Origin: an uncultured cyanobacterium
GTDB lineage: Bacteria; Cyanobacteriota; Cyanobacteriia; PCC-9006; JAAUQQ01
DNA: 64,000 nucleotides
Reading direction: 5' to 3'
Assembly: GCA_963718615.1 (NCBI GenBank)
Contig: OY970368.1
Coordinates: forward strand, 2,720,001-2,784,000
The position numbers and the translations under genes are program-made. Numbering within the stretch: the stretch's first letter is position 1; the number at the start of each line of letters is the position of its first letter. Below the pieces are notes generated by a model that worked only from the letters and a program-made list of their open reading frames with translations, did no database searches and was not told where the DNA came from. Positions 1 through 64,000 of the stretch are shown one piece after another.

Positions 1-2
1 TC

Positions 3-968
3 TATCTCTTGGGAAATTGGTGGCAGGGAGACCAAACAGGAATTCTCAAAATTGATCTAGATTCACTCGATTTAGTGGCCCGAGGTGAGGTGCCCGGTCG
101 CGCTTTAGATCAGTTTTCTGTCGATGAAGAAAACGGATTTTTGCGAGTCGCAACGACGGAAGGGTTTGGGACCAAGGCTACGAACAACCTGTATGTCTTG
201 GGCCAACAGGGTCAAACCTTAAAAACGGTGGGCCAAATTGACAACATTGCCCCAGGGGAAACGATTCGCTCGGCTCGACTCCAAGATGACTACGGATTCC
301 TCGTGACCTTCCAACAGGTAGATCCGTTTTTCGCTCTCGATCTGAGCAAACCTACGGCACCCAAAATTACCGGTGAAATCAAGCTTCCAGGATTCTCTGA
401 GTATCTACAGGTGATTGAAAACGAAGGCAGAACCCAAGTCCTGGGGGTCGGTCGCGACGCTGATGCCATGGGTCGAGCCAAGGGGCTGAAGCTATCGCTG
501 TTTGATGTGGAAAATCTATACGCGCCCAAAGAGGTGGATAGCTATTTGTTTGAGGGTCAATACAGCAGTTCCGAGGCGCAGTGGGATCCCCAGGCGGTTG
601 GCTATTTCGCCAGCTTCGACCGGTTAGCCATTCCCTTCCAAAATTCAGTGGGAGGCCAGGGACTTCGGGTCTTTGATGTGGATGCCCAGGATGGATTTAG
701 CGTGATTGGAGACATTAGCCATGGCAACCATAGTATCCGCCGCAGTTTGGTCATTGGCGATGACCTCTACGCGATTTCGGCGGAGCGGATTACCGTTCAT
801 GATATTCACACGCTGAAGCTGATGGATGAGGTGGTGTGGTCAGGCGCTAAGAGTGGGGGAAGCTCAATTTCCTTGGGTGGACCTGGGTTGTTAGGGGCAG
901 CGATCGCAACCCCCACAGCCACAACCCCCACAGCCACAACCCCAGCAGATGCATTGGCACTTTTTTAG
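3..968 (+). CDS. Beta-propeller domain-containing secreted-type protein, 5'-partial
   Basis: Frame open from the window edge. Motifs LDQFSVDE..GFLRVATT, VTFQQVDPFFALDL, GEIKLPGFSEYL and GLKLSLFDV are typical of the Beta_propel family. Confidence 0.85.
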   Translation, partial: YLLGNWWQGDQTGILKIDLDSLDLVARGEVPGRALDQFSVDEENGFLRVATTEGFGTKATNNLYVLGQQGQTLKTVGQIDNIAPGETIRSARLQDDYGFLVTFQQVDPFFALDLSKPTAPKITGEIKLPGFSEYLQVIENEGRTQVLGVGRDADAMGRAKGLKLSLFDVENLYAPKEVDSYLFEGQYSSSEAQWDPQAVGYFASFDRLAIPFQNSVGGQGLRVFDVDAQDGFSVIGDISHGNHSIRRSLVIGDDLYAISAERITVHDIHTLKLMDEVVWSGAKSGGSSISLGGPGLLGAAIATPTATTPTATTPADALALF

Positions 969-987
969 GGGGCCTTTTCAAAGGGGT

Positions 988-2130
988 CTAGGCCAATGCT
1001 TGACCGGGCCACAGCAATCCCGAGGGCTGTTGCTGCGTTGCACAATGGAACGAGCCGCCGCCTGTAATCAGCCCTTGGGAAGGAATCCCGATCACCTCCC
1101 GAGGGGTGATGTCTAGCCCCTGAGGATTGCGCCAGTACCCTCGCAAAATCTCCAAGGCTTGCTCGTCATTTGGGTCATCATAGGTGGGTACCAATACCAC
1201 CCCGTTAGCGATATAAAAATTGGCATAGGTCAGCGGCAATCGTTCTCCCTGATACTCCATCCGTTTCTGGGGCAAGGGCAGCGGTATGACCGTTAAGCCC
1301 TGACCCTGCCGATCGCGATACTGCTGGAGCAATTCTAGGTTGGCTTGCAGGGGGGCAAAATTAGCATCCTCGGGAGCTTCGCAGAGGGAGGTGACAACGG
1401 TGCGATCGCCCACAAATCGCGTGATCGTATCAATATGACCATCCGTGTGGTCCCCCTCTAGCCCCTGCTCTAGCCAAAGGACCTCATGAATCCCCAAATA
1501 GTCTCGCAAATAGGCTTCGAGATCGGCCTGGGAGCATTGCGGATTGCGCGAGGTCGCCTGCAAGCATTGGCGGGTGGTGAGACAAAGCCCTTGGCCATTG
1601 ACCTCCAGCGCGCCTCCCTCCATAACGATGCCGGGATGAAAGAGTTGCAGACTGAGTAAGTCCGCCAGATGTTGGGGAATTTGATTATCGATCTCCGCCG
1701 GAAAGCGATTGCCCCAGGCATTAAAGATCCAATTCACCGCAGCGACTTGTTGGGCCGCATTCTTAACAAAAATGGGTCCACTGTCCCGCAGCCATAAATC
1801 GTGATTGGGGATCAGATGAAAGGCGATCGCCCCCGACTGCTGCGCTGCCTCAGAGAGAAACTTTTGGGCATTGGCCAAGATGGCTTCATCATGGACCAAA
1901 ACCCGCACCGGTTCAAACTCCGCCAAGCGATTCAAAAACAGGGCGAACTCGCTTCTCGCCAAATCTAAACCTGCTCCAAACCAATCATCCGCATCCCGAG
2001 GCCAGACGGTCCAGGTGGCTGCATGGGGATGCCATTCAGCGGGCTGAGCGAATCCTAGCTGGAGCGGTGTTGGGGGCAACGAAGGGGCGGCAGGGTAGGG
2101 CAAGGCGGTCATAACAAACGGAGAATTCAA
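988..2130 (-). CDS. Agmatine deiminase / peptidylarginine deiminase family protein
   Basis: PAEWHPH, DLWLRDSGP, MEGGALEVNGQG, DHTDGHID, TYANFY and GGGSFHCATQQQP motifs. The true start may be slightly downstream. Confidence 0.92.
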   Translation of the reverse strand: MNSPFVMTALPYPAAPSLPPTPLQLGFAQPAEWHPHAATWTVWPRDADDWFGAGLDLARSEFALFLNRLAEFEPVRVLVHDEAILANAQKFLSEAAQQSGAIAFHLIPNHDLWLRDSGPIFVKNAAQQVAAVNWIFNAWGNRFPAEIDNQIPQHLADLLSLQLFHPGIVMEGGALEVNGQGLCLTTRQCLQATSRNPQCSQADLEAYLRDYLGIHEVLWLEQGLEGDHTDGHIDTITRFVGDRTVVTSLCEAPEDANFAPLQANLELLQQYRDRQGQGLTVIPLPLPQKRMEYQGERLPLTYANFYIANGVVLVPTYDDPNDEQALEILRGYWRNPQGLDITPREVIGIPSQGLITGGGSFHCATQQQPSGLLWPGQALA

Positions 2131-2235
2131 ACCAATCGATTATGACAGCTCAGGAATCGGCTGATGCCTGTCCTGATTTTTGTCTTCTGGGTTAGAAATA
2201 GAAAGAAAGTTAGATTCGCTCAGGGGTCTTTATCC

Positions 2236-5200
2236 ATGGCTGTGATTACGATTCGGGAAAAGGCAACCACGGATTCTGATTTTACGGCGGTGGTGAGTTT
2301 TGATGGTCAGGTCGAGTACCCGGTCTCAATCAGCGATCCGTTTGCGGAACGGCCCAATCAGGAAAAGGAGCTGGAGTGGTATTTCGAGGGCTGGCTGCGG
2401 ATGCCGATGCTGGATACCACCATTGCGGAGCGGGCTGCGGCGAGCGTTGCGACCTATGGGGAACGTTTGTTCCAGCAGGTTTTCAAGGCGAATGCGGATG
2501 CCTATGCGGACTACCGAGGGTTGCGCAATCAGCTCAGCCAAGTTCAAATCGAGATTCAGGGCAGTTCTCCGGCGTTTCAGGCGTTGCATTGGGAGGCGCT
2601 GAAGGATCCGGATTTGCCGCGCCCGTTTGTGGTGGATGCGGTGATGTTGCGCAAGGATGTGCGGCCCAAGAGCAGCCGGGTGACGATGCAGCCGTCGCCG
2701 GTGATTAATTTGCTGGTGGTGACGGCGCGGCCCGATGAAGAAAAGGATGTGGGCTACCGGACGATTTCTCGGCCCCTGATCGAGGCGATTCAGCAGGCAC
2801 AACTACGGGTGAATGTTGAGCTGCTGCGTCCGGCGACGTTCCGGGCGCTGAGTGAGCATTTGCAGGAAAAGGGCGAGGGGTTTTATCACATTGTCCATTT
2901 TGATGCCCATGGCGGGTTGATGACCCACGGGCAGTTTCAGCAAGGGGTGGAGCGGAACCGCTATCTCTATCAGGCGCGCTATGGCCGCAGCGATCTGCAA
3001 CCCTATGAGGGGGTGAAGGCGTTTTTGTTTTTGGAAGGGGATAAGGCGGGGGAGGCGGACCCGGTGGAGGCGTCGGAATTGGCGGAGCTGCTGACGGGTA
3101 AGGGCGTGCCGGTTTGTATTCTGAATGCCTGCCAGTCTGCCAAGCAGGAGGGGCCGGTGGAGACCAGTCTGGGCAGTCGGCTGATGGCGGCGGGGATGCA
3201 GATGGTGGTGGCGATGGGTTATTCGGTGACGGTGACGGCGGCGCAGATTTTGATGGAGAAGCTGTACGCCAAACTGTTTGAACAGAAGGGGATGGCGGAG
3301 GCGATGCGGCTGGGGCGGCTGGAGCTGTATAACCGCAAGGAGCGGCGGGCCTATTTTAATCAGATGATTGATCTGGAGGATTGGCTGTTGCCGGTGGTTT
3401 ATCAGAACCGGACGGTGGAGCTGAATCTGCGGGAGTTTTCGCCCCAGGAGGAGAATGCCTATTACGAGGCGCTGGGGCGTCAGTTTCAGTTTGGCGTGAA
3501 TTTTAAGGGAGCGACCTATGGGTTTGTGGGTCGGGATTTGGAGATTCTCAAGATTGAGCGGGCGCTGCTGCGGCACAATGTTTTGCTGCTGCGGGGCATG
3601 GGCGGAACGGGGAAGACGACGCTGCTGAATTATCTGCGGGAGTGGTGGCAGGGGACGCGGTTTGCCCAGGAGATTTTCTATTTTGGCTATGACGAGAAGG
3701 CATTTACGCTGGAGCAGATTGTCTTTGCCATGGGTCAGCAGATCTACAGCCCAGCGGATATGTTGTCGTTTCAGGCGATGGGGCTGGTGGCGCAGGTGGC
3801 GAAGCTGAGTGCGAAGCTGAAGGCAGAGCCGTTTGTGTTGATGTTGGATAATTTGGAGTCGGTGACGGGGCAGGCGTTGGCGATTCAGAATACGTTGCCG
3901 CTGGCGGAGCAGGAGAAGATTCGGGATTTTCTGGCGCGGCTGGTGGGGGGCAAGACGCGGGTGCTGTTGGGCTCGCGCAGTCCGGAGGATTGGCTGAAGA
4001 CGGTGTATGGCGAGAATGTCTATCCGTTGCGCGGGTTGGATCAGGAGTCGCGGACAGTGTTGGCGGAGAAGATTTTGGCGCGGCAGGTGAAGGATGGGGG
4101 GCGGATTGAGCAGATTCGGGTGGATGCGGAGTTTGGGCGGTTGATGACGCTGTTGGCGGGGTATCCGTTGGCGATGGAGGTGGTGTTGGCGAATTTGGCG
4201 CGGCAGTCGCCTGCTGAGGTGTTGGCGGGGTTGGATGGGGCGGATGTGGATTTGGATGGGGGGAGCGGAGCGGGGGCGGCGGCTGGGGGGCAGGACAAAA
4301 CAACCAGCATTTTGAAATGTGTGGAGTATTCTCACAGTAATTTGTCGCCGGAGGCGCAGCGGTTGCTGTTGTGTTTAGCTCCGTTTCGGGGGTTTATTTT
4401 TCGGGATGCTTTGCCGCAATATGCTGCGCAGTTGAAGCAATTGGATGCGTTTTCGGATTGGGATTTTGGGCTGCTGGAGGGGGCGGTGCAGGAGGCGATG
4501 GATTGGGGGTTGCTGTCGCCGATTTCTGAGGAAACAGATCGGTTGTTGCGGATTCAGCCGGTGTTTCCCTATTTTTTGCGGACGAAGCTGCGGGAGCTGG
4601 ATGAAGAGGTTCAGGCGGCGCTGCGGGAGGGGTTTAAGAATCACTGTCGGGGGTTGGCGCAGTCTTATTTTCAGTTAATGACTTCGAAGGAGGCACAGGA
4701 GCGGCAGCTTGGGATTTTCTTCTGTCGGTTGGAGTATGAGAACTTGTATGCCGCATTGGAAACTTGTCTAACGCAGCAGGAAGAATTTTCGATTTTTCGC
4801 TGTCTCGATCAGTTTTTAGATCTTTCCGGTGATGTTCAATCGCGATTGGTGCTGTGCCAGCTCGTTTGTGAACAGGCTGGAAACTATCCCGCCGAGCAAT
4901 GCCTGGGTGAACGGGCAACTGATATCGCTGAAGCCTTATTGAAATTGGGAAATTGTTATTACAAAGCCCAGCAATACGAAACTGCTCAAGAAGCGTATCA
5001 GCAAAGTATTGAAATCCTGAAGCAATCCGGCAATCGCCAAGACTCAGCCACGGTCTACCACCAGTTGGGAATCGTCGCCCAGCAATTGCGCGAGTATGAG
5101 GAAGCCCGCCGCAACTATCAGCAGGCGCTGGAAATCTTTGTTGAATTTGGCGATCGCTACTCCCAAGCCAGCACCTACGGCCAGTTGGGAACAGTTGCTC

Positions 5201-5994
5201 TGGAATTGCGCGAGTATGACGAAGCCCGCCGCAACTATCAGCAGGCCCTCGAAATCTTTGTCGAATTTGGCGATCGCTACACCCAAGCCCGCACCTACCA
5301 CCAGTTGGGAAGGGTCGCCGAGGAATTGCGCGAGTATGACGAAGCCCGCCGCAACTATCAGCAGGCCCTCGAAATCTTTGTCGAATTTGGCGATCGCTAC
5401 ACCCAAGCCAGCACCTACCACCAGTTGGGAATCGTCGCCGAGGCATTGCGCGAGTATGACGAAGCCCGCCGCAACTATCAGCAGGCCCTCGAAATCAAAG
5501 TCGAATTTGGCGATCGCTACACCCAAGCCAGCACCTACCACCAGTTGGGAAGCGTCGCCCAGAAATTGCGCGAGTATGACGAAGCCCGCCGCAACTATCA
5601 GCAGGCCCTCGAAATCAAAGTCGAATTTGGCGATCGCTACGAGCAAGCCAGCACCTACGGTCAGCTCGGCCTCCTAGCTGCAGCCCAAGAAAACTACACC
5701 GAAGCCGGTCGCGCTCTGCTCCAAGCCCTAGAAATCTTCGCTGAATTTAACGATCAACATTCAGTTGCCCAGACCATTCAAAACCTCAACCGCCTCTACC
5801 AAACCACCCAAGACGCAACCCTCCTCACCGCCGCCGCCCAACTCCTCAACACCACCCCAGACGAACTCAAAGCCGCCCCGACGCCTTCCGCACAAACCAT
5901 CCTCACCCGCACCCAAGGCAGCTGGGGCCAGAAAACTCGTGAGGAAATCGACGCTCAAATTGCACAACAGCGGCAACAGGACTGGGGAGAATAA
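2236..5994 (+). CDS. CHAT protease - P-loop NTPase (STAND/NB-ARC-like) - TPR repeat protein (NLR-like)
   Basis: CHAT His/Cys motifs HFDAHG and LNACQS, Walker A GMGGTGKTT, Walker B LMLDNLE, GYPLAM motif and C-terminal 40-aa TPRs. ATG 2236 preferred over 2164. Confidence 0.9.
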   Translation: MAVITIREKATTDSDFTAVVSFDGQVEYPVSISDPFAERPNQEKELEWYFEGWLRMPMLDTTIAERAAASVATYGERLFQQVFKANADAYADYRGLRNQLSQVQIEIQGSSPAFQALHWEALKDPDLPRPFVVDAVMLRKDVRPKSSRVTMQPSPVINLLVVTARPDEEKDVGYRTISRPLIEAIQQAQLRVNVELLRPATFRALSEHLQEKGEGFYHIVHFDAHGGLMTHGQFQQGVERNRYLYQARYGRSDLQPYEGVKAFLFLEGDKAGEADPVEASELAELLTGKGVPVCILNACQSAKQEGPVETSLGSRLMAAGMQMVVAMGYSVTVTAAQILMEKLYAKLFEQKGMAEAMRLGRLELYNRKERRAYFNQMIDLEDWLLPVVYQNRTVELNLREFSPQEENAYYEALGRQFQFGVNFKGATYGFVGRDLEILKIERALLRHNVLLLRGMGGTGKTTLLNYLREWWQGTRFAQEIFYFGYDEKAFTLEQIVFAMGQQIYSPADMLSFQAMGLVAQVAKLSAKLKAEPFVLMLDNLESVTGQALAIQNTLPLAEQEKIRDFLARLVGGKTRVLLGSRSPEDWLKTVYGENVYPLRGLDQESRTVLAEKILARQVKDGGRIEQIRVDAEFGRLMTLLAGYPLAMEVVLANLARQSPAEVLAGLDGADVDLDGGSGAGAAAGGQDKTTSILKCVEYSHSNLSPEAQRLLLCLAPFRGFIFRDALPQYAAQLKQLDAFSDWDFGLLEGAVQEAMDWGLLSPISEETDRLLRIQPVFPYFLRTKLRELDEEVQAALREGFKNHCRGLAQSYFQLMTSKEAQERQLGIFFCRLEYENLYAALETCLTQQEEFSIFRCLDQFLDLSGDVQSRLVLCQLVCEQAGNYPAEQCLGERATDIAEALLKLGNCYYKAQQYETAQEAYQQSIEILKQSGNRQDSATVYHQLGIVAQQLREYEEARRNYQQALEIFVEFGDRYSQASTYGQLGTVALELREYDEARRNYQQALEIFVEFGDRYTQARTYHQLGRVAEELREYDEARRNYQQALEIFVEFGDRYTQASTYHQLGIVAEALREYDEARRNYQQALEIKVEFGDRYTQASTYHQLGSVAQKLREYDEARRNYQQALEIKVEFGDRYEQASTYGQLGLLAAAQENYTEAGRALLQALEIFAEFNDQHSVAQTIQNLNRLYQTTQDATLLTAAAQLLNTTPDELKAAPTPSAQTILTRTQGSWGQKTREEIDAQIAQQRQQDWGE
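5045..5680 (+). repeat. About five near-identical 120-bp TPR-coding tandem repeats
   Basis: GAAGCCCGCCGCAACTATCAGCAGG recurs at 5101, 5221, 5341, 5461 and 5581. Confidence 0.95.
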
Positions 5995-6000
5995 AGCCCG

Positions 6001-6144
6001 ATGAAATATCTGTTCGACAGCAATATCCTGATCTATCACCTCAACGGACAGCTCAATCAGCGGGGAATTGACCTCGCAGCCCATGCCCTCGGCAATCCGC
6101 ACCGCCTCCAAACTCGCCAATTGAAGCGTTGTAGCCAAAGTTGA
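6001..6144 (+). pseudogene. Truncated PIN-domain (VapC-like) toxin remnant
   Basis: ATG after a GGGGAGA RBS gives MKYLFDSNILIYHLN, the canonical PIN N-terminus. It stops after 47 codons inside the convergent Hsp20 gene. Confidence 0.65.
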
Positions 6145-6599
6145 AGCCGTTTTATGAGGCGATCGCGCCCCATCTTTTTCGACCCCTGCTTATATAACGT
6201 CAGCCACAACCCCTCCGCTTCAGTATCCATCCAGATCTGGTCCCCATCCACCGCACAGGGTAAAGGCACCACCCGTCGAAAGCGGCTATAGCAAAAGCCC
6301 CGTCCCGGCAAAATCCCCAGACTTTGGATGAGTCGTCGCTGTTCACCGGTCAAAACCACGCTATCTGATAAAACCTCGACCTGAACAGCCTCAGGGTTTA
6401 CACCGGGCAATTGGAAAAAAATAATCACCCTATCTGGGGTTTCGCTCCACTCAATGCCTGCCAACGCCTCGACCTGACTGACACAGTTTCCGCCCTGAAG
6501 GGAATGGAGCGTCCGAAAGACTTGATTGAGCGGTTGACCCATGATGTCATCCCAGACCATTCCCCTTTGCCAGCGATTAAACCCCATACCCACCTCCAT
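6057..6599 (-). CDS. Hsp20/alpha-crystallin family protein (divergent)
   Basis: ETPDRVIIFFQLPGVNPEAVQVEV...LTGE...YSRFRRVVPLP...GLWLTLYK alpha-crystallin pattern. Confidence 0.75.
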   Translation of the reverse strand: MEVGMGFNRWQRGMVWDDIMGQPLNQVFRTLHSLQGGNCVSQVEALAGIEWSETPDRVIIFFQLPGVNPEAVQVEVLSDSVVLTGEQRRLIQSLGILPGRGFCYSRFRRVVPLPCAVDGDQIWMDTEAEGLWLTLYKQGSKKMGRDRLIKRLQLWLQRFNWRVWRRCGLPRAWAARSIPR

Positions 6600-6976
6600 C
6601 CCAGCTTGCGCCAGGTTTGCTGCTCCTATGGTGCTGGATCGGCGGGAAATCGAGGGTAGGGAAGCCCTACCTGGGGCGATCGCTTTCCCCTACAAAGAGG
6701 AAGTTTGAAGGGATTCTGCGGTCCATCAATCGGCAAATAAATCAGAGAACAAATCAGAGAAAAATCGGTACTTGAATCAACACTTAAAGCAACGCTTGAA
6801 AGCCTTCAAAAATCTTCTTTGCCGAATAAACCTACCATCAAGCTGGTTTGGATTTATCGCAAAGTTATCAATGGACGAACTACTCCGAATATATACTGAA
6901 GCAGAGTTGGCAGTAGGGTGCTGTAAGAGAAGAGGCATAGGGTTGCACTATTCTGTACAATTTGGCGAAAAGATTC

Positions 6977-7663
6977 ATGACGACTCAAATTCTCACCCGT
7001 TTTGTTGATGAGAAAAATGGGACTTCCCTCTCGACTGAGCTACGCAGAAAGCGTTTTGAGCGATTTCGAACCCTCTTTGAGAGCTTACCAAAAATAGAAA
7101 ATAAACCGATTACGATTCTTGATGTAGGGGGACGAGTCACGACTTGGGAACGGGCTGGTTTTAGTCAGTATTCAAGTCAGCAAATTCAGATTACTATTCT
7201 CAATACAGAATCCGTTGTATCTCGTTACCCTCATATTCAGGTCATTTCTGGCGATGCTCGCCACATGCCAGAGTTTGCAAATCAGTCCTTCGATGTCGTG
7301 TTTTCTAACTCCGTGATTGAACATGTCGGGGATTTTGCCGATCAAACCCGAATGGCGGAGGAGATTCGGCGAGTGGGCAAACGCTATTTTCTGCAAACTC
7401 CGAATCGCTACTTTCCCATCGAACCTCACTTTCTGTTTCCCGGTTTCCAGTTTTTGCCGATCGCGCTCAAAATTAAGCTCATTCAAAGTTTTAATCTAGG
7501 TTGGCGGCCTAAAACACCGGACTATGAAGCTGCCAGCGAACTTGCGCGCAGCGTTGAGCTTTTGAGCAAAGGCCAGCTTGCCAAGCTTTTTCCCGGTGCC
7601 AAGATTTATGCGGAAAAATTTGGAGGTTTGAATAAGTCCTACATGGTCTGTGGCGGCTGGTAA
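6977..7663 (+). CDS. Class I SAM-dependent methyltransferase
   Basis: ILDVGG motif I, FDVVFSNSVIEHVG and QTPNRYFPIEPH motifs. Confidence 0.85.
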   Translation: MTTQILTRFVDEKNGTSLSTELRRKRFERFRTLFESLPKIENKPITILDVGGRVTTWERAGFSQYSSQQIQITILNTESVVSRYPHIQVISGDARHMPEFANQSFDVVFSNSVIEHVGDFADQTRMAEEIRRVGKRYFLQTPNRYFPIEPHFLFPGFQFLPIALKIKLIQSFNLGWRPKTPDYEAASELARSVELLSKGQLAKLFPGAKIYAEKFGGLNKSYMVCGGW

Positions 7664-7667
7664 AAAC

Positions 7668-8846
7668 TTAGGTCTGCGGTACAACACTGACCCGAGCAGC
7701 AGCCGCATTCGCTTTTTGGCGAGCCTCTGCTTCGGTCTTGCCCCTGGCTAAGGCAACCCCCATACGGCGATAGGGTCGGGCATCAGGTTTGCCAAAAATG
7801 CGGAGATCTACGCCCGGCTCTGCCAAGGCTTCCCCTAGGCCACTGTAAGCCACCGAGGACATTTCCTCCGTTGCTAAAATTACACTGCTGGCCGCAGGCC
7901 CGAACTGTTCAATGACCGGAATGGGTAACCCCAAAACCGCCCGCAGATGCAGCTCAAACTCATTCAGATTTTGGGAAATTAACGTCACCATACCCGTGTC
8001 ATGGGGACGGGGGGAAAGCTCTGAGAAAATGACCTCATCCTTGGTGATAAAAAATTCAACCCCAAAAATTCCGGCTCCCCCCAGGGCATCGGTGACCGAG
8101 CGGGCGATCGCCTGGGCCTCCTGTTCCTGGGCCAGACTCAAACCGCAGGGTTGCCAAGACTCTTGATAGTCTCCCCGCTCCTGGCGATGGCCAATGGCTG
8201 GACAAAACAGCGTCGGTCCTTGCCATTGGCGAATCGTCAACAGCGTAATCTCTAGCTCAAAGTCAATGAATTCTTCAACAATCACCTTCTGCGTATCCCC
8301 TCGAGCCCCCGCCACTGCGTAGTCCCAGGCGCGATCGCAATCTGCCGCCGTGGCCACGACCGATTGTCCTTTGCCTGAAGAGGACATCACGGGTTTGACT
8401 ACATTGGGGAAACCGATGGTCTCGCTCATGGTTTTGTAGGCTTCTCGGCTGGTGGCGTAGGCGTACCGGGCGGTTCGTAATCCCAACTCCTGGTGGGCTA
8501 GATCGCGGATGCGATCGCGATTCATCGTATAGTCCGTTGCCTTTGCCGTAGGAATCACCGTAATTCCCTGGGCCTCAAACTGCTGTAGCTTTTCCGTTCG
8601 AATCGCTTCCACCTCCGGAATAATATAGTCGGGCTGGTGCCGCTGTACCACCTGCTCTAGCGCTTCGCCATCGAGCATAGAGATAACTTCACAGGCATCC
8701 GCTACCTGCATGGCCGGAGCATTGGGGTAGCGATCGACAGCGATAACGGTTTGGCCCAAGCGCTGGGCTGCAATGACCACTTCTTTCCCTAACTCTCCAG
8801 AACCTAGCAGCATCAGTTTTTGGGGGAAGAGAGAAGGCATAGACAT
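7668..8846 (-). CDS. purT: Formate-dependent phosphoribosylglycinamide formyltransferase
   Basis: [39 protein letters not shown] and [12 protein letters not shown] motifs. Confidence 0.97.
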
Positions 8847-9296
8847 AAATCAAATTCAAAGAAATTAGCGGTCTCATTTATTATCCGATGCCTGAGTTTT
8901 TTTGCCAATTAAGTGTAATTAGTCAAACTCTGACAAGTCGTAATCTCACTGACTCGACAGACGCGATTGAGAGTGAAGCATGAAATATTCATCCGATAGA
9001 GAAATCGATCAATTTAGATTGAAAGAACAGCAATTCTGAAATTCATGTAGGGAAGAATTGATATATTTACCAAAAACATTCTTCTTCACTGAAGCTCAGA
9101 TCAGATCACTGTAAATTCGATACAAAAATAAAATTAGATCATGACTTTAAAGATTACATATAGATCATTCAATCCTCTGGGTTTTCTAGGAAGTTCATGG
9201 GAAAAGTTAAAGGATAATCCTGCAAAAATTCTGCAAAAAACCTGCCGAACGTCCATAAGCTCCGACTCCTACTGATATTCATATTCTTGTAAAATT

Positions 9297-12200
9297 ATGT
9301 CTACACTTCGCTTTGAAGCAGAAGATCTCAAGCTTTCTACGTTTCGTGTCGAAGAAAATAGTTTTGCCTCTGGCGGAGAACTTATTAGCCTTCTCAAGGG
9401 TGCAGCAGGTGAACAGGGAAAAGCCTTACTCACGCTGGATTTTGATGGAACCTACGATGTTTTCTTAGGATATTACGACGAAAGCAGCGGCAAGGGTCAA
9501 ATGGGAGTAAAGCTCGATGGTCAAACCCTGGACTATTGGGTACTCAACAAAAATTTGGGATTGGGCACAACGGAGCAAACCTTTCTACGCCGACAAATCC
9601 TAACCGCCCAAGCACTATCCGCAGGTCAGACGTTTGAAATTCGGGCGCTTGAAAAAGATAACGAACCTATTCGGTTTGACTACATTGAATTTGTTTCAGT
9701 AGATCAACCCGAACCGACACCAACCCCAACCCCAGCTCCAACCCCAAATCCCCAACCGATCCCAACTCCCGAACCGACGCCGACTCCTACACCAACGCCT
9801 GAACCATCCCCAACCCCAATAGCAACTATCCCGGTTCGGCTGGAAGTAGAACAGATGGCACTGTCGGGGTACAGTGTCGAATCCCATCCGATCGCCTCTG
9901 GCAATAAAATGGTCAGCCTCAAGGGCCAAACGGCAGGCGCGATTGGAATTGCTCGTCAAACGCTTGATTTCTCAGGAACCTATGATATTTATCTAGGTTT
10001 CTTTGATGAAAATGATGGCCAATCAACCTTCACGCTCAAACTAGGCAATCAGGAAATTGGTTCCGTCTTGCTTGATCAAGACTTTGGTACCGATTGGGTC
10101 AATGCAAATAATCAAGTCCGTCGCCAAGTTGCAACCGGACAAATCATTAACGCAGGCACTGTCCTTGAAATCTTGGGTACGCTCAACGAAGGAGAATATG
10201 CCAGGGCAGATTACATTGAATTTATCCCAGTTGCTGGAGGAATGACCCCAGAGCCCACGCCAGAACCAGAACCAACGCCCGTTCCTGAGCCCACGCCCAC
10301 GCCAGAACCGGAGCCGACGCCCGTTCCTGTGACTTTAAACCCAATTCGATTTGAGGCCGAAGACTTAACGCTTAGTACCTACCGTGCACAATCGTTAGGC
10401 GTGGGCTCTGAGGGGAAAATCATTAGTTTTACGGGAGGAGCAGCGAATGAGCGAGGCACAGCCAAGACAACCCTTACCTTGGATGGTGTTTACGATATCT
10501 TTTTGGGCTATTTTGACGAAGCCGATGGCAAAGCCCAGATGTCTGTTTCGCTCAATGGCAGTAAGCTCAAGTATTGGTCCTTAAACCAAAAACTTAGCGG
10601 CGATGAGCCTAACTCGGGCAACTTTATTCGGCGGCAGTTGGCAGATGCCTCTGTCATTACGCCAGGTACGGCACTAGAAATTTTTGGCTTAGAAAATGAG
10701 GGTGACAGCGCCGCTGTAGACTACATCGAATTTGTCCCCGTAGATTTGTCAACCCGTCCTGGTCGGTTGGCTCTTAGTCAGACAAGCTACATTGCCAATG
10801 AAAATGGCAGTGCCCAGATTACGATTGATCGAATTGCAGGAACCGGCGGAACCGTTAGCGCAACGCTTGAGCTCACAGGCGATACCGCGACTGCGGGGGT
10901 GGACTTTGTGGCTAATCCCATTGCCATTACCTTTGCTGATGGCGAAACTCGCAAAACTGTTAATCTACCTTTGATCAATGACAATCTTGCAGAGTTTGCT
11001 GAGCGCATTCAGTTAAAGCTGGTTAGTCCTACTGGAGGTGCAACTCTAGATGCACAATCAACCGCAACCTTTACAATTGTCGATGATGAAGAAAATCTAG
11101 AGCCCAGACTCTATATCGATAGCGCTAAAATTGCTGAAATTAAGGCTGCCATCCAAGTCGATGGTTCTCACCATCAGCAAGCCTTCGCAGCAATGAAAGC
11201 ACGGGTAGATCAAAATGATTGGCGGATTTATGACGAGAATCTGAGCGATAATAATAACAATTATGCTCGCACTTGGTTAGCACGGGAAGCCTCTTTTCTA
11301 TATCAAATCACCAACGATCCAAGCTACGCCCAAATTGCCTTCCAAGCCCTCGAAGCAGTTTATACGAATCCCGACTTTGACAATGTCAATCTCCAGTCCG
11401 ATAAAGGTTTGACGCGGGCGATGGTGGGGTTGGGATTTGCGATCGCCTACGACTGGGCCGCCAAGGGTTGGACACCGGAGCAACGGGCTTGGGTGAAGGG
11501 CAAAATCATTGAGGGATTAGATACCTGGCCCAGCTTTAGTCACCCCAACGTGCGGCCTCCGTACCATTCCAATTGGGTCGCTGTGACACGGGGGGCTGAG
11601 CTGGTGATGATGCTGGCCGTGGAAGAAGAAACCAATCGAGCCGATCGCTACACCAACATCAAAAGCGATCTGGAGCAACACATTCTGAATGGCTATGGGG
11701 AGTATGGCTATAACCAAGAGGGCAATGGCTATTTGACCTATGGCGGTAGCATTCTAGCCACAGCGGTCAATGCTTTGCGCAGCGTCGGCGATCAAAGCCT
11801 AGACTCGGCTTTTAACGCTAAAGAGTTTTGGAAACTGCCGCTCTACGGTTCGGTTTATAATGCTGAGCAAGATTCCGTCCAGTATGGCGTTGGCAATGTG
11901 CGATTCAATGCCGAAGGGTGGACAAGCCTTTTGTTTGCGGATGTGCCCGCTGACCAATTGCCCTACTATCAGTTTGCCTACGACTTGGCTCGTGGGGTCA
12001 ATAATCCAGCGGATCCCAGCCAAAAATTTGAGGACAAACGAGCTGCGACGACCTGGGCTTTGATCTACTATCCCACCGACAGCACTCCGGTTGACCCTGA
12101 TAACGGTAACTTGAGTCCGCTGTTGGCTAGTGAAGACCAAGGGGGATATTTTTTCCGCAATCGTTGGCAGGATGAGAATGACACCATTATTTCAGTTTTG

Positions 12201-13016
12201 GGCGACTACACAGCGAAGCCCAATGCTTGGGATCAGCCAGAGGTGTTTAATTTGGGTTTGATTGCCAATGGCGATCGCTTTATCGCAGGCCCTTACAAAG
12301 AAACCGAGGCCAAGTACTTTAGCTCCCTGTTGGTCGATGACAAGGTTGGACGCCCTCAAGATACGGGCAAACCAGTTTTTCAACAGGCCTATGAAGACGG
12401 GGGCTACGTCATCGTTGATGGGGGAACTGCCTATAAAAATTTGGGGGTCAACAGTGCTCAGCGACATGTCCTTGTCGATTTTGAAGCGGATGGAACTACC
12501 CTATTTTCAACGCTGGATCAAGTTCGAGATGACACGAGCCATCGCTATACCTGGCAAATTAATGTGGGTGAAGCGACCGATGATGGTGGAATTACAGTTA
12601 CAACCGGAAGCGAAGGGGGACTGCAGACCTTTCTGCTGCGCTCGGCAGATGGAGATTATCTCAAAGGGTGGGTACTTCAGCCCAGCAACGCAGTCCTTGA
12701 GGCTGGCGATCCCCTGCGGATTACGGCCACTGGCGTCAATGCCGATCTGTGGGTGGCCATGTTTAGCGGTAGCGGTGAAGCACCGGTTGGCAGCGTCATG
12801 GGCAGCGGGCTCGATGCAATTTTGACGATTAACAATCTGGAGGTTCGCTATGATGAAACCTCGAACCGCATTGTCAGCGAACCGATCCTGGGCAGCAGTA
12901 CCTCCTTCAGCGGGACCTACGGAACTGTGATCCCAGGGGACAACTCAGGACCAAATATAACGGGCTTAGGATCTTCCGACCCTCTACTTGCACCGTCATC
13001 GATCTTGAGTTTCTAG
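9297..13016 (+). CDS. Large modular carbohydrate-active protein: three CBM-like domains with Pro/Thr linkers, Calx-beta domain, and a heparinase II/III- or alginate-lyase-like catalytic region
   Basis: Three repeats of RFEAEDL...YDIFLGYFDE...DYIEFV, PEPTPTP linkers and a Calx-beta motif (ITFADGETRKTV..INDN..E). AIAYDW, SNW and EGNGYLTYG motifs fit alpha/alpha-toroid lyases. Confidence 0.7.
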   Translation: MSTLRFEAEDLKLSTFRVEENSFASGGELISLLKGAAGEQGKALLTLDFDGTYDVFLGYYDESSGKGQMGVKLDGQTLDYWVLNKNLGLGTTEQTFLRRQILTAQALSAGQTFEIRALEKDNEPIRFDYIEFVSVDQPEPTPTPTPAPTPNPQPIPTPEPTPTPTPTPEPSPTPIATIPVRLEVEQMALSGYSVESHPIASGNKMVSLKGQTAGAIGIARQTLDFSGTYDIYLGFFDENDGQSTFTLKLGNQEIGSVLLDQDFGTDWVNANNQVRRQVATGQIINAGTVLEILGTLNEGEYARADYIEFIPVAGGMTPEPTPEPEPTPVPEPTPTPEPEPTPVPVTLNPIRFEAEDLTLSTYRAQSLGVGSEGKIISFTGGAANERGTAKTTLTLDGVYDIFLGYFDEADGKAQMSVSLNGSKLKYWSLNQKLSGDEPNSGNFIRRQLADASVITPGTALEIFGLENEGDSAAVDYIEFVPVDLSTRPGRLALSQTSYIANENGSAQITIDRIAGTGGTVSATLELTGDTATAGVDFVANPIAITFADGETRKTVNLPLINDNLAEFAERIQLKLVSPTGGATLDAQSTATFTIVDDEENLEPRLYIDSAKIAEIKAAIQVDGSHHQQAFAAMKARVDQNDWRIYDENLSDNNNNYARTWLAREASFLYQITNDPSYAQIAFQALEAVYTNPDFDNVNLQSDKGLTRAMVGLGFAIAYDWAAKGWTPEQRAWVKGKIIEGLDTWPSFSHPNVRPPYHSNWVAVTRGAELVMMLAVEEETNRADRYTNIKSDLEQHILNGYGEYGYNQEGNGYLTYGGSILATAVNALRSVGDQSLDSAFNAKEFWKLPLYGSVYNAEQDSVQYGVGNVRFNAEGWTSLLFADVPADQLPYYQFAYDLARGVNNPADPSQKFEDKRAATTWALIYYPTDSTPVDPDNGNLSPLLASEDQGGYFFRNRWQDENDTIISVLGDYTAKPNAWDQPEVFNLGLIANGDRFIAGPYKETEAKYFSSLLVDDKVGRPQDTGKPVFQQAYEDGGYVIVDGGTAYKNLGVNSAQRHVLVDFEADGTTLFSTLDQVRDDTSHRYTWQINVGEATDDGGITVTTGSEGGLQTFLLRSADGDYLKGWVLQPSNAVLEAGDPLRITATGVNADLWVAMFSGSGEAPVGSVMGSGLDAILTINNLEVRYDETSNRIVSEPILGSSTSFSGTYGTVIPGDNSGPNITGLGSSDPLLAPSSILSF

Positions 13017-13127
13017 GGATTGCCCTGATCTCACCCCTAGGCGACTGAAATCGTGAACTGTTGTGGCATCCAGCCCGCGTTACGATTTTAGTCGCCTATA
13101 ATTTAAAGCAGAGATCTCGGTTATTCT

Positions 13128-14501
13128 ATGCTCGTTTCCCCCTCTATCACCCCTTCCTCGCCTCGAACCTATGACATCGCCATCATTGGCGCGGGTGTGT
13201 GTGGTACGGCTTTGCTTTATTGTCTGAGCAACTATACTAATGTGCAAAGTATAGTTTTAATTGAAAAAAACGCTGATGTGGCCCTAGTGAACTCGCAGTG
13301 CACGAGTAATAGTCAAACGCTACACTTTGGTGACATTGAAACCAATTACACATTAGAAAAAGCCGAAACCGTAAATCGTGCGGCGATTCTCGTGAAGACA
13401 TACCTGATTAAGCATGATCCTGAGCATAAAATTCACACAAAGTATCACAAAATGGTGCTGGCCGTGGGACAAGCCCAGGTGGAAAAGGTGCGCGATCGCT
13501 ACCAAGAATTTAAATCCCTTTTTCCTCAATTGCGGCTGATCGATCGCCAGGAAATTGCAGCCATTGAGCCCAAAGTTCTAGAGGGACGAGACCCCAGTGA
13601 AGAGGTTCTGGCTCTGTTTACTGATGAGGGTTACACCATTGATTTCCATCATCTCTCGGAGTCTTTCCTAGAGCGATCCCTGCAAAACAGCTCCAAACAA
13701 ATCGATCTCATGCTGAGCACGCTGGTTCACAAAATTGTAGAGCGCCAGGATGACTACCTGATCGAAACTCCTGAGGGACAGATTCAGGCCAAGACCGTAG
13801 CGGTGATGGCCGGAGCCCATAGTTTGCTCTTTGCCAAGTCCCTAGGGTACGGCAAGAACTACGCTCTACTGAGTGTAGCGGGGAGTTTTTATATTGCGCC
13901 TGAAATCCTTAAGGGAAAAGTCTACACCGTTCAACTCCAAAAATTGCCCTTTGCGGCAATCCATGGCGATCCAGAGGTCCATGATCCTAGCCAGACACGC
14001 TTTGGTCCGACGGCTAAGGTGCTGCCGATGCTGGAGCGGCATAATTATGCAACGGTTTACGAATACTTTAAAACTGCTGGGTTAAGCATTGCTGCATTTC
14101 TAAGCTTCTTCAAGATTCTCGCGGATTGGACTGTTTTCAAATATATTTTCACCAATTTTCTTTACGATTTACCCTGGATTGGCAAACGGTTGTTTATCGA
14201 ACAGGTCAGGCGAATTGTTCCCTCAATTCAACTGAAAGACCTGAGCTTTGCCAAGGGCTATGGCGGTATTCGACCTCAGATTGTCAATCTTAAAACTCGC
14301 TGTCTAGAATTGGGCGAAGCTAAGCTCTGGGGCAAGCGGATTCTGTTTAACATTACCCCTTCTCCAGGGGCATCCACCTGCCTTAAAAATGCTGAAGATG
14401 ATGCAGAACGCTTGGTCTCGTTTTTGGGAGAAGGGTATCAGTTCGATCGCCAACGCTTCCTCAAAGATTTAGGAATTATCGAGCGAGCGGCAAGTCTCTA
14501 A
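13128..14501 (+). CDS. mqo: FAD-dependent oxidoreductase, malate:quinone oxidoreductase of the Helicobacter/Campylobacter type
   Basis: IIGAGVCG FAD motif, NSQTLHFGDIETNYTLEKA, GKVYTVQ..KLPFAAIHGDP and FNITPSPGASTCL. Confidence 0.7.
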   Translation: MLVSPSITPSSPRTYDIAIIGAGVCGTALLYCLSNYTNVQSIVLIEKNADVALVNSQCTSNSQTLHFGDIETNYTLEKAETVNRAAILVKTYLIKHDPEHKIHTKYHKMVLAVGQAQVEKVRDRYQEFKSLFPQLRLIDRQEIAAIEPKVLEGRDPSEEVLALFTDEGYTIDFHHLSESFLERSLQNSSKQIDLMLSTLVHKIVERQDDYLIETPEGQIQAKTVAVMAGAHSLLFAKSLGYGKNYALLSVAGSFYIAPEILKGKVYTVQLQKLPFAAIHGDPEVHDPSQTRFGPTAKVLPMLERHNYATVYEYFKTAGLSIAAFLSFFKILADWTVFKYIFTNFLYDLPWIGKRLFIEQVRRIVPSIQLKDLSFAKGYGGIRPQIVNLKTRCLELGEAKLWGKRILFNITPSPGASTCLKNAEDDAERLVSFLGEGYQFDRQRFLKDLGIIERAASL

Positions 14502-14996
14502 AACATTCTGACTTTCTGAGTCCAAATTCACGATCCGATAGGTGCCCTGCAAACCCAAAGCGCTCTCAAAGGGCAAGATAATTTCAGAAGCTGCCACCTG
14601 GTTGGATAGATAAAGGGGAACACGAAAGTCATTTACTTCACCACTATAGGGATCGGCAACGCTCAAATTCATGCTATTGGAGTCTACATTACCCGTAAAG
14701 CAGCTAAATTCTGAGGCAGGCTGATAAAAACCCCCAACAATTTCTCCGCCATTGACCTGAAAGACCATATACTCATGACCCGGTTTGCCAGCTTCAGGCT
14801 CATCACCAAATAAATAGACCCCGCTGGCAATGGTCGGCTCACCAGGTAGCGGCGATTCAGGTAAAGCGCTCAAACTCAAATTCATTGCCCTAACCTGAGG
14901 CGTTTGGGCAAGCGTGCTTTGGGCCATCGTTCCCACAGCAACAAAGCCTAAAGCCGTTGTGAGTGCAAGAAAGTGGGGGATTTTGGGGGTATTCAT
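14469..14996 (-). CDS. Conserved cyanobacterial hypothetical protein with signal peptide
   Basis: Hydrophobic N-terminus. GVYLFG..PE..K.G.EYMVF and FYQPASEFSCFTG motifs. Confidence 0.7.
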   Translation of the reverse strand: MNTPKIPHFLALTTALGFVAVGTMAQSTLAQTPQVRAMNLSLSALPESPLPGEPTIASGVYLFGDEPEAGKPGHEYMVFQVNGGEIVGGFYQPASEFSCFTGNVDSNSMNLSVADPYSGEVNDFRVPLYLSNQVAASEIILPFESALGLQGTYRIVNLDSESQNVLETCRSLDNS

Positions 14997-15081
14997 GGGG
15001 AAAAATCTCCTTGTTAAATTTGTAAAGCGATGTTTCTGTGCTGGAATCCCTAGGCTAGGATTTATCGGCTGGGATTCCTGC

Positions 15082-15141
15082 CTGGGACCTGTATTCTGGG
15101 ATTTGTACTCTTGGATTTGTACTCTGGGACTTGTATTCTGG
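15082..15141 (+). repeat. Four copies of a 14-bp short tandem repeat (CTGGGAYTTGTAYT)
   Basis: ctgggacctgtatt ctgggatttgtact cttggatttgtact ctgggacttgtatt read directly. Confidence 0.85.
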
Positions 15142-15596
15142 TTAGCTGTTTAGAAGTAGATCACTGACTCAAAATACTTTTCGTCTGAGAACGACGCTTT
15201 TATGCAACGGCGTGTATCTTTTTAGGCGCTTTCCGAGCATTTCCGATATAAATATTTAAGTACAATTGACCCAAAACTCGCATCATCCTTTCGAACGATA
15301 AAAAAGAATCAAGTTTTGTAAGTCTCCATTGTGTTTGGGGGGCGATCGCCACAAAACGCATTGATATTCGAAATAGATCCTTAAGATATTAAGAGATCAG
15401 ACAGCCCGCCCTAATAATGAGGGACCTCAGGCAGATCTTGAGTTCAATCGCTGCATCTACAGATCCCATCATTAGCCCTGCAAAATGCCTTGATCCTCTG
15501 TTCTTCTCCCAGTATTTTTATCCCAGTATTTCTATATCCAGGGCAATCGGATCCGTTCATGCATCTTGCTGGCTCATTTCTCTCTATGTTGCCCCT

Positions 15597-16466
15597 ATGC
15601 CTGGTCGATTTTTAACTGATACCGCGTTGGAAGTTCCAGCCGTGACGGCTGAACAGATGCAAGAAGTGGCTCGTGTAGCTCTTGAAGAAACAGGGCCTAA
15701 TCTGTTTCAGATGACAGAAAGTGCAGGCAGAAGCTTTGCACTGCAAGCACTGGATTGCCTCTCAGCCCTTCGGTCTTCCAGATCCGATTCTCCTTCCCAG
15801 ACACCTCGGTCATCCCAGCCCCACGTCCTGCTCTTAGCAGGCTCTGGAACCAACGGAGCAGGAGGCATTAGCGCAGCTCGGCACCTGCTGAAGCAGCAAA
15901 TTCGCGTGACGCTCTGTCTCGCAAAACCGGATCATCTCAGCGATATCACCCGCTGGCAGTTTTATTTGTTTCAGCAGGCGATCGCCCCTCCCCCTTTCCC
16001 CCCAGCCCCCGGTCCACATTTAGCGATCGTCCCGGATCCTGGCCCATCGTCACCCAGCAGTACTAGCCTCACCCCTGAACAGCTATTTGACCTGGATCCC
16101 CCCGCAGATCTCATCCTAGATGCTCTGATGGGCTATCATCTCACCACCGCCCCGGAAGGTAATTTTCTGCGGTTGATCCGCTGGGCCAACCACAGTCAAA
16201 TTCCTATCCTGTCCTTGGACGTGCCCTCTGGTATAAATTCGACCACGGGCGAAGCCCTAGGGGAAGCGATTCGGGCCAGCTGGACTTTGACCTTATCGCT
16301 GCCCAAGACCGGCCTGCGGCCCGAAAGTACGGGAGCCCTGTTCCTCGCCGACATTGGGATTCCGGCCCGAACCTATGCCTGGAAGAGCCTACGCCTCTCC
16401 TACTGCTCTCCCTTTGGCAGTCGCTACCGAATTCCCCTGGAATTTTACGAGAACCATAACCTGTAA
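15597..16466 (+). CDS. Stand-alone NAD(P)H-hydrate epimerase (YjeF N-terminal) family protein
   Basis: VTAEQMQEV, QMTESAGR, LAGSGTNGAGG, LILDALMGY, LSLDVPSG and LFLADIGIP motifs. ATG 15597 preferred. Confidence 0.85.
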   Translation: MPGRFLTDTALEVPAVTAEQMQEVARVALEETGPNLFQMTESAGRSFALQALDCLSALRSSRSDSPSQTPRSSQPHVLLLAGSGTNGAGGISAARHLLKQQIRVTLCLAKPDHLSDITRWQFYLFQQAIAPPPFPPAPGPHLAIVPDPGPSSPSSTSLTPEQLFDLDPPADLILDALMGYHLTTAPEGNFLRLIRWANHSQIPILSLDVPSGINSTTGEALGEAIRASWTLTLSLPKTGLRPESTGALFLADIGIPARTYAWKSLRLSYCSPFGSRYRIPLEFYENHNL

Positions 16467-16527
16467 AAGTCCTTTAGAGAGGTGACGGAAACAAAATAGA
16501 TCCGTACAATTGGGGTCCTCCCGTTTG

Positions 16528-17997
16528 ATGGTTCTTCCCATGACCTCCTCTCGATTGCTTGAGCTCGCAAAACAAGGCAGCGCCCCAGCGATCGCCACGC
16601 TGCTCAACCAGCAGTTACAGGCTAAGGGAATTTCGGCGATCGCATCTCGCCAAGGTCACTGTTTGCGGCTGCTTCTAGAGGCTGAGACGGAACCTCGGCA
16701 GGGCGCGATGGAGCAATATTTGCAGCATGCGTTTACGAAGCTAGAAGCGCTTTCTATTCAGCAGATTGAGGTTTATGGACGCGCGAAGGGATCCCTCAAA
16801 GGTTGGCAAACGCTGCTCTGTTTAAGCAACGGCTCGTTTGAACCAGCCACGTTCGTTTTTCCGAAGGTCTCATCTCAGTCATTCTCCCGACGAACGTCTC
16901 AATCGGCTCAATCCTCCCCTGCAATTTCGGCTAGAACTTCGGCCAAAACTTCAGTCAGAACCTCGACCCAAACATTACCCCAGCCTGTGGTCAAAACCTC
17001 GCTATCCAAGGGCTGGCGTCAGTCTTTTCCTCAGTTTCGGCGGCCTCGTTTTTTACAGCGACTGCAACCTGCCCCAACACCCACGCCCCAAACCCCTAAG
17101 CCCCCAACGTCCGCGAGCCCTCTTCGTTCTTTCTCCCCCCAAACCCCAATCGCCTTGCCCAAAATCTTGAGCGGTTCGTTTTGGAAAACTCGAACGAGTC
17201 AGATGTATCAGCAAACGATGCAGGTGCTCCATCGGCTTAGTCAGGGTCTACAGGATTGGGTTCTTCAGCCGATTGCTGAGTTTTTGGGTATTTGGTTGCA
17301 GTGGCAAATTGCAACGTTTGCCGCAACGTTAGTCACTGGATTTTTCGCAACGGTGAGTCTAGGGCTGATCTTTTTTGGCATTTTTAGTTTGTTTAATCGG
17401 ATTCCAGAGACGCAAGAATTCTTCCCGGTGCTCATGGGGATGATGACGATGATTCCGATCGCGGGTCTGCTGCTAGGTGATGCGCAAACGCGGCTCTTGC
17501 AACGCTGGCTACGACCCATCGGAGCGTGGCGATGGCTGACGATGGTGGGGTTTATGTTGGGATTTGGGGTGGCGCTGGGGATGCATTTTTTGATTTGCGC
17601 GATCGTTGAACCGCTGTTAACCCGGCCCAATCCAGAGTTTGTGATTGGTGTAAGTTTTGCCTTTATTGCAGTGACGATTGCGGTCGGATTAGGATTTGGG
17701 GTGCTCGGAGCACTGCAATGGTTGCCCCTGCGCGCCAGGGTGCCTCAGGCTTCCCAATGGATGATTATTAATCCCCTGGGGGCGATCGCCAGTTGGATTC
17801 TAGGAATGTTGATCGCGGGTCGTTGGCTGGGGCCGCTTTTGTTGGGCGATCGCGCTTCGGGTTCTAGTTTTTGGTCGACGCTCGGTCTATTTTTTGGAGG
17901 AGGCTTGCTCTCTTGGTTAATTTTTCATCTGATTAGCGGAGTCACGATGGCGCAGCTTTTGCGGCGGTTGCCTCGGCTGGAGGATGAGCGTTTATGA
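16528..17997 (+). CDS. Hypothetical multi-pass membrane protein with a cyanobacterial N-terminal domain
   Basis: N-terminal LAKQG...AIATLLNQQL motif, Ser/Pro-rich linker and about six hydrophobic segments. Start uncertain. Confidence 0.7.
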   Translation: MVLPMTSSRLLELAKQGSAPAIATLLNQQLQAKGISAIASRQGHCLRLLLEAETEPRQGAMEQYLQHAFTKLEALSIQQIEVYGRAKGSLKGWQTLLCLSNGSFEPATFVFPKVSSQSFSRRTSQSAQSSPAISARTSAKTSVRTSTQTLPQPVVKTSLSKGWRQSFPQFRRPRFLQRLQPAPTPTPQTPKPPTSASPLRSFSPQTPIALPKILSGSFWKTRTSQMYQQTMQVLHRLSQGLQDWVLQPIAEFLGIWLQWQIATFAATLVTGFFATVSLGLIFFGIFSLFNRIPETQEFFPVLMGMMTMIPIAGLLLGDAQTRLLQRWLRPIGAWRWLTMVGFMLGFGVALGMHFLICAIVEPLLTRPNPEFVIGVSFAFIAVTIAVGLGFGVLGALQWLPLRARVPQASQWMIINPLGAIASWILGMLIAGRWLGPLLLGDRASGSSFWSTLGLFFGGGLLSWLIFHLISGVTMAQLLRRLPRLEDERL

Positions 17998-18058
17998 TCT
18001 CAACTAAATCAAAATCGGTTGTCAGGGGTTTTGAATTGTTGGGTCACTGAATTCGAGT

Positions 18059-18247
18059 GTGTTGGGGTTTCATCAGGTTTCGGAGCAGGCTCAAGCCCGT
18101 CTGGGGGAGCTGTTGGAGCGCACTCGGGTGGCTCAGTTGACGCCGGGTGAGGTGGCTGAGCTGGATTTGTATGAGCAATTGGACCAGATGATGCGGATGC
18201 TGAAGATGCGGACGTTTGCGATCGCCCCTCAGGCCAAGGTTTCTTGA
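18059..18247 (+). pseudogene. C-terminal fragment of a small antitoxin-like protein
   Basis: SEQAQARLGELLE....LTPGEVAELDLYEQLDQMMRMLK resembles the C-terminal half of a common cyanobacterial small protein. No good start codon. Confidence 0.45.
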
Positions 18248-18573
18248 GTGTTTTCGGTTGGAGGGTGCGATCGCCCGGACTCCAAAATCACCGCTGTCAC
18301 CGCTTCCACTGATTTTGCTTGTAGGGTGGATACAAGACACAGCGCTTTATCAACCAAGCGAGCGGCGTCCTCGTAGCTTTCTTGATTCGGCAAAACCAAT
18401 TGAATCGGCTGACCTTGATCGTCGGTGCCAACGGTTTTGTTGGCTTGGAAAATGCGTAGTCGAGGGTTGGGATGGGAAATTTCGGTCCAGTCGTGCTTGA
18501 GCAGGTAGGCCGCGAAATCAGCGGGCGGGAGAGCCCCGACTTGAGGGGAACTGGTGAGAATTTCGGCGGTCAT
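18229..18573 (-). CDS. Hypothetical protein (typical partner downstream of DUF4365)
   Basis: ATG 18573 overlaps (ATGA) the stop of the upstream remnant. Pattern AAYLLKHDW...LVLP....YED. Confidence 0.6.
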   Translation of the reverse strand: MTAEILTSSPQVGALPPADFAAYLLKHDWTEISHPNPRLRIFQANKTVGTDDQGQPIQLVLPNQESYEDAARLVDKALCLVSTLQAKSVEAVTAVILESGRSHPPTENTQETLA

Positions 18574-18765
18574 GGCCACTCTCCTGTCTTGACTTTCTGC
18601 ATTAAGGCTAGCAAAGATTCTGGGGTTAGGCGTTGTCGGCGATCGATGCGGATGCGAACGGTGCGCCGGTTATCGCTGAGGCTGCCGCTCAAATACTCCC
18701 AGTAGCAGGCTCCGCGTAGCTTCATTACTAGAATATTGGCCGAGTCGAGATTTTGGGACCAGTTT
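18570..18765 (-). pseudogene. C-terminal remnant of a DUF4365-like protein
   Basis: Manual translation ...LRGACYWEYLSGSLSDNRRTVRIRIDRRQRLTPESLLALMQKVKTGEWP* matches the DUF4365 C-terminal pattern. The 5' part is absent. Confidence 0.55.
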
Positions 18766-18828
18766 ATGAAGCATATTTTTCGATGGAATTTCTTAAAGGG
18801 GGGTAACAGATGAGAGTGTTATGGGAGT

Positions 18829-19896
18829 ATGATTCCTGAGCTACCAGGGTTTGATATGAGTGAGATCGATGCTCGGGATTACGCTGATTTTTTCTGTACT
18901 GTGCAGGAGCGGATTCGCGATCGCCAACTCAATGCGCTGCGCAAGATCAACCATGAACTGGTTTCGCTCTATTGGGAAATTGGGCAGTTGATTCACCAGA
19001 AGCAGGAAGCTTTGGGCTGGGGAAAGTCGGTTGTCGAAACGCTGGCGCGAGATTTGCAGACAAACTTTCCTGGGCAAAAGGGCTTCTCGGCTCAAAATTT
19101 GTGGTTCATGCGCCAGTTTTATGACGAGTATGCTGACCAACCAAATCTCCAACCACTGGTTAGAGAAATCAGTTGGACCAAAAATCTGGTGATTTTCAGT
19201 CGCTGTAAGGATATGTTGGAGCGGGAGTTTTACCTACGGGCGACGGCTCGCTATGGCTGGACTAAGCGGGTGCTTCAGCATCAGCTAGATAACAAAAGCT
19301 ATGAGAAGTTCTTGCTCAATCAGACCAATTTTGAGGAAACGCTGCCGGAGGAAATTAAGGGGCAAGCGCTGCTGGCGCTGAAGGACCGTTATACGTTTGA
19401 TTTTTTGGAGTTGGCGGATGCCCATTCGGAGCGGGAGCTAGAGCTAGCGCTGGTGCAGAATGTGCGGGTGTTTTTGGCTGAGCTGGGTGGGGCGTTTGCG
19501 TTTCTAGGGAATCAGTATCGCTTGGAGGTGGGTGGGCAGGAGTATTTTATTGATTTGCTGCTGTTCCATCGGCGATTGCGCTGTTTGGTGGCGATCGAGC
19601 TAAAAATTGGGGAGTTTAAGCCGGAGCATAAGGGCAAGATGGAGTTTTATTTGGAGGCGTTGGACCGGCAGGAGCGGATGGAGGGGGAGAATGCGCCGAT
19701 TGGGATGATTATTTGCCGTTCTAAGAATAAGACGGTGGTGGAGTATGCGTTGCGGACGGCGAGTCGTCCGATTGGGGTGGCAACCTATGAGATTGTGCCG
19801 CAGTTGCCGGAGGCTTATCGGGAGGAGTTACCGAGTCCAGAGGCGATCGCGGAACGACTAAGACTTTGGGATGCAAGAAAGGTTGAAGATCAATGA
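18829..19896 (+). CDS. DUF1016 / YhcG family PD-(D/E)XK nuclease-domain protein
   Basis: LYWEIG, WGKSVVETLARDL, GFSAQNLWFMRQFY, LKDRYTFDFL and FIDLLLFHRRLRCLVAIELK motifs. Confidence 0.93.
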   Translation: MIPELPGFDMSEIDARDYADFFCTVQERIRDRQLNALRKINHELVSLYWEIGQLIHQKQEALGWGKSVVETLARDLQTNFPGQKGFSAQNLWFMRQFYDEYADQPNLQPLVREISWTKNLVIFSRCKDMLEREFYLRATARYGWTKRVLQHQLDNKSYEKFLLNQTNFEETLPEEIKGQALLALKDRYTFDFLELADAHSERELELALVQNVRVFLAELGGAFAFLGNQYRLEVGGQEYFIDLLLFHRRLRCLVAIELKIGEFKPEHKGKMEFYLEALDRQERMEGENAPIGMIICRSKNKTVVEYALRTASRPIGVATYEIVPQLPEAYREELPSPEAIAERLRLWDARKVEDQ

Positions 19897-19947
19897 ATTG
19901 AGAGATATGTCCTACCTCAAAAAGAGGTAGGGGGCTGGGGGTGGCAG

Positions 19948-22900
19948 TTAGGGCCACTGCTTGCAGATGTCGCGGGTGGTTTGGAGGAGGGTGGAGAAGG
20001 TTGCGTCGTTGCTGAGGTGGAGGAGGATGAGGGGGCGGATTTTGGGGAGGGCTTTGAGGAGGGCACTGCGGTTTTGGTAGGCGAGGGTGTCGAGGGTTTT
20101 GGCCCAGTCGGGGAAGGTTGGGGTGAGTTGGAGGAGGTGGGGCAGGAAGCCTTGCAGGGCTTTGGCGCGGAAGTAGGGGTCTTGGATATTCCAGGCGGCT
20201 TGTAGGGATTGGGGGAGGAGTTCGGGGGGGAGATGCTCGGCTAAACCGCTCAGGGCGATTGCCCGACTGGACTCGTCTTTGAGTTGAGAGGCCATTCCTA
20301 GCACTTCAGATAAAAGTTCCGGGAACAACTGCTTGCAGAGTCTAATCAGTGTCCAAAGCTGAAGAGCCCGCTGTCTTTCATCTTTGAGTTCTCGGGTGAC
20401 TTCCAGTGCTTCGGGCAATAACTCCGGCAACTGTTTCGAGAGTTCTACCAGGGCATCAGCTCGCTGCCATTCCTCTTTGAGCCCTCGGGTGACCTCCAGT
20501 GCTTCGGGCAATAGCTCGGGCAACTGTTCTGAGAGTTTTCTCATTCCCCAAGCCCGCTGCCATTCATCTTTGAGCTCTCGGGTGACTTCTAGCGCTTCGG
20601 GCAATAGCTCGGGCAACTGTTTCGAGAGTTCTCTCAGTGCAGAAGCCCGCTGCCTTTCATCCTTGATGTCTCGGGTGACCTCCAGTGCTTCGGGCAATAG
20701 CTCAGGCAACTGTTTGGAAAGTTCTATCAGTGCATCAGCCCGCCGCCATTCAGCCTTGATGTCTCGGGTAACCTCCAGTGCTTCAGGCAATAGCTCCGGC
20801 AACTGTTTCGAGAGTTCTATCAGTGCATCAGCCCGCCCCCCTTCATCCTTGATCTCTCGGGTGACCTCCAGAGCTTCGGGCAATAGCTCCGGCAACTGTT
20901 TCGAGAGTTCTCTCAGGGCATCAGCCCGCGATCCTTCATCTTTGAGTTCTCGGGTGACCTCCAGAGCTTCGGGCAATAGCTCCGGCAACTGTTTCGAGAG
21001 TTCTCTCAGGGCATCAGCCCGCTGCCATTCATCCTTGATGTTTCGGGTGACCTCCAGCGCTTCCGGCAATAGCTCCGGCAACTGTTTCGAGAGTTCTCTC
21101 AGGGCAAAAGCCCGCTCCCATTCCTCTTTGAGTTCTCGGGTGACCTCCAGTGCTTCGGGCAATAGCTCCGGTAACTGTTTTGAGATTTCAATCAGGGCAA
21201 AAGCCCGCTGCCATTCCTCTTTGAGTTCTCGGGTGAGCTCCAGCGCTTCGGGCAATAGCTCCGGCAACTGTTTGGAGAGGTCTCTCAGTGCATAAGCCCG
21301 CTGCTGTTCATTCTTGATATCTCGGGTGAGCTCCAGCGCTTCTGGCAATAGCTCGGGCAACTGTTTGGAGAGGTCTATCAGTGCATAAGCCCGCTGCCAT
21401 TCATCTTTGATCTCACGCGTGACTTCCAGCACTTCTGGCAATAGATCGGGCTGTCTTTCCGCTAAGGCCACCAAAGCCTCCGCTCGATCCGCTACATCGT
21501 TCATGCTTCGAGCCAGATCAAGGACCTCACCCAGATAACTAGCAGGCAGCTTAGAAGATAACTGAGTGATCGCAAAGGCACGATAGGAAAAACCTTCATT
21601 TTGATGGCGATGATTCCCAAAACGATCCTGAATCTGACGAATTGTTTCCAAAACCTCCGGCCAAAACTGCGGAAACCGTTCTGCCAGCTCAGCCAATACA
21701 TAGGACCGATAGGCCGCATCCCGAATCCCAGCCACCGCCCGCAACACCTCATCCAACAACGCCTCCGGCATATAGGGCACAATTGCAGCAATACACGCCG
21801 CCCGCTGCCAAGGATTCTGCGCCTGCTGGGCATAGGCCAACCCCTGGGCCGGTGACCAAACCTCCGCCTGCACCAACGCCCCCACCAATGACCCAGGCAC
21901 ATTACTCGCCAAACTATTCAACGATCCCCGGATCAAGGCATAGCGCCACAACAGCACCAGCGTCTCCCCCGGTGCCGCCTGATAATTCTCCACCGCCAGC
22001 CGCCAAGCCCGCCCCAGATCATTGACAAATCCCGCCGGTTTGCCGATCGCCTCACAAGCCTCAAACCACCCATTCTGCCCCCGCCCATTGCTCGCCGCCA
22101 ACAACCGATGAATCTCCTGGGGCTGCCGCGCCTGCTCCAGGTGCCAAGTCAACTGGGCAAAAATATAGCCATCATCCGCCAGCGTATGCCACTGCCCCTG
22201 GTCCGTCCGCGCCCGATACCGCTGCAAAAACTCACTGTGGGCCTCCGCCTTCGTCAGCCCCAGCCCCGGCAAATCCCCCGGCTCCAGAGGTTGCGGCGGA
22301 CTGATCAACAACCGCTGGGCCAAATCATGCATCAAATCATGCATCCGGTACGTCCGCCGATTGCCCGACCGCTTCACCCCCTGCAACAACAACGCCTTCG
22401 CACTAAACGTCCGCAAAATCGACCCCGCTTGCCGCGCCGTCACCTGCCACAACATCACCGCCATCTCCTGGGTCAAGCTCACATCCTCCGGCACAATCCC
22501 CAACCAAGCAAACTGCCGCAACTGCTCCAGCGAAAGCTGCTTCAGACTCAGGTTAAAACAAGCCAGCAAACTGTACCTGCGCCGCTTGGCATCATCCGGG
22601 ATATCCTCCCGCCCATACAAATCCAACCCCTCCAGCCGCGCCACCTCATCCCGAAAATCCTCAAACAACTCCGTCCAACTCACCCCCTCCTCAATCTGCG
22701 ACGCCGCCAATTCCAACGCCAAGGGCAAATAGCCCACCCGCTGAGCAAACGCCAACGCCTGCTGCCGATCCGCCTCGCTCAACGCCTCCGACAACTTCTG
22801 CGTCATCAGTTCCAACGCCTGCTCCGGACTCATCACATCCAAGTCATAGCGGTGCGCCTCCGAAATCCGCGCCTCCCGCGTCGTCACCAACACACAACAG

Positions 22901-24105
22901 CCCGTTCCCCCCACCCGAAACGGCTCCAGATGATCCGGATTCCAAACATCATCAACAATCACCAACGCCCGCTTATCGTAGAGCAACGTCCGCAAATGGT
23001 TCGAGGCCGACTCGATCGCCGTCGGCGTAAAATCGTTATCCCCCAACGCCTGAATCCAACCGCTCAACAACGGCAAAATATCCGGACTCTGCCCCAACGT
23101 CGCCCACAAAATCCCATCACAAAACCGCGCCTGCACCTGATCATCATGGGCCAACTTCGACGCCAACACCGACTTGCCAATGCCCCCCAAGCCATAAATC
23201 GCACTCACCACCAGTGTCCCGTAGGTCCTCGCATCCTCACAGAGCAACTGCTGCTTTACCTGTTCCTGGTGTTCAGGCCGCTCGACAAAATGATCCGGCA
23301 GCGGCGGCATTTGCAGCGGAATCGCCCGGTTGCGGTAAGACTGGGGCGCTGGCTTCTGGGCTACCTGGGACTCCGGCGGCACAGTGCCAAACGTCAGAAT
23401 CATCGACCCACTCGTACTGTGACACCGAAAGCCCTGAATCTGACCCTTCAGCCGCTGCTCCAGGGAATGGGTCAACGCCCCACTCGTCACATCCCCCCGG
23501 CTCGGGTCCAACCCCTCCAAGAGCGCAGCGGTCAAAACACTGTAGGGCGACGCCAAATCTTCGTAGGATGCCTCAAAATCGCGGGAAGACGTGATGAAAT
23601 AGCGATCGCGCACCTTCCCCCCCTTCGTACTCGTCAACTCACCAAAATTCAACAACGTTCCACTACTGCAACAATCCAACCAAACAATCTGCTGCCGCAC
23701 CGCGCTCTGCTCCAGCTGATCCCGCAGCCATTGCAGCTCCACCCCATAGTCATCCTCTGGGTCCCCATTGCTCGGAGCCAGATAGCCCTCCGTAGCGCTG
23801 ATAGCCTTCTTCCAACCATGTCCCGAAAAATACAGCAACGCCGTATCCGGCACCTGATCGCTGCTGGGCGGGTTAAACAGTTGAACGATGGCTTCCCGCA
23901 TTTGCTTTCGAGTCACCGGAATTTGCTGAGCGACCTGAGGATTCCCGGAGGCGATCGCCTCCGGCAACCGTTTCACCGTCGTAAAACGCCCGTGCTGCTC
24001 TAGGCGTTGGGCGATCGCCTCCGCATCCGTCGCAGGTGCTTTGAGATTGCCAAATTTGGAATGAGAATAGCAGTTGATACCAACAATCAGGGCGTCTCGA
24101 CTCAT
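19948..24105 (-). CDS. Caspase-like (C14) protease - NB-ARC - helical domain - 31-aa tandem helical repeat protein (NLR/APAF-like)
   Basis: ALIVGIN.Y, FSGHG and LDCC dyad motifs, Walker A GLGGIGKS, Walker B IVDDVW, GYLPLAL, MHDL and C-terminal repeats. Confidence 0.92.
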   Translation of the reverse strand: MSRDALIVGINCYSHSKFGNLKAPATDAEAIAQRLEQHGRFTTVKRLPEAIASGNPQVAQQIPVTRKQMREAIVQLFNPPSSDQVPDTALLYFSGHGWKKAISATEGYLAPSNGDPEDDYGVELQWLRDQLEQSAVRQQIVWLDCCSSGTLLNFGELTSTKGGKVRDRYFITSSRDFEASYEDLASPYSVLTAALLEGLDPSRGDVTSGALTHSLEQRLKGQIQGFRCHSTSGSMILTFGTVPPESQVAQKPAPQSYRNRAIPLQMPPLPDHFVERPEHQEQVKQQLLCEDARTYGTLVVSAIYGLGGIGKSVLASKLAHDDQVQARFCDGILWATLGQSPDILPLLSGWIQALGDNDFTPTAIESASNHLRTLLYDKRALVIVDDVWNPDHLEPFRVGGTGCCVLVTTREARISEAHRYDLDVMSPEQALELMTQKLSEALSEADRQQALAFAQRVGYLPLALELAASQIEEGVSWTELFEDFRDEVARLEGLDLYGREDIPDDAKRRRYSLLACFNLSLKQLSLEQLRQFAWLGIVPEDVSLTQEMAVMLWQVTARQAGSILRTFSAKALLLQGVKRSGNRRTYRMHDLMHDLAQRLLISPPQPLEPGDLPGLGLTKAEAHSEFLQRYRARTDQGQWHTLADDGYIFAQLTWHLEQARQPQEIHRLLAASNGRGQNGWFEACEAIGKPAGFVNDLGRAWRLAVENYQAAPGETLVLLWRYALIRGSLNSLASNVPGSLVGALVQAEVWSPAQGLAYAQQAQNPWQRAACIAAIVPYMPEALLDEVLRAVAGIRDAAYRSYVLAELAERFPQFWPEVLETIRQIQDRFGNHRHQNEGFSYRAFAITQLSSKLPASYLGEVLDLARSMNDVADRAEALVALAERQPDLLPEVLEVTREIKDEWQRAYALIDLSKQLPELLPEALELTRDIKNEQQRAYALRDLSKQLPELLPEALELTRELKEEWQRAFALIEISKQLPELLPEALEVTRELKEEWERAFALRELSKQLPELLPEALEVTRNIKDEWQRADALRELSKQLPELLPEALEVTRELKDEGSRADALRELSKQLPELLPEALEVTREIKDEGGRADALIELSKQLPELLPEALEVTRDIKAEWRRADALIELSKQLPELLPEALEVTRDIKDERQRASALRELSKQLPELLPEALEVTRELKDEWQRAWGMRKLSEQLPELLPEALEVTRGLKEEWQRADALVELSKQLPELLPEALEVTRELKDERQRALQLWTLIRLCKQLFPELLSEVLGMASQLKDESSRAIALSGLAEHLPPELLPQSLQAAWNIQDPYFRAKALQGFLPHLLQLTPTFPDWAKTLDTLAYQNRSALLKALPKIRPLILLHLSNDATFSTLLQTTRDICKQWP
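20330..21450 (-). repeat. About twelve 93-bp tandem repeats encoding LPELLPEALEVTRxxKxExxRAxALxELSKQ
   Basis: Repeats read directly in the protein; GCCCGC anchor at 20552 and 20645 gives the 93-bp period. Confidence 0.95.
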
Positions 24106-24148
24106 GGGGGGAAGAAAGGGGGTGGGAGGGCGATCGCTTTAATCTTGC

Positions 24149-25105
24149 TCAATTCTCATCTGCCAGCCAAACTGCTAGATCATCCACACTTGAAAAGTCT
24201 AAAAAAGCCTCATTTAAGCATTCCAATCGAGCAAGCGAGAGCTGCATAACTTTCGCCTCCAGTTCGCTGGGTAAAGATCCGAGAGTCCGACTCAAAAGCC
24301 TTAAAACTAGCGATCGCTGACGCTCTAATATCGTTGCTCGTTCCCGCACCGCACCTTCCTCAAGGCCCTCCTGCTTTCCCTCCTGCCGGGACGTATCAAC
24401 CACATTATTCAAATCTCGATAATATTTAAGGCTATTTTGGTAGCTTTCCTGCTCTATTTGAGAAAAATTAGCAATCTCAGCAACCTCAAAAAGCTGTTCA
24501 AAGATCTCTTCTTGTAAGGGTTGGGGGCGATCGCTCAGTTCTGCCAAATGCTTGAGCAAGAATAGCCACTTATCAAAATGAGTTTCTAACTGATCCAAGG
24601 ATTTGGTAAATTTTGGTAATTCCAGATAAATAAACTTGAGTTTGTCATAAAAGACTTCACATCGCTGATTTTTAAGTTCAACAACATGGAGTAGCTCCTG
24701 CTCATTTTTATGGTCATCAAACACAAAGTCCAAGACTCCAACAGTATAAACCGCTGCTAGTTCAAAGTTCCAATCCCCTCGAATGGCTTGTTCTTGAATT
24801 GGGAATGTTGCGTAATAGATACTCCTATCTTTGAAAAAGTTCTGTTTGGCTTTCTGGATTTCAACAATGAAGCGATCGCCGTTGTCGGCCTGGCAGTAAA
24901 TGTCAAAAATTGCCTTGCGATCGACAAGGGTATTACCAAGATTCTCACTATTCTTAAACACCACATCTGCAATGTGATGATGCTCGGGCAAAAGGGTATT
25001 TAGAAAATCAATCAACAGCCGTTTGTTTGGCTCTGTGCCGAAGACACGCTTGAAGCCAAAGTCGGTGAGTAGGCTGATGTATCTGTCTTGTAGGGGATAG
25101 AGCAT
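24149..25105 (-). CDS. Rpn family recombination-promoting nuclease/putative transposase with DUF4351 tail
   Basis: TDFGFKRVFG, FDIYC...FIVEIQKAKQNFFKDRSIYY, YLELPKF and a C-terminal LRLLSRTLG...LSLARLE.L.EAFLDF..VDDL..WL segment. Confidence 0.92.
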   Translation of the reverse strand: MLYPLQDRYISLLTDFGFKRVFGTEPNKRLLIDFLNTLLPEHHHIADVVFKNSENLGNTLVDRKAIFDIYCQADNGDRFIVEIQKAKQNFFKDRSIYYATFPIQEQAIRGDWNFELAAVYTVGVLDFVFDDHKNEQELLHVVELKNQRCEVFYDKLKFIYLELPKFTKSLDQLETHFDKWLFLLKHLAELSDRPQPLQEEIFEQLFEVAEIANFSQIEQESYQNSLKYYRDLNNVVDTSRQEGKQEGLEEGAVRERATILERQRSLVLRLLSRTLGSLPSELEAKVMQLSLARLECLNEAFLDFSSVDDLAVWLADEN

Positions 25106-25132
25106 GGCGATCGCAATAGAATTAAATAGGCT

Positions 25133-25498
25133 TTAGGAAGCAGCAATGATGCCCTCATCGGCTCCTTTTGACTCATTGCAAGATGGACAGGTAATCCAAA
25201 GATTTGTAGTAACGACCGCGAGTTCAGGATTTTTAGACAGTGGCTTTTTATGATCGATATGAGAGCCTTTCAGTGGAATTGGAGTTTGGCAAATGGCACA
25301 ACATCCCGATTGATACAAATACTGTTGTGCTTTCCAGGTCTGACCAGCTGTAGAATCCCGCCATCGATTAAAGCAAGCCCTCGGCGAATATTTTTGATGG
25401 ATGCGATCGCTGTCCTTCTTAAACTGGGTGATCTGTATTTTCTTGATTTTCGATAGTTCAAATATGCCTTGAACCAAATCTTTAAACGGAGATTTCAT
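25133..25498 (-). CDS. HNH endonuclease
   Basis: CAIC...HIDHKKPLS......NL.ITCPSCNESKG. ATGA overlap with the upstream gene. Confidence 0.88.
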   Translation of the reverse strand: MKSPFKDLVQGIFELSKIKKIQITQFKKDSDRIHQKYSPRACFNRWRDSTAGQTWKAQQYLYQSGCCAICQTPIPLKGSHIDHKKPLSKNPELAVVTTNLWITCPSCNESKGADEGIIAAS

Positions 25499-25947
25499 CG
25501 CTGCTGACCTGTCTGCTGACCTATCGTTTCCTTTTCGATTTCCTGTTTGCTGACTTCACGCTTACCTCGATGGGTTGCAGCGATCGCTTCCAATTCTACG
25601 AGCTGCTGTTCTTTGAGGTGCATTGTTTGTAGCAGCGTTTGAGCCAATGCTCCGATCTCCGAAGTCGGCTGCTGAGCCACAAAGATCACAAGGTTATCCA
25701 ATCGGGCAGTAAGCTGTTTGAGAATGTCAGCAAGACAGGCTTTAGTTGCCAGACGGGTACGGGGTTGAGCGGCATAGACACGAATTGCCTGGATAACCTG
25801 ACGTAAATCATAGGTATAGGCACGTCCGAGACTGCCGATGGATTGCAAAGATCTTGTAATCACAGAAGCCTGATATCGCGAAGCCCCATACCCGACCAGT
25901 TGCGCACGCGTCACAGATTGCAAATCAAGTTCCAGATCTTTGGTCAT
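25495..25947 (-). CDS. Hypothetical protein (possible N-terminal winged-helix, C-terminal coiled coil)
   Basis: 150-aa ORF tightly coupled to both neighbours. Confidence 0.7.
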   Translation of the reverse strand: MTKDLELDLQSVTRAQLVGYGASRYQASVITRSLQSIGSLGRAYTYDLRQVIQAIRVYAAQPRTRLATKACLADILKQLTARLDNLVIFVAQQPTSEIGALAQTLLQTMHLKEQQLVELEAIAATHRGKREVSKQEIEKETIGQQTGQQR

Positions 25948-25953
25948 GGACTA

Positions 25954-26370
25954 TTACGCTGCTCCCTGTTCTAGATCTGAATCATGATTGTATTCACTGT
26001 ATTGACTGAGAAGAGCTTCAATCCAGGGATCTTCTAAACCAAAAGGTTTGGCAAATCGATAAATTTTACTGATAAGGGTAACAAACTGACTTTTTTCGAG
26101 CTTGTCGGTTTCCCTATACTCGCTGATCTTTTTTTCGTATTCCTTCTCGATGGTCTCAATCTGCTTATTTTTTTTCGTCACTTGCCCTTTCTGGGCAGCT
26201 TGCAGCCGCTGACGCTCGTATAGCTCCGGCCCTGCAAATTGCAAGAGTGCGACGAACAGCTCTTGCTCAGAAGTAGATTTCAGGTCCACTGAAGCAAAGG
26301 CACGCTCCGCATCAGCGGCAGTCCATTGATAGGTTTTGGCTAAGGCGATCGCCTGCTTCTTGGTTAGCAT
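25954..26370 (-). CDS. Hypothetical coiled-coil protein
   Basis: 138-aa ORF, first gene of a three-gene operon, 6-bp gap to the next gene. Confidence 0.72.
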   Translation of the reverse strand: MLTKKQAIALAKTYQWTAADAERAFASVDLKSTSEQELFVALLQFAGPELYERQRLQAAQKGQVTKKNKQIETIEKEYEKKISEYRETDKLEKSQFVTLISKIYRFAKPFGLEDPWIEALLSQYSEYNHDSDLEQGAA

Positions 26371-26587
26371 GCTTAAACGGGTGCCTGGTAAAAACTGTCA
26401 TTACTAGCTGTTTAAGGTTACTCACCTCTTTTAGTATGCTACGTCAGAGAATTTTCGGATTCCGGAGTATTTATCAAACTTTCGAGAAATTTATATGGCA
26501 TAGGAAGATTGAAAGGCTGTTGTCCTCGCTCGCTATTGGTTCGACAGATTGTCGTTGTCCAAACTGATCGGCTTTCACACGAAAATG

Positions 26588-26620
26588 AAAAAAGGGCGAT
26601 CGCCCCAAGACGATCGCCCT
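26588..26620 (-). terminator. Rho-independent terminator of groESL
   Basis: Stem AGGGCGATCG / CGATCGCCCT with an 8-nt loop, followed by a T-run on the minus strand. Confidence 0.85.
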
Positions 26621-26658
26621 CCTTTAAATCAAACTAACGGTGGTTTGAGCCTTAGACC

Positions 26659-28293
<1,635 letters not shown>

Positions 28294-28342
28294 GGTTCGT
28301 TCTCTTGATTGATTCCGGTGTCTTTGATGCGGGAAATCTTAT

Positions 28343-28654
28343 TTAGCTGACGATGGCCAGAATGTCCTTCTCGGACAACAACACGTACTCGTCGCTACCG
28401 AGCTTGATGTCTGTGCCAGCGTACTTGGAGTACAGGACTTTGTCGCCAATGTTGACGTCCATGGCTTGGCGGGTGCCATCATCGTTGCGCTTGCCGTCGC
28501 CGATTTGGACGACTTCACCCATTTGGGGCTTTTCCTTGGCGTTATCGGGCAGAATGATGCCACCAGCGGTTTTTTCTTCAGCTTCGCTGATTTTGACGAA
28601 AACGCGATCGCCCAGGGGCTTCACGGTAGAGACGCTTAAAGATACTGCAGCCAT
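28343..28654 (-). CDS. groES: Co-chaperonin GroES
   Basis: [31 protein letters not shown] and YSKYAGT motifs. Confidence 0.99.
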
Positions 28655-28687
28655 TGCTATCCTCCTAAAAACGGACGAGTTGAGGAA

Positions 28688-28714
28688 TTAGCACTCTCAA
28701 CCCACGAGTGCTAA
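28688..28714. promoter_or_regulatory. CIRCE element (HrcA operator)
   Basis: Perfect TTAGCACTC-N9-GAGTGCTAA upstream of groES. Confidence 0.98.
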
Positions 28715-28753
28715 TTTACCGAATTGCGCCCGCCAAAAGCAATGAACGCAACG

Positions 28754-28769
28754 GTGCGGGTTACCGAAC
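28754..28769 (-). promoter_or_regulatory. K-box of the cyanobacterial groESL1 promoter
   Basis: Minus strand GTTCGG-TAAC-CCGCAC fits the consensus GTTCGG-NNAN-CCNNAC. Confidence 0.85.
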
Positions 28770-28888
28770 AGCAGCGAGGGATACAAAAAAAATTGGCTGG
28801 CTGAGGACGATGATCGTTTCTCAACGGAGACTGTGTACCTTAACCTTAAGACCGATAAGAGCCAAACTGTTCAACCCATTCAGCTGTT

Positions 28889-30226
28889 ATGTCACGTCTT
28901 AATCAACGGGCCTATGATCTCTTGGTCGCTGAGATTTACCGTTTGTCCAATCACGATCCTATGCTTCAGGTTCAGCGAGACCTAGTGCTGAAGCGACTGC
29001 TGCGACTGCGGCAGCAAGCGGGTGCACCGGCAACGGCGGTTGAACTGAGAGCGGCAATTGTAGATTTATTTCCCAATTTTGATCCTCAACGGATTCAGCG
29101 AGCTGCAAGACTCAATCAGCCATCTCCCAGTTGGATGCAGAACTTGACACAGGTTTGCCGATGGGGCGCGATCGCCACCGGCATGATGGGCGGTTTAGCC
29201 GGTTTGGTTTGGGTCGCAAATTTGCCCTATCCCATGGTGCGTTGGCCTGTGGCCAAGGCCGCACCGATCTTGCTTCTGCCCAGCTTTATGGAGATGGACC
29301 ACCATTACCGACAAACCATTGCGTTGGTTGAACAGTCCGACCAATTGATCAATCAAGCGACAGGCCCCAAGGACATCGAGTTGGGCAAGACCAAAGTTAA
29401 AGCCGCTCAAGCGAGCCTAGACAAGCTACCCGTCTGGTTTTTGGGCTATTTCCCCCAGCGATACTGCACCGTCTTTAGCTGTTCCTGGCAATTTACGCTA
29501 GACGAATTTAAACAGGCTCGTGCCCAAGTCGGGCGGATGGAGGCCAAGGTCTTTCAAGAAGAGCAAGCACTACAACAGCTAGAAACGGCAACGGCTAATG
29601 TGGAGAACGCCAAGGGTCTCTATGCCACAATTCCCAGCAAGCAAGAGGCGATCGCCCTTTGGCAAACGGCAGTCGATCAACTCAATCAAATCCCCCCCAA
29701 AACCCTCGCCGGACGATTAGCACAACCCCAGATTTCCGCTGTACAGCGAGATTTCCAACAGCAGGTGAATACCGTCACCGCTCAGGGAACCACTCAAACG
29801 CAGATCGTCACGGCTCGGGCCTATGCCCAGGTTGCAGTTGAGACTGTACAAAATCCGCCACATCCGTCTGAAGTCTGGGAAAAAGCCGCTGACCATTGGC
29901 GGTTGGCGATCGCCGAACTACAGCGCATTCCCCCTCAAAGCCCCGGCTACATCGAAGCTCAAACCCTCAAAGCCCAATATGAAGGTCACCTGGGCACGGT
30001 CAAAATTCGGCTGACCCAAGAACAGGAAGCCCAAAAAGCCTTTCAACAAGCCCAGGAGGACTATGTGCGCCTGCTCGAAAATAACGCCCCAAATCACCCC
30101 CAATACCGAGCACAGCTCCAGCGGATTCTCAATAGCTTGGCCACCATAAAGCCAGGAACTACAGTTTATGGAGAGGCGATCGCCATGCTAAAACAGGTCC
30201 AAACGCTCCTTCGTCAGGTCTCTTGA
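28889..30226 (+). CDS. Conserved cyanobacterial membrane-anchored helical protein
   Basis: One TM segment followed by NLPYPMVRWPVA..APILLLPSF and LPVWFLGYFPQRYC, then helical repeats. Confidence 0.75.
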   Translation: MSRLNQRAYDLLVAEIYRLSNHDPMLQVQRDLVLKRLLRLRQQAGAPATAVELRAAIVDLFPNFDPQRIQRAARLNQPSPSWMQNLTQVCRWGAIATGMMGGLAGLVWVANLPYPMVRWPVAKAAPILLLPSFMEMDHHYRQTIALVEQSDQLINQATGPKDIELGKTKVKAAQASLDKLPVWFLGYFPQRYCTVFSCSWQFTLDEFKQARAQVGRMEAKVFQEEQALQQLETATANVENAKGLYATIPSKQEAIALWQTAVDQLNQIPPKTLAGRLAQPQISAVQRDFQQQVNTVTAQGTTQTQIVTARAYAQVAVETVQNPPHPSEVWEKAADHWRLAIAELQRIPPQSPGYIEAQTLKAQYEGHLGTVKIRLTQEQEAQKAFQQAQEDYVRLLENNAPNHPQYRAQLQRILNSLATIKPGTTVYGEAIAMLKQVQTLLRQVS

Positions 30227-30271
30227 TCCCTGCAACGCTAAAGACCCCCTTTTGCTTTTGTGAGGGTTGCG

Positions 30272-30724
30272 CTATACCGCGATCGCGGCTCCAAATTCCG
30301 ACTCAATCTGTCCTCGCGTCAGCCCCATCATCTCCAGTACATCATCCGGATAGCCTAACGTGTCCCCACGCTTAATTTCACGCCACGGATTCTCTTCATC
30401 CGGCAGTGGGCTCCAGCCACACTTGAAAACCCAGATTTCGTCATATTCCTGCATCCCAGGGATATCCGCAGGGTAGCATTGTCCCTCCGTAGTAATAACC
30501 CAAGGCGCTGCACGGTGGTGGGTTGGGCTATTAGGGAAGCGAGGATCGATCGCCTCAGGTATTTGACAGTGGTCATTCACTGGGCGATCGCCTATCTGCA
30601 ACAGCGGGCCACCGCTATAGTCAGCACCGTGGCCTAGGCGACTGAGGTCAAGTTGGTCTCGAACAGACCTGTCCTGCGGGATTTGGCTCCAGTCGGGTTC
30701 TAGAACAATCAATCGGCTAGTCAT
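30272..30724 (-). CDS. Hypothetical protein
   Basis: 150-aa ORF overlapping the upstream gene by 8 bp. Confidence 0.6.
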   Translation of the reverse strand: MTSRLIVLEPDWSQIPQDRSVRDQLDLSRLGHGADYSGGPLLQIGDRPVNDHCQIPEAIDPRFPNSPTHHRAAPWVITTEGQCYPADIPGMQEYDEIWVFKCGWSPLPDEENPWREIKRGDTLGYPDDVLEMMGLTRGQIESEFGAAIAV

Positions 30725-30953
30725 CGTCAGCTTCTCCAGCAGTATGGTCTATTGAACGCTTTGGGAACTGGCAATCGCCCAAGAAAACGCAATTTACGGG
30801 TAAAAGCCTTGAATCAGTATTCTCATAACGATCCGCCACGCTCCTTGGCTGCTTCCATTTATATTTTCTCGCCATGGTGTTGCAGCATTCTTCGGAAACG
30901 GCAGGCCAGCGAGTTTCATCTCTTCCCGGATCATAAGCAGGATTAGCCGCCAT
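30717..30953 (-). CDS. Small Cys-containing hypothetical protein
   Basis: 78-aa ORF with a GGAGG RBS upstream, coupled to the next gene. Confidence 0.55.
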   Translation of the reverse strand: MAANPAYDPGRDETRWPAVSEECCNTMARKYKWKQPRSVADRYENTDSRLLPVNCVFLGDCQFPKRSIDHTAGEADDD

Positions 30954-31178
30954 AGGGAGCCTCCGCAGCCTTAATATCCCAGTGAACCGCCTTAGAGACT
31001 TTTAGTACACCCATGCGTTCTTAACTAAAATCCATGTATTGCAAACCTAATGCCGTCAGCAATGCTTGTCAATTCTCAAGCCTTGCTTGACGAGCAGGCC
31101 TCCTGATTCCTACACCGCTAGGAAAGACAAAATGATTGTCTTCGTTCCGGTCCCTGTGGTAACGTTGTTAAACATTAA

Positions 31179-31252
31179 GGACGTATAGCTCAGTTGGTTA
31201 GAGCACCACGTTGACATCGTGGGGGTCACTGGTTCGAGTCCAGTTACGTCCA
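31179..31252 (+). tRNA. trnV: tRNA-Val(GAC)
   Basis: GGACGTA/TACGTCC acceptor stem, TAGCTCAGTTGGTTAGAGC D-arm, CCACG-TTGACAT-CGTGG anticodon arm and GGTTCGAGTCC T-arm. CCA is not encoded. Confidence 0.98.
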
Positions 31253-31272
31253 TAGACATCTACCAAGTCTAA

Positions 31273-31307
31273 AGAAGCCCTTGATATGAGAGTATCAGGG
31301 GCTTTCT
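31273..31307 (+). terminator. Hairpin between the tRNA and the convergent gene
   Basis: AAGCCCTTGATA...TATCAGGGGCTT inverted repeat. Confidence 0.7.
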
Positions 31308-31326
31308 ATGGGGATTTCCAGACGCC

Positions 31327-32271
31327 TTAATCCAAGAACAGGCGGCCATCCTCTAGGACGGTGAGTACCCCTTGGATATTGTTAAATTCTCCTGAACGAT
31401 TCAGGGTGAGAGACACCAGCCCCTGGACATTATCCACTGGCGTGATGCGCAGAAATCCACCATCGGGTCGATTGAGCGTAATCGTCACCGGCAGGGGCAA
31501 ATCCTTAAGCAAAACCGACTCCCCTTGACCCAGCAGACGCGGCGCGGCGTGGGTAATGATTTCGTAGGAAACATCGGTTGTGGTGTTGTTGCTGAGGCGC
31601 AGCGAAAACTTGCCCGCTTGGGGGCGAACCGTGGCGATCGCCATCTCCTGGTTTTCCGGCAACGGTGCAGCCGTTAGCTCACCCCCCTGGGGAACTTGAC
31701 CCACGAGCTCTGGGGGCAAACTGCCAATCTCTCCCCCCATGCCGGTATAGGGACCCGAGGCATCCGCAAGACCCGGTACATAGGTCTGGGCTTCTAGGAT
31801 GGGCAGCAGCGGTTGGCTGAGAGTTGAACTGATACCCAAGGGAAATGGGGGAACCGGGGAAACCAGGGGAACTAGGGTCAGGGCTGATTCCTGAAATTGA
31901 CGGGTTGCCTGGTTGGGAGGGCATTGTTCTGGAACCCTTAACCGGCTGTTGTAGGGTTCTTCGTAATAGATGCTAAGGCAGGAATGGGGGCTTAGGGGCT
32001 CCTCGGCGATCGCCCCCCTCGTTAACAGCGGCGATCCCCACAGCAAACTCGCCGAACAGGACAGTAGGCCGAGCCCAAGCCACCGCCAGCGGCTTGCCAA
32101 GGACCTAGACCCCAGTCTTTTAAGTATTTTGGGGATCGGAGGAGTCAAATAAACTTTCTGAGTTTGTGCCATGGGAGCACCTCGCTGTTGCTGAACCGCA
32201 ATGGGAATGGACAGATCTAGAGCGGGAAGATCTAGAACGGAACGGTCTACTCGATCAATAGCCTTTTCCAT
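31327..32271 (-). CDS. Hypothetical exported protein
   Basis: Signal-like hydrophobic segment, CLSIYYEEPYN...VPEQCPPN motif and a C-terminal beta-rich domain. Start may be ATG 32172. Confidence 0.7.
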   Translation of the reverse strand: MEKAIDRVDRSVLDLPALDLSIPIAVQQQRGAPMAQTQKVYLTPPIPKILKRLGSRSLASRWRWLGLGLLSCSASLLWGSPLLTRGAIAEEPLSPHSCLSIYYEEPYNSRLRVPEQCPPNQATRQFQESALTLVPLVSPVPPFPLGISSTLSQPLLPILEAQTYVPGLADASGPYTGMGGEIGSLPPELVGQVPQGGELTAAPLPENQEMAIATVRPQAGKFSLRLSNNTTTDVSYEIITHAAPRLLGQGESVLLKDLPLPVTITLNRPDGGFLRITPVDNVQGLVSLTLNRSGEFNNIQGVLTVLEDGRLFLD

Positions 32272-32483
32272 GGGAGAGGGTTTATTCCTTAAGCATGACG
32301 ATAGAGTTTCCTTGCGTTCTATTGCGAAGGTTGTACAACTGTGTTCCTGAATTCTTCGGAAGTTTTCAGGCAGCGGGGCAGGCGATCGCCGCTAGTCAGG
32401 CTTTGCATCCCCCATTACACTGATATTCACCTTCGGGTATTGTTTTTCCCAACCCATATTCTCCTTTTTGCTTCCTTGCTGCC

Positions 32484-34340
32484 ATGGATCATCCTGTCCT
32501 TGACGTTCGCAATCTACGGGTCCGCTTTATCACCGATACCCAAACCGTGATGGCCGTGGATGATGTGTCGTTTCAGGTGCCGCGCGGCGAAACCCTGGCG
32601 ATCGTCGGAGAATCCGGGTCTGGCAAGTCTGTCTCCTGTTTGGCCGCCATGGGGCTGATTCCCAAGCCACCGGGGGAAATTGTTGGAGGGGAGATTTGGT
32701 TTCGCGATCGCGACGGCGAAGCCCCGTTCAATTTGCTACAGCTCTCGCCCCGGCAGCTTCAGCGGATGCGGGGGGGGGAGATTGGCATGATTTTTCAGGA
32801 GCCCATGAGTGCGCTCAACCCGGTCTACACCTGTGGCGATCAGATTATCGAAGCGATTCGGCTCCATGAAGCGGTTTCGGTGACCGCTGCCAAGCGACGG
32901 ACCTTGGCCCTTTTGCGCGAGGTGCAGCTCTTGCCCAGCGATGAGGACCTAGCGGAAACCTATCGACAAACCTGGCCCAGTCGTCGCTACGGCCAACAGC
33001 CCAGTATGCAAGATTTGCACGCAGCCATCCGCGCCCACAAAAAGCGACTGCTGAGCCGCTATCCCCACGAGCTCTCCGGTGGCCAGCTCCAGCGAATGAT
33101 GATCGCCATGGCCCTCTCCTGCGACCCTCAGTTGCTGATTGCCGATGAACCCACCACCGCGTTGGATGTGACGGTGCAAGCGACGATATTGCGGTTGCTG
33201 CGGGATTTGCGCGATCGCCGGGGCATGTCGATGATCTTTGTCAGCCATGACCTTGGCGTTGTTTCCGCTGTCGCCGACTGGATCGCCGTGATGTATCAAG
33301 GCAAAATTGTTGAGCTGGGGGCAGCGGCACAAATTTTTAATCGCCCGACCCATCCCTACACCAAAGGGCTGTTGGCTTGCCGTCCGCAGCTTGCCCATAA
33401 CTTTACCTACTTGCCCACGGTGAGCGACTTTATGGCGGAGGAGATCGCTGGGGATGGGACATCGAGCCTGGTAGAAAAAAGCGTGGATTTGGAGGTTTAT
33501 AGTCAACCGCGCGATCGCCTCATTGTCGGGAAACAAGCTCCCCTGTTGCAGGTGAAATATCTCACCGTTGAATATCCAGTCAAGGGACTATGGGGCCAGC
33601 CCAAACAGCGGTTTAAAGCTGTTGATAACGTTTCGTTCGACATTCAAGCGGGAGAAACCCTAGGGTTAGTGGGTGAGTCAGGCTGCGGCAAAAGTACCCT
33701 TGCATGCACGCTACTGCGTCTGATCAAACCCACGGCGGGAAGCATCATGTTTGCAGGTCAAAACATTGCTTGGTCTTCCGAGAAAGCCCTGCGAAAACTG
33801 CGGCGAGATCTGCAAATTATCTTCCAAGATCCCTACAGCGCTTTGGACCCACGCATGACGATTGGAGACACGTTGCTAGAACCCCTGCTGATCCATAGCC
33901 TGGAGCAAGACAAACGGGTCCATCGGCAACGCATTGCCACGTTGCTAGAGCGGGTGGGATTAGCCGCCGAGTCGATGAATCGCTATCCCCATGAATTTTC
34001 CGGCGGTCAGCGGCAGCGGATTTGTATTGCGCGGGCGATCGCCCTCAATCCCCGCTTTATCATTTGCGATGAATCGGTTTCTGCGCTGGATGTTTCGGTC
34101 CAGGCCCAGGTGTTGAATTTGCTGAAGGAATTGCAGTCAGAATTTGGTTTGACCTATTTATTTATTTCCCATGATTTGAGCGTGGTGAAATTTATGAGCG
34201 ATCGCATCATCGTCATGAACAAAGGCCGAATCGAAGAAATGGGAACCGCAGAGGAGATTTATCGATCGCCCCAACGGGAATATACCCAAAATCTTATTGC
34301 TGCAATTCCTCAGGTTCAGACCTATTGGGAATCAGCCTAG
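32484..34340 (+). CDS. Peptide/nickel ABC transporter ATP-binding protein with two fused ATPase domains
   Basis: Two GESG.GKS Walker A motifs, YPHELSGGQ and [20 protein letters not shown] and DESVSALD. Confidence 0.95.
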
Positions 34341-36777
34341 AAAAACGGGCCAACCTAAAAGCATAACGACGGGATAACCGACGACCACACCATCGGGAAA
34401 GACTGCTTGTCCCCCAAAATGCCAAGGCACCGGGCACCAATGGAACCCAAATGCCGAGTAACAGCAGCCCCCAACTGCTCCCGGCCAAAAGCGCAGAACC
34501 GATGACCAAACCGAGCCAGCCGCTGTAGCGCCGGAAAACGCGATTGGGGAGATGATTCAGCCCCCAGCCTAAAAGCCCCCAGCCTATAATCCAGAGCCAT
34601 TCTAGGGGTTGCGAGAGCGATCGAATCAACGGTCGATGATCTAGAACTGTACTTAAGAGTTGACTGACCAAGTGGGCCTGAACTTCGCTGCCCGTGAGGG
34701 TCGTCACCTTGCCAAAGCCTTGACTCTGGGTGGTGAGCCAGCGATAGTCGTTAAAGCTGGGGGCTGAGGTTCCAATCATCACTAGGCGATCGCGCAGCCG
34801 ATTTTGATCAAAGCGATCGCTCAAAACTTCTCCCAAGGAAACCGTTTCTGCAATCTGGGGCGTCACTCGATAGTTCACCATCACCTGATGTCCCCTCGCA
34901 TCAATGCGATGGTAGCCCCCCATATTGGTTTGCAGGGGCTGAAACACCGTTTTCCCAAACTGTAAATATCCCTCGGTTGTAATGCCAGCGTGAATCCCTT
35001 CATCGGCTAAATAGCGATTGGCTAACAGCCAGCTAAAGGCATAGGCATTGCGACAGGGAAGAGGTTGGCTGACGGCTAAGGGATAGCGACGCAAAATGCC
35101 ATCGGGGTCCTCTAGAACATTGTTAAATCCATAGTTCTCTAACGAAATTTCCGGTGGGGGCGGAACCCCCGGCTCGCCGTAGCTGCAAATGCCAAAGAGG
35201 CGATCTTGCGATCGCAACCACCGCCCCAGTTCTGGATAGGCAGGATTCACCGGTTGCTCACGATAGAGATCTAACCCCACGACACGGGGCTGTGCAGCTT
35301 CGAGCTTGATTCTAAGCTGATCAAGGGCATGGTCAGAGAGAGACGCAGCGCCCCGCTGACTGAGGGGCTGATTTTGGACATCGGTTTCTGTGATGGTAAT
35401 CAGCAGTAATCTGGGATCGGGGCCTTCGGTTGGGCGCGATTGCATCAATCGATCAAACCCTTGTAATTCTAAGGGCTGTAGAACTCCTAGGGACCGGAGC
35501 ACCAAGATAAGCCCGATGCTGATCAAACTCACCATCCCTCCGATCCATGGCGCTGGAGCCAAAACACCAGAGGACATTCTGCTAGCCAAGGCCTGATGGA
35601 CCCAAACGGGGTCAAAAACCTGTTGATAAACTCGATTTTTGATGACCCAATCCCCGGATTGTTTCTCCACCAATCCTGAAAGTTGAAGGGCTAAATGCTC
35701 CGGTGCTTGAGTAGCTTTTAGGCGACCTTTACAGACAATTTTCTCGTAGAGTTTGAGGAGTTGATTGCTGGATTGGGGATGATGGAGGAGGCGATCGCGA
35801 ATCGTACGCAAATGCTCGGGCTCATCCTGGGTTTCCCAATCAGCAATGATTTGAGTTTTGACTAAATCTGCAACGAGCTGAGGATAGTGAGTTGACTCTA
35901 CCGCTTCGCCGGTCTGGGCATCGAACCAGGGCCTGGGAGAGGGTTGGGTCTGGGGGAGTTGAGGCTGGGAGGTTTGGGCGATCGCCCGTTGGATCAGCCA
36001 ACACACCTTCTGGGTTAAAAACGGTTGCCCTCCGGTCCAGTCCAGCACAACTTTAAGCAAGGCCAAGGGGTCACGGACTAAATTGTGAAATCCTGCGGCG
36101 AGAGGCGCAATCTCATCGAACAAAAACCCTCGCAGCTCAATCGAACGACCAATATTAAAGGGGGTAGATTGAGGCTTTTGCCTAATCAGATCCGCAGGTG
36201 TTGCCACTCCCAAAAGCACAAACGTGAGCCGTTGATACTGGGGATGGCTAGCCCGTTTGTCGTAACAGTGGCGAATCAGTGCAAAAAAATCATCCGTGGA
36301 AAACCCCAGCCCCGTGACACTATCAATTTCATCGAGAAAGATCACGATTTTCTCGGAGATCTGTACCAATAGGACCGTTTCAATAAAGCTGCCGAGACGC
36401 TGAACTGGAGACAGCTCCTCATGGGCCTGTAACCACTGTTTTCGATTGATCTTGAGCTTAAAACCGCTTGCCAATTCCCAAATGATTCCCCCGTACCACT
36501 GCCGAGGCGTAATCTGTTGACTGCCGATACCGCTGAGCTCGATTTCTGCACTGGCGATGCCTTCTGCCCGTAGCCGCTGCATCGTCCGAGCCCGCAAGCT
36601 AGACTTTCCCATTTGTCGGGCATTCAACACATAACAGTAGTCTCCCCACTGCAAGGCTTCCCACAACTCCCGATCGGCCTGGCGCTGCACATAGGTCGGG
36701 GCATCTGCCGGTAAACTACCGCCCGGTTGATAGTGATAGGAAAAATGGAGAGCGCGAACCAAACAGCCTCCCGCCAA
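34294..36777 (-). CDS. AAA-like (AAA_35) NTPase fused to a CHASE2 sensor with TM helices
   Basis: [37 protein letters not shown] and [16 protein letters not shown]2 motifs [20 protein letters not shown] and LVMIG. Three C-terminal TMs. Confidence 0.9.
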
Positions 36778-36818
36778 GTTGAAATGGCTAGAGTATCTTA
36801 GTTGAGATTATCTCTATT

Positions 36819-38237
36819 TTAAGGGAGAGAGAGGCGATCGCGAAAATATTGACGGTAAAGTTGACAACGAACGGTGGCTTGATTACCTGTAAGTTTAATC
36901 AGTCCCAAATGGTGAAGTTGATAGGCAAGTAGGGGGGCTACATCGACAGGTTCCTGACGGCTAATCACTTGTCTAAAGGCATCGGCAAGTTCCGGAGATC
37001 GGTGTAGTACCAAAAGATGTTCTCTGAGATGATGGCCAAATAAGCTAGATTCTGTTGTGGCTTCGTCTAAGAGTTGCTGAAGGGAGAAGTTAGTATGGGT
37101 CTGGAGCTGACGAAAGGCTTGATCTAGGAGGGCTGGATGGCCTCCAATGAGATCGTTCAAGGATTGGAGGTCTACAGCGGTCAGGGAAACTTGATATCCT
37201 TCAGCAAGTTGCTGAATTTGCTCTATGTTCAGCTCGGGGAGTTCTAGCGGTAGGCCCACATTAAAGGGAGATTGGCTCCAATGTAAACGCACACAACCAT
37301 TCGTAGAATGAACAATCACGAGCCGTAATTGCATCCATAGAGATCGGGTTCTGGCCTTCTCGTACCAGGAGCGTAAAAGCCCAAAGAAATCCTCACAAAT
37401 CTCGGGATAAGCAAATAAAATGTCAACATCATCGAGGCAGAGCACTAAGGGGCGATCGTCTTGCGCCAAGAGATACTCTTCAAAGTAGGTGGTACAGCTC
37501 ACCTTCGCTCCAATTTCTACTTCTTCCCAATATTCGTCGAGAAGACTGGGTATTTTGAGTTCACGGCTAATGTTGAGACAAAGCCAGCGAAAAAGTCGAT
37601 TGAGATCGCTAAAATGTACGGCGCGATCGGCCATTTCAAAGCTAATTCTGACGACGCGATAGGGCGTTTGCACAACCTCGTCTAACACGGTGGTAATGAA
37701 GGAGGTTTTTCCCATCAATCGCGGAGCTTTGAGGCGAACCAATGCACCGGGTCGATGGAGGGCATCGTAACAAATCTTTTCAAGGGGAGGTCGTTTGACG
37801 TAGTTTTGCAGGGCTTGAATGGCAGGCGGAGTTTTAGGGAAACTCAAGCTTTGGGAAGGCGTTGGCTGTTGGGCAGATGGGGAGTGGCCGTTTTGTTCAA
37901 CCACCACTCCAACCGCAACGGGATGGCTGGGCGATCGCCCGTTCTGGTTTTGTGGCGCAGTCTGAGAGGTTTGCTTATACCGCTGCACGGCACCTTTAAA
38001 GTTGTTTTTTCTAACTTTCTCGCCTAGGGACTCGGACAACAGTTTCCAAAGACGGGGAGCCACATCTTGGCTAATGTAGCTTGTGGAATAGGAGGTTTGG
38101 GCTGCGATTTGGTCATAGTCGAGTCTATCCCAAACGCCTTTTAGGACAGCAATTTCGAGGTCGGTGAGATGGCGATCGCATTTCTCGACAGCGGCCTGAT
38201 TAACCACACTAATAGCATCTTCAAGTTCAAAGGACAT
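36819..38237 (-). CDS. N-terminal HTH domain plus AAA-like (AAA_35) NTPase
   Basis: LTDLEIAVLKG.W....Y.QIA...LWKLLSESLGEKVRKNN HTH, APRLMGKT, LDDVD, SPFNVG and GGHPAL. Confidence 0.88.
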   Translation of the reverse strand: MSFELEDAISVVNQAAVEKCDRHLTDLEIAVLKGVWDRLDYDQIAAQTSYSTSYISQDVAPRLWKLLSESLGEKVRKNNFKGAVQRYKQTSQTAPQNQNGRSPSHPVAVGVVVEQNGHSPSAQQPTPSQSLSFPKTPPAIQALQNYVKRPPLEKICYDALHRPGALVRLKAPRLMGKTSFITTVLDEVVQTPYRVVRISFEMADRAVHFSDLNRLFRWLCLNISRELKIPSLLDEYWEEVEIGAKVSCTTYFEEYLLAQDDRPLVLCLDDVDILFAYPEICEDFFGLLRSWYEKARTRSLWMQLRLVIVHSTNGCVRLHWSQSPFNVGLPLELPELNIEQIQQLAEGYQVSLTAVDLQSLNDLIGGHPALLDQAFRQLQTHTNFSLQQLLDEATTESSLFGHHLREHLLVLHRSPELADAFRQVISRQEPVDVAPLLAYQLHHLGLIKLTGNQATVRCQLYRQYFRDRLSLP

Positions 38238-38771
38238 GCTGATTCCTGATAAAACACCCCAAACAATGACTCAGTAGATGCAGACCACGTCGTGACATTT
38301 TTGTCAATCTCTGATGATAATTTTACGTGTTTTGTCCCAAAAAAACTGAGTTTTTTGACAAAACTTGAAGCTTGGGGCCTCAAAAACCTGAATTTTTCTC
38401 AACTTTTTAGCTAGAATCTCCGGCAGAATACTGACAGACAGATCGGCAGCCTTGCTGAAAAGATGGTCCGTCACAGGGGCTGTTTTGTTACAGAGAATAC
38501 GGTTTTTTGCCGATCTGTCATTCAATGACGAGTTCTCAATCGCTCATTCACTAATTCAGTCGAGCAAGACGTTTTTTCGGACGATCGCGTCAAACCTGTC
38601 AACTGGCTCAACCTCAGGTCATGCTAAACCAATTTTCCCCTTTGTGCTTCAGCTCCTGGGGGCGGTGACGTTGGTGGGCTATTTTTCGTTTCGCAGGCAC
38701 CGCCAATACTTTGCTCCCTCTAGCATGGCGAACAAGAATGGCAAAGCAGAGTACCTTTTGCTTGTAGGCTG

Positions 38772-41741
38772 ATGATGGCGATTGACTACTCAGTGTGCTG
38801 CGAGGAAAAGAGTGTGTTTCTTCTGGAACGACACAATGGCTTAGTGCCCGGTGAATTGCTTCTGAGCTTGTTTGCTGTTGGGTTGATACCGTGCGAGGCG
38901 ATCGCCCAAATCCAACCCGATGCCACCCTCGGTGCAGAAAATTCCCAGGTCACAGCCGCAATCCAGAATGGAATCTCCACCTACGACATTACCGGCGGTG
39001 CAGTCAGAGGCAGCAATCTTTTCCATAGCTTTGAGCAGTTTTCAATCGCAACGGGAGAGGTTGCACGTTTTCGCAGTGGGGGGGCGATCGCAAACATCCT
39101 TAGCCGAGTTACGGGCGGCGGACGTTCTAGCCTAGATGGTACGCTGGCCGTGGAAGGGAGTACAAATCTATTTTTCTTAAATCCAGCGGGCATTATGATC
39201 GGCCCGAATGCTCAGCTTGATCTGAAGGGGTCTTTTACGGCGAGTACTGCTGAAGGTTTGGCCTTTCTGGATGGTTTTGTTTACAACAGTGAGCTGCCAG
39301 GGACGTTACCTTTGCTCACTGTAAGTACGCCTGTTGGGATAGTTTGGGGCGATCGCCCTGGTTCTATCCAAGTATTTAGTCAATCTCCCGACCCAGCAAC
39401 GGGATTAGGCTCAGGGCTGAAGGTAAACCCTGGGCAAACGCTGAGTTTGATCGGGGGAGGAATTGCGCTGGATGGCGCGACGCTGCAAGCGCCAAGCGGT
39501 AAAATTTCGCTGTTGAGTGCTGGGGATATTCGGCTGGCGAATCAGTCGTTGGTGGATGTCAGTGGGGTAGGGGGTGGGGAGATTGAGGTGGAGGGACAAG
39601 AAATTGTTTTGACGGGGCGATCGGCCCTGATTTCGGATACGTTTGGGGAAGTGGATGGGAAAGGGATTTGGATTGAGGGCGATCGCATCCAACTGTTAGA
39701 GAGCTCATACCTTGGCGCGGCAACCTCTGGAGCTGGGAATAGTGGCAGCATCCAGGTAAATGCGGCTCAAGACATTGAGATCACAGGCACAGCGATTGCT
39801 AACTATAAACAAATCGAGCTCAATTCTTTTTTAGGAACAAGACAGATTGAGGAGCGTGCGATCGGAGGTATTGTAACCACAACAACAGCCTCAGGACGCA
39901 CGGGAGATATCTCTCTCAACGCACAAAGACTGTCGCTGAACCAGGGCGTGCTGGTCTCCACCGAAACCTTTGGGACTGGAGACAGCGGCGATATTAGCGT
40001 TGTGGCAACAGACTCAGTCCGCCTTGGCGGCTCGGGCATCCTAGCCGGTAGCCGCAGCACTGGCATCGCCATACTCACGCCCAACGGCATTCCAACAGGA
40101 CGATCCACAGTGGGCATTCCAGCCGGAAGTGGCGGCAATATTAGCATCCGCACCACCCGCCTCGCTATAGAAGATGGCAGCGGCATTGTTGCTGGAACAA
40201 CAACCGATAGCGCTTCGGGAGATCTGTTTGTCCGGGCAACGGAGTCAGTGCTTTTACGGGGTGATTTTGCACCCTTCTTTTTTCCCACATCCATTACAAC
40301 GGTGTCCATTGGAGGGAGCGGCCCTGCTGGCGATCTCACCATTGAAACCGGTCGGTTGTCGGCTCAAGATGGCGCGCCGATTTTTGCTGATTCAGGTGCT
40401 CGGGCAATTGCGGGTCGAGTAGATGTGGGTGGCCCTGCTGGAAACGTGACGATTACAGCGACTGAATCAGTAGAGCTGATCGGCGGCCAGCCGCTTTTTG
40501 GCGTGTTTATTAGTAGCGGTATTCGTTCCAGGACGTTCACCGCAGCATCTGCGGGTACGGTGCAAATTACAACACCGATGCTGATACTTCAAGATGGCGG
40601 GCAAATTACCAGCGCCGCCCGAAATTCGGGTGATGGCGGTGCCATTAATATCAATGCCCAAACGGTGCTTGTCTCAGGCGCGGGTAGCGCCGACGCTGAT
40701 GCCCGTAGCGGCATTGTTGCCAGTGCAGGCGTTGCAGCCCAAACATCGTTTGTTACGGGTGAGATCATCTCTGTACCCGCTAGCGGAGCCGGAGGCACCA
40801 TCACCCTTAATGCGGATAACGTGACGGTACAAGACACCGCTGAAATATCCGTCGGTAGCTTTGGCTCAGGCGGTGCGGGTAATCTGAATCTCACCGCTGG
40901 TACTGTCCGTTTGGCTCGCGGTGGCAGCCTGAGCGCGGCAACAACCTCGGGTGAAGAAGGCAATATTACGGTGACCGCTGGCCAGCTAACGATCGATGAC
41001 AGCAGCATCACAGCGACATCTGGCAGGAGTAACGGTGGCAATCTATCGTTTGAACTGCAAAATTTTCTGTTGCTCAGAAACGGCAGTCTGATTTCGACAG
41101 ACGCGAGGACGGCGACCGGAGCTGGCGATGGCGGCAATATTGTCTTTGAAGGCGGGTTTATTTTGGCTGTTTCTGGCGAAAACAGTGACATGATTGCCAA
41201 TGCCTTCCAGGGGCAGGACGGCCGCATCAACCTATCAGCCCAAGCTATTTTGGGACTGATGACGAGCAGTGGCTTGAGCACGACGGAGCTACGCCGAAAC
41301 AAGACAAATGACATTAGCGCTAGTTCTGAGTTGGGACCCCCTGGAGAGGTACGGCTACAAAATCTAGCGGCTAACCCAGAGCAAGGGTTGGCAGAGTTGC
41401 CGGAGGAACCGCTGAGTGGCGAACAGTTGATTAGCCAAAACCTTTGCTCAGCGAGTTCGCAGCGCAGTGAGTTTGTCGTCACAGGCCGGGGTGGAGTGCC
41501 CGCCGCTCCCACCGATACCCTCAGCGCCTTGCCCGTCTGGGAAGACGGTGGGCAAGCAGACGCGGCTCGCAAAACGTCCAGTCCTTTGGTGGAAGCACAA
41601 CGTTGGCGCACAACCACTGACGGTAAGGTGGTTCTCTATGCGGCGGTTCCGGCTTTGGTGCGATCGCGATCGCCCAGTTGCCAAACCATCCAGAACGCAA
41701 TCAACCCTGCATTGGATGAACGCGGTTCGTCCCTACGATGA
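38772..41741 (+). CDS. Filamentous haemagglutinin N-terminal (TPS) domain exoprotein
   Basis: AQIQPDATLG, NLFHSF..FSI, NILSRVTGG and NLFFLNPAGI. Gly-rich beta-helix repeats and C-terminal FVVTGRGGVP / LVEAQRW. Start uncertain. Confidence 0.9.
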   Translation: MMAIDYSVCCEEKSVFLLERHNGLVPGELLLSLFAVGLIPCEAIAQIQPDATLGAENSQVTAAIQNGISTYDITGGAVRGSNLFHSFEQFSIATGEVARFRSGGAIANILSRVTGGGRSSLDGTLAVEGSTNLFFLNPAGIMIGPNAQLDLKGSFTASTAEGLAFLDGFVYNSELPGTLPLLTVSTPVGIVWGDRPGSIQVFSQSPDPATGLGSGLKVNPGQTLSLIGGGIALDGATLQAPSGKISLLSAGDIRLANQSLVDVSGVGGGEIEVEGQEIVLTGRSALISDTFGEVDGKGIWIEGDRIQLLESSYLGAATSGAGNSGSIQVNAAQDIEITGTAIANYKQIELNSFLGTRQIEERAIGGIVTTTTASGRTGDISLNAQRLSLNQGVLVSTETFGTGDSGDISVVATDSVRLGGSGILAGSRSTGIAILTPNGIPTGRSTVGIPAGSGGNISIRTTRLAIEDGSGIVAGTTTDSASGDLFVRATESVLLRGDFAPFFFPTSITTVSIGGSGPAGDLTIETGRLSAQDGAPIFADSGARAIAGRVDVGGPAGNVTITATESVELIGGQPLFGVFISSGIRSRTFTAASAGTVQITTPMLILQDGGQITSAARNSGDGGAININAQTVLVSGAGSADADARSGIVASAGVAAQTSFVTGEIISVPASGAGGTITLNADNVTVQDTAEISVGSFGSGGAGNLNLTAGTVRLARGGSLSAATTSGEEGNITVTAGQLTIDDSSITATSGRSNGGNLSFELQNFLLLRNGSLISTDARTATGAGDGGNIVFEGGFILAVSGENSDMIANAFQGQDGRINLSAQAILGLMTSSGLSTTELRRNKTNDISASSELGPPGEVRLQNLAANPEQGLAELPEEPLSGEQLISQNLCSASSQRSEFVVTGRGGVPAAPTDTLSALPVWEDGGQADAARKTSSPLVEAQRWRTTTDGKVVLYAAVPALVRSRSPSCQTIQNAINPALDERGSSLR

Positions 41742-44134
41742 TGAAACGATTTGGGCAACGCTTTGGGCCACGATTTGGACGGTTTTGGGTTCTCCTAACC
41801 CTGTTTTTTTTGCTAACCCTGGTTCAGGCATTTGTGCCGCTTGGTTCACCCCTTCAGGCTCAAGCACCGACTCAAGTTGTCCTACAACAAGCCCAACAGC
41901 TCAACGCCGAAGGACGGCAGCAGCTCATCCAAGGCAACGCCGAACAGGCCCTCGAAACCTGGCGTTCCGCTGAAGCTCAGTACCAAGCCGCCAATCACCC
42001 CGAAGGCGTCCTCGGCACCCAGCTCAACCAAGCCACGGCGCTGCAAGTGCTGGGCTTCTACCGTCAGGCCCGCCAACAGCTCAACCGCATTGAAACCCAG
42101 CTTGAGACCTTCCCCGACTCTTTGCTCAAAGCCCAGGGACTGCTCAGTCTCGGTAATCTGTTGCGTCTGCAAGGAGAAGTTGAGCGATCGCAAACCCTCC
42201 TCACCACCAGTCTCACCATCGCCCAAAGCCTTCCCCCATCCCAAAAAACCGCTCAAATCACCAGCCAAATCCACCTCAGCCTCGCCAACACCCTCCGCAG
42301 CCAAAACCAAGCCCAAGCCGCCCTCGAAAACTACCAGCAAGCTGCCACCCTCGCCCCCAGCGATCTGTTGCGTCTGCAAGCCCAGCTCAACCAGCTCAGC
42401 CTCCGACTCGACGAGAGCGACATCCCCACCGCAACAAGCCTCGCTATCGCCATTGCCCCCAGCCTAGAACAATTCCCCCCCAGCCACGACAGCATCAATG
42501 CCCAGGTCAACTTTGCCCAAAGCCTCATGGACTTGGCTCAGGTGTTTCCGCCCGATCGCTTGCCCAATCCTGAAACAGTCCTCACAACTGCCATCGACCA
42601 AGCCCGCAGATTAGAAGACGCTCGCTCGCAAAGCTATGCCCAAGGCATTCTCGGCCACTGGTACGAACAGCAACGCCAGTGGGACAAAGCAATCGCCACC
42701 ACTCAAACCGCCCTAGACCTCGCTGAAACCCTGCGCGCTGCGGATATCGCCTATCAGTGGCATTGGCAACAGGGGCGGCTGTATCGCCAGAGGGGTCAGA
42801 TTTCTGAGGCGATCGCCCAATACACCGCTGCCATCGAAAACCTCAGTGAGCTGCGCAGCGACCTTACCGCCCTCAACCCCGATGTTCAGTTTGAATTTCG
42901 TGAAAAAGTCGAGCCAGTTTACCGAGAATTAGTCGATTTACTCCTGCGCGATCCCAATCCCGCTCCTCAGCAGCTTGCCCAGGCACGCAACATCATCGAA
43001 GCCCTGCAATTAGCAGAATTAGACAACTTTTTTCGGGATGCCTGCGCCAGTCCAGAGGTGGTCAATATTGATGACTTAGACCCAACAGCGGCCATTCTGT
43101 ATCCGATTCTGTTGGAAAATCGCCTAGAGCTAATTCTCAAAATACCGGGAGAAGCTACGCTTAAACATGCGAGTTTGCCGGAGCTATCGCCCCAACAAAT
43201 CAATCAAATCGCTCAACAATTCGCCACCTTACTCAAACGACGCAGCAGTAATATTCAAGAACTCAAAAGCCTAGGAAATCAGCTTTATTCCTGGTTAATT
43301 CAGCCCTTTGAGGAAGAGTTAGAAATTGGCTTAGAGCGCGATCGCAGTTCGATCAAAACCCTAAGTTTTGTGCTAGATGGCGCGTTGCGAAACATTCCCG
43401 TGGGGGCATTGTTTGATGGCCAGCGGTATTTAATTGAACGGTATGCGATCGCCATTACCCCCGGCTTAAACCTTCTTGATCCCAAGCCCTTGCCTCGCCA
43501 ATCCTTGCAGGCGCTAGTCGCCGGAGCCGAAGATGCCCCAAGTTTTCGGATGGCAAACCTCGCTCCTTTAGAAAACGTGGCACTGGAACTAGAGGGGATC
43601 AAAAAAGAACTCACAAGAAGTGAAGTACTGGCGGATAGTGCGTTTTTAAGGGCTAATCTCAGCCAAGCGATCAATGCGCGACCCTTTAATATCATTCATC
43701 TAGCAACCCATGGGCAATTTAGTGCCAACCCTGAGCAAACGTTCATTTTGGATTGGCAAGACCGTATCTCCACTCGCGAAATGGATGAACTCTTGTTTTT
43801 GGATGATCCTGTGCGAGCGGTCAAGAACCCGATTGAATTGCTGGTGCTCAGTGCCTGTGAAACTGCAACCGGCGACAATCGGGCTGCACTGGGCCTAGCT
43901 GGTCTTGCCATCCGTGCGGGAGCCCGCAGCACCGTAGCAAGTCTTTGGAATATCGATGATGCTTCAACGGCGGAGTTTATGGTGCGCTTCTACCAGGAAC
44001 TGGCAAAACCAGGGCTGAGCAAGGCCGAAGCGCTGCGGAATAGTCAGCTAGCGTTTCTCAAAGAGTACAAAGATACGGATTATCGGCGGCCTTACCATTG
44101 GGCTCCGTTCATACTCCTGGGGAACTGGCTGTAG
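41738..44134 (+). CDS. TPR plus CHAT domain protein
   Basis: N-terminal signal/TM and TPRs. IHLATHGQF, LLVLSACETA.GD.RAALGLAG and PYHWAPFILLGNWL. Confidence 0.93.
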   Translation: MMKRFGQRFGPRFGRFWVLLTLFFLLTLVQAFVPLGSPLQAQAPTQVVLQQAQQLNAEGRQQLIQGNAEQALETWRSAEAQYQAANHPEGVLGTQLNQATALQVLGFYRQARQQLNRIETQLETFPDSLLKAQGLLSLGNLLRLQGEVERSQTLLTTSLTIAQSLPPSQKTAQITSQIHLSLANTLRSQNQAQAALENYQQAATLAPSDLLRLQAQLNQLSLRLDESDIPTATSLAIAIAPSLEQFPPSHDSINAQVNFAQSLMDLAQVFPPDRLPNPETVLTTAIDQARRLEDARSQSYAQGILGHWYEQQRQWDKAIATTQTALDLAETLRAADIAYQWHWQQGRLYRQRGQISEAIAQYTAAIENLSELRSDLTALNPDVQFEFREKVEPVYRELVDLLLRDPNPAPQQLAQARNIIEALQLAELDNFFRDACASPEVVNIDDLDPTAAILYPILLENRLELILKIPGEATLKHASLPELSPQQINQIAQQFATLLKRRSSNIQELKSLGNQLYSWLIQPFEEELEIGLERDRSSIKTLSFVLDGALRNIPVGALFDGQRYLIERYAIAITPGLNLLDPKPLPRQSLQALVAGAEDAPSFRMANLAPLENVALELEGIKKELTRSEVLADSAFLRANLSQAINARPFNIIHLATHGQFSANPEQTFILDWQDRISTREMDELLFLDDPVRAVKNPIELLVLSACETATGDNRAALGLAGLAIRAGARSTVASLWNIDDASTAEFMVRFYQELAKPGLSKAEALRNSQLAFLKEYKDTDYRRPYHWAPFILLGNWL

Positions 44135-44174
44135 TGAATTCAACAGAATAGAAAATCCCCCAATTTTCCTGAAG

Positions 44175-44384
44175 GCGATCGCTGATTCCCTCGATACCAT
44201 CTTGAGCCAAGACTATCGCGTCGCTGTCGGAAATCGCGTCTACCTCAGTCAGGGCGAAGAAACCATCCTTATCGGCATTCCCGACGTTTCCGTCGCCGCC
44301 ACACCGATATCGAAAACCACCGACTCCCAAACTTGGGCCGGAAGATCTCGCTTGGCTGAATGCCGCGATCGGCAAAGTCAATTG
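44175..44384 (+). pseudogene. DUF4058-like remnant with 5' truncation and internal deletion
   Basis: AIADSLDTILSQDYRVAVGNRVYL...IGIPDVSV joined, in another frame, to the C-terminal PEDLAWLNAAIGKVN*. Confidence 0.55.
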
Positions 44385-44599
44385 AGGCGGTGAAGTTGGG
44401 CGATCGAACTGTTCGATGACTTTCTTTTACAAGCTTTTCTCTTCTCTACTATGCAGCCTCATATTTGTAGAACTCGATGAAGTTTAACTTCAAGTATCAA
44501 GTGTCAAGACATTTGCCTGTCGCGACAATTAGAAGGCGGGGAGCCCACTGAATTGGCAAAAGGAAATGAGAAGCGGCAATCTCAGGTCAAGACGACAAT

Positions 44600-45514
44600 C
44601 TAAGATCGCTTCTGGTGTGTCGATGTTTGGGAGTCAGATTCAGAGGATTTTGCCGGGAGTGCCTTCAAGTTCTCAGAGCGCTGGTGAGCGGAGCGTTTAC
44701 GAAAACTGTCCGCCTTGATTTCGAGAATGACCGCATGGTGAATGAGGCGGTCAACGGCGGCGACGGTCATCATGGAATCACCAAAGATGGAGTTCCACTC
44801 ACTGAACGGCTGATTGGCAGTGACCATGATGCTTTTGCGCTCATAGCGATAGGCAATGAGTTCAAAGAGAACGGAGGTTTCTGCCTCGGATTTTTGGACA
44901 TAGCCGAGGTCATCAATGATCACGAGGTCAAAGCGGTCGAGCTTTTTCAGGGCAGGCTGAAGCTGGAGATGAAGCTTTTCTTTTTGGAGATACTGCACCA
45001 GGGTGGTGGCACAGAAGAATTTGACGCGCTTGCCCGCTTCCAGGGCGGCACGAGCGATGCCAGCGGCCAGATGGGTTTTGCCGACCCCAGAAGGTCCGAA
45101 GAAGAGACAGTTTTGGGCGTCATCAATCCACTGGGGTTCAGTGGCGAGTTTTTGAATCGGGAGAGGGTTAACCAGGGGCAGGTGTGTCCAATCGAAATTG
45201 GAAACCGTTTTGGCGTTGGGCAGTTGAGCTTCGGTGATGGCTCTTTGGAGGCGCAAAGCCTTGCGGCGGTCTGTTTCGAGTTGGCACAGGGCCAAGAGAA
45301 ATTGCGCGTAGGACCAGGTCTCTCGCATGGCTTGCTGCTCCAAGGTCTCCCAGTGGTTGAGCATATGGGATAAGCGCAGGTGCTTGAGCTGAGCGCTGAG
45401 GCTTTGGTAAGGGCTCAGCTCCGGTTGAGACGAGCTCTGGTTCTGCATCTGGGATGACGCTGCTGTGGGTGAACAGAAGGGCATCGTAGTCGTTGAGGTC
45501 ATGTTGTTGGACAT
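44600..45514 (-). CDS. istB: IS21 helper ATPase IstB
   Basis: GPSGVGKTHLA, IIDDLGY, RYERKS and AAVDRLIHHA motifs. The true start is probably downstream of 45514. Confidence 0.95.
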   Translation of the reverse strand: MSNNMTSTTTMPFCSPTAASSQMQNQSSSQPELSPYQSLSAQLKHLRLSHMLNHWETLEQQAMRETWSYAQFLLALCQLETDRRKALRLQRAITEAQLPNAKTVSNFDWTHLPLVNPLPIQKLATEPQWIDDAQNCLFFGPSGVGKTHLAAGIARAALEAGKRVKFFCATTLVQYLQKEKLHLQLQPALKKLDRFDLVIIDDLGYVQKSEAETSVLFELIAYRYERKSIMVTANQPFSEWNSIFGDSMMTVAAVDRLIHHAVILEIKADSFRKRSAHQRSENLKALPAKSSESDSQTSTHQKRS

Positions 45515-46959
45515 TCACGGTGGGGAATTCGAGTTTGGTGAGCAACTGAAAATGGAGTCTGAGCCTTGAGAGGGTGAGGGTTTTGGCCTCAATCTCTGGG
45601 AAGAGGTAGTCAGCGACCGCCGCTTCCTTGTTTTGGGTCGCCGCAATATAGAGGGCTTCGACCATGAGCACGGCGGCAGAATCAAGCTCAAAGCCAGCCT
45701 GGAGCTGTTTCCAGAGTTGGTGATAGCGCTCATTGGGCAGGAGGTCCTCTCGCCAGGTGCTGTGGAGGAAGGCCAAGGGCTTTTTGCGCAACCCTTCGAT
45801 GACATGGTGATAGTCCACCGAGCGGGCGCGCCGCTTGTCCTTGTCAGTAGAACGAATCCGTTTCAACCTGAACACTTCATGGCCTTCGAGGTAGCCCATC
45901 AGGCGGTTGTGGTGCAGATGCACTTCCAGGGACCGGCCAATTAAGCGAGACGGCACGCTGTAGAGCATGCAGCGGATATCAATCGTGCTGTTGCTGCTCA
46001 CCTTGGCGGTGAGGAGTTCGTAGTCCGCAGCCCGGTATTTGGGCAACGCCTGGAGATGCGCTTTCTCATGCTCATACTTATCCTGATGCTGGGCATTGAG
46101 CTTGGCCACACAGTCATTGAGCAGGTCTTGATAGTCGCTGACGCTAGCGAAGTCGGTGCTGCCGCGCAGGTACATCGCTTGGACAATGCGGTTCTTCAGA
46201 TGACCGTGGGGGCCTTCAATAGAACCGTTCTCGTGGGCGATTCCCCGGTTGTTTCGCGTCGGTTGCAACCGATAGTGCTCACACAGGTCGTCATACAAGC
46301 GCGTCAGCGGTTTGGTTCTTCTTCCCACCCAGATTTCGATAGGCCGCACTCAGGCTATCGGTGCGATGCTGCTTTGGAGCCCCGCCGCAGGCAAACAGGG
46401 CATTCTGCAATCCTTCGGATAGGGCGACAAAGCTTTCACCCCCCTCGATTAACTCCGCGTAGGACCAGCCGCTGTAGCCCAAGCGGTAGTGATAAATCAA
46501 GTGCTCATAGGGCTTTCCATTTATCGTCACCACCGTCCCTTTGAGTTCGGTGAAGTCGGAAAATCCTTGCACCCCCGGCTCGTGACGCAGCTCAAACATC
46601 ACCTCGGGAGCTGGACCATACAGTGCTTTCCAGGTTCTCACTCGCCGCTGAAGCGTCCTGAGCACTTGCGGATATTGACCCGGATATTTGTCCTGCAAAT
46701 GCTCAAATAACGTCGTCGGTTTCAGTCTTGGCTCAGCTCGCAGCATCGCCTCTAGTTCGGCTTCCCAAAGACCGTTGAGTGGATCTGGCCGGGTCCGCAC
46801 CCCGGTGCCCTCTCCACTCCCCTGCTGCCACTCGTTGGCATCCATTCGTTGCGCGGTTCGCACCGAAAATTCCGCCACCGCTGCCGCATCTTGCTGCGAC
46901 AGGCCATGCTCCTTTGCATTCATGTACACTCGCTGTTGATACATTATTACTCTCGACAC
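45168..46959 (-). pseudogene. istA: IS21 transposase IstA split by a frameshift near 46320
   Basis: N-part (RTRPDPL, GFSDFT, HRTDSLSAAYRNLGG) and C-part (RRTKPLTRLY, HENGSIEGPHGHLK, YSVPSRLIG) lie in different frames. One extra base in GGTGGGAAGAAG. Confidence 0.88.
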
Positions 46960-47134
46960 TCGTTAGAGTCCTTTCTTTCCAGGGGGACCCTATGAGTGTC
47001 TTTTTTTGTCGATCGCCACGCCAGTGAGCTGTCAAAGTCTCACGTCTGTCTCACGATCCAAGCCACGCTTTCGCGACAACTCCCGCCAGGAAATGTCGAG
47101 CAGCCGCCAATGCTATTGTCGTCTAACATTCAAG

Positions 47135-48040
47135 AAACAAGAAACGTTGAATATTTAAGATTCTTGCTCTAGTTGAACCTCTTCATAAATCAGTTCAATG
47201 GGACAAGAAAAGCCCAGGCTACTCAGCTCTACAATATCACCAGGGCCATAGGCAGTATAGAGCCACATTCGTCCTTCGCCCCGACGATAGCATTCCACAC
47301 AAACCTTCGAGGAATCAATCAGAATATATTCCTGAAGGCTCGCCAACTGACGATACTCTTGTAATTTCTCACCCCGATCCTTTCGCTCAGTTCCAGGAGA
47401 AAGCACCTCAACAATTAACGTTGGCGACTGAAACAGGGTTGTTGCTTGGCGATCGCCCTCACTACAGCTCACCACCACATCAGGATAACGATAGGCCCCT
47501 GTGGCTGAAATCTGAACCTTGACATCAGCGACATTGATCTTGCAGTTTCTCTGGCGGACATGGGGCCGCAAGGCGGTGTATAGGTTCAGGGCTAAATCGT
47601 TGTGAGGAATCGTTCCCCCAGTCATGGCTACGATTTTGCCCTGGGCATATTCATAGCGTATCTCTTGATGGCATTCCCATGCTAGGTATTCCTCAGGGCT
47701 TAGGCGGCTGGAGTCTTGAATGGCAATCATGATGGTTATCCCATGAGGTGCGTAGGTCTATCAATATTATTTTAGGGTTAGGGTGGGGGCAATTTCTTCA
47801 ATAGCTTGCGAGGCGATCGCCATAACACGCTCCAGTCTGTTTTGCTTCTGCCTGAGAAATTTCCTCAATTTTCCTGAGATCCGCCGAAACAAGACCTGAA
47901 TTTTCCCCAACTTTTATCTCTTGGTTTGTGGGACATTAGTGGCGTATTCCGTATAGGCAATTTATTTCATCATAGATTTCGTCACAGGAGATATCACAAT
48001 GACTGGTGCAGCAACAGTTTTGAAGCGGGGCGATCGTGGC
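47135..48040. repeat. Direct repeat copy 1 (with 44434-44494 on the other side of the IS21): Uma2, intergenic region and leader stub
   Basis: Alignable by eye with 50651-51399 at high identity. Confidence 0.92.
47155..47730 (-). CDS. Uma2 family endonuclease
   Basis: LSPEEYL, RYEY..G.IVAMTGGT..HN, YPDVVVSC, LIVEVLSPGT...DRGEK...Y and LQEYILID motifs. Confidence 0.95.
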   Translation of the reverse strand: MIAIQDSSRLSPEEYLAWECHQEIRYEYAQGKIVAMTGGTIPHNDLALNLYTALRPHVRQRNCKINVADVKVQISATGAYRYPDVVVSCSEGDRQATTLFQSPTLIVEVLSPGTERKDRGEKLQEYRQLASLQEYILIDSSKVCVECYRRGEGRMWLYTAYGPGDIVELSSLGFSCPIELIYEEVQLEQES

Positions 48041-48347
48041 CTCGAAGATTGAAAAAGGGTAGTCCTATTTCTTAAAGGCTAAAGAAAAATAGTCATTTTC
48101 AGAAGGCTTACTGGATAAAGCTTTCAAGATTTCACTTTTTTCTCTGACCTTTACATAAGGGCACTACCTGAAAAAGATTTTAAGGTCCTTCAATACTAGT
48201 ACTACCTTAGAGAAGACTGATGAATTATCTCCCAAGACATTCGCTAAATGCGATTAGAGAAATTAGCTTTCCTCTATCAATTTTGTAAGTAGTTTCTGGA
48301 TAGAATTTGTACTTTTCAAAAACAACCAAACTAGGAGATTTACAGTT

Positions 48348-49673
48348 ATGTCTGTACTGATTTCTGATGGAGAGATTGCAGCCATCCGATTTATCCGAAT
48401 TGTGTGCACCAAAGCACCAGATGAAGTGAAGAGCCAGCTCGAAAGTTATATTAAGAATAATGATTGGAGCAGTCTTCTACAATGGTCAAAGCCCCTATTA
48501 CCCAGATTTAATTTGAGCGAGTTTACTCAGGTAGAGCTTGCTGAAGTCGCGCCGTTAACGACGATGCGGCAGGATGTCTATCTATTTCTGAAAAATGTCG
48601 AGAATTCCACCAACTTACAATTGAAAGAGGCAATCTCCAAGCTGCAAGAGTGGGGTGGATGGGAATCAATCGCTAAGATTGTGCAAGACAATCCTAAAAT
48701 TCCTTTCCAGTTCACCGGTACCGACGTCCAAGCCGTTTTAGACCCAGTTGGAAAGCTCCCGGCGCTTACGCATAGTCAGATTCAAGCAAAGACTTTTCTT
48801 AATACCATTGCTAATGATCCGAAAGCAGCGAGACTAAAAGAGATGGTTGCAAAGATGCAACAGTGGGGTGGATGGGAATCAATCGCTAAGATTGTGCAAG
48901 ACGATCCTAAAATTCCCTTCCAGTTCAATGGTTCTGACGTAAAGGCTCTACTAGATACGCGGGGTCAGATTACTGAACGCAGTATTACCCAGATCGAATC
49001 TTTATTGAGCATCCTCTCTTTCTATTCGACTTTAGAGCAGAAATCTAAGCAAGATGAAGAAGTAAAGAAATTCTTCGACGATATCAGCAAGCGTGTTCAG
49101 CACGGCTGCTGGAAATCGATTGCTGATATTGTCAACAACAATGAAAAAATTCCTTTTAAGGGATTCACCGTACCCGACCTGAAATTGGTGCTAGACCCTG
49201 AAGATAACTATGGCGACGATCCTATTTGTCAGGCACTGAAACCTCCTGTTCCCCCGGCATGGACAGTGCCAATAGTTTGGACAATACAATTTGGTAAGGA
49301 CGCTGTCAACTGGACGACTGGGGCTGCCAACGATGTGGCTGACTGGACGACTGGGGCTGCCAACGATGTGGCTGACTGGACGACTGGGGCTGCCAACGAT
49401 GTGGCTGACTGGACGACTGGGGCTGCCAACGATGTGGCTGACTGGACGGTCGGGGCTGGCAAAGATGCTGTAGATTGGACGGCCGGGGCTGCCAACGATG
49501 TGGCTGACTGGACGGTCGGGGCTGGCAAAGATGCTGTAGATTGGACGGCCGGGGCTGCCAACGATGTGGCTGACTGGACGGTCGGGGCTGGCAAAGATGC
49601 TGTAGATTGGACGGTCGGGGCTGCCAACGATGTGGCCGATGCGTTAGACCCCAGAAAATACTTTAGATTTTAG
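48348..49673 (+). CDS. Hypothetical protein: three to four ~71-aa N-terminal repeats and ten C-terminal 11-aa repeats
   Basis: AGGAG RBS. WGGWESIAKIVQD.PKIPFQF occurs twice plus degenerate copies. (A/G)(N/K)D(V/A)(A/V)DWT(T/V/A)GA array. Confidence 0.85.
   Translation: MSVLISDGEIAAIRFIRIVCTKAPDEVKSQLESYIKNNDWSSLLQWSKPLLPRFNLSEFTQVELAEVAPLTTMRQDVYLFLKNVENSTNLQLKEAISKLQEWGGWESIAKIVQDNPKIPFQFTGTDVQAVLDPVGKLPALTHSQIQAKTFLNTIANDPKAARLKEMVAKMQQWGGWESIAKIVQDDPKIPFQFNGSDVKALLDTRGQITERSITQIESLLSILSFYSTLEQKSKQDEEVKKFFDDISKRVQHGCWKSIADIVNNNEKIPFKGFTVPDLKLVLDPEDNYGDDPICQALKPPVPPAWTVPIVWTIQFGKDAVNWTTGAANDVADWTTGAANDVADWTTGAANDVADWTTGAANDVADWTVGAGKDAVDWTAGAANDVADWTVGAGKDAVDWTAGAANDVADWTVGAGKDAVDWTVGAANDVADALDPRKYFRF
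49293..49640 (+). repeat. Ten 33-bp coding tandem repeats with 66-bp higher-order units
   Basis: GACTGGACGACTGGGGCTGCCAACGATGTGGCT and variants are contiguous. Confidence 0.95.
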
Positions 49674-49810
49674 AGGAGTGCTTTAACGAACATATAGTGT
49701 CAGGCTCAAAGCCTTGTTCTTTCATCGAGAGATAGGTGTGTACACTAAAATGTGAATCGCCTGAGTTCGGGATAGGTCAGATGCTTGAAAGTCGATAAAG
49801 AGTGGCCTAA

Positions 49811-49940
49811 GAGGATGTTTGAGAATAGCTGAGGCTGTCGCAGATGAAGCCGATCACCACACACCGTTGCTTAAAAAGCAGGCAAAATCTTCCGTAACTG
49901 GTATCAAATCCTCGACTTTGGCGAATTCTTAAACATCCTC
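49811..49940. mobile_element. 130-bp MITE (IS5/IS1031-like ends) with TAA target duplication
   Basis: GAGGATGTTTGAGAAT ... ATTCTTAAACATCCTC inverted repeats flanked by TAA on both sides. Confidence 0.8.
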
Positions 49941-50057
49941 TAAGGAAGTTTGGTTGGTGAGCTTGAGTGTTCAAAATATCCCACTATTGAGAATATCTTT
50001 AAGAGAAGGAATTGTTGATAGAACTACCAAGGAGTCAATCTGATAAGCTACTAAGCC

Positions 50058-50651
50058 GAGAGCGTTCAGAGTTTTGTGTAAGCAGTTGCTTGTTCAAAAG
50101 TTGAAGCGTTCTGGAAACAGGATAGCAAAATGTGAGAGGGCAGCCTTCCAATCTTTAATTGGCTTAGTCCAACGCTTAGAGATATTGTTGAGAGCTAGAT
50201 ACATCAGCTTGAAAACCGACGCCTTATCGGGGAACACAGCTTTGGTTTTGAGCACCTTACGTAGACTACGATTGAGCGATTCAATCGCGTTGGTAGTGTA
50301 GATGACTTTGCGGATGGCCATAGGATAATTGAAAATCGGGATGATGTTCTCCCAGTTGCGAATCCAAATTTGGTTGATGCCGGGATATTGGCGATCCTAT
50401 GTTGGGCCGAGCGCTTGCATCATCCTTCGATGGCTTCATGTGGTGCGTCAGTTCACCCGCCAGTGCGCGTTCCACAAGCCTCTTGCTGAGCTGCTTGAGC
50501 AGTCCTGATTCTCCCAAGATTTCTTCTGGTCCTTGGCTTTCTGCTAGCAGCTCGTCCATTCGATTCGCTTCTTTCTTCGTTCGCGCCATTGTCGGTCCTC
50601 TCCTGACTTATTGGGATTTTAGACCACTTACACAAAATCTTGATCACTCTC
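50058..50651 (-). mobile_element. Internally deleted IS256-family element (594 bp)
   Basis: IRs GAGAGCGTTCAGAGTTTTGTGTAA / GAGAGTGATCAAGATTTTGTGTAA. Transposase N-terminus (GESGLLKQLSKRLVERAL.GELTHH) is joined to the C-terminus (IRKVIYTTNAIESLN). Confidence 0.9.
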
Positions 50652-51399
50652 TTTTCTCTTCTCCACTATGCAGCCCCATATCTGTAGTAGAACTCGATGA
50701 AGTTTAACTTCAAGAAATAAGAAACGTTGGATATTTAAGATTCTTGCTCTAGTCGAACCTCTTCAAAAATCAGTTCAGCAGGACAAGAAAAGTTAAGGCA
50801 ACTCAGCTCTGCAATATCACTAGGGCCATAGGCACTATAGAGCCACATTCGTCCTTCGCCCCGACGGTAGAATTCCACGCAAACTTTCGAGGAATCAATC
50901 AGAATATATTCCTGAAAGCTCGCTAACTGACGATACTCTTGTAATTTCTCACCCCGCTCCTTTCGCTCAGTTCCAGGAGAACGCACCTTAACAATTAACG
51001 TTGGGGACTGAAACAGGGTTGTTGCTTGGCGATCGCCCTCACTACAGCTCACCGCCTCGGGGTAACGATAGGCCCCTGCGGCTGCAATCTGGACCTTGAC
51101 ATCAGCAACATTGATCTTGCAGTTTCTCTGGCGGACATGGAGCTGCAAGGCGGTGTGCAAGTTCAGGGCCAAATTATCGCCACGACGCTCTCCAGTCTGC
51201 TTTGCTTCTGCCCGAGCAATTTCCCAATTTTCCTGAGATCTGCCGAAACAAGAACTGAATTTTCCCCAACTTTTATCTCTCGGTTTCTGGGACATTAATG
51301 TTGTGTTCCATATAGGGAATTTATTTCATCATAGATTTCGTCACAGGAGATATCACAATTACTGGTGCAGCAACAGTTCTGAAGCGGGGCGATCGCGGC
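50651..51399. repeat. Direct repeat copy 2 of the Uma2/intergenic/leader module
   Basis: Matches 44434-44494 plus 47135-48040, with an ~220-bp deletion. Confidence 0.92.
50735..51175 (-). pseudogene. 5'-deleted Uma2 paralog
   Basis: Near-identical to the 47155-47730 product from NLALNL onward. The native N-terminus is missing and the motifs are degraded (YPE-AVSC, IVKVRSP). Confidence 0.85.
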
Positions 51400-51469
51400 A
51401 TCTAGATCATCAACCTTTAGTATTGGGCACCTCGAAAAATTGACATGCAATACATTAAGGATGTAACTT

Positions 51470-51901
51470 ATGGGACTCGTGTCAAAAGGCAGGTATGAAA
51501 GCGATTGGGTTGTGCGTTTTGATAGGGAGTTGATGACAGCTCTTGAGACTGCCCATTCGCATGTAGAGAGTGGGGCAGGCGATGATGCGATGCTTAGATG
51601 GTTTGGAACTATTGCAACCCCAGCCCTCAGAACTAGCCTAGGAAAACAACTAGGTAAACTCCGTAGTAATCTTAATTTGCGAGAAATTCCTATAGGGTTT
51701 ATGTCTCTTCGGGATAGGGTTAAAGATCAAAATGCACGTGCGTGGAATATTGCCGCTCCGCAACTTGAATTGGGAAAAGATCTAGTAGCTCCTGACCTTA
51801 ATAAATTTAACACAATTGAGTTAGATGAAGGCTTCAATATGTTACCAGATTATTTGCCTCTAGCTGCCGATGGCACAGTAGATGCTACTAGTTATTATTA
51901 G
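51470..51901 (+). CDS. Hypothetical protein, possibly a truncated M35-like metallopeptidase
   Basis: AAGGA RBS. MLRWFG and F..LP pattern, but no HExxH before the stop. Confidence 0.55.
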   Translation: MGLVSKGRYESDWVVRFDRELMTALETAHSHVESGAGDDAMLRWFGTIATPALRTSLGKQLGKLRSNLNLREIPIGFMSLRDRVKDQNARAWNIAAPQLELGKDLVAPDLNKFNTIELDEGFNMLPDYLPLAADGTVDATSYY

Positions 51902-51920
51902 AGCAAAGGAGAACACGAAA

Positions 51921-53675
51921 ATGTCTGTAGATAGCCAGCAGAATGCTTTGACAGTATATAAAGCAGAAGTCGCAATGGAGATTTCTTCTGACCCATCAGG
52001 TAGCAGCCTCATTAAGGCAATTAATACTGATGCTGAACTGAAGAGAATGTTGCAGAAGCAGGAAATGGGATTTGTTTCAGTTAATGTCAATGAAACCATG
52101 ACAAGTTTAGTTCAGGTTAGCGACTTGTTGAGGCTCGCATTCGCTGGTTCAAGAGGGCTGCCCTGCTCAACCCCTATATTGGGGATGCAATCTGATTATC
52201 AGGACCTTGTCAAGATGAGCATGGTCACAACAGGAGCATTCCTTAGAGCTGCCTTAGGTGCTGTTGATTTTCATGCTAATGCTATCATGATGTTTGAAGA
52301 GGCAATGAAGCCCGAAAACGAAGCTAGCCAACAGGATTTGATTGACGGTGCTATGGAAATTCTACAGCAGTGTAGCACTGTGGCTAAGGATATGGCAGCT
52401 CAATGCGATCGTCTAATCAAGAAATGTGATGACTTGATAGAGCAATCAAAGGAATCTTTATTAGCGGCAAATAATGACTCAAATGCTGCTGCTGCTGAAA
52501 AAAAAGCAATTGAGACAAAAATTACCGAGATGGAGGCATTACAGGCTGAACTCAGAACAAAGAAAGACGAATATGTTTCAGCTGTAGAGAAGTACGATAA
52601 GGATCAAGAGAGACTCGATAACAAAGCGGAGAAAGCGATGTGGGTAGATCTGGCAGCAACGGTAACGTCGGGTCTCATGCAGGCAAGTGGTTCTGTCGCC
52701 TCTGCTGCTGTTGCAGTTTATGGTGGTCCACAGGCTCAAATAGCGAAAACTACAGGTACGCTGGTGAATTCATCCGCAAATAGTTCATCAGAGGCATCAG
52801 CTCCGGCTTCTGAAGCATCAGCTTTTTCTGATGAGCAAGCCCAGAGTCTTCTTGCACAGTCAGAACAAAAGGCTAAAAATCAAGCAGCTATCCAGGAGAA
52901 TACGAAACAACTAGAGGAAGCTGAAAGGAAGCTAGCAGAGGAAAAAGCAAAGGTGGAGGCTATGAAGAGCTCAGGAGACAGTGCTGAGAAACTCGATATT
53001 GCGGAAAGAAGGGCAGCACTTCTCGAAAACCAAATCAAGGGGTTGAAAGAAGAATCAAAGAATCTTGCAGACGCTCGGAAAAAGATCGAAGAAGCTGGTA
53101 AAGCATTATCGGAGTCTCTTAGTAGGGTGAGTGATAAGGCAGCAAAACAGGCAGAGAGTTTTGCTGCGCATGCAGAGGCAGCGGGTGAAAAGGCCTACGA
53201 GTTTAGAAAGCTTAAAGCTCAGGTGGCTGGAGAATTAGAAAAAGTAGTTATCACGTTGGCAGCAACGCAGGTTAGCAAGAATACAGTCGAAAAAACTCTC
53301 GCTTCTCTCGAAGTTGTTCTAGCAGTGCTTGGTCAGATTAAGACGGCATTCTCAAATACAAAAGTGTTTTGGGAAGGTGTTCAGGCTCATTGTGAGTCTC
53401 TTTCTGGTGGTGCATCTACGGCTGAGACGTTTAAGAAAACGATTAAAATACCAGCTATGCGTACAAGATTGATGCTGACGGTAAAAGGCACTGCTCTCAG
53501 TTGGATGGCTCTTTCCTACATCAACTATCGCGCCCACAATGCTATGAAGTTAGCAGGTGCTGAGGTTGATGAAGCGATGAGTAATATCCCTGGAGCGGAT
53601 GAGTGTGACGCAATAGTCAGTAAGCTCAGTCCCAAAATATTAAGTCAAATCAAAGCCGAGAGAACAGCTATTTAG
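51921..53675 (+). CDS. Long coiled-coil protein with a central hydrophobic segment (putative pore-forming toxin component)
   Basis: AAGGAG RBS before ATG 51921. All-helical composition, segment AMWVDLAATVTSGLMQASGSVASAAVAVYGG, and FWEGVQAHCESL motif. Confidence 0.8.
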   Translation: MSVDSQQNALTVYKAEVAMEISSDPSGSSLIKAINTDAELKRMLQKQEMGFVSVNVNETMTSLVQVSDLLRLAFAGSRGLPCSTPILGMQSDYQDLVKMSMVTTGAFLRAALGAVDFHANAIMMFEEAMKPENEASQQDLIDGAMEILQQCSTVAKDMAAQCDRLIKKCDDLIEQSKESLLAANNDSNAAAAEKKAIETKITEMEALQAELRTKKDEYVSAVEKYDKDQERLDNKAEKAMWVDLAATVTSGLMQASGSVASAAVAVYGGPQAQIAKTTGTLVNSSANSSSEASAPASEASAFSDEQAQSLLAQSEQKAKNQAAIQENTKQLEEAERKLAEEKAKVEAMKSSGDSAEKLDIAERRAALLENQIKGLKEESKNLADARKKIEEAGKALSESLSRVSDKAAKQAESFAAHAEAAGEKAYEFRKLKAQVAGELEKVVITLAATQVSKNTVEKTLASLEVVLAVLGQIKTAFSNTKVFWEGVQAHCESLSGGASTAETFKKTIKIPAMRTRLMLTVKGTALSWMALSYINYRAHNAMKLAGAEVDEAMSNIPGADECDAIVSKLSPKILSQIKAERTAI

Positions 53676-53880
53676 TTTCTTTTCCTCACTATATAAGTGC
53701 GTTAGGTCAAATGCTGTTTCTTCAGTTAAGTAGGTGGTTAAACTAATCAAAGCAACAGGTACCCTGCTATAAGCATTGCAGCGATCTATAGCTATGTTTA
53801 CTTATGGCCGCCTACTTAAAAGTGGAGGTATACGGTTAGTCCCTTGTTCTTCTTTCGATTTACTGAACCCAGGAGTTTTT

Positions 53881-55107
53881 ATGTTAAGTGGAGAAAGCGA
53901 AGCAATTTCTTCAGATGTTGTGCAGTATGGTGAGTTGACTGATACGGCACTTGCCAATATCGGAAAGGACAAGACAGGATATACCTTGGAGAAGACTTTA
54001 AGTGAAAATTTATTATTAAAAGAGCGGATTGTTCAGATAGCAGATACGATGTACACAATCGATTTTACTAAGTACAGCTCGTCACTTAAAGTTTCAATCA
54101 GTGTGCTCGACCTAATAAGAGGCATTCCCAAAGTGAGTGTGGCAATGAAGTCGACCATTGAGAATGTTGGTACAGAGCTTGGCAAGTTGTCGATTGGAAT
54201 TGTGAGTGATATCCCTTATTTTGCTAGCGCTTCCCTTGATTGTGTTTACTACCATTCAAATGCTTTGACATTGTTTCAAAAGGCTTTAAAAAAGAGCACG
54301 TCTGAAGAACAAAAAAGCCAAATCAAGGTTACTCTTGACGAGGTTGCAAAATGCGAAGAGGTTGCAAAGGAATTTTCGATAAAGTGTAGAGATCGTTTGT
54401 CGCAAATAGAGAAAGTAATAGATGCAATTAGAGGAGCTTTGCTCACAGCTTCTAGTGAACTCACAAAAACATCGTCGGAGAAAGAGAACCTTGAAAAACA
54501 GATTGCTACTCAGAATGCAGAGATTCAGGGTATGCAAAAACGTCTTGATGAACTCAGGAAGGCGGAAAGAGAGGAAGAAGCAAAGCAGCCTGCTAATCCG
54601 CGTAGAAATTTTTTCGCTTCTTTAATTCCGTGGGAAATTCAAGCAGATAGGGATTACAAACGCGCAGTGGAAGCTCGTGAACGGCATCTCCGGGAACTCA
54701 GAGAACAACAAATACAGCAAAACCAAGCAATGGAGAGGTTTCAAAGGGAAAAAAGCATTGCTAGCTCTAGACTAAGCATAGCTGAGAGTGTAGTGAAAGT
54801 GCTTGCTGACATCCTTAAGATAACGGGAGTGTTAAAAACGTTTTTATCTGATGCAAATTTGTTCTGGAGTGATTTGGCGAATCGTTGTAATGCATTACAA
54901 AAAATGAACTTGGAGAGAATTGCTATTAATGCAAAGTTTGAGACAGGTGTAAACAACAGCCTTTGCAAAGGTGCCCTTTACTGGATGACTGTTGGACACA
55001 TCCACTATGGTCCTGTTTATGAGTTGTTAAAACCTAACTCTATACGAAAACCCTCAGAGTTATCGAAACCCGGTATAGGCGACATACGAAAATTCTTAGG
55101 TTTTTGA
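53881..55107 (+). CDS. Coiled-coil protein, apparent distant paralog of the upstream gene
   Basis: AGGAG RBS before ATG 53881. LKTFLSDANLFWSDLANRCNAL and GALYWMTV match motifs of the upstream protein. Confidence 0.8.
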   Translation: MLSGESEAISSDVVQYGELTDTALANIGKDKTGYTLEKTLSENLLLKERIVQIADTMYTIDFTKYSSSLKVSISVLDLIRGIPKVSVAMKSTIENVGTELGKLSIGIVSDIPYFASASLDCVYYHSNALTLFQKALKKSTSEEQKSQIKVTLDEVAKCEEVAKEFSIKCRDRLSQIEKVIDAIRGALLTASSELTKTSSEKENLEKQIATQNAEIQGMQKRLDELRKAEREEEAKQPANPRRNFFASLIPWEIQADRDYKRAVEARERHLRELREQQIQQNQAMERFQREKSIASSRLSIAESVVKVLADILKITGVLKTFLSDANLFWSDLANRCNALQKMNLERIAINAKFETGVNNSLCKGALYWMTVGHIHYGPVYELLKPNSIRKPSELSKPGIGDIRKFLGF

Positions 55108-55316
55108 GCTTAGTGGTGCAGAAAACTTTTGTTATCTCAAGCTGAGATAAGAGTCACTCGGGAAAAACCGATAAGAAGCTCTTGCTGCATCCCAGATTTC
55201 TCACAAGTTCGTTGAGGGATTCTGATTTTTGCCCACTTGCCGGGGCACAGGGAAAAAAGCCGAAACGCTGCAGCGACGGTACACATATTGCACGGTCAAA
55301 GCCCAAGGCAATGATG

Positions 55317-56162
55317 CTATTGCTCAGAGACCACTTCTCCAATCAGGGGTTCTTCGGACAAGAAAGCCAGACCCACATTCGCCTCATCTTGCAGCAGCGT
55401 TTGCCAGAGCTCTTGCAATTGGCGATCGCCCAGATTCTCCAACCGCTGCCGCGCCAGAGCCGTCAGCATGTCATACCAAAGATGATTTTGGCCATAGAGG
55501 GCGATCGCCTCCATCGGCGTTGCACGGGATAATTCCTGAACCAATTCGGGAGAAGGATGGATGGGTTGAATAATCCCCGTTAGGGTGGCTGGGGTGGATG
55601 AGGCTCGCCCCGTCGCTCCTGGCGTTTGGCAATTGAGATCAATATACCAACGATAGTCTTGGTTAGGTTGCAAAGGCGCAAGGGTTTGTGGCAGTTGTAT
55701 TCCCAAGACACCGGGCTCTGATCGGTAAGTAAGGCGATGGCGATAGATTTCTTGGTCGGTAGCCTCGGCAATCAAGATCAGCTCTACGCTGGAGACTTCG
55801 GTATAGGGGTTGTAGAACCAAAGGGTAGGGTGGGTGCTGAGGGTTTGGGAGAGATGGGATTGACCTACAAGGGGGGAGAGAGAGGGGCGATCGCCAGGGT
55901 AGAGACAGTCACCGCGACTACCGGTGGTTTTATTAGAAGGAGGCGTGCCGCGATCCGGAGGGGGCGTGTAGCGCAGGGGCGAGGGAGTAGATTGTGCGGT
56001 GGAGCGTGAAGGGTTAGGCCAAGAGGGGTTAGGTTGGGCCTGGGTCGGGTGAAGGGGAATGGAGAGGAGGGCGATCGCCAGGATAAGCACCATGGGCTTT
56101 TGTGCCAAGGTGACACAGGTTCGTAATGGGTTTTGCGACAGGTTTTGCAAATGGGCGATCAT
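55317..56162 (-). CDS. DUF928 domain-containing protein
   Basis: YTPPPDRGTP....GSRGDC, T.STHPTLWFYNPY, YRWY and YGQNHLWYDML..LA motifs. Confidence 0.9.
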   Translation of the reverse strand: MIAHLQNLSQNPLRTCVTLAQKPMVLILAIALLSIPLHPTQAQPNPSWPNPSRSTAQSTPSPLRYTPPPDRGTPPSNKTTGSRGDCLYPGDRPSLSPLVGQSHLSQTLSTHPTLWFYNPYTEVSSVELILIAEATDQEIYRHRLTYRSEPGVLGIQLPQTLAPLQPNQDYRWYIDLNCQTPGATGRASSTPATLTGIIQPIHPSPELVQELSRATPMEAIALYGQNHLWYDMLTALARQRLENLGDRQLQELWQTLLQDEANVGLAFLSEEPLIGEVVSEQ

Positions 56163-56335
56163 GGATGGCTCGCTTCACAGCTCAGTACTTTTGTCAATGC
56201 TCTCTGTGATTTTACGAGGCATTTCCCCAATAATAATGAGTTGTCAGCCGATAAGCTGATCATAGCCGCAAATTCTAACCCGTTAATGACCTTTTTGCAG
56301 GGAGGAGCGCTGTGTTAGCGCTCCTATCCCTTTAG

Positions 56336-57361
56336 CTACTTGATTTTGCCAATCTCCCGGCCCACCTGTTCAATTTCGGCGTAGTTCTCATTTTCGGTTG
56401 CGATAAACTTCTTCGCCCCAAACAAGTCTAAGATTTCTGCCTGGGTTGGATCGCTGGGGTCCAGCTTCAAAAACGCCTGCTGCACCTTCTCGCTAAATCC
56501 AGCTCCAAAGCGCTCATCCACCGAAGGATGCAACACCCAGTGGTAATCATAGTAGGCAGGTGTGCGGAAAATTGCCTGGACCTTGGTTTCGTCTACCTTG
56601 CCCTCTGCTTGGCGGCTGGTCCAAACCTGCTCATTGATCGCTCCAGCCTCATAGGTGCCTGCCTGGACAAGCTCCAGCGTGGCATCGTGGGATGCAGAAA
56701 AACCGGGCTGACCTTTGAAATCCTGAAGCGTTACTCCGGCTTGCTTGAGAAAATACTGGGGCATCAGTCGTCCCGAGGTGGAAGACTCGCTGCCAAACGT
56801 AAACGTATGTCCCTTCAATGCGCTTAGTCCCTGGAGATCCGTAACGGGTTCAATGCCGCTGTTGCGATTGGCAATGAAGATGCTGTGAAACTCCGCATCA
56901 ATGTCTCGCTGGGCGATCGCCTGCGCCCCCTCTACCTGCAACCGTGCCTGGGTCCCCGTCAACCCTCCAAACCAGACCAAATCCAAATCCCCCACCTTAA
57001 AAGCCGTCACCGCCGCCGGATAATCGGTCACCTGCTTATACTGAACTGCTACCCCTAGGGCCTTAGAGAGGTAGTCTGATAAATCGCCATACAACCGATT
57101 GAGCTTTTCAGGATCCTGATCGGGAATGGCTCCAACGGTCAAAACCGGCTGATTGGTGGGGTCCTGAGGCGAAGTGGCGGTAGATTGCTCCGTTGCAGCC
57201 GAAGATTGGTCTGGGGTCTGGGTGTTGCTCTGGGGAGGCGAACAGCTTGTTATAGCGAATGCCAGCCAGAGACCGAGGCAACCCGCCCAGAAAGGTTTTC
57301 GCGAAGGTTTTCGCAAGGGTTTTCGCGCATCTTGCTGAATTAACACCAGAGGTTCTCGCAT
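56336..57361 (-). CDS. PhnD-family (phosphonate/phosphite/putative selenate) ABC substrate-binding lipoprotein
   Basis: Lipobox-like ITSC, GAIPDQDP, DLVWFGGLTG.QAR, FTFGSESSTSGRLMP and TPAYYDYHW. Confidence 0.9.
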   Translation of the reverse strand: MREPLVLIQQDARKPLRKPSRKPFWAGCLGLWLAFAITSCSPPQSNTQTPDQSSAATEQSTATSPQDPTNQPVLTVGAIPDQDPEKLNRLYGDLSDYLSKALGVAVQYKQVTDYPAAVTAFKVGDLDLVWFGGLTGTQARLQVEGAQAIAQRDIDAEFHSIFIANRNSGIEPVTDLQGLSALKGHTFTFGSESSTSGRLMPQYFLKQAGVTLQDFKGQPGFSASHDATLELVQAGTYEAGAINEQVWTSRQAEGKVDETKVQAIFRTPAYYDYHWVLHPSVDERFGAGFSEKVQQAFLKLDPSDPTQAEILDLFGAKKFIATENENYAEIEQVGREIGKIK

Positions 57362-57412
57362 ATTGGGTGATTCGTTTTCTACACTATCTTTAGAGCAGTC
57401 TATAGGGAAGCG

Positions 57413-57715
57413 ATGAAATTTCTTTTAATTTTGCTGATTCGGGCCTACAAGACCTTAATCTCGCCTTTCCTCCCCCCTTCCTGTCGCTTTCAGCCCACCT
57501 GTTCTCAGTATGCGCTGGAGGCGATCGCCCGCTTTGGTGCCCTGCGGGGCAGTTGGTTGAGCATAAAACGGATCTGTCGTTGTCATCCTTTTACTGCCGG
57601 TGGCTACGATCCGGTGCCGGAGGTTTTTCATGTCCTGGGCCAGACTCAGCTTCATGAGGTGATTGAACAACAGCAACGTCAACGCGATCGCCAAAAATCC
57701 GATGATGGTTCGTGA
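57413..57715 (+). CDS. yidD: Membrane protein insertion efficiency factor
   Basis: [23 protein letters not shown] and [15 protein letters not shown]. Confidence 0.96.
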
Positions 57716-57807
57716 CAGGGCCATTCGAAACATTTCTCAACCTCAGCCTACAATCTCACCCCGTCGTTGATATTAGAAAGAGATCCCTGTTGACATGACC
57801 CTTTCCT

Positions 57808-58845
57808 ATGAGTAGCAGACCCTCCCTCGACTTTGCAGGAGCCTATGTCGTAGACCAGCTTGAGCTAGAACAACTCCCCCAAGGGGTTTGTACCAAACTG
57901 ATGGTGGATTTGCTCCATGATGGCCTGGGGCGATCGCTGCGTCTGCCGGTGATGGTCGCACGCGGTAAACATGAGGGTCCAGTCTTTGGCCTCACCGCCG
58001 CGCTCCACGGCAACGAACTCAACGGGATTCCCGTCATCCATCGTCTGTTTGAAACCCTCGATCTCCAATCCCTACGCGGCACTCTCGTCGGCATCATGGT
58101 TGTCAATGTTCCCGCTTTTCTCAATAACGAACGGTCCTTTGACGATCGCACCGACATGAATCACATCATGCCTGGTAAACCCAATGGTAACGTTGCAGAA
58201 GTGTATGCCTATCGATTTATCGATCGCATTATTAAACATTTTAGCTATTTAATTGATCTCCACACGGCCAGTTTTGGCAACATTAATTCGCTCTACGTTC
58301 GAGCGGATATGACCAATGAAATCACGGCTAAAATGGCCTACCTACAGCGACCTGAAATTATTCTGCACAATTCTCCTTCAGACCGAACCTTGCGGGGAAC
58401 GGCGATGGAACTAGGGATTCCAGCTATCACCATCGAAATTGGCGATCCTCAAGTCTTTCAAACGCGCCATACTAAGCCCGCCATTAGCGGTGTAAGGCGC
58501 GTTTTAGCAGAAGTGGGAATGCTTCCCAAACGTCCCGTCAGTCCTGGCCCACCGCCAGTTTTATGTGCCCGCTCCCATTGGCTATACACCGATTATGGTG
58601 GTTTATTAGAGGTTTTTCCTAAACCCACAGATCAGGTCAAGTCGGGAGAGGCGATCGCCCAGCAGCGCAATATTTTTGGCGAAGTGATCTGCGAATATCG
58701 TGCCTCTGAAGATAGTATTGTCATTGGCAAAAGCGTCAACCCTGTGGCACAAACCGGAGCTCGGATTTTGCATCTAGGAGCGATCGCTCAAGCCGGCGTT
58801 CATCCTTTTTATGGTCGAGTTGAATCCGCTATTAATCTCGATTAG
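57808..58845 (+). CDS. Succinylglutamate desuccinylase/aspartoacylase (M14-like) family protein
   Basis: AALHGNELNG, DMNHIMPG, IDLHTAS and ITIEIG motifs. Confidence 0.92.
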   Translation: MSSRPSLDFAGAYVVDQLELEQLPQGVCTKLMVDLLHDGLGRSLRLPVMVARGKHEGPVFGLTAALHGNELNGIPVIHRLFETLDLQSLRGTLVGIMVVNVPAFLNNERSFDDRTDMNHIMPGKPNGNVAEVYAYRFIDRIIKHFSYLIDLHTASFGNINSLYVRADMTNEITAKMAYLQRPEIILHNSPSDRTLRGTAMELGIPAITIEIGDPQVFQTRHTKPAISGVRRVLAEVGMLPKRPVSPGPPPVLCARSHWLYTDYGGLLEVFPKPTDQVKSGEAIAQQRNIFGEVICEYRASEDSIVIGKSVNPVAQTGARILHLGAIAQAGVHPFYGRVESAINLD

Positions 58846-58847
58846 CA

Positions 58848-59777
58848 ATGCACTTTACCTTCCTCGTCAACGCTGCCAACAAAATACAGCCCGCCCAAAC
58901 GACTGCCATGTTGATTGCCGCCGCCCAATCCGTCGGACATAGGGTTCGCGTGGTGGGGGTGCAAGATTTAGTCTGTGATTCTCAGGGGCGTCCCTGGGCA
59001 ACGGGACAACGACTCGATCAGACTGATGTGCTTTGGATTCGAACGAATCCTGCTCGTGATTTGTCCCGGCGGGCAGCTCATCAATTTGCCTTGGCGATCG
59101 CTCAACGCTGTGAAGACCAAGGCGTTCGGGTGCTCAATCGGCCTAGGGGCTTACAACGAGCTGCGACTAAACTCTATCTTTTAGAACTGCCAGAGTCAGT
59201 TCGTCCCGCAACCATGATCGGTCAAGATCTGGTATTGATTCGGACGTTTATTGATCAATGCCCGACTGGTGCGGTGCTCAAACCTGTCCAAGGAACTCGG
59301 GGACAGAGCGTTTTTTTTGTAAAATCGAGTCAGGATCCGAACTTGAATCAGATTATTGAGGCGATCGCAAATCATAACCTCGTGATGGTTCAAGCTTGTA
59401 TTCCTGGCGCAGAAGCTGGAGATACCCGCGTGATTGTACTAGGAGGCAAAATTTTAGAATTGCAGGGTCATTCAGCGGCCATTCAGCGGGTACCCCAAAC
59501 AGGAGACTTTCGGAGTAATCTGCATGCCGGAGGATCTGCTGAACCCGCAAGGATTACACCGGAAATGCGACAGGTCGTGGCGGCGATCGCGCCCAAGCTT
59601 CAAGCCGATGGCCTCTGGTTGGTGGGCCTTGATTTTATCGGTAATCAAATCTTAGAACTGAATGTATTTAGTACAGGTGGTCTTAGAGATGCTGAACGCT
59701 TCACGGGTCAAAACTTTGCTGAAGAAATCATCCGCATGGCGGAGAAAGAGCAGAATTTTGATATTCATTTAAGTTAG
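58848..59777 (+). CDS. Glutathione-synthetase-like ATP-grasp ligase
   Basis: WIRTNPARD, LKPVQGTRG, GDTRV, DFRSNLHAGG, GLDFIG and ELNVFSTGG motifs. Confidence 0.85.
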   Translation: MHFTFLVNAANKIQPAQTTAMLIAAAQSVGHRVRVVGVQDLVCDSQGRPWATGQRLDQTDVLWIRTNPARDLSRRAAHQFALAIAQRCEDQGVRVLNRPRGLQRAATKLYLLELPESVRPATMIGQDLVLIRTFIDQCPTGAVLKPVQGTRGQSVFFVKSSQDPNLNQIIEAIANHNLVMVQACIPGAEAGDTRVIVLGGKILELQGHSAAIQRVPQTGDFRSNLHAGGSAEPARITPEMRQVVAAIAPKLQADGLWLVGLDFIGNQILELNVFSTGGLRDAERFTGQNFAEEIIRMAEKEQNFDIHLS

Positions 59778-59905
59778 AAAACTTAAGCGAATTCCTTGGA
59801 TAAACTTACCAGTCAATCTACAAATTCTACTTGACTAGGCCATCTCAGATCTGTCATTATTGGAGGATAGAATGGAATTAAGAATTCTCTATGGGCTAGT
59901 CTTTC

Positions 59906-60646
59906 ATGCGATTTCCACTGCTCTTGCTGATTACCTTTTCTGGCTCTTTACTAATTGCACTTTTTGTTCAACTAGGGCGAAGTAAAACCTCTGAAGCAAT
60001 TACGGAAAGACAGGCACAGCGTGAGCAGCAAGAAGAGGCAGTCATACAGTTTAAGCAAAAAATCCCGACCCAATCTAGCAGTATACTTCAACACAAAGTC
60101 GAAAAACTAGTGGCCTCCCGTCGATGCATTGGCTGTGACCTTCAAGGTGTTGATCTTAGAGGGCTAGAACTGAATCGTGCTAATTTAACCCGTGCAGATT
60201 TGTCTGCGGCAATCTTGACTGAAGCTACTCTGATTAATATTACATTGAAAGATGCTAACCTAACGGGAGCCGATTTTGAAGGCGCGATTATCCAAGGTTC
60301 AAACTTCGAGGGCGTTAACTTACGCGGTGCCAACCTCAAACGAGCAGAAATGCTAAATCTTAGTCTTGAAAATGCTGACTTAAGTCATACAGATTTTCGA
60401 GAGGCAGAGCTACGGGATTCTAATTTGAAACGAGCAAAACTAGAGCGAGCCAATTTTGAGCAGGCGAGTCTCTACGGCTCAGTTTTAATTGAAGCTGAAA
60501 TGAGTGGAACTAATTTTCGAGGCGCTGATTTGCGCTATGCCAACTTTGTCGGCACCAACTTACAAAATTCAAATATTAGAAATGCCCTGTTGGATTGGGC
60601 TATTATGCCGGACGGATCGGGATATCATGGCGTGACGCCCTACTAA
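59906..60646 (+). CDS. Pentapeptide repeat protein with N-terminal membrane anchor
   Basis: CIGCDL followed by A(D/N)Lxx repeats, ending in AIMPDG. Confidence 0.93.
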   Translation: MRFPLLLLITFSGSLLIALFVQLGRSKTSEAITERQAQREQQEEAVIQFKQKIPTQSSSILQHKVEKLVASRRCIGCDLQGVDLRGLELNRANLTRADLSAAILTEATLINITLKDANLTGADFEGAIIQGSNFEGVNLRGANLKRAEMLNLSLENADLSHTDFREAELRDSNLKRAKLERANFEQASLYGSVLIEAEMSGTNFRGADLRYANFVGTNLQNSNIRNALLDWAIMPDGSGYHGVTPY

Positions 60647-60685
60647 GTTAGATTATTTTTCCTTTAGTATGTCGGAGTATCGCAC

Positions 60686-61540
60686 TTGAAATCCTTTAAA
60701 GCCGTTTCCAAGAAAACAATCGCATCAGTATTAATCTCTTGCCTCTTAGCTGGTTTGAGTGGGTGCGATCGCTTCTCCCTGTCTCAACCCATTTTTTATT
60801 CACACAAGTCTCTAGAAAAAGCCAAGTTTGAATTTCAAGTCAAGCCAATTGGGCAAGGGCTTTATCAAATCGCAGGAGAAACCCAGCTTCCCGAAGGTAG
60901 TCAAATCGCTGTTGCGGCTCTACGGTATCTTAAGGTTCAAGAATCACAGGGTTCGACTCCAGATCTTCAAATCCCCAGGTTCAACCCATTAGAAGACGCA
61001 CAAGGTACTGTTAAGTTAACTCAACAACTTTCGCTTTCTAGAGATGCTCGACCAACCTATACAATTTTAGATTATCAGTTTGCTGAGGTTGTCAATGGAC
61101 ATTGGCAAACCCGACTCAATTTGTGGCAGGTTGCAAAGAATGGTCAATATCAAGAGAGTTGGCAAATCCACCAAGATCAGCTCGACCTAGATTTTGAGCC
61201 AGAAGAAAATGTTGTTTTTCTGGCAACCTTATTTGTCGATGGAATTGTAGATGGTCTTGCATCTGTTCAACAAACGCTCGCGGGAGAAAATCTAACCCTC
61301 AGCAAAACCCTCATTCATCAGTCCCTCGAAGGAGAACAGTATTTTCAAGCAGGGCAGCTTTTAGCCGTAGACCTGCCAACAGGAAAAACCCATACTCCGG
61401 CTCTCCGCACTCAAGACATTAATGGTGGATGGGGTCGTCGTTATATTATTCCTCCTGAACATCCAAATATCACAGCGCTAGAGCTTCCAGAGAATCGCTT
61501 AACCAATTCTTCTGAAACACCTGAGGAGTTTATGAATTGA
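60686..61540 (+). CDS. Conserved hypothetical lipoprotein
   Basis: Lipobox LSGC. LNLWQVA..G.YQE.WQ and NGGWG.RY motifs. Confidence 0.72.
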   Translation: MKSFKAVSKKTIASVLISCLLAGLSGCDRFSLSQPIFYSHKSLEKAKFEFQVKPIGQGLYQIAGETQLPEGSQIAVAALRYLKVQESQGSTPDLQIPRFNPLEDAQGTVKLTQQLSLSRDARPTYTILDYQFAEVVNGHWQTRLNLWQVAKNGQYQESWQIHQDQLDLDFEPEENVVFLATLFVDGIVDGLASVQQTLAGENLTLSKTLIHQSLEGEQYFQAGQLLAVDLPTGKTHTPALRTQDINGGWGRRYIIPPEHPNITALELPENRLTNSSETPEEFMN

Positions 61541-61609
61541 GCTTAGGCAATTTGTTGTAAATTCTCATACTGAAAGCAATTAAATGATTGAGCTTCTCTG
61601 CTGATACCC

Positions 61610-64000
61610 TTATACCGCTACAACTTGAACCATTTCTTCAAGTTTTTGCAATAACTTCTGTTCATTATAGGGTTTTGAAAGATAGGCAGATGCACCTAAG
61701 CGCATTGCTAGTTGGCGATGCTTTTCCCCACTTCTAGAGGTTAGCATTGCAACCGGTACATGAGACAAGCTTGGATCAGATTTGAGCTTCGTTAATACAC
61801 CATAGCCGTCTAAACGAGGCATTTCAATATCACAAATAATCGCTTGAACTTGCAAACCAATCTCTAGTTTATTAATAGCATCCTGCCCATCTTTTGCTTG
61901 TTCAACCAAATATCCTGCTTTTTCAAGGGTTAACGCTAAAAACCGTCTAACATTGATAGAATCATCTATAACCATGACCGTAGGACGCTGGTCAAAATCA
62001 ATTCTTGCCAACGCGTCCAAAGATTTCATTTGGGCTAAAGACGGTGCTAACTCAGAATGGAGGCGATTAGAAAGATGAGAACGACTGGACATCCAGTAGA
62101 GTAATTCAGAAACGTTAACTAGCGGAACCACTCGGCCATCTCCCATAATCGTACAACTACTCAGCCCTGCAGGCATCGCAATATTGCTTTCAATCGCACG
62201 CACAGCAACTTCCTGTTCTCCCCAAGAGCGATCGACTTGAAGCCCAACAGGTTGCTGATCTAAATTTACAATCAAGATAAGAGGCTCGTTAATCTTCGGA
62301 TTCATTTCCAAACTGTAGGGTTGATTCGGACAGTTAAAAACCAAACCGCTAGATAATGGCCAATGTTGCAGAGGATGACCATTCCAATAATATTGATCCT
62401 GGTAGGTTTCTTCTAAATTTAGCTTGGATAAAAGGACAACTTCAGTGACTAAATCCGCAGGAAATGCCAATAATATTCCATCGCTTTCAACCAGCAGCAC
62501 GCGCATGACTGCGAGGCTAAAGGGTATTGAAAGGGTAAAAGTTGTTCCTTGACCAGGCTTTGTATCAATTGTGATCTCGCCACGAACTTGTTTGAGACGT
62601 TCACGGACAACATCCATTCCAATGCCTCGGCCTGAGAGCATAGTCAGGCTATCACTAGTACTAAATCCAGGTTCAAAGATAAGCGTTAAAAGTTCCCGTT
62701 CATTGGCTGCGACCAAAAGTTCTGGATCGAGTCCCATGGCGATCGCTCGCTGTCGGATTCGTTCAATATTAATCCCACGACCATCATCTTGAATCTGAAT
62801 CAACGTTTGATTACCTCGTTGAAAAGCTCGAATGTCAATCACTCCTTCTTCAGCTTTTCCTTGCATGCACCGCTCTTCTGGGGACTCAACTCCGTGATCA
62901 AACGCATTGCGCAAGAGATGCATCAGTGGTTCTTGAAGAGATTCCAAAATATTTCGGTCAACGAGGGTTTGCCCGCCCTCCATATTGATCCGAACTCGCT
63001 TACCATGTTCTTGACATAAATCACGAACAGCCCGAGGAAACCGATCTAGGATGTCAGCTAAAGGCCGCATTCGTAGCTGAGTTAGATGATGTGTGAGCTG
63101 TTTAGAGGTTTTATTAAAATTTCGAAGCGTCTGATCCGTTTCTTCTAAACTTAGGTCAATGTCAGTCGTTACTTCTTGAACCTGTACAATACTTTCCATC
63201 ACCTCCTGCGAAAGTAAACTAAGATTGGTATATTGATCTAGCTCTAACTGATCAAATGAAAACTTATATTTATTCTTCTGATTTAAAGGCTGAGTAGTCG
63301 ATTCAGTGCGAAGGATTGAGTGAGCCAACTTTTGATTTGAATGCAATAAATGACGTGATGAAAAGATTTCGAGTCTGCTATCTCCATTGCTATCTAGATA
63401 GCCTGCGATCGGTTGTTGAAGAGTACTAATTTGATCGTAAATACCTCGAAGCTCTTGATTATTCTTATTCAGATTCTGAACTCTTTGCTTTAGTGTTTGA
63501 GTAAGGCTCCGAAGCCGGTCCGCATAAAGAGCAAGTGCATTTCGTTCAATTGTTAATTCTCCAAAAAGATCATTTAACTGGTTCAAACGTTTGAGAGAAA
63601 CTCGCACTGTTCGATCATCATCAGACTCATGATCTGGAGACTGAGTGAAGCTCTCAGCAGAAGTCAGAAGATTTTCCGTGAGACTTTTTAAGAAGATAGG
63701 ACTGGTTGATACTTTCCCACTAGTGTCTAGACCTAGTGGAATTCGATCAATTTGCTGAGTTAATACCATAGCTTGAGCTTGACGCCAGGCATTAAGTGCG
63801 AATTGTGCAGTGGTTTCAACCGCATGCCCCGTTTCTATCTCTTCAATAATGGTTGTACATAAACAGCTAAATGCAGGAAGCTGGAGCATTTCTCCCAGCC
63901 CCATTAATTCATTAGCAACGATAAGAAGCTCAGAAGTAAGGGTGTTATCCGGCCTTTCTATTAGCTTCTCAACTCGCTGTAGAACTTCATCAACCTCAGA
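61610..64000 (-). CDS. CheA-like hybrid histidine kinase (kinase-CheW-receiver), 5'-partial
   Basis: HLLRNAFDHG, DDGRGI, FEPGFST, SGRGIGMDVV, CheW and receiver (IDDS, CDIEMP, LTSR, KP). Frame open to the window end. Confidence 0.95.
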   Translation of the reverse strand, partial: SEVDEVLQRVEKLIERPDNTLTSELLIVANELMGLGEMLQLPAFSCLCTTIIEEIETGHAVETTAQFALNAWRQAQAMVLTQQIDRIPLGLDTSGKVSTSPIFLKSLTENLLTSAESFTQSPDHESDDDRTVRVSLKRLNQLNDLFGELTIERNALALYADRLRSLTQTLKQRVQNLNKNNQELRGIYDQISTLQQPIAGYLDSNGDSRLEIFSSRHLLHSNQKLAHSILRTESTTQPLNQKNKYKFSFDQLELDQYTNLSLLSQEVMESIVQVQEVTTDIDLSLEETDQTLRNFNKTSKQLTHHLTQLRMRPLADILDRFPRAVRDLCQEHGKRVRINMEGGQTLVDRNILESLQEPLMHLLRNAFDHGVESPEERCMQGKAEEGVIDIRAFQRGNQTLIQIQDDGRGINIERIRQRAIAMGLDPELLVAANERELLTLIFEPGFSTSDSLTMLSGRGIGMDVVRERLKQVRGEITIDTKPGQGTTFTLSIPFSLAVMRVLLVESDGILLAFPADLVTEVVLLSKLNLEETYQDQYYWNGHPLQHWPLSSGLVFNCPNQPYSLEMNPKINEPLILIVNLDQQPVGLQVDRSWGEQEVAVRAIESNIAMPAGLSSCTIMGDGRVVPLVNVSELLYWMSSRSHLSNRLHSELAPSLAQMKSLDALARIDFDQRPTVMVIDDSINVRRFLALTLEKAGYLVEQAKDGQDAINKLEIGLQVQAIICDIEMPRLDGYGVLTKLKSDPSLSHVPVAMLTSRSGEKHRQLAMRLGASAYLSKPYNEQKLLQKLEEMVQVVAV

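Follow-up and report, generated by a model that had tools for sequence, protein, structure and literature searches.

A kilobase-scale strand-composition flip in a cyanobacterial NLR-like gene and similar mirror-skewed islands around tandem repeat arrays and restriction specificity cassettes

Strand asymmetry in bacterial chromosomes is known from replication: the leading strand is G/T-rich, the sign of the skew changes at the origin and the terminus, and the usual explanation is single-strand exposure. Transcription-associated asymmetry appears as an excess of G+T on the non-template strand. In yeast and cancers, strand-coordinated mutation clusters switch strand at a break, and fungal RIP mutates the repeats themselves, on both strands. 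Highly internally conserved repeats are a known feature of fungal and bacterial NLR-like (STAND) proteins, and in multicellular cyanobacteria STAND sensors are targeted by diversity-generating retroelements (DGRs); these alter adenines within some 100-150 bp of variable sequence and depend on a template repeat and a reverse transcriptase.

The pattern described here, found in a window of 64,000 nt from an uncultured cyanobacterium, resembles each of these in part. It favours the same bases as replication skew and has the '+ then -' order of a terminus, but replication skew is replichore-sized, whereas here 34 domains of 3-10 kb with one polarity lie around the chromosome, have repeat arrays or specificity cassettes at their centres and reach a far higher amplitude (70-80% G or C at 4-fold sites). 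It shares the K-versus-M axis of transcription-associated asymmetry and partly follows gene ends, but its sign reverses inside genes and operons and its arms cross divergent and convergent borders. As at meiotic break hotspots and in mutation clusters, the affected strand switches at the putative initiating site, the tracts are of a kilobase scale matching resection, and single-strand damage would be combined with GC enrichment; unlike meiotic hotspots, the setting is a bacterium, the footprint would be a long-term compositional equilibrium instead of a set of single events, the role of hotspot would fall to tandem arrays and hsdS-type cassettes, and G gain, not C>T, dominates the spectrum. 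With DGRs it would share a localised mutational process on immune-type genes of filamentous cyanobacteria, but the tracts here are 1.5-3 kb long, two-sided, mirror-symmetric and mostly at synonymous sites. The genes have the architecture of fungal and bacterial NLR-like proteins, namely an effector, a NACHT or NB-ARC domain and then TPR, WD40 or other repeats. Full-text searches gave no earlier description of a strand-asymmetric footprint in the flanks of such repeats, and to our knowledge such a footprint is undescribed.

The flip in two NLR-like genes of the window

The features of the two loci are listed in Table 1. The probable true start of the locus 1 gene is the ATG at 2236, because its homologues begin at MxVITIRE. 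Pfam analysis of the protein detected CHAT at aa 99-395 (75.9 bits, cut-off 24), NACHT at aa 473-639 (26.4 bits, just under the cut-off of 26.7; E 7.2e-6) and TPRs at aa 918-1216 (TPR_12, 168.5 bits; TPR_1, 116.2 bits); NB-ARC, AAA_16 and AAA_22 scored weaker than NACHT, and a Walker A motif, GMGGTGKTT, is visible at about aa 477-485. The protein thus has both the N-terminal effector domain and the C-terminal repeat sensor of an NLR-like STAND protein, and the gene matched none of the PADLOC NLR models.

Table 1. Coordinates of the genes, arrays and skewed arms at the two loci (window positions)
Feature	Position	Strand	Remarks
CHAT-NACHT-TPR (STAND/NLR-like) gene, locus 1	2164..5994	+	single ORF, 1276 aa, spans whole interval
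K arm of locus 1	2050..4750		+ strand G/T-rich; outer edge 2050, peak 4150
Neutral, lower-GC centre of locus 1	4750..5050		third-position skew +0.04, GC ~0.48
M arm of locus 1	5050..6600		+ strand C/A-rich; outer edge 6600
Tandem array of 120-bp (40-aa) TPR units	5055..5658	+	Tandem Repeats Finder: 5.0 copies, 92% matches
Convergent ORF inside locus 1 M arm	6057..6599	-	small downstream ORF, 180 aa
K arm of locus 2	17250..20350		passes through a separate convergent nuclease gene
YhcG-type PDDEXK nuclease (PADLOC PDC-S02)	18829..19896	+	Pfam and PADLOC; within locus 2 K arm
Caspase-NB-ARC gene, locus 2, same pattern	19948..24105	-	1385 aa; Pfam Peptidase_C14 + NB-ARC
Tandem array of locus 2	20365..21451		93 bp x 11.7 copies, 87% matches; at skew zero crossing
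M arm of locus 2, on + strand	21450..23400		covers 5' part of minus-strand gene

Skew was measured as third-position (G+T-C-A)/N in 150-codon windows. In the locus 1 gene it was +0.44 at the 5' end and +0.89 at 3814-4263, fell to +0.04 at 4714-5163 with a zero crossing near 4900, and went from -0.17 to -0.56 along the M arm (-0.56 at 5464-5913). Codon positions 1 and 2 were much flatter (-0.11 to +0.35 and -0.33 to +0.05, respectively). Bulk GC skew in 300-bp windows went from +0.516 (4051-4350) to -0.349 (5701-6000), and the C/A-rich arm extends beyond the stop codon, with GC skew of -0.21 to -0.35 as far as 6600; the ORF lying there (6057-6599) had no family match in Pfam or PADLOC. The flip was confirmed as real and extreme: in 120-codon windows its within-gene range is 1.43, above the 99th percentile of 1.04 for the 2419 ORFs of at least 300 aa. 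The boundaries given in the first-pass annotation, about 2260-4750, 4750-5040 and then to 5994, proved correct to about 100 nt. The same annotation had centred the flip on the repeats; the zero crossing does adjoin the array, but it lies just upstream, in the linker joining the NACHT-associated helical region to the TPRs, and the array itself is mildly C/A-rich (GC skew -0.10).

At 4-fold sites, the left part of the gene has 62-80% G, 6-23% C, 6-12% T and 3-4% A, and positions 5014-5994 have 74% C, 11% A, 9% T and 6% G; the whole genome has 35% C, 30% G, 19% T and 15% A. The T/C ratio at these sites is about equal in the K arm and the genome (0.63 and 0.55). The description of the gene as G/T-rich and then C/A-rich is therefore right in polarity but not in the mix of G and T, since the 4-fold sites are overwhelmingly G, mirrored by C.

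At locus 2, the third-position skew of the gene per third, from 5' to 3', was 0.55, 0.65 and -0.16. GC skew went from +0.43 in the flank left of the array through -0.09 within it to -0.30 in the flank on its right, with a 1-kb value of -0.373 at 22001-23000 in the M arm. The K arm extends over a gene border: in the nuclease gene inside it the third-position skew climbs towards the centre (0.29, 0.63, 0.64).

Base spectrum, islands and arrays across the genome

In Pfam-validated frames, 4-fold sites of K arms have G.71, C.12, T.09 and A.07, and those of M arms C.76, G.09, A.07 and T.07; T/C was 3.6 and G/A 7.0 in K arms, A/G 3.7 and C/T 5.0 in M arms. K and M are thus strand mirrors, with a preference that is uniform across all eight 4-fold codon families and nearly context-independent. 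Arms of both types have elevated GC at 4-fold sites (0.82 and 0.87 vs 0.63), and amino-acid use shifts as such a bias predicts, with more Gly and Val in K and more Thr, Pro, Gln, Asn and His in M. The mirror arms, the raised 4-fold GC and the amino-acid shift together point to a DNA-level bias rather than codon preference. The psbA, rbcL and ribosomal-protein genes, presumed to be highly expressed, use C and T at 4-fold sites (G 0.16-0.33, C 0.30-0.45) and neither the K nor the M set. Translational codon bias was rejected on these grounds, in agreement with the first-pass annotation.

That annotation had further held that single-strand deamination, C>T and A>G, would give exactly this polarity. 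Deamination alone does not fit the spectrum, because it predicts T-rich 4-fold sites, and 70-80% G with raised GC was observed. In K windows, 2-fold sites have a T/C of 5.5 instead of 1.7 and a G/A of 8.4 instead of 1.1, and 4-fold sites are 74% G with T at just 11%; this spectrum is compatible with C>T on an exposed strand only if a GC-favouring force is added.

A genome scan found 168 skewed 1-kb regions, and adjacent pairs within 6 kb were taken as islands. Thirty-four islands of 3-10 kb have the polarity '+ then -' and 5 the opposite; in 2000 sign shuffles the mean of '+ then -' was 13.8 and the maximum 22. Paralogous TPR-CHAT genes are non-independent cases in these counts. Regions and islands are scattered over the entire 6.1-Mb contig and the cumulative chromosome skew is irregular, which is not the single flip at the origin and at the terminus of a chromosome-scale replication skew; this candidate was rejected. 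The islands hold STAND, CHAT, TPR or WD40 genes in 19 cases and restriction-modification genes in 6. The pattern is not confined to NLR-like sensors: 15 of the 34 islands hold something else, among them TPS exoproteins, restriction-modification operons and an usher operon. In three type I restriction operons the flip surrounds hsdS, which is central in all three islands and stands next to IS1, HepT and Fic cargo; type IIG enzymes also carry the pattern. In 97 stretches without an ORF of at least 150 aa the sign was the same in 94-98%, a figure that is partly circular since the regions were picked by skew.

Could the halves be a chimera, derived from donors or earlier contexts that differ in strand orientation or in codon usage? 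In locus 1 the skew crosses zero where two domains join, in a linker of low conservation, and centres are lower in GC than arms (0.48 vs 0.55), as foreign inserts might be. However, random joining would give equal polarities, not 34 vs 5 among islands and 21 vs 1 among arrays; K and M are exact mirrors; whether a CHAT or TPR domain is K-rich or M-rich differs between architectures, according to its position; and the flip persists in homologues although their synonymous sites are saturated. This alternative, already named in the first-pass annotation as one that could undo it, is close to refuted.

Convergent transcription, with sense RNA over the 5' part of a gene and antisense RNA over the 3' part, could make the inward-reading strand G/T-rich through non-template damage. 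The polarity agrees with the known non-template G+T excess, both NLR-like genes of the window have a convergent downstream ORF (Table 1), no terminator-like site was found in 5995-6056, and the K arm of locus 1 starts at the 5' end of the gene. Nevertheless, the presumably most transcribed genes (psbA, rbcL, ribosomal proteins) are not K-rich; in 7 of 14 single-gene islands (tabulated by hand) the next gene downstream runs in the same direction, and hsdR is M-rich within co-directional operons; arms lie over the 5' ends of divergent pairs, such as the TPR/subtilase genes at 1991499-1995300; and elevated 4-fold GC is not predicted. More generally, transcription-driven asymmetry should keep a constant sign per unit and increase with expression, whereas flips occur within one ORF and within co-directional operons. 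We consider convergent transcription unlikely.

Thirty-seven long-period tandem arrays, defined with Tandem Repeats Finder without regard to skew, served as an independent test. The 1-kb GC skew averaged +0.22 in left flanks and -0.16 in right flanks (n=37); left was positive with right negative at 21 arrays and the reverse was seen at one (Wilcoxon p=1.3e-8). Strong cases (>0.2 and <-0.2) numbered 12, with none reversed, as compared with 0.44% of random positions. The arrays themselves were mostly near-neutral and the asymmetry sits in the flanks, unlike in fungal RIP; RIP-like mutation of both strands within the repeats was rejected accordingly. For the 25 arrays with at least 82% matches, mean flank skew was about +/-0.25 beside the array and had dropped to 0 some 3.25 kb away, on the left as on the right. 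Islands make up 3.1% of the genome and contain 18 of the 37 arrays, 16 of them at the island centre, so that sign changes do coincide with repeat arrays when plotted along the genome, as had been proposed. On the other hand, 19 arrays lie outside islands, 17 of the 34 islands have no array, and some arrays have flat flanks despite 94-98% matches.

A break-free alternative is that forks from both sides stall or converge at arrays or cassettes, so that exposed lagging-strand template would produce a local, terminus-like skew. The polarity expected from it is that of a replication terminus, and it would suit the central position of the arrays and a skew decay graded over kilobases; since cumulative skew follows no regular course along the chromosome, a given site may be reached by forks from either direction. 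Yet a fork block by coding arrays of 0.3-3 kb or by hsdS cassettes is an assumption, and the raised synonymous-site GC and the array-free islands are left unexplained, as is the homogenisation of arrays between loci, which needs recombination (TPR arrays from three distant loci are 84-92% identical to each other in nucleotides). We therefore regard fork stalling as improbable.

Homologues and the candidate mechanism

No part of the locus 1 protein is less conserved than the centre, where amino-acid identity to homologues is 0.28-0.42; in all three homologues compared, this part gave no alignment at the DNA level. In the arms, identity is mostly 0.55-0.9, with dips to about 0.42. Since the skew is mostly at third positions and arm identity mostly in this range, the arms look constrained at the protein level. 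The flip is kept at the same place in homologues whose synonymous sites are saturated. Homologues in other families have 57-74% G at 4-fold sites, and identity to them at these sites is 0.45-0.58 vs 0.43-0.53 expected under independence; as identity is near independence while G stays high, the bias is maintained, not inherited frozen. The flip was absent from two homologues at about 45% amino-acid identity, and most of 29 CHAT loci from other genomes lacked the pattern.

Such maintenance could also come from selection on the nucleic acid, for fewer palindromes (restriction sites) or hairpins in mobile genes, or for RNA or R-loop tuning of costly defence genes. Islands are enriched for defence and other variable genes, the bias is held in position across saturated divergence, and some arm limits match gene ends. 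But selection of this kind does not require the fixed '+ then -' order (34 vs 5) and does not predict decay away from arrays; the skew spills over into neighbouring genes and ORF-free stretches, the skew-free homologues and CHAT loci just mentioned function without it, and the amino-acid shift resembles pressure, not design. We judge this explanation quite improbable.

Our preferred reading, to which we assign a probability of about 0.5, is that 3'-ended strands are repeatedly single-stranded around centres prone to breaks or recombination, with GC-biased repair in addition. The flip would be one case of a genome-wide, strand-symmetric substitution bias at the DNA level, radiating about 1.5-3 kb both ways from two kinds of centre: tandem arrays encoding near-identical protein repeats, in STAND, CHAT, TPR and WD40 genes, and the hsdS-plus-cargo segment of type I restriction operons. 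Breaks or recombination intermediates would form repeatedly at the centre, and 5'-to-3' resection, or strand assimilation with RecA polarity in allelic exchange, would leave strands single-stranded. Loss of cytosine (and adenine) on the exposed strand, together with GC-biased mismatch repair or gene conversion, may then make G the sink state. The strand with its 3' end towards the centre would gain G (T where only C and T are synonymous) and lose C and A, leaving the + strand G/T-rich on the left and C/A-rich on the right regardless of gene orientation. The polarity argument of the first-pass annotation survives here, for the strand with its 3' end towards the centre is G/T-rich on both sides. 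Such a bias would saturate synonymous sites and alter amino-acid use, with the arms still better conserved in protein than the centre. Published work states that deamination is far faster in resected 3' single strands than in duplex DNA, and that the composition of meiotic hotspots is reshaped by biased gene conversion (PMC5698624).

In line with this reading, the strand switch falls at the putative initiating site at arrays (21 vs 1) and in islands (34 vs 5), and the decay over about 3.25 kb is on the scale of resection or heteroduplex tracts. The near-identity of the array units (82-98% matches) implies that unequal recombination is frequent. The evidence for the reading is compositional, and recombination at the centres is indicated indirectly, by arrays homogenised within as well as between loci and by the variability of the centres. 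The genome encodes a RecJ-type 5'-3' exonuclease; RecC was looked for in the genome and was not found. We know of no initiating nuclease. The right arm of locus 1 is an exception to the distance decay, its M skew increasing away from the centre, and the K arm begins abruptly at the 5' end of the gene, the adjoining PAD gene being normal; the arms of locus 1 thus look gene-bounded, not distance-graded, which counts against the preferred reading.

The array-flank pattern was weakly replicated in other genomes. In one (G150), the expected sign pair was seen at 7 of 18 arrays and the opposite at 2, with no strong case; in another (G033), it was seen at 4 of 7 arrays vs 0, again with none strong on both sides. 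Some other cyanobacteria share the strong bias seen here, and in others it is weak or was not detected; its strength must therefore depend on a repair or recombination factor that differs between lineages.

If the arms record repeated single-strand exposure, recombination or break hotspots in bacteria could be mapped simply by scanning genomes for composition. These hotspots would sit at variable immune-gene modules, namely NLR-like repeat sensors, hsdS and the target-recognition domains of restriction enzymes, which bears on how bacterial NLR-like sensors and restriction specificities diversify. Single-strand damage with GC-biased conversion would then have fixed 70-80% of 4-fold sites in a bacterium and shifted its protein composition. 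A further step, that break-repair or cassette exchange is targeted and recurrent at NLR-like arrays and restriction specificity modules in some cyanobacteria, is put forward tentatively and is rather doubtful. Were it true, it would be a bacterial counterpart of recombination hotspots serving immune-receptor diversification, the mirror arms would be a long-term kataegis-like footprint, and hotspots could be found from sequence alone. In practice, skewed regions yield long spurious antisense ORFs and odd codon usage, and they can mislead gene callers and detectors of horizontal transfer.

Reversal of base composition within locus 1

The third-codon-position skew, (G+T-C-A)/N, was calculated along locus 1, a STAND/NLR-like gene with CHAT and TPR domains and a borderline NACHT domain. 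From +0.44 at the 5' end the skew rises to +0.89 at 3814-4263; it is close to zero (+0.04) at 4714-5163 and -0.56 at the 3' end. The change at codon positions 1 and 2 is far smaller. The range of skew within this gene is 1.43, compared with a 99th percentile of 1.04 among 2,419 ORFs of at least 300 aa, and the C/A-rich state extends past the stop codon to about 6600. The first-pass annotation had described a reversal from G/T-rich to C/A-rich within one gene; the reversal stands, but not an even mixture of G and T, as the four-fold degenerate sites carry 62-80% G in the left part and 74% C in the right part (genome values: C 35%, G 30%, T 19%, A 15%). Therefore, G dominates on this strand and C is avoided, with T favoured only where the choice is between C and T.

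The true start of locus 1 is probably the ATG at 2236, since the homologues begin with MxVITIRE. No nucleotide paralogue of the gene other than its own repeats was found within the source genome (G000), thus there is no ectopic donor for it. Its five TPR units differ from the majority base by 30 changes, too few for a substitution spectrum. A promoter and terminator scan of 1900-7000 gave counts no higher than those in shuffled sequence and no informative site. The genome itself is a single contig of 6.1 Mb with 52% GC and contains both psbA and rbcL; among 14 control genomes, Synechococcus elongatus was the sole bacterium with both families. The palindrome GCGATCGC, typical of the cyanobacterial phylum, lies inside repeat units. 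On these grounds, we assign the genome to the cyanobacteria.

Features of the two loci and of related arrays (window coordinates unless stated; K, G/T-rich)
Feature	Position	Strand	Remarks
Locus 1 ORF	2164-5994	+	1276 aa; single ORF spans whole flip
CHAT domain, locus 1	aa 99-395		Pfam, 75.9 bits
NACHT domain, locus 1	aa 473-639		Pfam, 26.4 bits against cut-off of 26.7 (borderline); Walker A GMGGTGKTT clear
TPRs, locus 1	aa 918-1216		Pfam
TPR tandem array, locus 1	5055-5658		120-bp units, 5.0 copies, 92% matches
Locus 2, caspase-NB-ARC gene (island 2 of window)	19948-24105	-	Same flip
Array of locus 2	20365-21451		93 bp x 11.7 copies; centre of flip
Arms of locus 2	17250-20350 (K) and 21450-23400
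YhcG-type PDDEXK nuclease gene	18829-19896		PADLOC candidate system PDC-S02; separate, convergent with locus 2
102-bp TPR arrays	G000:C1 3189300-3191700, 4362750-4364400, 5071450-5073750

Mirror-image islands and a bias at the DNA level

The keto skew in 1-kb windows has a standard deviation of 0.082 over the genome, and 168 regions exceed an absolute value of 0.22, of which 84 are positive and 84 negative. Among neighbouring regions no more than 6 kb apart, the order "+ then -" was found 34 times and "- then +" 5 times, and 2,000 sign shuffles gave a mean of 13.8 and a maximum of 22 "+ then -" pairs. The resulting 34 islands are domains of 3-10 kb, and in a typical one a neutral centre of about 1.9 kb (GC 0.48) is flanked on the left by a G-rich arm of about 1.9 kb (GC 0.55) and on the right by a C-rich one of about 1.65 kb (GC 0.54). 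The K (G/T-rich) arm of locus 2 extends across the neighbouring nuclease gene.

The genome-wide ORF set was a crude longest-ORF call, and the key frame-dependent counts were redone on Pfam-validated frames. In these frames, the four-fold sites of K segments contain G.71, C.12, T.09 and A.07 (T/C 3.6, G/A 7.0), and those of M (C/A-rich) segments C.76, G.09, A.07 and T.07 (A/G 3.7, C/T 5.0); the two compositions are strand mirrors. The base preference is equal over the eight four-fold codon families and nearly independent of the neighbouring base, the four-fold GC is 0.82 and 0.87 in the two arm types against 0.63, and amino-acid use is displaced in the direction of the bias. In psbA, rbcL and the ribosomal-protein genes, the four-fold sites carry C and T, and these genes are not K-rich. 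The strand mirrors, the likeness of all four-fold families and the composition of these genes effectively exclude codon preference, as had been argued for locus 1 beforehand, and the bias is one at the DNA level. Of 97 stretches within skewed regions that hold no ORF of at least 150 aa, 94-98% agree in sign; as skew was the criterion for choosing the regions, this test is in part circular. A leuC-like gene of the aconitase family (G000:C1 4094535-4095941, +) has 88% C at the four-fold sites of its first 150 codons, far above psbA, rbcL and the ribosomal-protein genes. We considered it as a case of spill-over of skew into a housekeeping gene; since it is C-rich from end to end (62-70% in the rest), it is not clean evidence of this.

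The main genes of the islands were tallied. Proteins of the STAND, CHAT, TPR or WD40 type are the main genes in 19 of the 34 islands, restriction-modification genes in 6 (three type I and three Eco57I/MmeI-like), TPS-domain exoproteins in 3, a chaperone-usher operon in 1 and other genes in 5. One of the last, at 4373300-4378400, with peaks of 0.24 and -0.28, probably amounts to no more than two convergent genes for membrane proteins (MurJ and a Na/H exchanger). At each of the three type I loci hsdM is K-rich (only a fragment of it is present in one locus) and hsdR is M-rich, and hsdS lies in the neutral centre with inserted cargo (IS1 transposase, HepT, Fic and DUF genes). In locus 1 CHAT is K-rich and the TPRs are M-rich, and in TPR-CHAT genes CHAT is M-rich; the sign of the skew is set by position, not by domain identity.

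Three further observations concern single loci. A type I restriction locus of degraded appearance (G000:C1 655025-661606) contains fragments of hsdM (of N6_Mtase, the C-terminal part alone) and of hsdR (444 aa) with Fic and IS1 genes between them, yet its arms have third-position skews of +0.68 and -0.77. The centres of two islands (G000:C1 about 1500659-1501498 and about 658614-659452) share an 840-bp stretch, 93% identical and in opposite orientation; at the latter site, an ORF that carries an IS1-type transposase domain overlaps with it. The TPR-CHAT gene at 41738-44134 (+), encoding 798 aa, has a C/A-rich coding strand over 41700-43200. This region takes in roughly the first 60% of the gene from its 5' end, and its midpoint is at about 0.31 of the gene; no partner K arm above the threshold was found to the left. 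This gene shows that the 5' end of a gene can be M-rich.

Tandem arrays and homologues in other genomes

Long-period arrays were defined with Tandem Repeats Finder (minimum period 60, minimum copy number 2.5, minimum length 300 bp), without reference to skew, and 37 were obtained in the genome. The islands make up 3.1% of the genome and contain 18 of these arrays, 16 of them at an island centre. The 1-kb flanks of the 37 arrays, taken without a skew threshold, have a mean GC skew of +0.22 on the left and -0.16 on the right (Wilcoxon p=1.3e-8, n=37; paralogous genes among the islands and arrays are not independent cases), and the arrays' own skew is mostly near neutral. A positive left and a negative right flank were found for 21 arrays and the opposite signs for 1; 12 arrays are strong (>0.2 and <-0.2) and none is strong in the opposite sense, compared with 0.44% strong among random positions. 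Therefore, sign changes of the skew do coincide with repeat arrays, as the test proposed beforehand had asked. Around the 25 arrays that have 82% matches or more, skew averages about +/-0.25 beside the array and declines smoothly on both sides, to 0 by about 3.25 kb. Locus 1 departs from this graded decay in that the skew of its right arm grows with distance from the centre; its left arm has an abrupt onset at the 5' end of the gene. There are exceptions to the array rule: 17 of the 34 islands lack an array, and the flanks of several high-identity arrays are flat. The array at 49309-49636 (66 bp x 5.0, 95% matches), with +0.02 on the left and +0.08 on the right, is a counter-example. Three genes far apart in the genome have 102-bp TPR arrays with 84-92% nucleotide identity to one another, which argues for inter-locus exchange or conversion.

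The same K-to-M flip is found at the same place in homologues with 68-73% nucleotide identity to locus 1, one from the same family (G003) and two from other families (G011 and G033). Among G000, G033 and G011, the four-fold identity in the K arm is 0.45-0.58, against 0.43-0.53 expected under independence, yet each has 57-74% G at these sites; therefore, the bias is not an inherited state but is re-established lineage by lineage. A chimeric origin of the two halves of the gene is effectively excluded. The skew of locus 1 crosses zero at aa about 885-961 (nt about 4816-5046). Conservation of the protein is lowest there, with an identity of 0.28-0.42 compared with mostly 0.55-0.9 elsewhere, and this segment is the only part without DNA-level alignment to the homologues.

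A metagenome search for close relatives with which to polarise substitutions gave only homologues of 45-47% identity and one fragment, and the flip is absent in two metagenome homologues of about 45% identity. Skew is absent from most of 29 CHAT loci taken from the genomes of other cyanobacteria; 400 kb of G023 contain 0 skewed regions and 400 kb of G067 contain 14. Replication of the array-flank skew across genomes is weak: the expected signs were found for 7 of 18 arrays in G150 (2 opposite) and 4 of 7 in G033 (0 opposite), none being strong on both sides. We also counted 94-nt runs with G or T at every third base in 201 genomes of the phylum. The count ranges from 0 (G012) to about 2,500; the highest counts are those of G000 (1,379) and of eight genomes of one genus (g32; 7-8 Mb, 1,020-2,497 runs), and most others have fewer than 500. 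This index was rejected as evidence, since low-complexity repeats inflate it and the top scorer, G150, has weak array-flank skew.

Possible origin of the arms

The substitution bias is strand-symmetric, oriented on the centre, graded with distance and enriched in GC, and it surrounds segments that vary or recombine. Signs of recombination at the centres are the array units with 82-98% matches, the likeness of the three distant TPR arrays, and hsdS with its cargo. Judging from composition, the strand whose 3' end points toward the centre would be the one recurrently single-stranded. It may be exposed by breaks at the centre followed by 5'-to-3' resection, or by polar strand assimilation as the centre undergoes allelic exchange. 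G000 has a RecJ-type exonuclease, and RecC was looked for in this genome and not found. Convergent transcription and fork stalling both seem doubtful causes of the arms, and selection on the nucleic acid itself a somewhat less probable one.

As a cause, the first-pass annotation had proposed single-strand changes of C>T and A>G. Such loss of C (and A) on the exposed strand would give more T than C and more G than A at two-fold sites, as is found, but it leaves the 70-80% G at four-fold sites unexplained without an extra GC-favouring force, for example biased mismatch repair. By our own two-parameter arithmetic, which is not a fitted model, a GC bias of about 8-fold and an asymmetry of C loss of about 25-fold would roughly reproduce the two-fold and four-fold ratios. 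Single-strand damage and a GC-favouring force are both described for meiotic hotspots (PMC5698624). A full-text search of open-access papers gave no account of local skew domains in mirror image, or of local skew flips, at bacterial repeat arrays or at defence genes or operons; we rate the mirror-image skew as belonging with the known strand asymmetry from single-strand exposure.

Long antisense ORFs were observed within the skewed arms at 2803-4335 (-), 510 aa, and 22108-24003 (+), 631 aa. The first codon position of the former pairs with the third position of the sense frame. Because the sense third positions avoid A, which deletes antisense stop codons, this ORF is a by-product, and it could mislead gene callers.

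Follow-up and report, generated by a model that had tools for sequence, protein, structure and literature searches.

The 64-kb window (the whole stretch of DNA that was analyzed) carries a minus-strand NLR-like STAND gene in which a long tandem array separates two segments of opposite base composition (Table 1). The encoded protein begins with a caspase domain (aa 5-219; Peptidase_C14, E 7.5e-13), which is followed by an NB-ARC domain (aa 279-471; E 2.2e-22), 31-aa repeats, and a 139-aa tail, and this order matches the NLR-like STAND layout of an N-terminal effector, a STAND NTPase, and C-terminal repeats. The 31-aa repeat type (x 11.7) had no Pfam match at E <= 0.001. A DUF1016 nuclease gene is convergent with the NLR gene, and a 52-bp spacer separates the two. 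The left arm comprises this spacer together with the 3' half of the plus-strand DUF1016 gene and the 3' end of the minus-strand NLR gene. The right arm is the caspase and NB-ARC coding part, where the NLR sense strand is G/T-rich, with a sense keto skew of +0.30 to +0.82 at codon position 3. The GC skew at position 3 of the DUF1016 gene is +0.71 to +0.88 at nt 601-1050 versus +0.23 to +0.55 at nt 1-600, and the weaker halo farther out has a four-fold GC skew of -0.11 to +0.61, mainly positive. A long antisense open frame lies within the right arm. It matches no Pfam family at E <= 0.001, and it is stop-free because position 3 of the sense frame is G/T and position 1 of the antisense frame is hence C/A; it is a by-product of the bias and not a gene.

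Table 1. Features of the window that bear on the composition flips (window coordinates)
Feature	Coordinates	Strand	Basis or value
NLR-like STAND gene, host of the flip	19948..24105	-	1385-aa ORF; Pfam
93-bp x 11.7 tandem array	20365..21451	.	TRF; codes for 31-aa repeat LPELLPEALEVTRELKDEWQRADALRELSKQ
Left arm, plus strand G-rich at silent sites	19200..20360	.	Four-fold G 0.64-0.71, C 0.04-0.14
Right arm, plus strand C-rich	21500..24000	.	Four-fold C 0.58-0.84
DUF1016/YhcG PD-(D/E)XK nuclease gene	18829..19896	+	YhcG_C E 1e-59, DUF1016_N E 1.8e-45 (Pfam)
Outer, weaker halo of left arm	17200..19200	.	GC skew +0.208 over 17250-19380
Antisense open frame within right arm	22108..24003	+	631 aa; ORF list
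CHAT-NACHT-TPR gene (locus 1), same flip	2164..5994	+	Pfam, TRF
Third, weaker pair, same polarity	39101..42800	.	GT>CA at GC-skew threshold 0.25

The sequence-only reading of this DNA had described a composition flip around the array, with the plus strand G/T-rich on the left and C/A-rich on the right, and the measurements bear this out. At positions 19380-20240, the plus strand has a GC content of 0.562, a GC skew of +0.492, an AT skew of -0.119, and a keto skew of +0.329; the 860-bp windows of the genome (n=14,175) have 99.9th percentiles of 0.467 (GC skew) and 0.391 (keto skew) and a 99th percentile of 0.235 for keto skew. At positions 21700-23900, the GC skew is -0.315 and the keto skew is -0.257, against 1st and 0.1th percentiles of -0.255 and -0.378 (GC skew) and -0.175 and -0.273 (keto skew) in 5,540 genome windows of 2200 bp. 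Both flanks thus rank within the outer 0.1-1% of genome windows. The sign change falls over the array, as had been proposed, and the array itself is near neutral (GC skew, -0.087; keto skew, +0.052; four-fold GC skew, +0.08 to -0.11). The contrast between the 1.5-kb flanks is +0.684, a value equaled or exceeded at 0.078% of 24,360 genome positions, and a contrast of -0.684 occurs at none of them. On both sides, the bias resides at third codon positions: four-fold sites of the plus strand are 64-71% G in bins 19200-20399, which cover the DUF1016 gene and the NLR tail, and 58-84% C in bins 21600-23999. The plus strand remains G/T-rich across the convergent junction of the two genes, and the biased phase moves there, at approximately 19900, from codon position 3 of the DUF1016 gene to codon position 3 of the NLR gene.

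Two further flips of the same polarity lie in the window. In the CHAT-NACHT-TPR gene, a left arm (~2500-5000) and a right arm (~5000 to 6500), which extends beyond the stop codon, flank a 120-bp x 5 array at 5055-5658; the GC skew is +0.332 at 2500-5000 and -0.203 at 5000-6500, and the position-3 keto skew is +0.42 to +0.88 and thereafter -0.10 to -0.46. The third pair spans a two-partner-secretion (TPS) gene and the 5' part of a TPR-CHAT gene (Pfam). Of the two weaker patches reported earlier in this region, 41800-42700 is real (GC skew, -0.318; keto skew, -0.267), whereas 39500-40200 is within the background when taken alone (+0.145 and +0.039); considered jointly, they make up a pair with the polarity of the other flips, albeit below threshold. 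The earlier argument that the same polarity on genes of opposite strands speaks against transcription or codon bias does not hold, as a G/T-rich segment followed by a C/A-rich one is its own reverse complement. Relative to the gene, both NLR genes are alike at position 3, with a sense strand that is G/T-rich at the 5' end and C/A-rich at the 3' end, and the comparison of the two genes is therefore void.

The polarity is a property of the genome. Its 202 patches include 26 neighboring pairs of the order GT>CA and 2 of the order CA>GT, the latter two being places where one unit borders the next. The ratio of GT>CA to CA>GT window pairs ranges from ~2:1 to 90:1 at spacings of 2-6 kb and is near 1:1 at 10-20 kb, and the GT>CA excess is robust to the choice of measure and threshold. 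Tandem arrays, which were defined by TRF alone and without regard to skew, show the same order. The left flank is G-rich and the right flank C-rich, giving a positive left-minus-right contrast, in 28 of the 29 in-gene arrays; the median contrast is +0.40, and the contrast correlates with array length (rho 0.52, p 0.004). When all 40 arrays are considered, 12 are flanked by GT>CA patches, none by CA>GT patches, and none by patches of the same sign; flips are found in 2 of the 286 array-free genes of at least 800 aa. The mean flank skew at the 29 in-gene arrays is approximately +/-0.2 up to 1.8 kb from the array and ~0 past 3.5 kb, in line with the decay with distance that the sequence-only reading had suggested measuring, and the decay curves are alike for host genes on the plus strand (n=10) and on the minus strand (n=19). 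In the strongest units, the skew peaks beside the center and declines outwards. However, 15 of the 26 centers, for example in restriction-modification genes, have no array inside 1 kb, and the array is therefore not the sole kind of center. The centers are specificity modules, including arrays, hsdS, and the MmeI TRD, and the flips are hosted by NLR-like, TPR-CHAT, restriction-modification, and two-partner-secretion genes. As to nuclease genes, 2 of 10 PDDEXK_2 loci adjoin a unit, and the DUF1016 loci number 3 in all; such small numbers do not support any link to PD-(D/E)XK genes.

A sign change from G to C excess resembles that at a replication terminus, and the flips share with replication strand asymmetry an excess of G+T on one strand, a peak at third positions, and, in the case of the latter, an attribution to single-strand exposure. 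They differ from it in scale, which is 2-6 kb and not that of a replichore, in strength, which reaches 0.8-0.9 at four-fold sites, and in number, with dozens of "termini" but no matching "origins". A replication origin or terminus was rejected as the cause on the grounds that the 100-kb GC skew is irregular (mean absolute skew, 0.013) with no replichore-scale component, the flips recur every few hundred kilobases, and the arms end at ~3.5 kb. Alternatively, each host gene might be a mosaic whose halves had opposite strand histories before domain shuffling brought them together, or the product of an inversion. Switches are indeed often located at domain or array edges (<=25 bp from the array end in four units), but random joints cannot yield a single polarity in 28 of 29 arrays or in 26 versus 2 pairs, and the density of HIP1 (1.1 per kb in patches and 1.44 per kb genome-wide) is close enough to the genome level to indicate that patch DNA is native. 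Homologs of several families also flip at about the same place. In the part of their study drawn on here, Merrikh and Merrikh (2018; PMC6220195) read local GC-skew reversals as gene inversions, in which whole genes keep the sign of their former strand. The flips resemble this record in that the GC skew of a gene-sized segment departs from that of its surroundings. However, they change sign, always with one polarity, inside single intact ORFs whose Pfam domains are in the normal order, and an inversion of the kind set out there cannot flip part of an intact ORF. A mosaic origin is scarcely credible on this evidence, and the polarity counts bring it close to refutation.

Several observations show that the flip belongs to the DNA strands themselves and has a center, irrespective of which strand codes. 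In 115 patches the G/T-rich strand codes, and in 87 it does not. Beyond the host gene, the signed skew does not depend on how the neighboring DNA is read: it is +0.111 for same-strand neighbors, +0.123 for opposite-strand neighbors, and +0.114 for non-coding DNA (se ~0.02 each). The bias extends 1.2-2 kb upstream of start codons and downstream of stop codons, continues into intergenic flanks, and enters, as a G-rich halo, the 5' ends of divergent genes. In addition, abutting gene ends agree in plus-strand sign, both convergent (n=294, rho.22) and divergent (n=214, rho.16). The DNA-level, centered nature of the pattern follows from this agreement, the neighbor-independent skew, the left arm lying on opposite-strand genes, and the flanks and decay at the 29 arrays; the skew at the NLR gene lies outside the genome background and does not follow gene orientation. 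A gene-linked component also exists: at a given distance from an array, the skew is +0.24 to +0.32 within the host gene and +0.09 to +0.14 beyond it, a two- to threefold difference.

This component is one of the points in favor of selection on the mRNA or translation of the host gene. According to this explanation, G/U-ending wobble codons would be favored in the 5' half and C/A-ending Watson-Crick codons in the 3' half, and a long speed ramp or long-range 5'-3' pairing would curb the expression of costly genes. In each of the 21 co-oriented units, it is the 5' arm that is G/T-rich, and among the 73 genes of at least 1200 aa the 5'-minus-3' difference is >0.4 in 14 and < -0.4 in none. The flip is also kept in MmeI-like homologs at 29-66% amino-acid identity, where silent sites are expected to be saturated. 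However, the bias is just as strong in opposite-strand neighbors and non-coding DNA and continues into intergenic flanks, and codon positions 1 and 2 are shifted in the same direction as position 3. Some genes, including hsdR and that of the S8 peptidase, have a reversed polarity relative to the gene, exactly as the DNA-level rule predicts. Highly expressed genes, with ~.35 C and ~.32 T at four-fold sites, differ from both arms in codon use, and 29 of 30 non-cyanobacterial homologs of the MmeI-like gene lack the flip. Selection on the message is thus distinctly unlikely to be the main cause.

Convergent transcription would act on the DNA itself. With a sense transcript from the 5' end and an antisense transcript from the 3' end, the non-template strand would lose C while displaced in a bubble or R-loop, and the resulting G-rich RNA would promote more R-loops, so that the bias would feed itself. 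The same polarity and the same single-strand chemistry are predicted, and transcription- and R-loop-associated skew likewise has a G-rich displaced strand. The higher skew in host genes agrees with this explanation, and at both NLR loci a convergent, sense-G-rich neighbor abuts the C-rich 3' part, namely, the DUF1016 gene at the locus in Table 1 and a 180-aa minus-strand ORF (6057-6599) at locus 1. In contrast to transcription-associated skew, the pattern does not follow gene orientation, includes upstream DNA and divergent genes, with a halo 1.2-2 kb ahead of start codons, and is missing from highly expressed genes, which are not sense-G-rich (position-3 GC skews of -0.33, -0.18, and -0.10 for phycobiliproteins, psbA/D, and EF-Tu/G, respectively). 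The strongest units fall off outwards from their centers, and we know of no reason for convergent transcription to center on arrays. This cause is considered unlikely.

The base spectrum narrows the chemistry. At four-fold sites, the G-rich strand has G.58, T.16, C.15, and A.11 where it is the sense strand and G.65, T.13, C.11, and A.11 where it is the antisense strand. From the genome to the arms, C falls from.35 to.15 and G rises from.30 to.58, with T almost constant (.20 to.16), and at two-fold sites the changes are transitions. The nearest homolog has 76% nucleotide identity, and this spectrum of C loss, which would fit C>T and C>G changes on an exposed strand, is thus read from equilibrium composition and not from polarized substitutions. 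C loss is uniform over the eight four-fold codon families, with no TC-type deaminase signature. The genome has a UDG, and the complete genome G000 has no match to the Y-family polymerase domain PF00817. The "A rule" at abasic sites, which is usual in bacteria, would yield T, but the sink is G; this and the missing PF00817 match speak against the single-stranded DNA footprint proposed below. GC at four-fold sites is.73-.76 in the arms versus.65, to which GC-biased gene conversion may contribute. It was rejected as the main cause, as the dominant signal is a strand asymmetry of G versus C and not a strand-symmetric gain of GC.

The raised GC would also be expected from selection or transmission bias for recombination-proficient ends. 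RecA prefers GT-rich DNA, and G/T-rich 3' tails, as preferred RecA substrates, would speed up cassette exchange. The polarity agrees with this explanation, the centers are specificity modules, and paralogous arms share tracts of 74-98% identity (32 matches of at least 250 bp from the 202 patches). However, the G-rich strands of the 202 patches yielded no Chi-like word with a fixed orientation; the only words standing out there are HIP1-related, plus one that is repeat-derived, and G-runs or G4 motifs are little above what composition predicts (135 versus 102 in shuffles). The four-fold gain is of G and not of G+T, and second-order selection on ~70% of silent sites over kilobases is implausible. 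This cause therefore appears highly unlikely.

Four genomes were covered, namely, the host, G002 of the same family, and samples of the cyanobacteria G029 and G157. G002 has 28.5 patches per Mb, with window pairs of 21 to 0, while the G029 sample has no patches in 800 kb and the G157 sample has two. Polarized flanks are absent at the four arrays of the G157 sample and the two arrays of the G029 sample, and arrays alone are therefore insufficient. Generality across cyanobacteria was rejected on the strength of these samples and also of 20 long CHAT genes of other cyanobacteria, none of which has a 5'-minus-3' difference above 0.4 and 4 of which are below -0.4. The gene encoding an MmeI-like restriction enzyme has the flip in seven cyanobacterial genomes and in 1 of 30 non-cyanobacterial homologs, where it is weak. 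The center of the protein is only slightly less conserved than its arms. This gene retains the flip in G157 despite the near patch-free genome sample, and its flip there looks gene-specific. The dependence on lineage fits a trait of repair or exposure.

The flip belongs to a class of patterns found throughout this genome and in the same-family genome G002. Our tentative explanation is that DNA on both sides of a fragile or recombining center is repeatedly single-stranded and that the flip is the accumulated mutational footprint of this exposure. Weakly constrained sites are pushed towards G for 2-3 kb on each side of the center, or towards T where only a transition is silent, on the strand running 5'->3' towards it. 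At the center lies a variable module of a long conflict-system gene, either a long tandem-repeat array or a module of another type. If the center broke and its ends were resected, the affected strand would be the remaining 3' single-stranded overhang; if a fork stalled there, the same strand would be the template for the lagging strand behind that fork. This match is what favors the single-stranded DNA footprint. The exposed strand would lose cytosines, re-synthesis of its partner would fix the change, and protein-level selection would restrict it to silent and non-coding sites. Saturation of the silent sites would require a high rate of exposure, which counts against this explanation. The sequence-only reading had proposed a shared break- or recombination-centered mutagenic process, of which the DNA-level, centered part stands; from composition, we infer single-strandedness, breaks, or stalled forks as the cause.

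Comparable strand-coordinated mutagenesis of single-stranded DNA occurs as kataegis in tumors, and eukaryotic microsatellites reportedly trigger mutagenesis in their flanks. In the part of the yeast resection study of Chan et al. (2012) drawn on here, C-to-T and C-to-G changes are reported on the resected 3' overhang of a reporter, with the affected base changing from C to G across the break and a reach of kilobases (PMC3521656). The flips are like these in that the altered strand is the would-be 3' overhang and the reach is in kilobases. The altered strand switches at the center, each 3'-ending strand being the altered one (26 versus 2 pairs, 28 of 29 in-gene arrays, and 12 of 40 arrays versus 0), and the kilobase decay proceeds regardless of genes, though with the stronger signal inside the host gene. 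Unlike the yeast and tumor cases, which are single somatic events in eukaryotes, the flips would be an evolutionary equilibrium footprint in a bacterium. No description of array-centered, polarized flips was found in the literature searched.

In bacteria, strand asymmetry is usually taken to reflect the direction of replication or the orientation of genes. The asymmetry described here is of kilobase scale, nearly saturating at silent sites, fixed in polarity, and centered on variable modules. Its practical consequences are long antisense ORFs that are spurious, distorted calls of codon usage and horizontal transfer, and a shift in amino-acid composition. If mutational, the bias marks DNA that is repeatedly single-stranded, and fragile or recombination-active sites could be found from sequence alone in organisms without a fixed replication origin. 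It is possible, although doubtful, that this cyanobacterial family undergoes recurrent, perhaps programmed, breaks or fork stalls at the tandem arrays and the specificity cassettes of its immune and conflict genes, where repair between the many chromosome copies would leave a kataegis-like scar of C>G/T on each 3' overhang over 2-3 kb. If so, silent-site strand bias would be a sequence-only map of recombination hot spots in bacteria, and the same map would show how sensor and specificity modules diversify.

The plus strand turns from G/T-rich to C/A-rich over an array of 93-bp repeats in a gene encoding a caspase-NB-ARC protein (the NLR gene), as the sequence-only reading had described for 19380-23900. 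GC skew and keto skew are +0.492 and +0.329 over 19380-20240 and -0.315 and -0.257 over 21700-23900, all beyond the 99th to 99.9th percentiles of same-size genome windows, and the array between these oppositely skewed flanks is compositionally neutral. With 1.5-kb flanks, the left-minus-right contrast at the array is +0.684; among 24,360 genome positions, 0.078% reach this value and none reaches it with the sign reversed. The bias at this locus sits in third codon positions: over nucleotides 1 to 2400 of the NLR sense strand, position-3 keto skew is +0.30 to +0.82, and where it peaks, third positions are about 70% G and 2% A. The biased phase is the NLR third position at 20000-20240, where sense codons end in C, and the DUF1016 third position, on the plus strand, at 19400-19880, where codons end in G. 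Plus-strand four-fold sites are 0.64-0.71 G over 19200-20399, spanning both genes, about 0.3 G within the array, and 0.58-0.84 C over 21600-23999. As for the two weaker patches proposed from the sequence, that at 41800-42700 is real, and that at 39500-40200 is not significant alone. A further weak pair of the same polarity lies at 44500-47500, where minus-strand ORFs occupy 44600-46959 and 1-kb GC skew goes from +0.22 to -0.19.

Genes and tandem arrays at the two flip loci (window coordinates)
Feature	Position	Strand	Details
CHAT-NACHT-TPR gene (locus 1)	2164-5994	+	120-bp array at 5055-5658
DUF1016/YhcG nuclease gene	18829-19896	+	convergent with NLR gene
NLR gene, 1385-aa protein	19948-24105	-	caspase aa 5-219, NB-ARC aa 279-471
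Tandem array in NLR gene, 93 bp x 11.7	20365-21451	-	codes 31-aa repeats, then 139-aa tail
PDDEXK_2 gene	24149-25105	-	

The source genome is a single contig of 6.10 Mb, of which the window covers 2720001-2784000; the window has 52% GC, and the cyanobacterial HIP1 word GCGATCGC has a density of 1.44 per kb. The NLR repeat, LPELLPEALEVTRELKDEWQRADALRELSKQ, has no match among Pfam repeat families at E <= 0.001 and looks HEAT-like by eye. PDDEXK_2 genes (Rpn-type nuclease or "transposase") directly adjoin two flip units, the one in the table and another at genome 1982517-1983194, among 10 PDDEXK_2 and 3 DUF1016 loci in the genome, one of the latter forming a fusion with a 946-aa ORF (genome 4446515-4449352) at that ORF's G-rich 3' end. 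Four-fold sites of the PDDEXK_2 gene in the window (24400-25199) are G-rich on the plus strand (GC skew +0.29 to +0.67), opposite in sign to the adjoining right arm, in low-GC DNA (0.40-0.44). Long antisense open frames lacking a Pfam family occur in the arms with G/T-rich sense strands, at 22108-24003 (+, 631 aa) and 2803-4335 (-, 510 aa); they are a mechanical consequence of the bias that would lead gene callers astray.

Across the whole genome, patches defined in 400-bp windows (absolute keto skew above 0.25, length at least 600 bp) number 99 G/T-rich and 103 C/A-rich, and the coding strand is the G/T-rich one in 115 of them and not in the other 87. Neighboring patches no more than 3 kb apart form 26 pairs running from G/T-rich to C/A-rich, here called units, and 2 of the reverse order, both of which are boundaries of adjoining units. 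This asymmetry is robust to the use of GC or keto skew and to several thresholds, and the window-pair polarity ratio is about 2:1 to 90:1 at 2- to 6-kb spacing and about 1:1 at 10 to 20 kb. Unit genes encode NACHT, NB-ARC, nSTAND1, TPR-CHAT, type I and MmeI-like restriction-modification, TPS, and caspase-FGE proteins, and a few are housekeeping genes. Among the 73 genes of at least 1200 aa, the 5'-minus-3' difference in position-3 keto skew exceeds 0.4 in 14 and is below -0.4 in none. The proposed extension to all STAND genes holds for some of them and not for all, with a GC-skew 5'-minus-3' difference above 0.4 in 11 of 38 CHAT genes of at least 600 aa (below -0.4 in 1), 2 of 15 NACHT genes, and 3 of 5 NB-ARC genes.

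Many units are centered on tandem arrays. TRF arrays with a period of at least 27, at least 3 copies, and a length of at least 200 bp number 40, 29 of them within called genes; one lies within 300 bp of 9 of the 26 unit centers (1% for random positions) and within 1 kb of 11. In 12 of the 40 arrays, the left flank is above +0.15 and the right flank below -0.15, and none shows the reverse or same-sign arrangement; among array-free genes of at least 800 aa, which served as the control, the corresponding count is 2 of 286. The contrast is positive at 28 of the 29 in-gene arrays (median +0.40; the NLR array ranks 7th at +0.68), is larger for longer arrays (rho 0.52) and in longer host genes (rho 0.58), and does not rise with repeat identity. 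Selection for recombination-proficient tails is a very doubtful explanation of the units. The expected decay with distance was found: across the 29 arrays, mean left-flank skew stays at +0.16 to +0.23 for the first 1.8 kb, is +0.07 to +0.10 between 2 and 3.3 kb, and is near 0 past 3.5 kb, with the right flank as its mirror and similar profiles for plus-strand (n = 10) and minus-strand (n = 19) hosts. No array lies within 1 kb of the other 15 unit centers, and in restriction-modification units the center falls within the specificity module (hsdS or MmeI TRD gene). Array-free genes show a contrast above 0.4 in 6 of 476 and below -0.4 in 1. GC is lower at centers (0.49-0.50) than in arms (about 0.55). 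Flank polarity is absent from a 33-bp x 9.9 array (66-bp super-period) at 49309-49636 (left +0.01, right 0.00), from short-period arrays in short genes, and from clusters of period 72 to 78 outside called genes (genome 2190671-2192421 and 5214566-5223374), which look like CRISPR arrays.

The shared polarity of locus 1 and the NLR gene, on opposite strands, had been taken to argue against transcription or codon bias. That argument fails, because a G-rich block followed by a C-rich block is its own reverse complement, and equal plus-strand polarity is therefore what gene-oriented bias would also give; in both genes, the sense strand is G/T-rich at its 5' end and turns C/A-rich by its 3' end. Independence from gene orientation is nevertheless borne out by the skew outside host genes, which is +0.111 in same-strand neighbors, +0.123 in opposite-strand neighbors, and +0.114 in non-coding DNA. 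This halo falls through successive 900-bp bins (+0.13, +0.14, +0.09, +0.05, and +0.02) and extends 1.2 to 2 kb beyond the host gene, both upstream of the start codon and downstream of the stop, distances at which other long genes show a skew of about 0; skew in host-gene interiors is stronger (+0.24 to +0.32). Convergent transcription or R-loops are an unlikely cause. Of the 26 units, 21 lie in co-oriented genes, 3 across convergent genes, and 2 across divergent genes.

The bias is a property of the DNA strand. Read on the G-rich strand, four-fold sites in patches are G.58, T.16, C.15, and A.11 where that strand is sense and nearly the same, G.65, T.13, C.11, and A.11, where it is antisense, against a background of G.30, C.35, T.20, and A.16. 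Intergenic flanks, which were used in no definition, have the sign of the adjoining coding third positions, and plus-strand third-position skews are positively correlated between abutting gene ends, at rho 0.22 for convergent genes (n = 294, p 1e-4) and rho 0.16 for divergent genes (n = 214, p 0.02). When windows are chosen on position 3 only, codon positions 1 and 2 shift modestly in the same direction. Selection on mRNA or translation seems distinctly improbable as the source; codon use of highly expressed genes is unlike either arm, and these genes are not G-rich in sense (position-3 GC skew -0.33, -0.18, and -0.10).

From the sequence patterns, we tentatively read the units as a possible mutational footprint of recurrent single-strand exposure around a putative break or arrested fork at the center, a reading that falls somewhat short of probable. 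The polarity is fixed, and either strand carries its G-rich arm on the 5' side of the center. Were the center to break and be resected 5' to 3', the G-rich strand would be left as the 3' overhang; were a fork to arrest there, that strand would be the lagging-strand template behind it. The source genome has no replichore-scale skew. PMC7198777 describes irregular skew in most cyanobacteria and, in some, replication of many chromosome copies from multiple sites; forks may therefore arrive from both sides, with plentiful sister copies for repair. In the spectrum, C is lost, G is gained, and T is little changed, with transitions where these are the sole silent change, which is similar to the joint C>T and C>G changes described for resected overhangs in yeast (PMC3521656). 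Counted against this footprint are the presence of a UDG gene and the lack of a match to Y-family polymerase (PF00817) in the complete source genome. The footprint also leaves unexplained why skew is higher within host genes, why some units have no array, and why the flip persists in one particular gene of another cyanobacterium, G157. PF00817 has 3 matches in G157 and none in the same-family genome G002 or in two other cyanobacteria, G029 and G179. The literature searched holds no account of fixed-polarity kilobase flips, whether inside bacterial genes or about arrays. Closest in concept are the skews tied to replication and transcription, resection-linked clustered mutagenesis, and local skew read as gene inversion (PMC6220195).

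The strongest unit is an MmeI-like gene (source genome 1319917-1324089). The same flip is kept by homologs in other cyanobacterial families at 29-66% amino-acid identity (G179, G157, G121, G125, G165, one Leptolyngbyaceae record, and one Nostoc record), with position-3 GC skew of +0.7 to +1.0 giving way to -0.7 to -0.9. Two homologs at 30-32% identity and one from Synechococcaceae show a weak trend only. Of 79 loci matched in a homolog search, the 33 with a match over most of the protein were profiled; in the 30 non-cyanobacterial ones, the first-minus-last difference is -0.49 to +0.27 in 29 and +0.48 in one from Thiothrix (L071), the only one of the 30 with a one-sided, G-rich 5' part (position-3 GC skew +0.28 to +0.74 over the first four deciles). 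The nearest homolog of the NLR 5' part, in G002 at 76% nucleotide identity, climbs likewise from +0.30 to about +0.8 in position-3 GC skew up to the contig end. A mosaic origin of the units is hardly credible.

Long CHAT genes, together with the G029 and G157 samples, rule out a trait general across cyanobacteria. The first 20 cyanobacterial CHAT genes of 1200-1550 aa among the matches listed include none above +0.4 and 4 below -0.4, and 20 long non-cyanobacterial ones include none and 1. G029 (800 kb, skew SD 0.087) has no patch above 0.3 and no flip, G157 (800 kb, SD 0.098) has 2 patches, and neither has polarized flanks at its arrays (2 and 4, respectively). G002 (632 kb, SD 0.129) has 28.5 patches per Mb against 29.9 in the source genome, window pairs of 21 to 0 at 4 kb, and a positive contrast at 4 of 5 arrays. 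The trait therefore belongs to the family of the source genome and G002, and elsewhere it is confined to particular genes.
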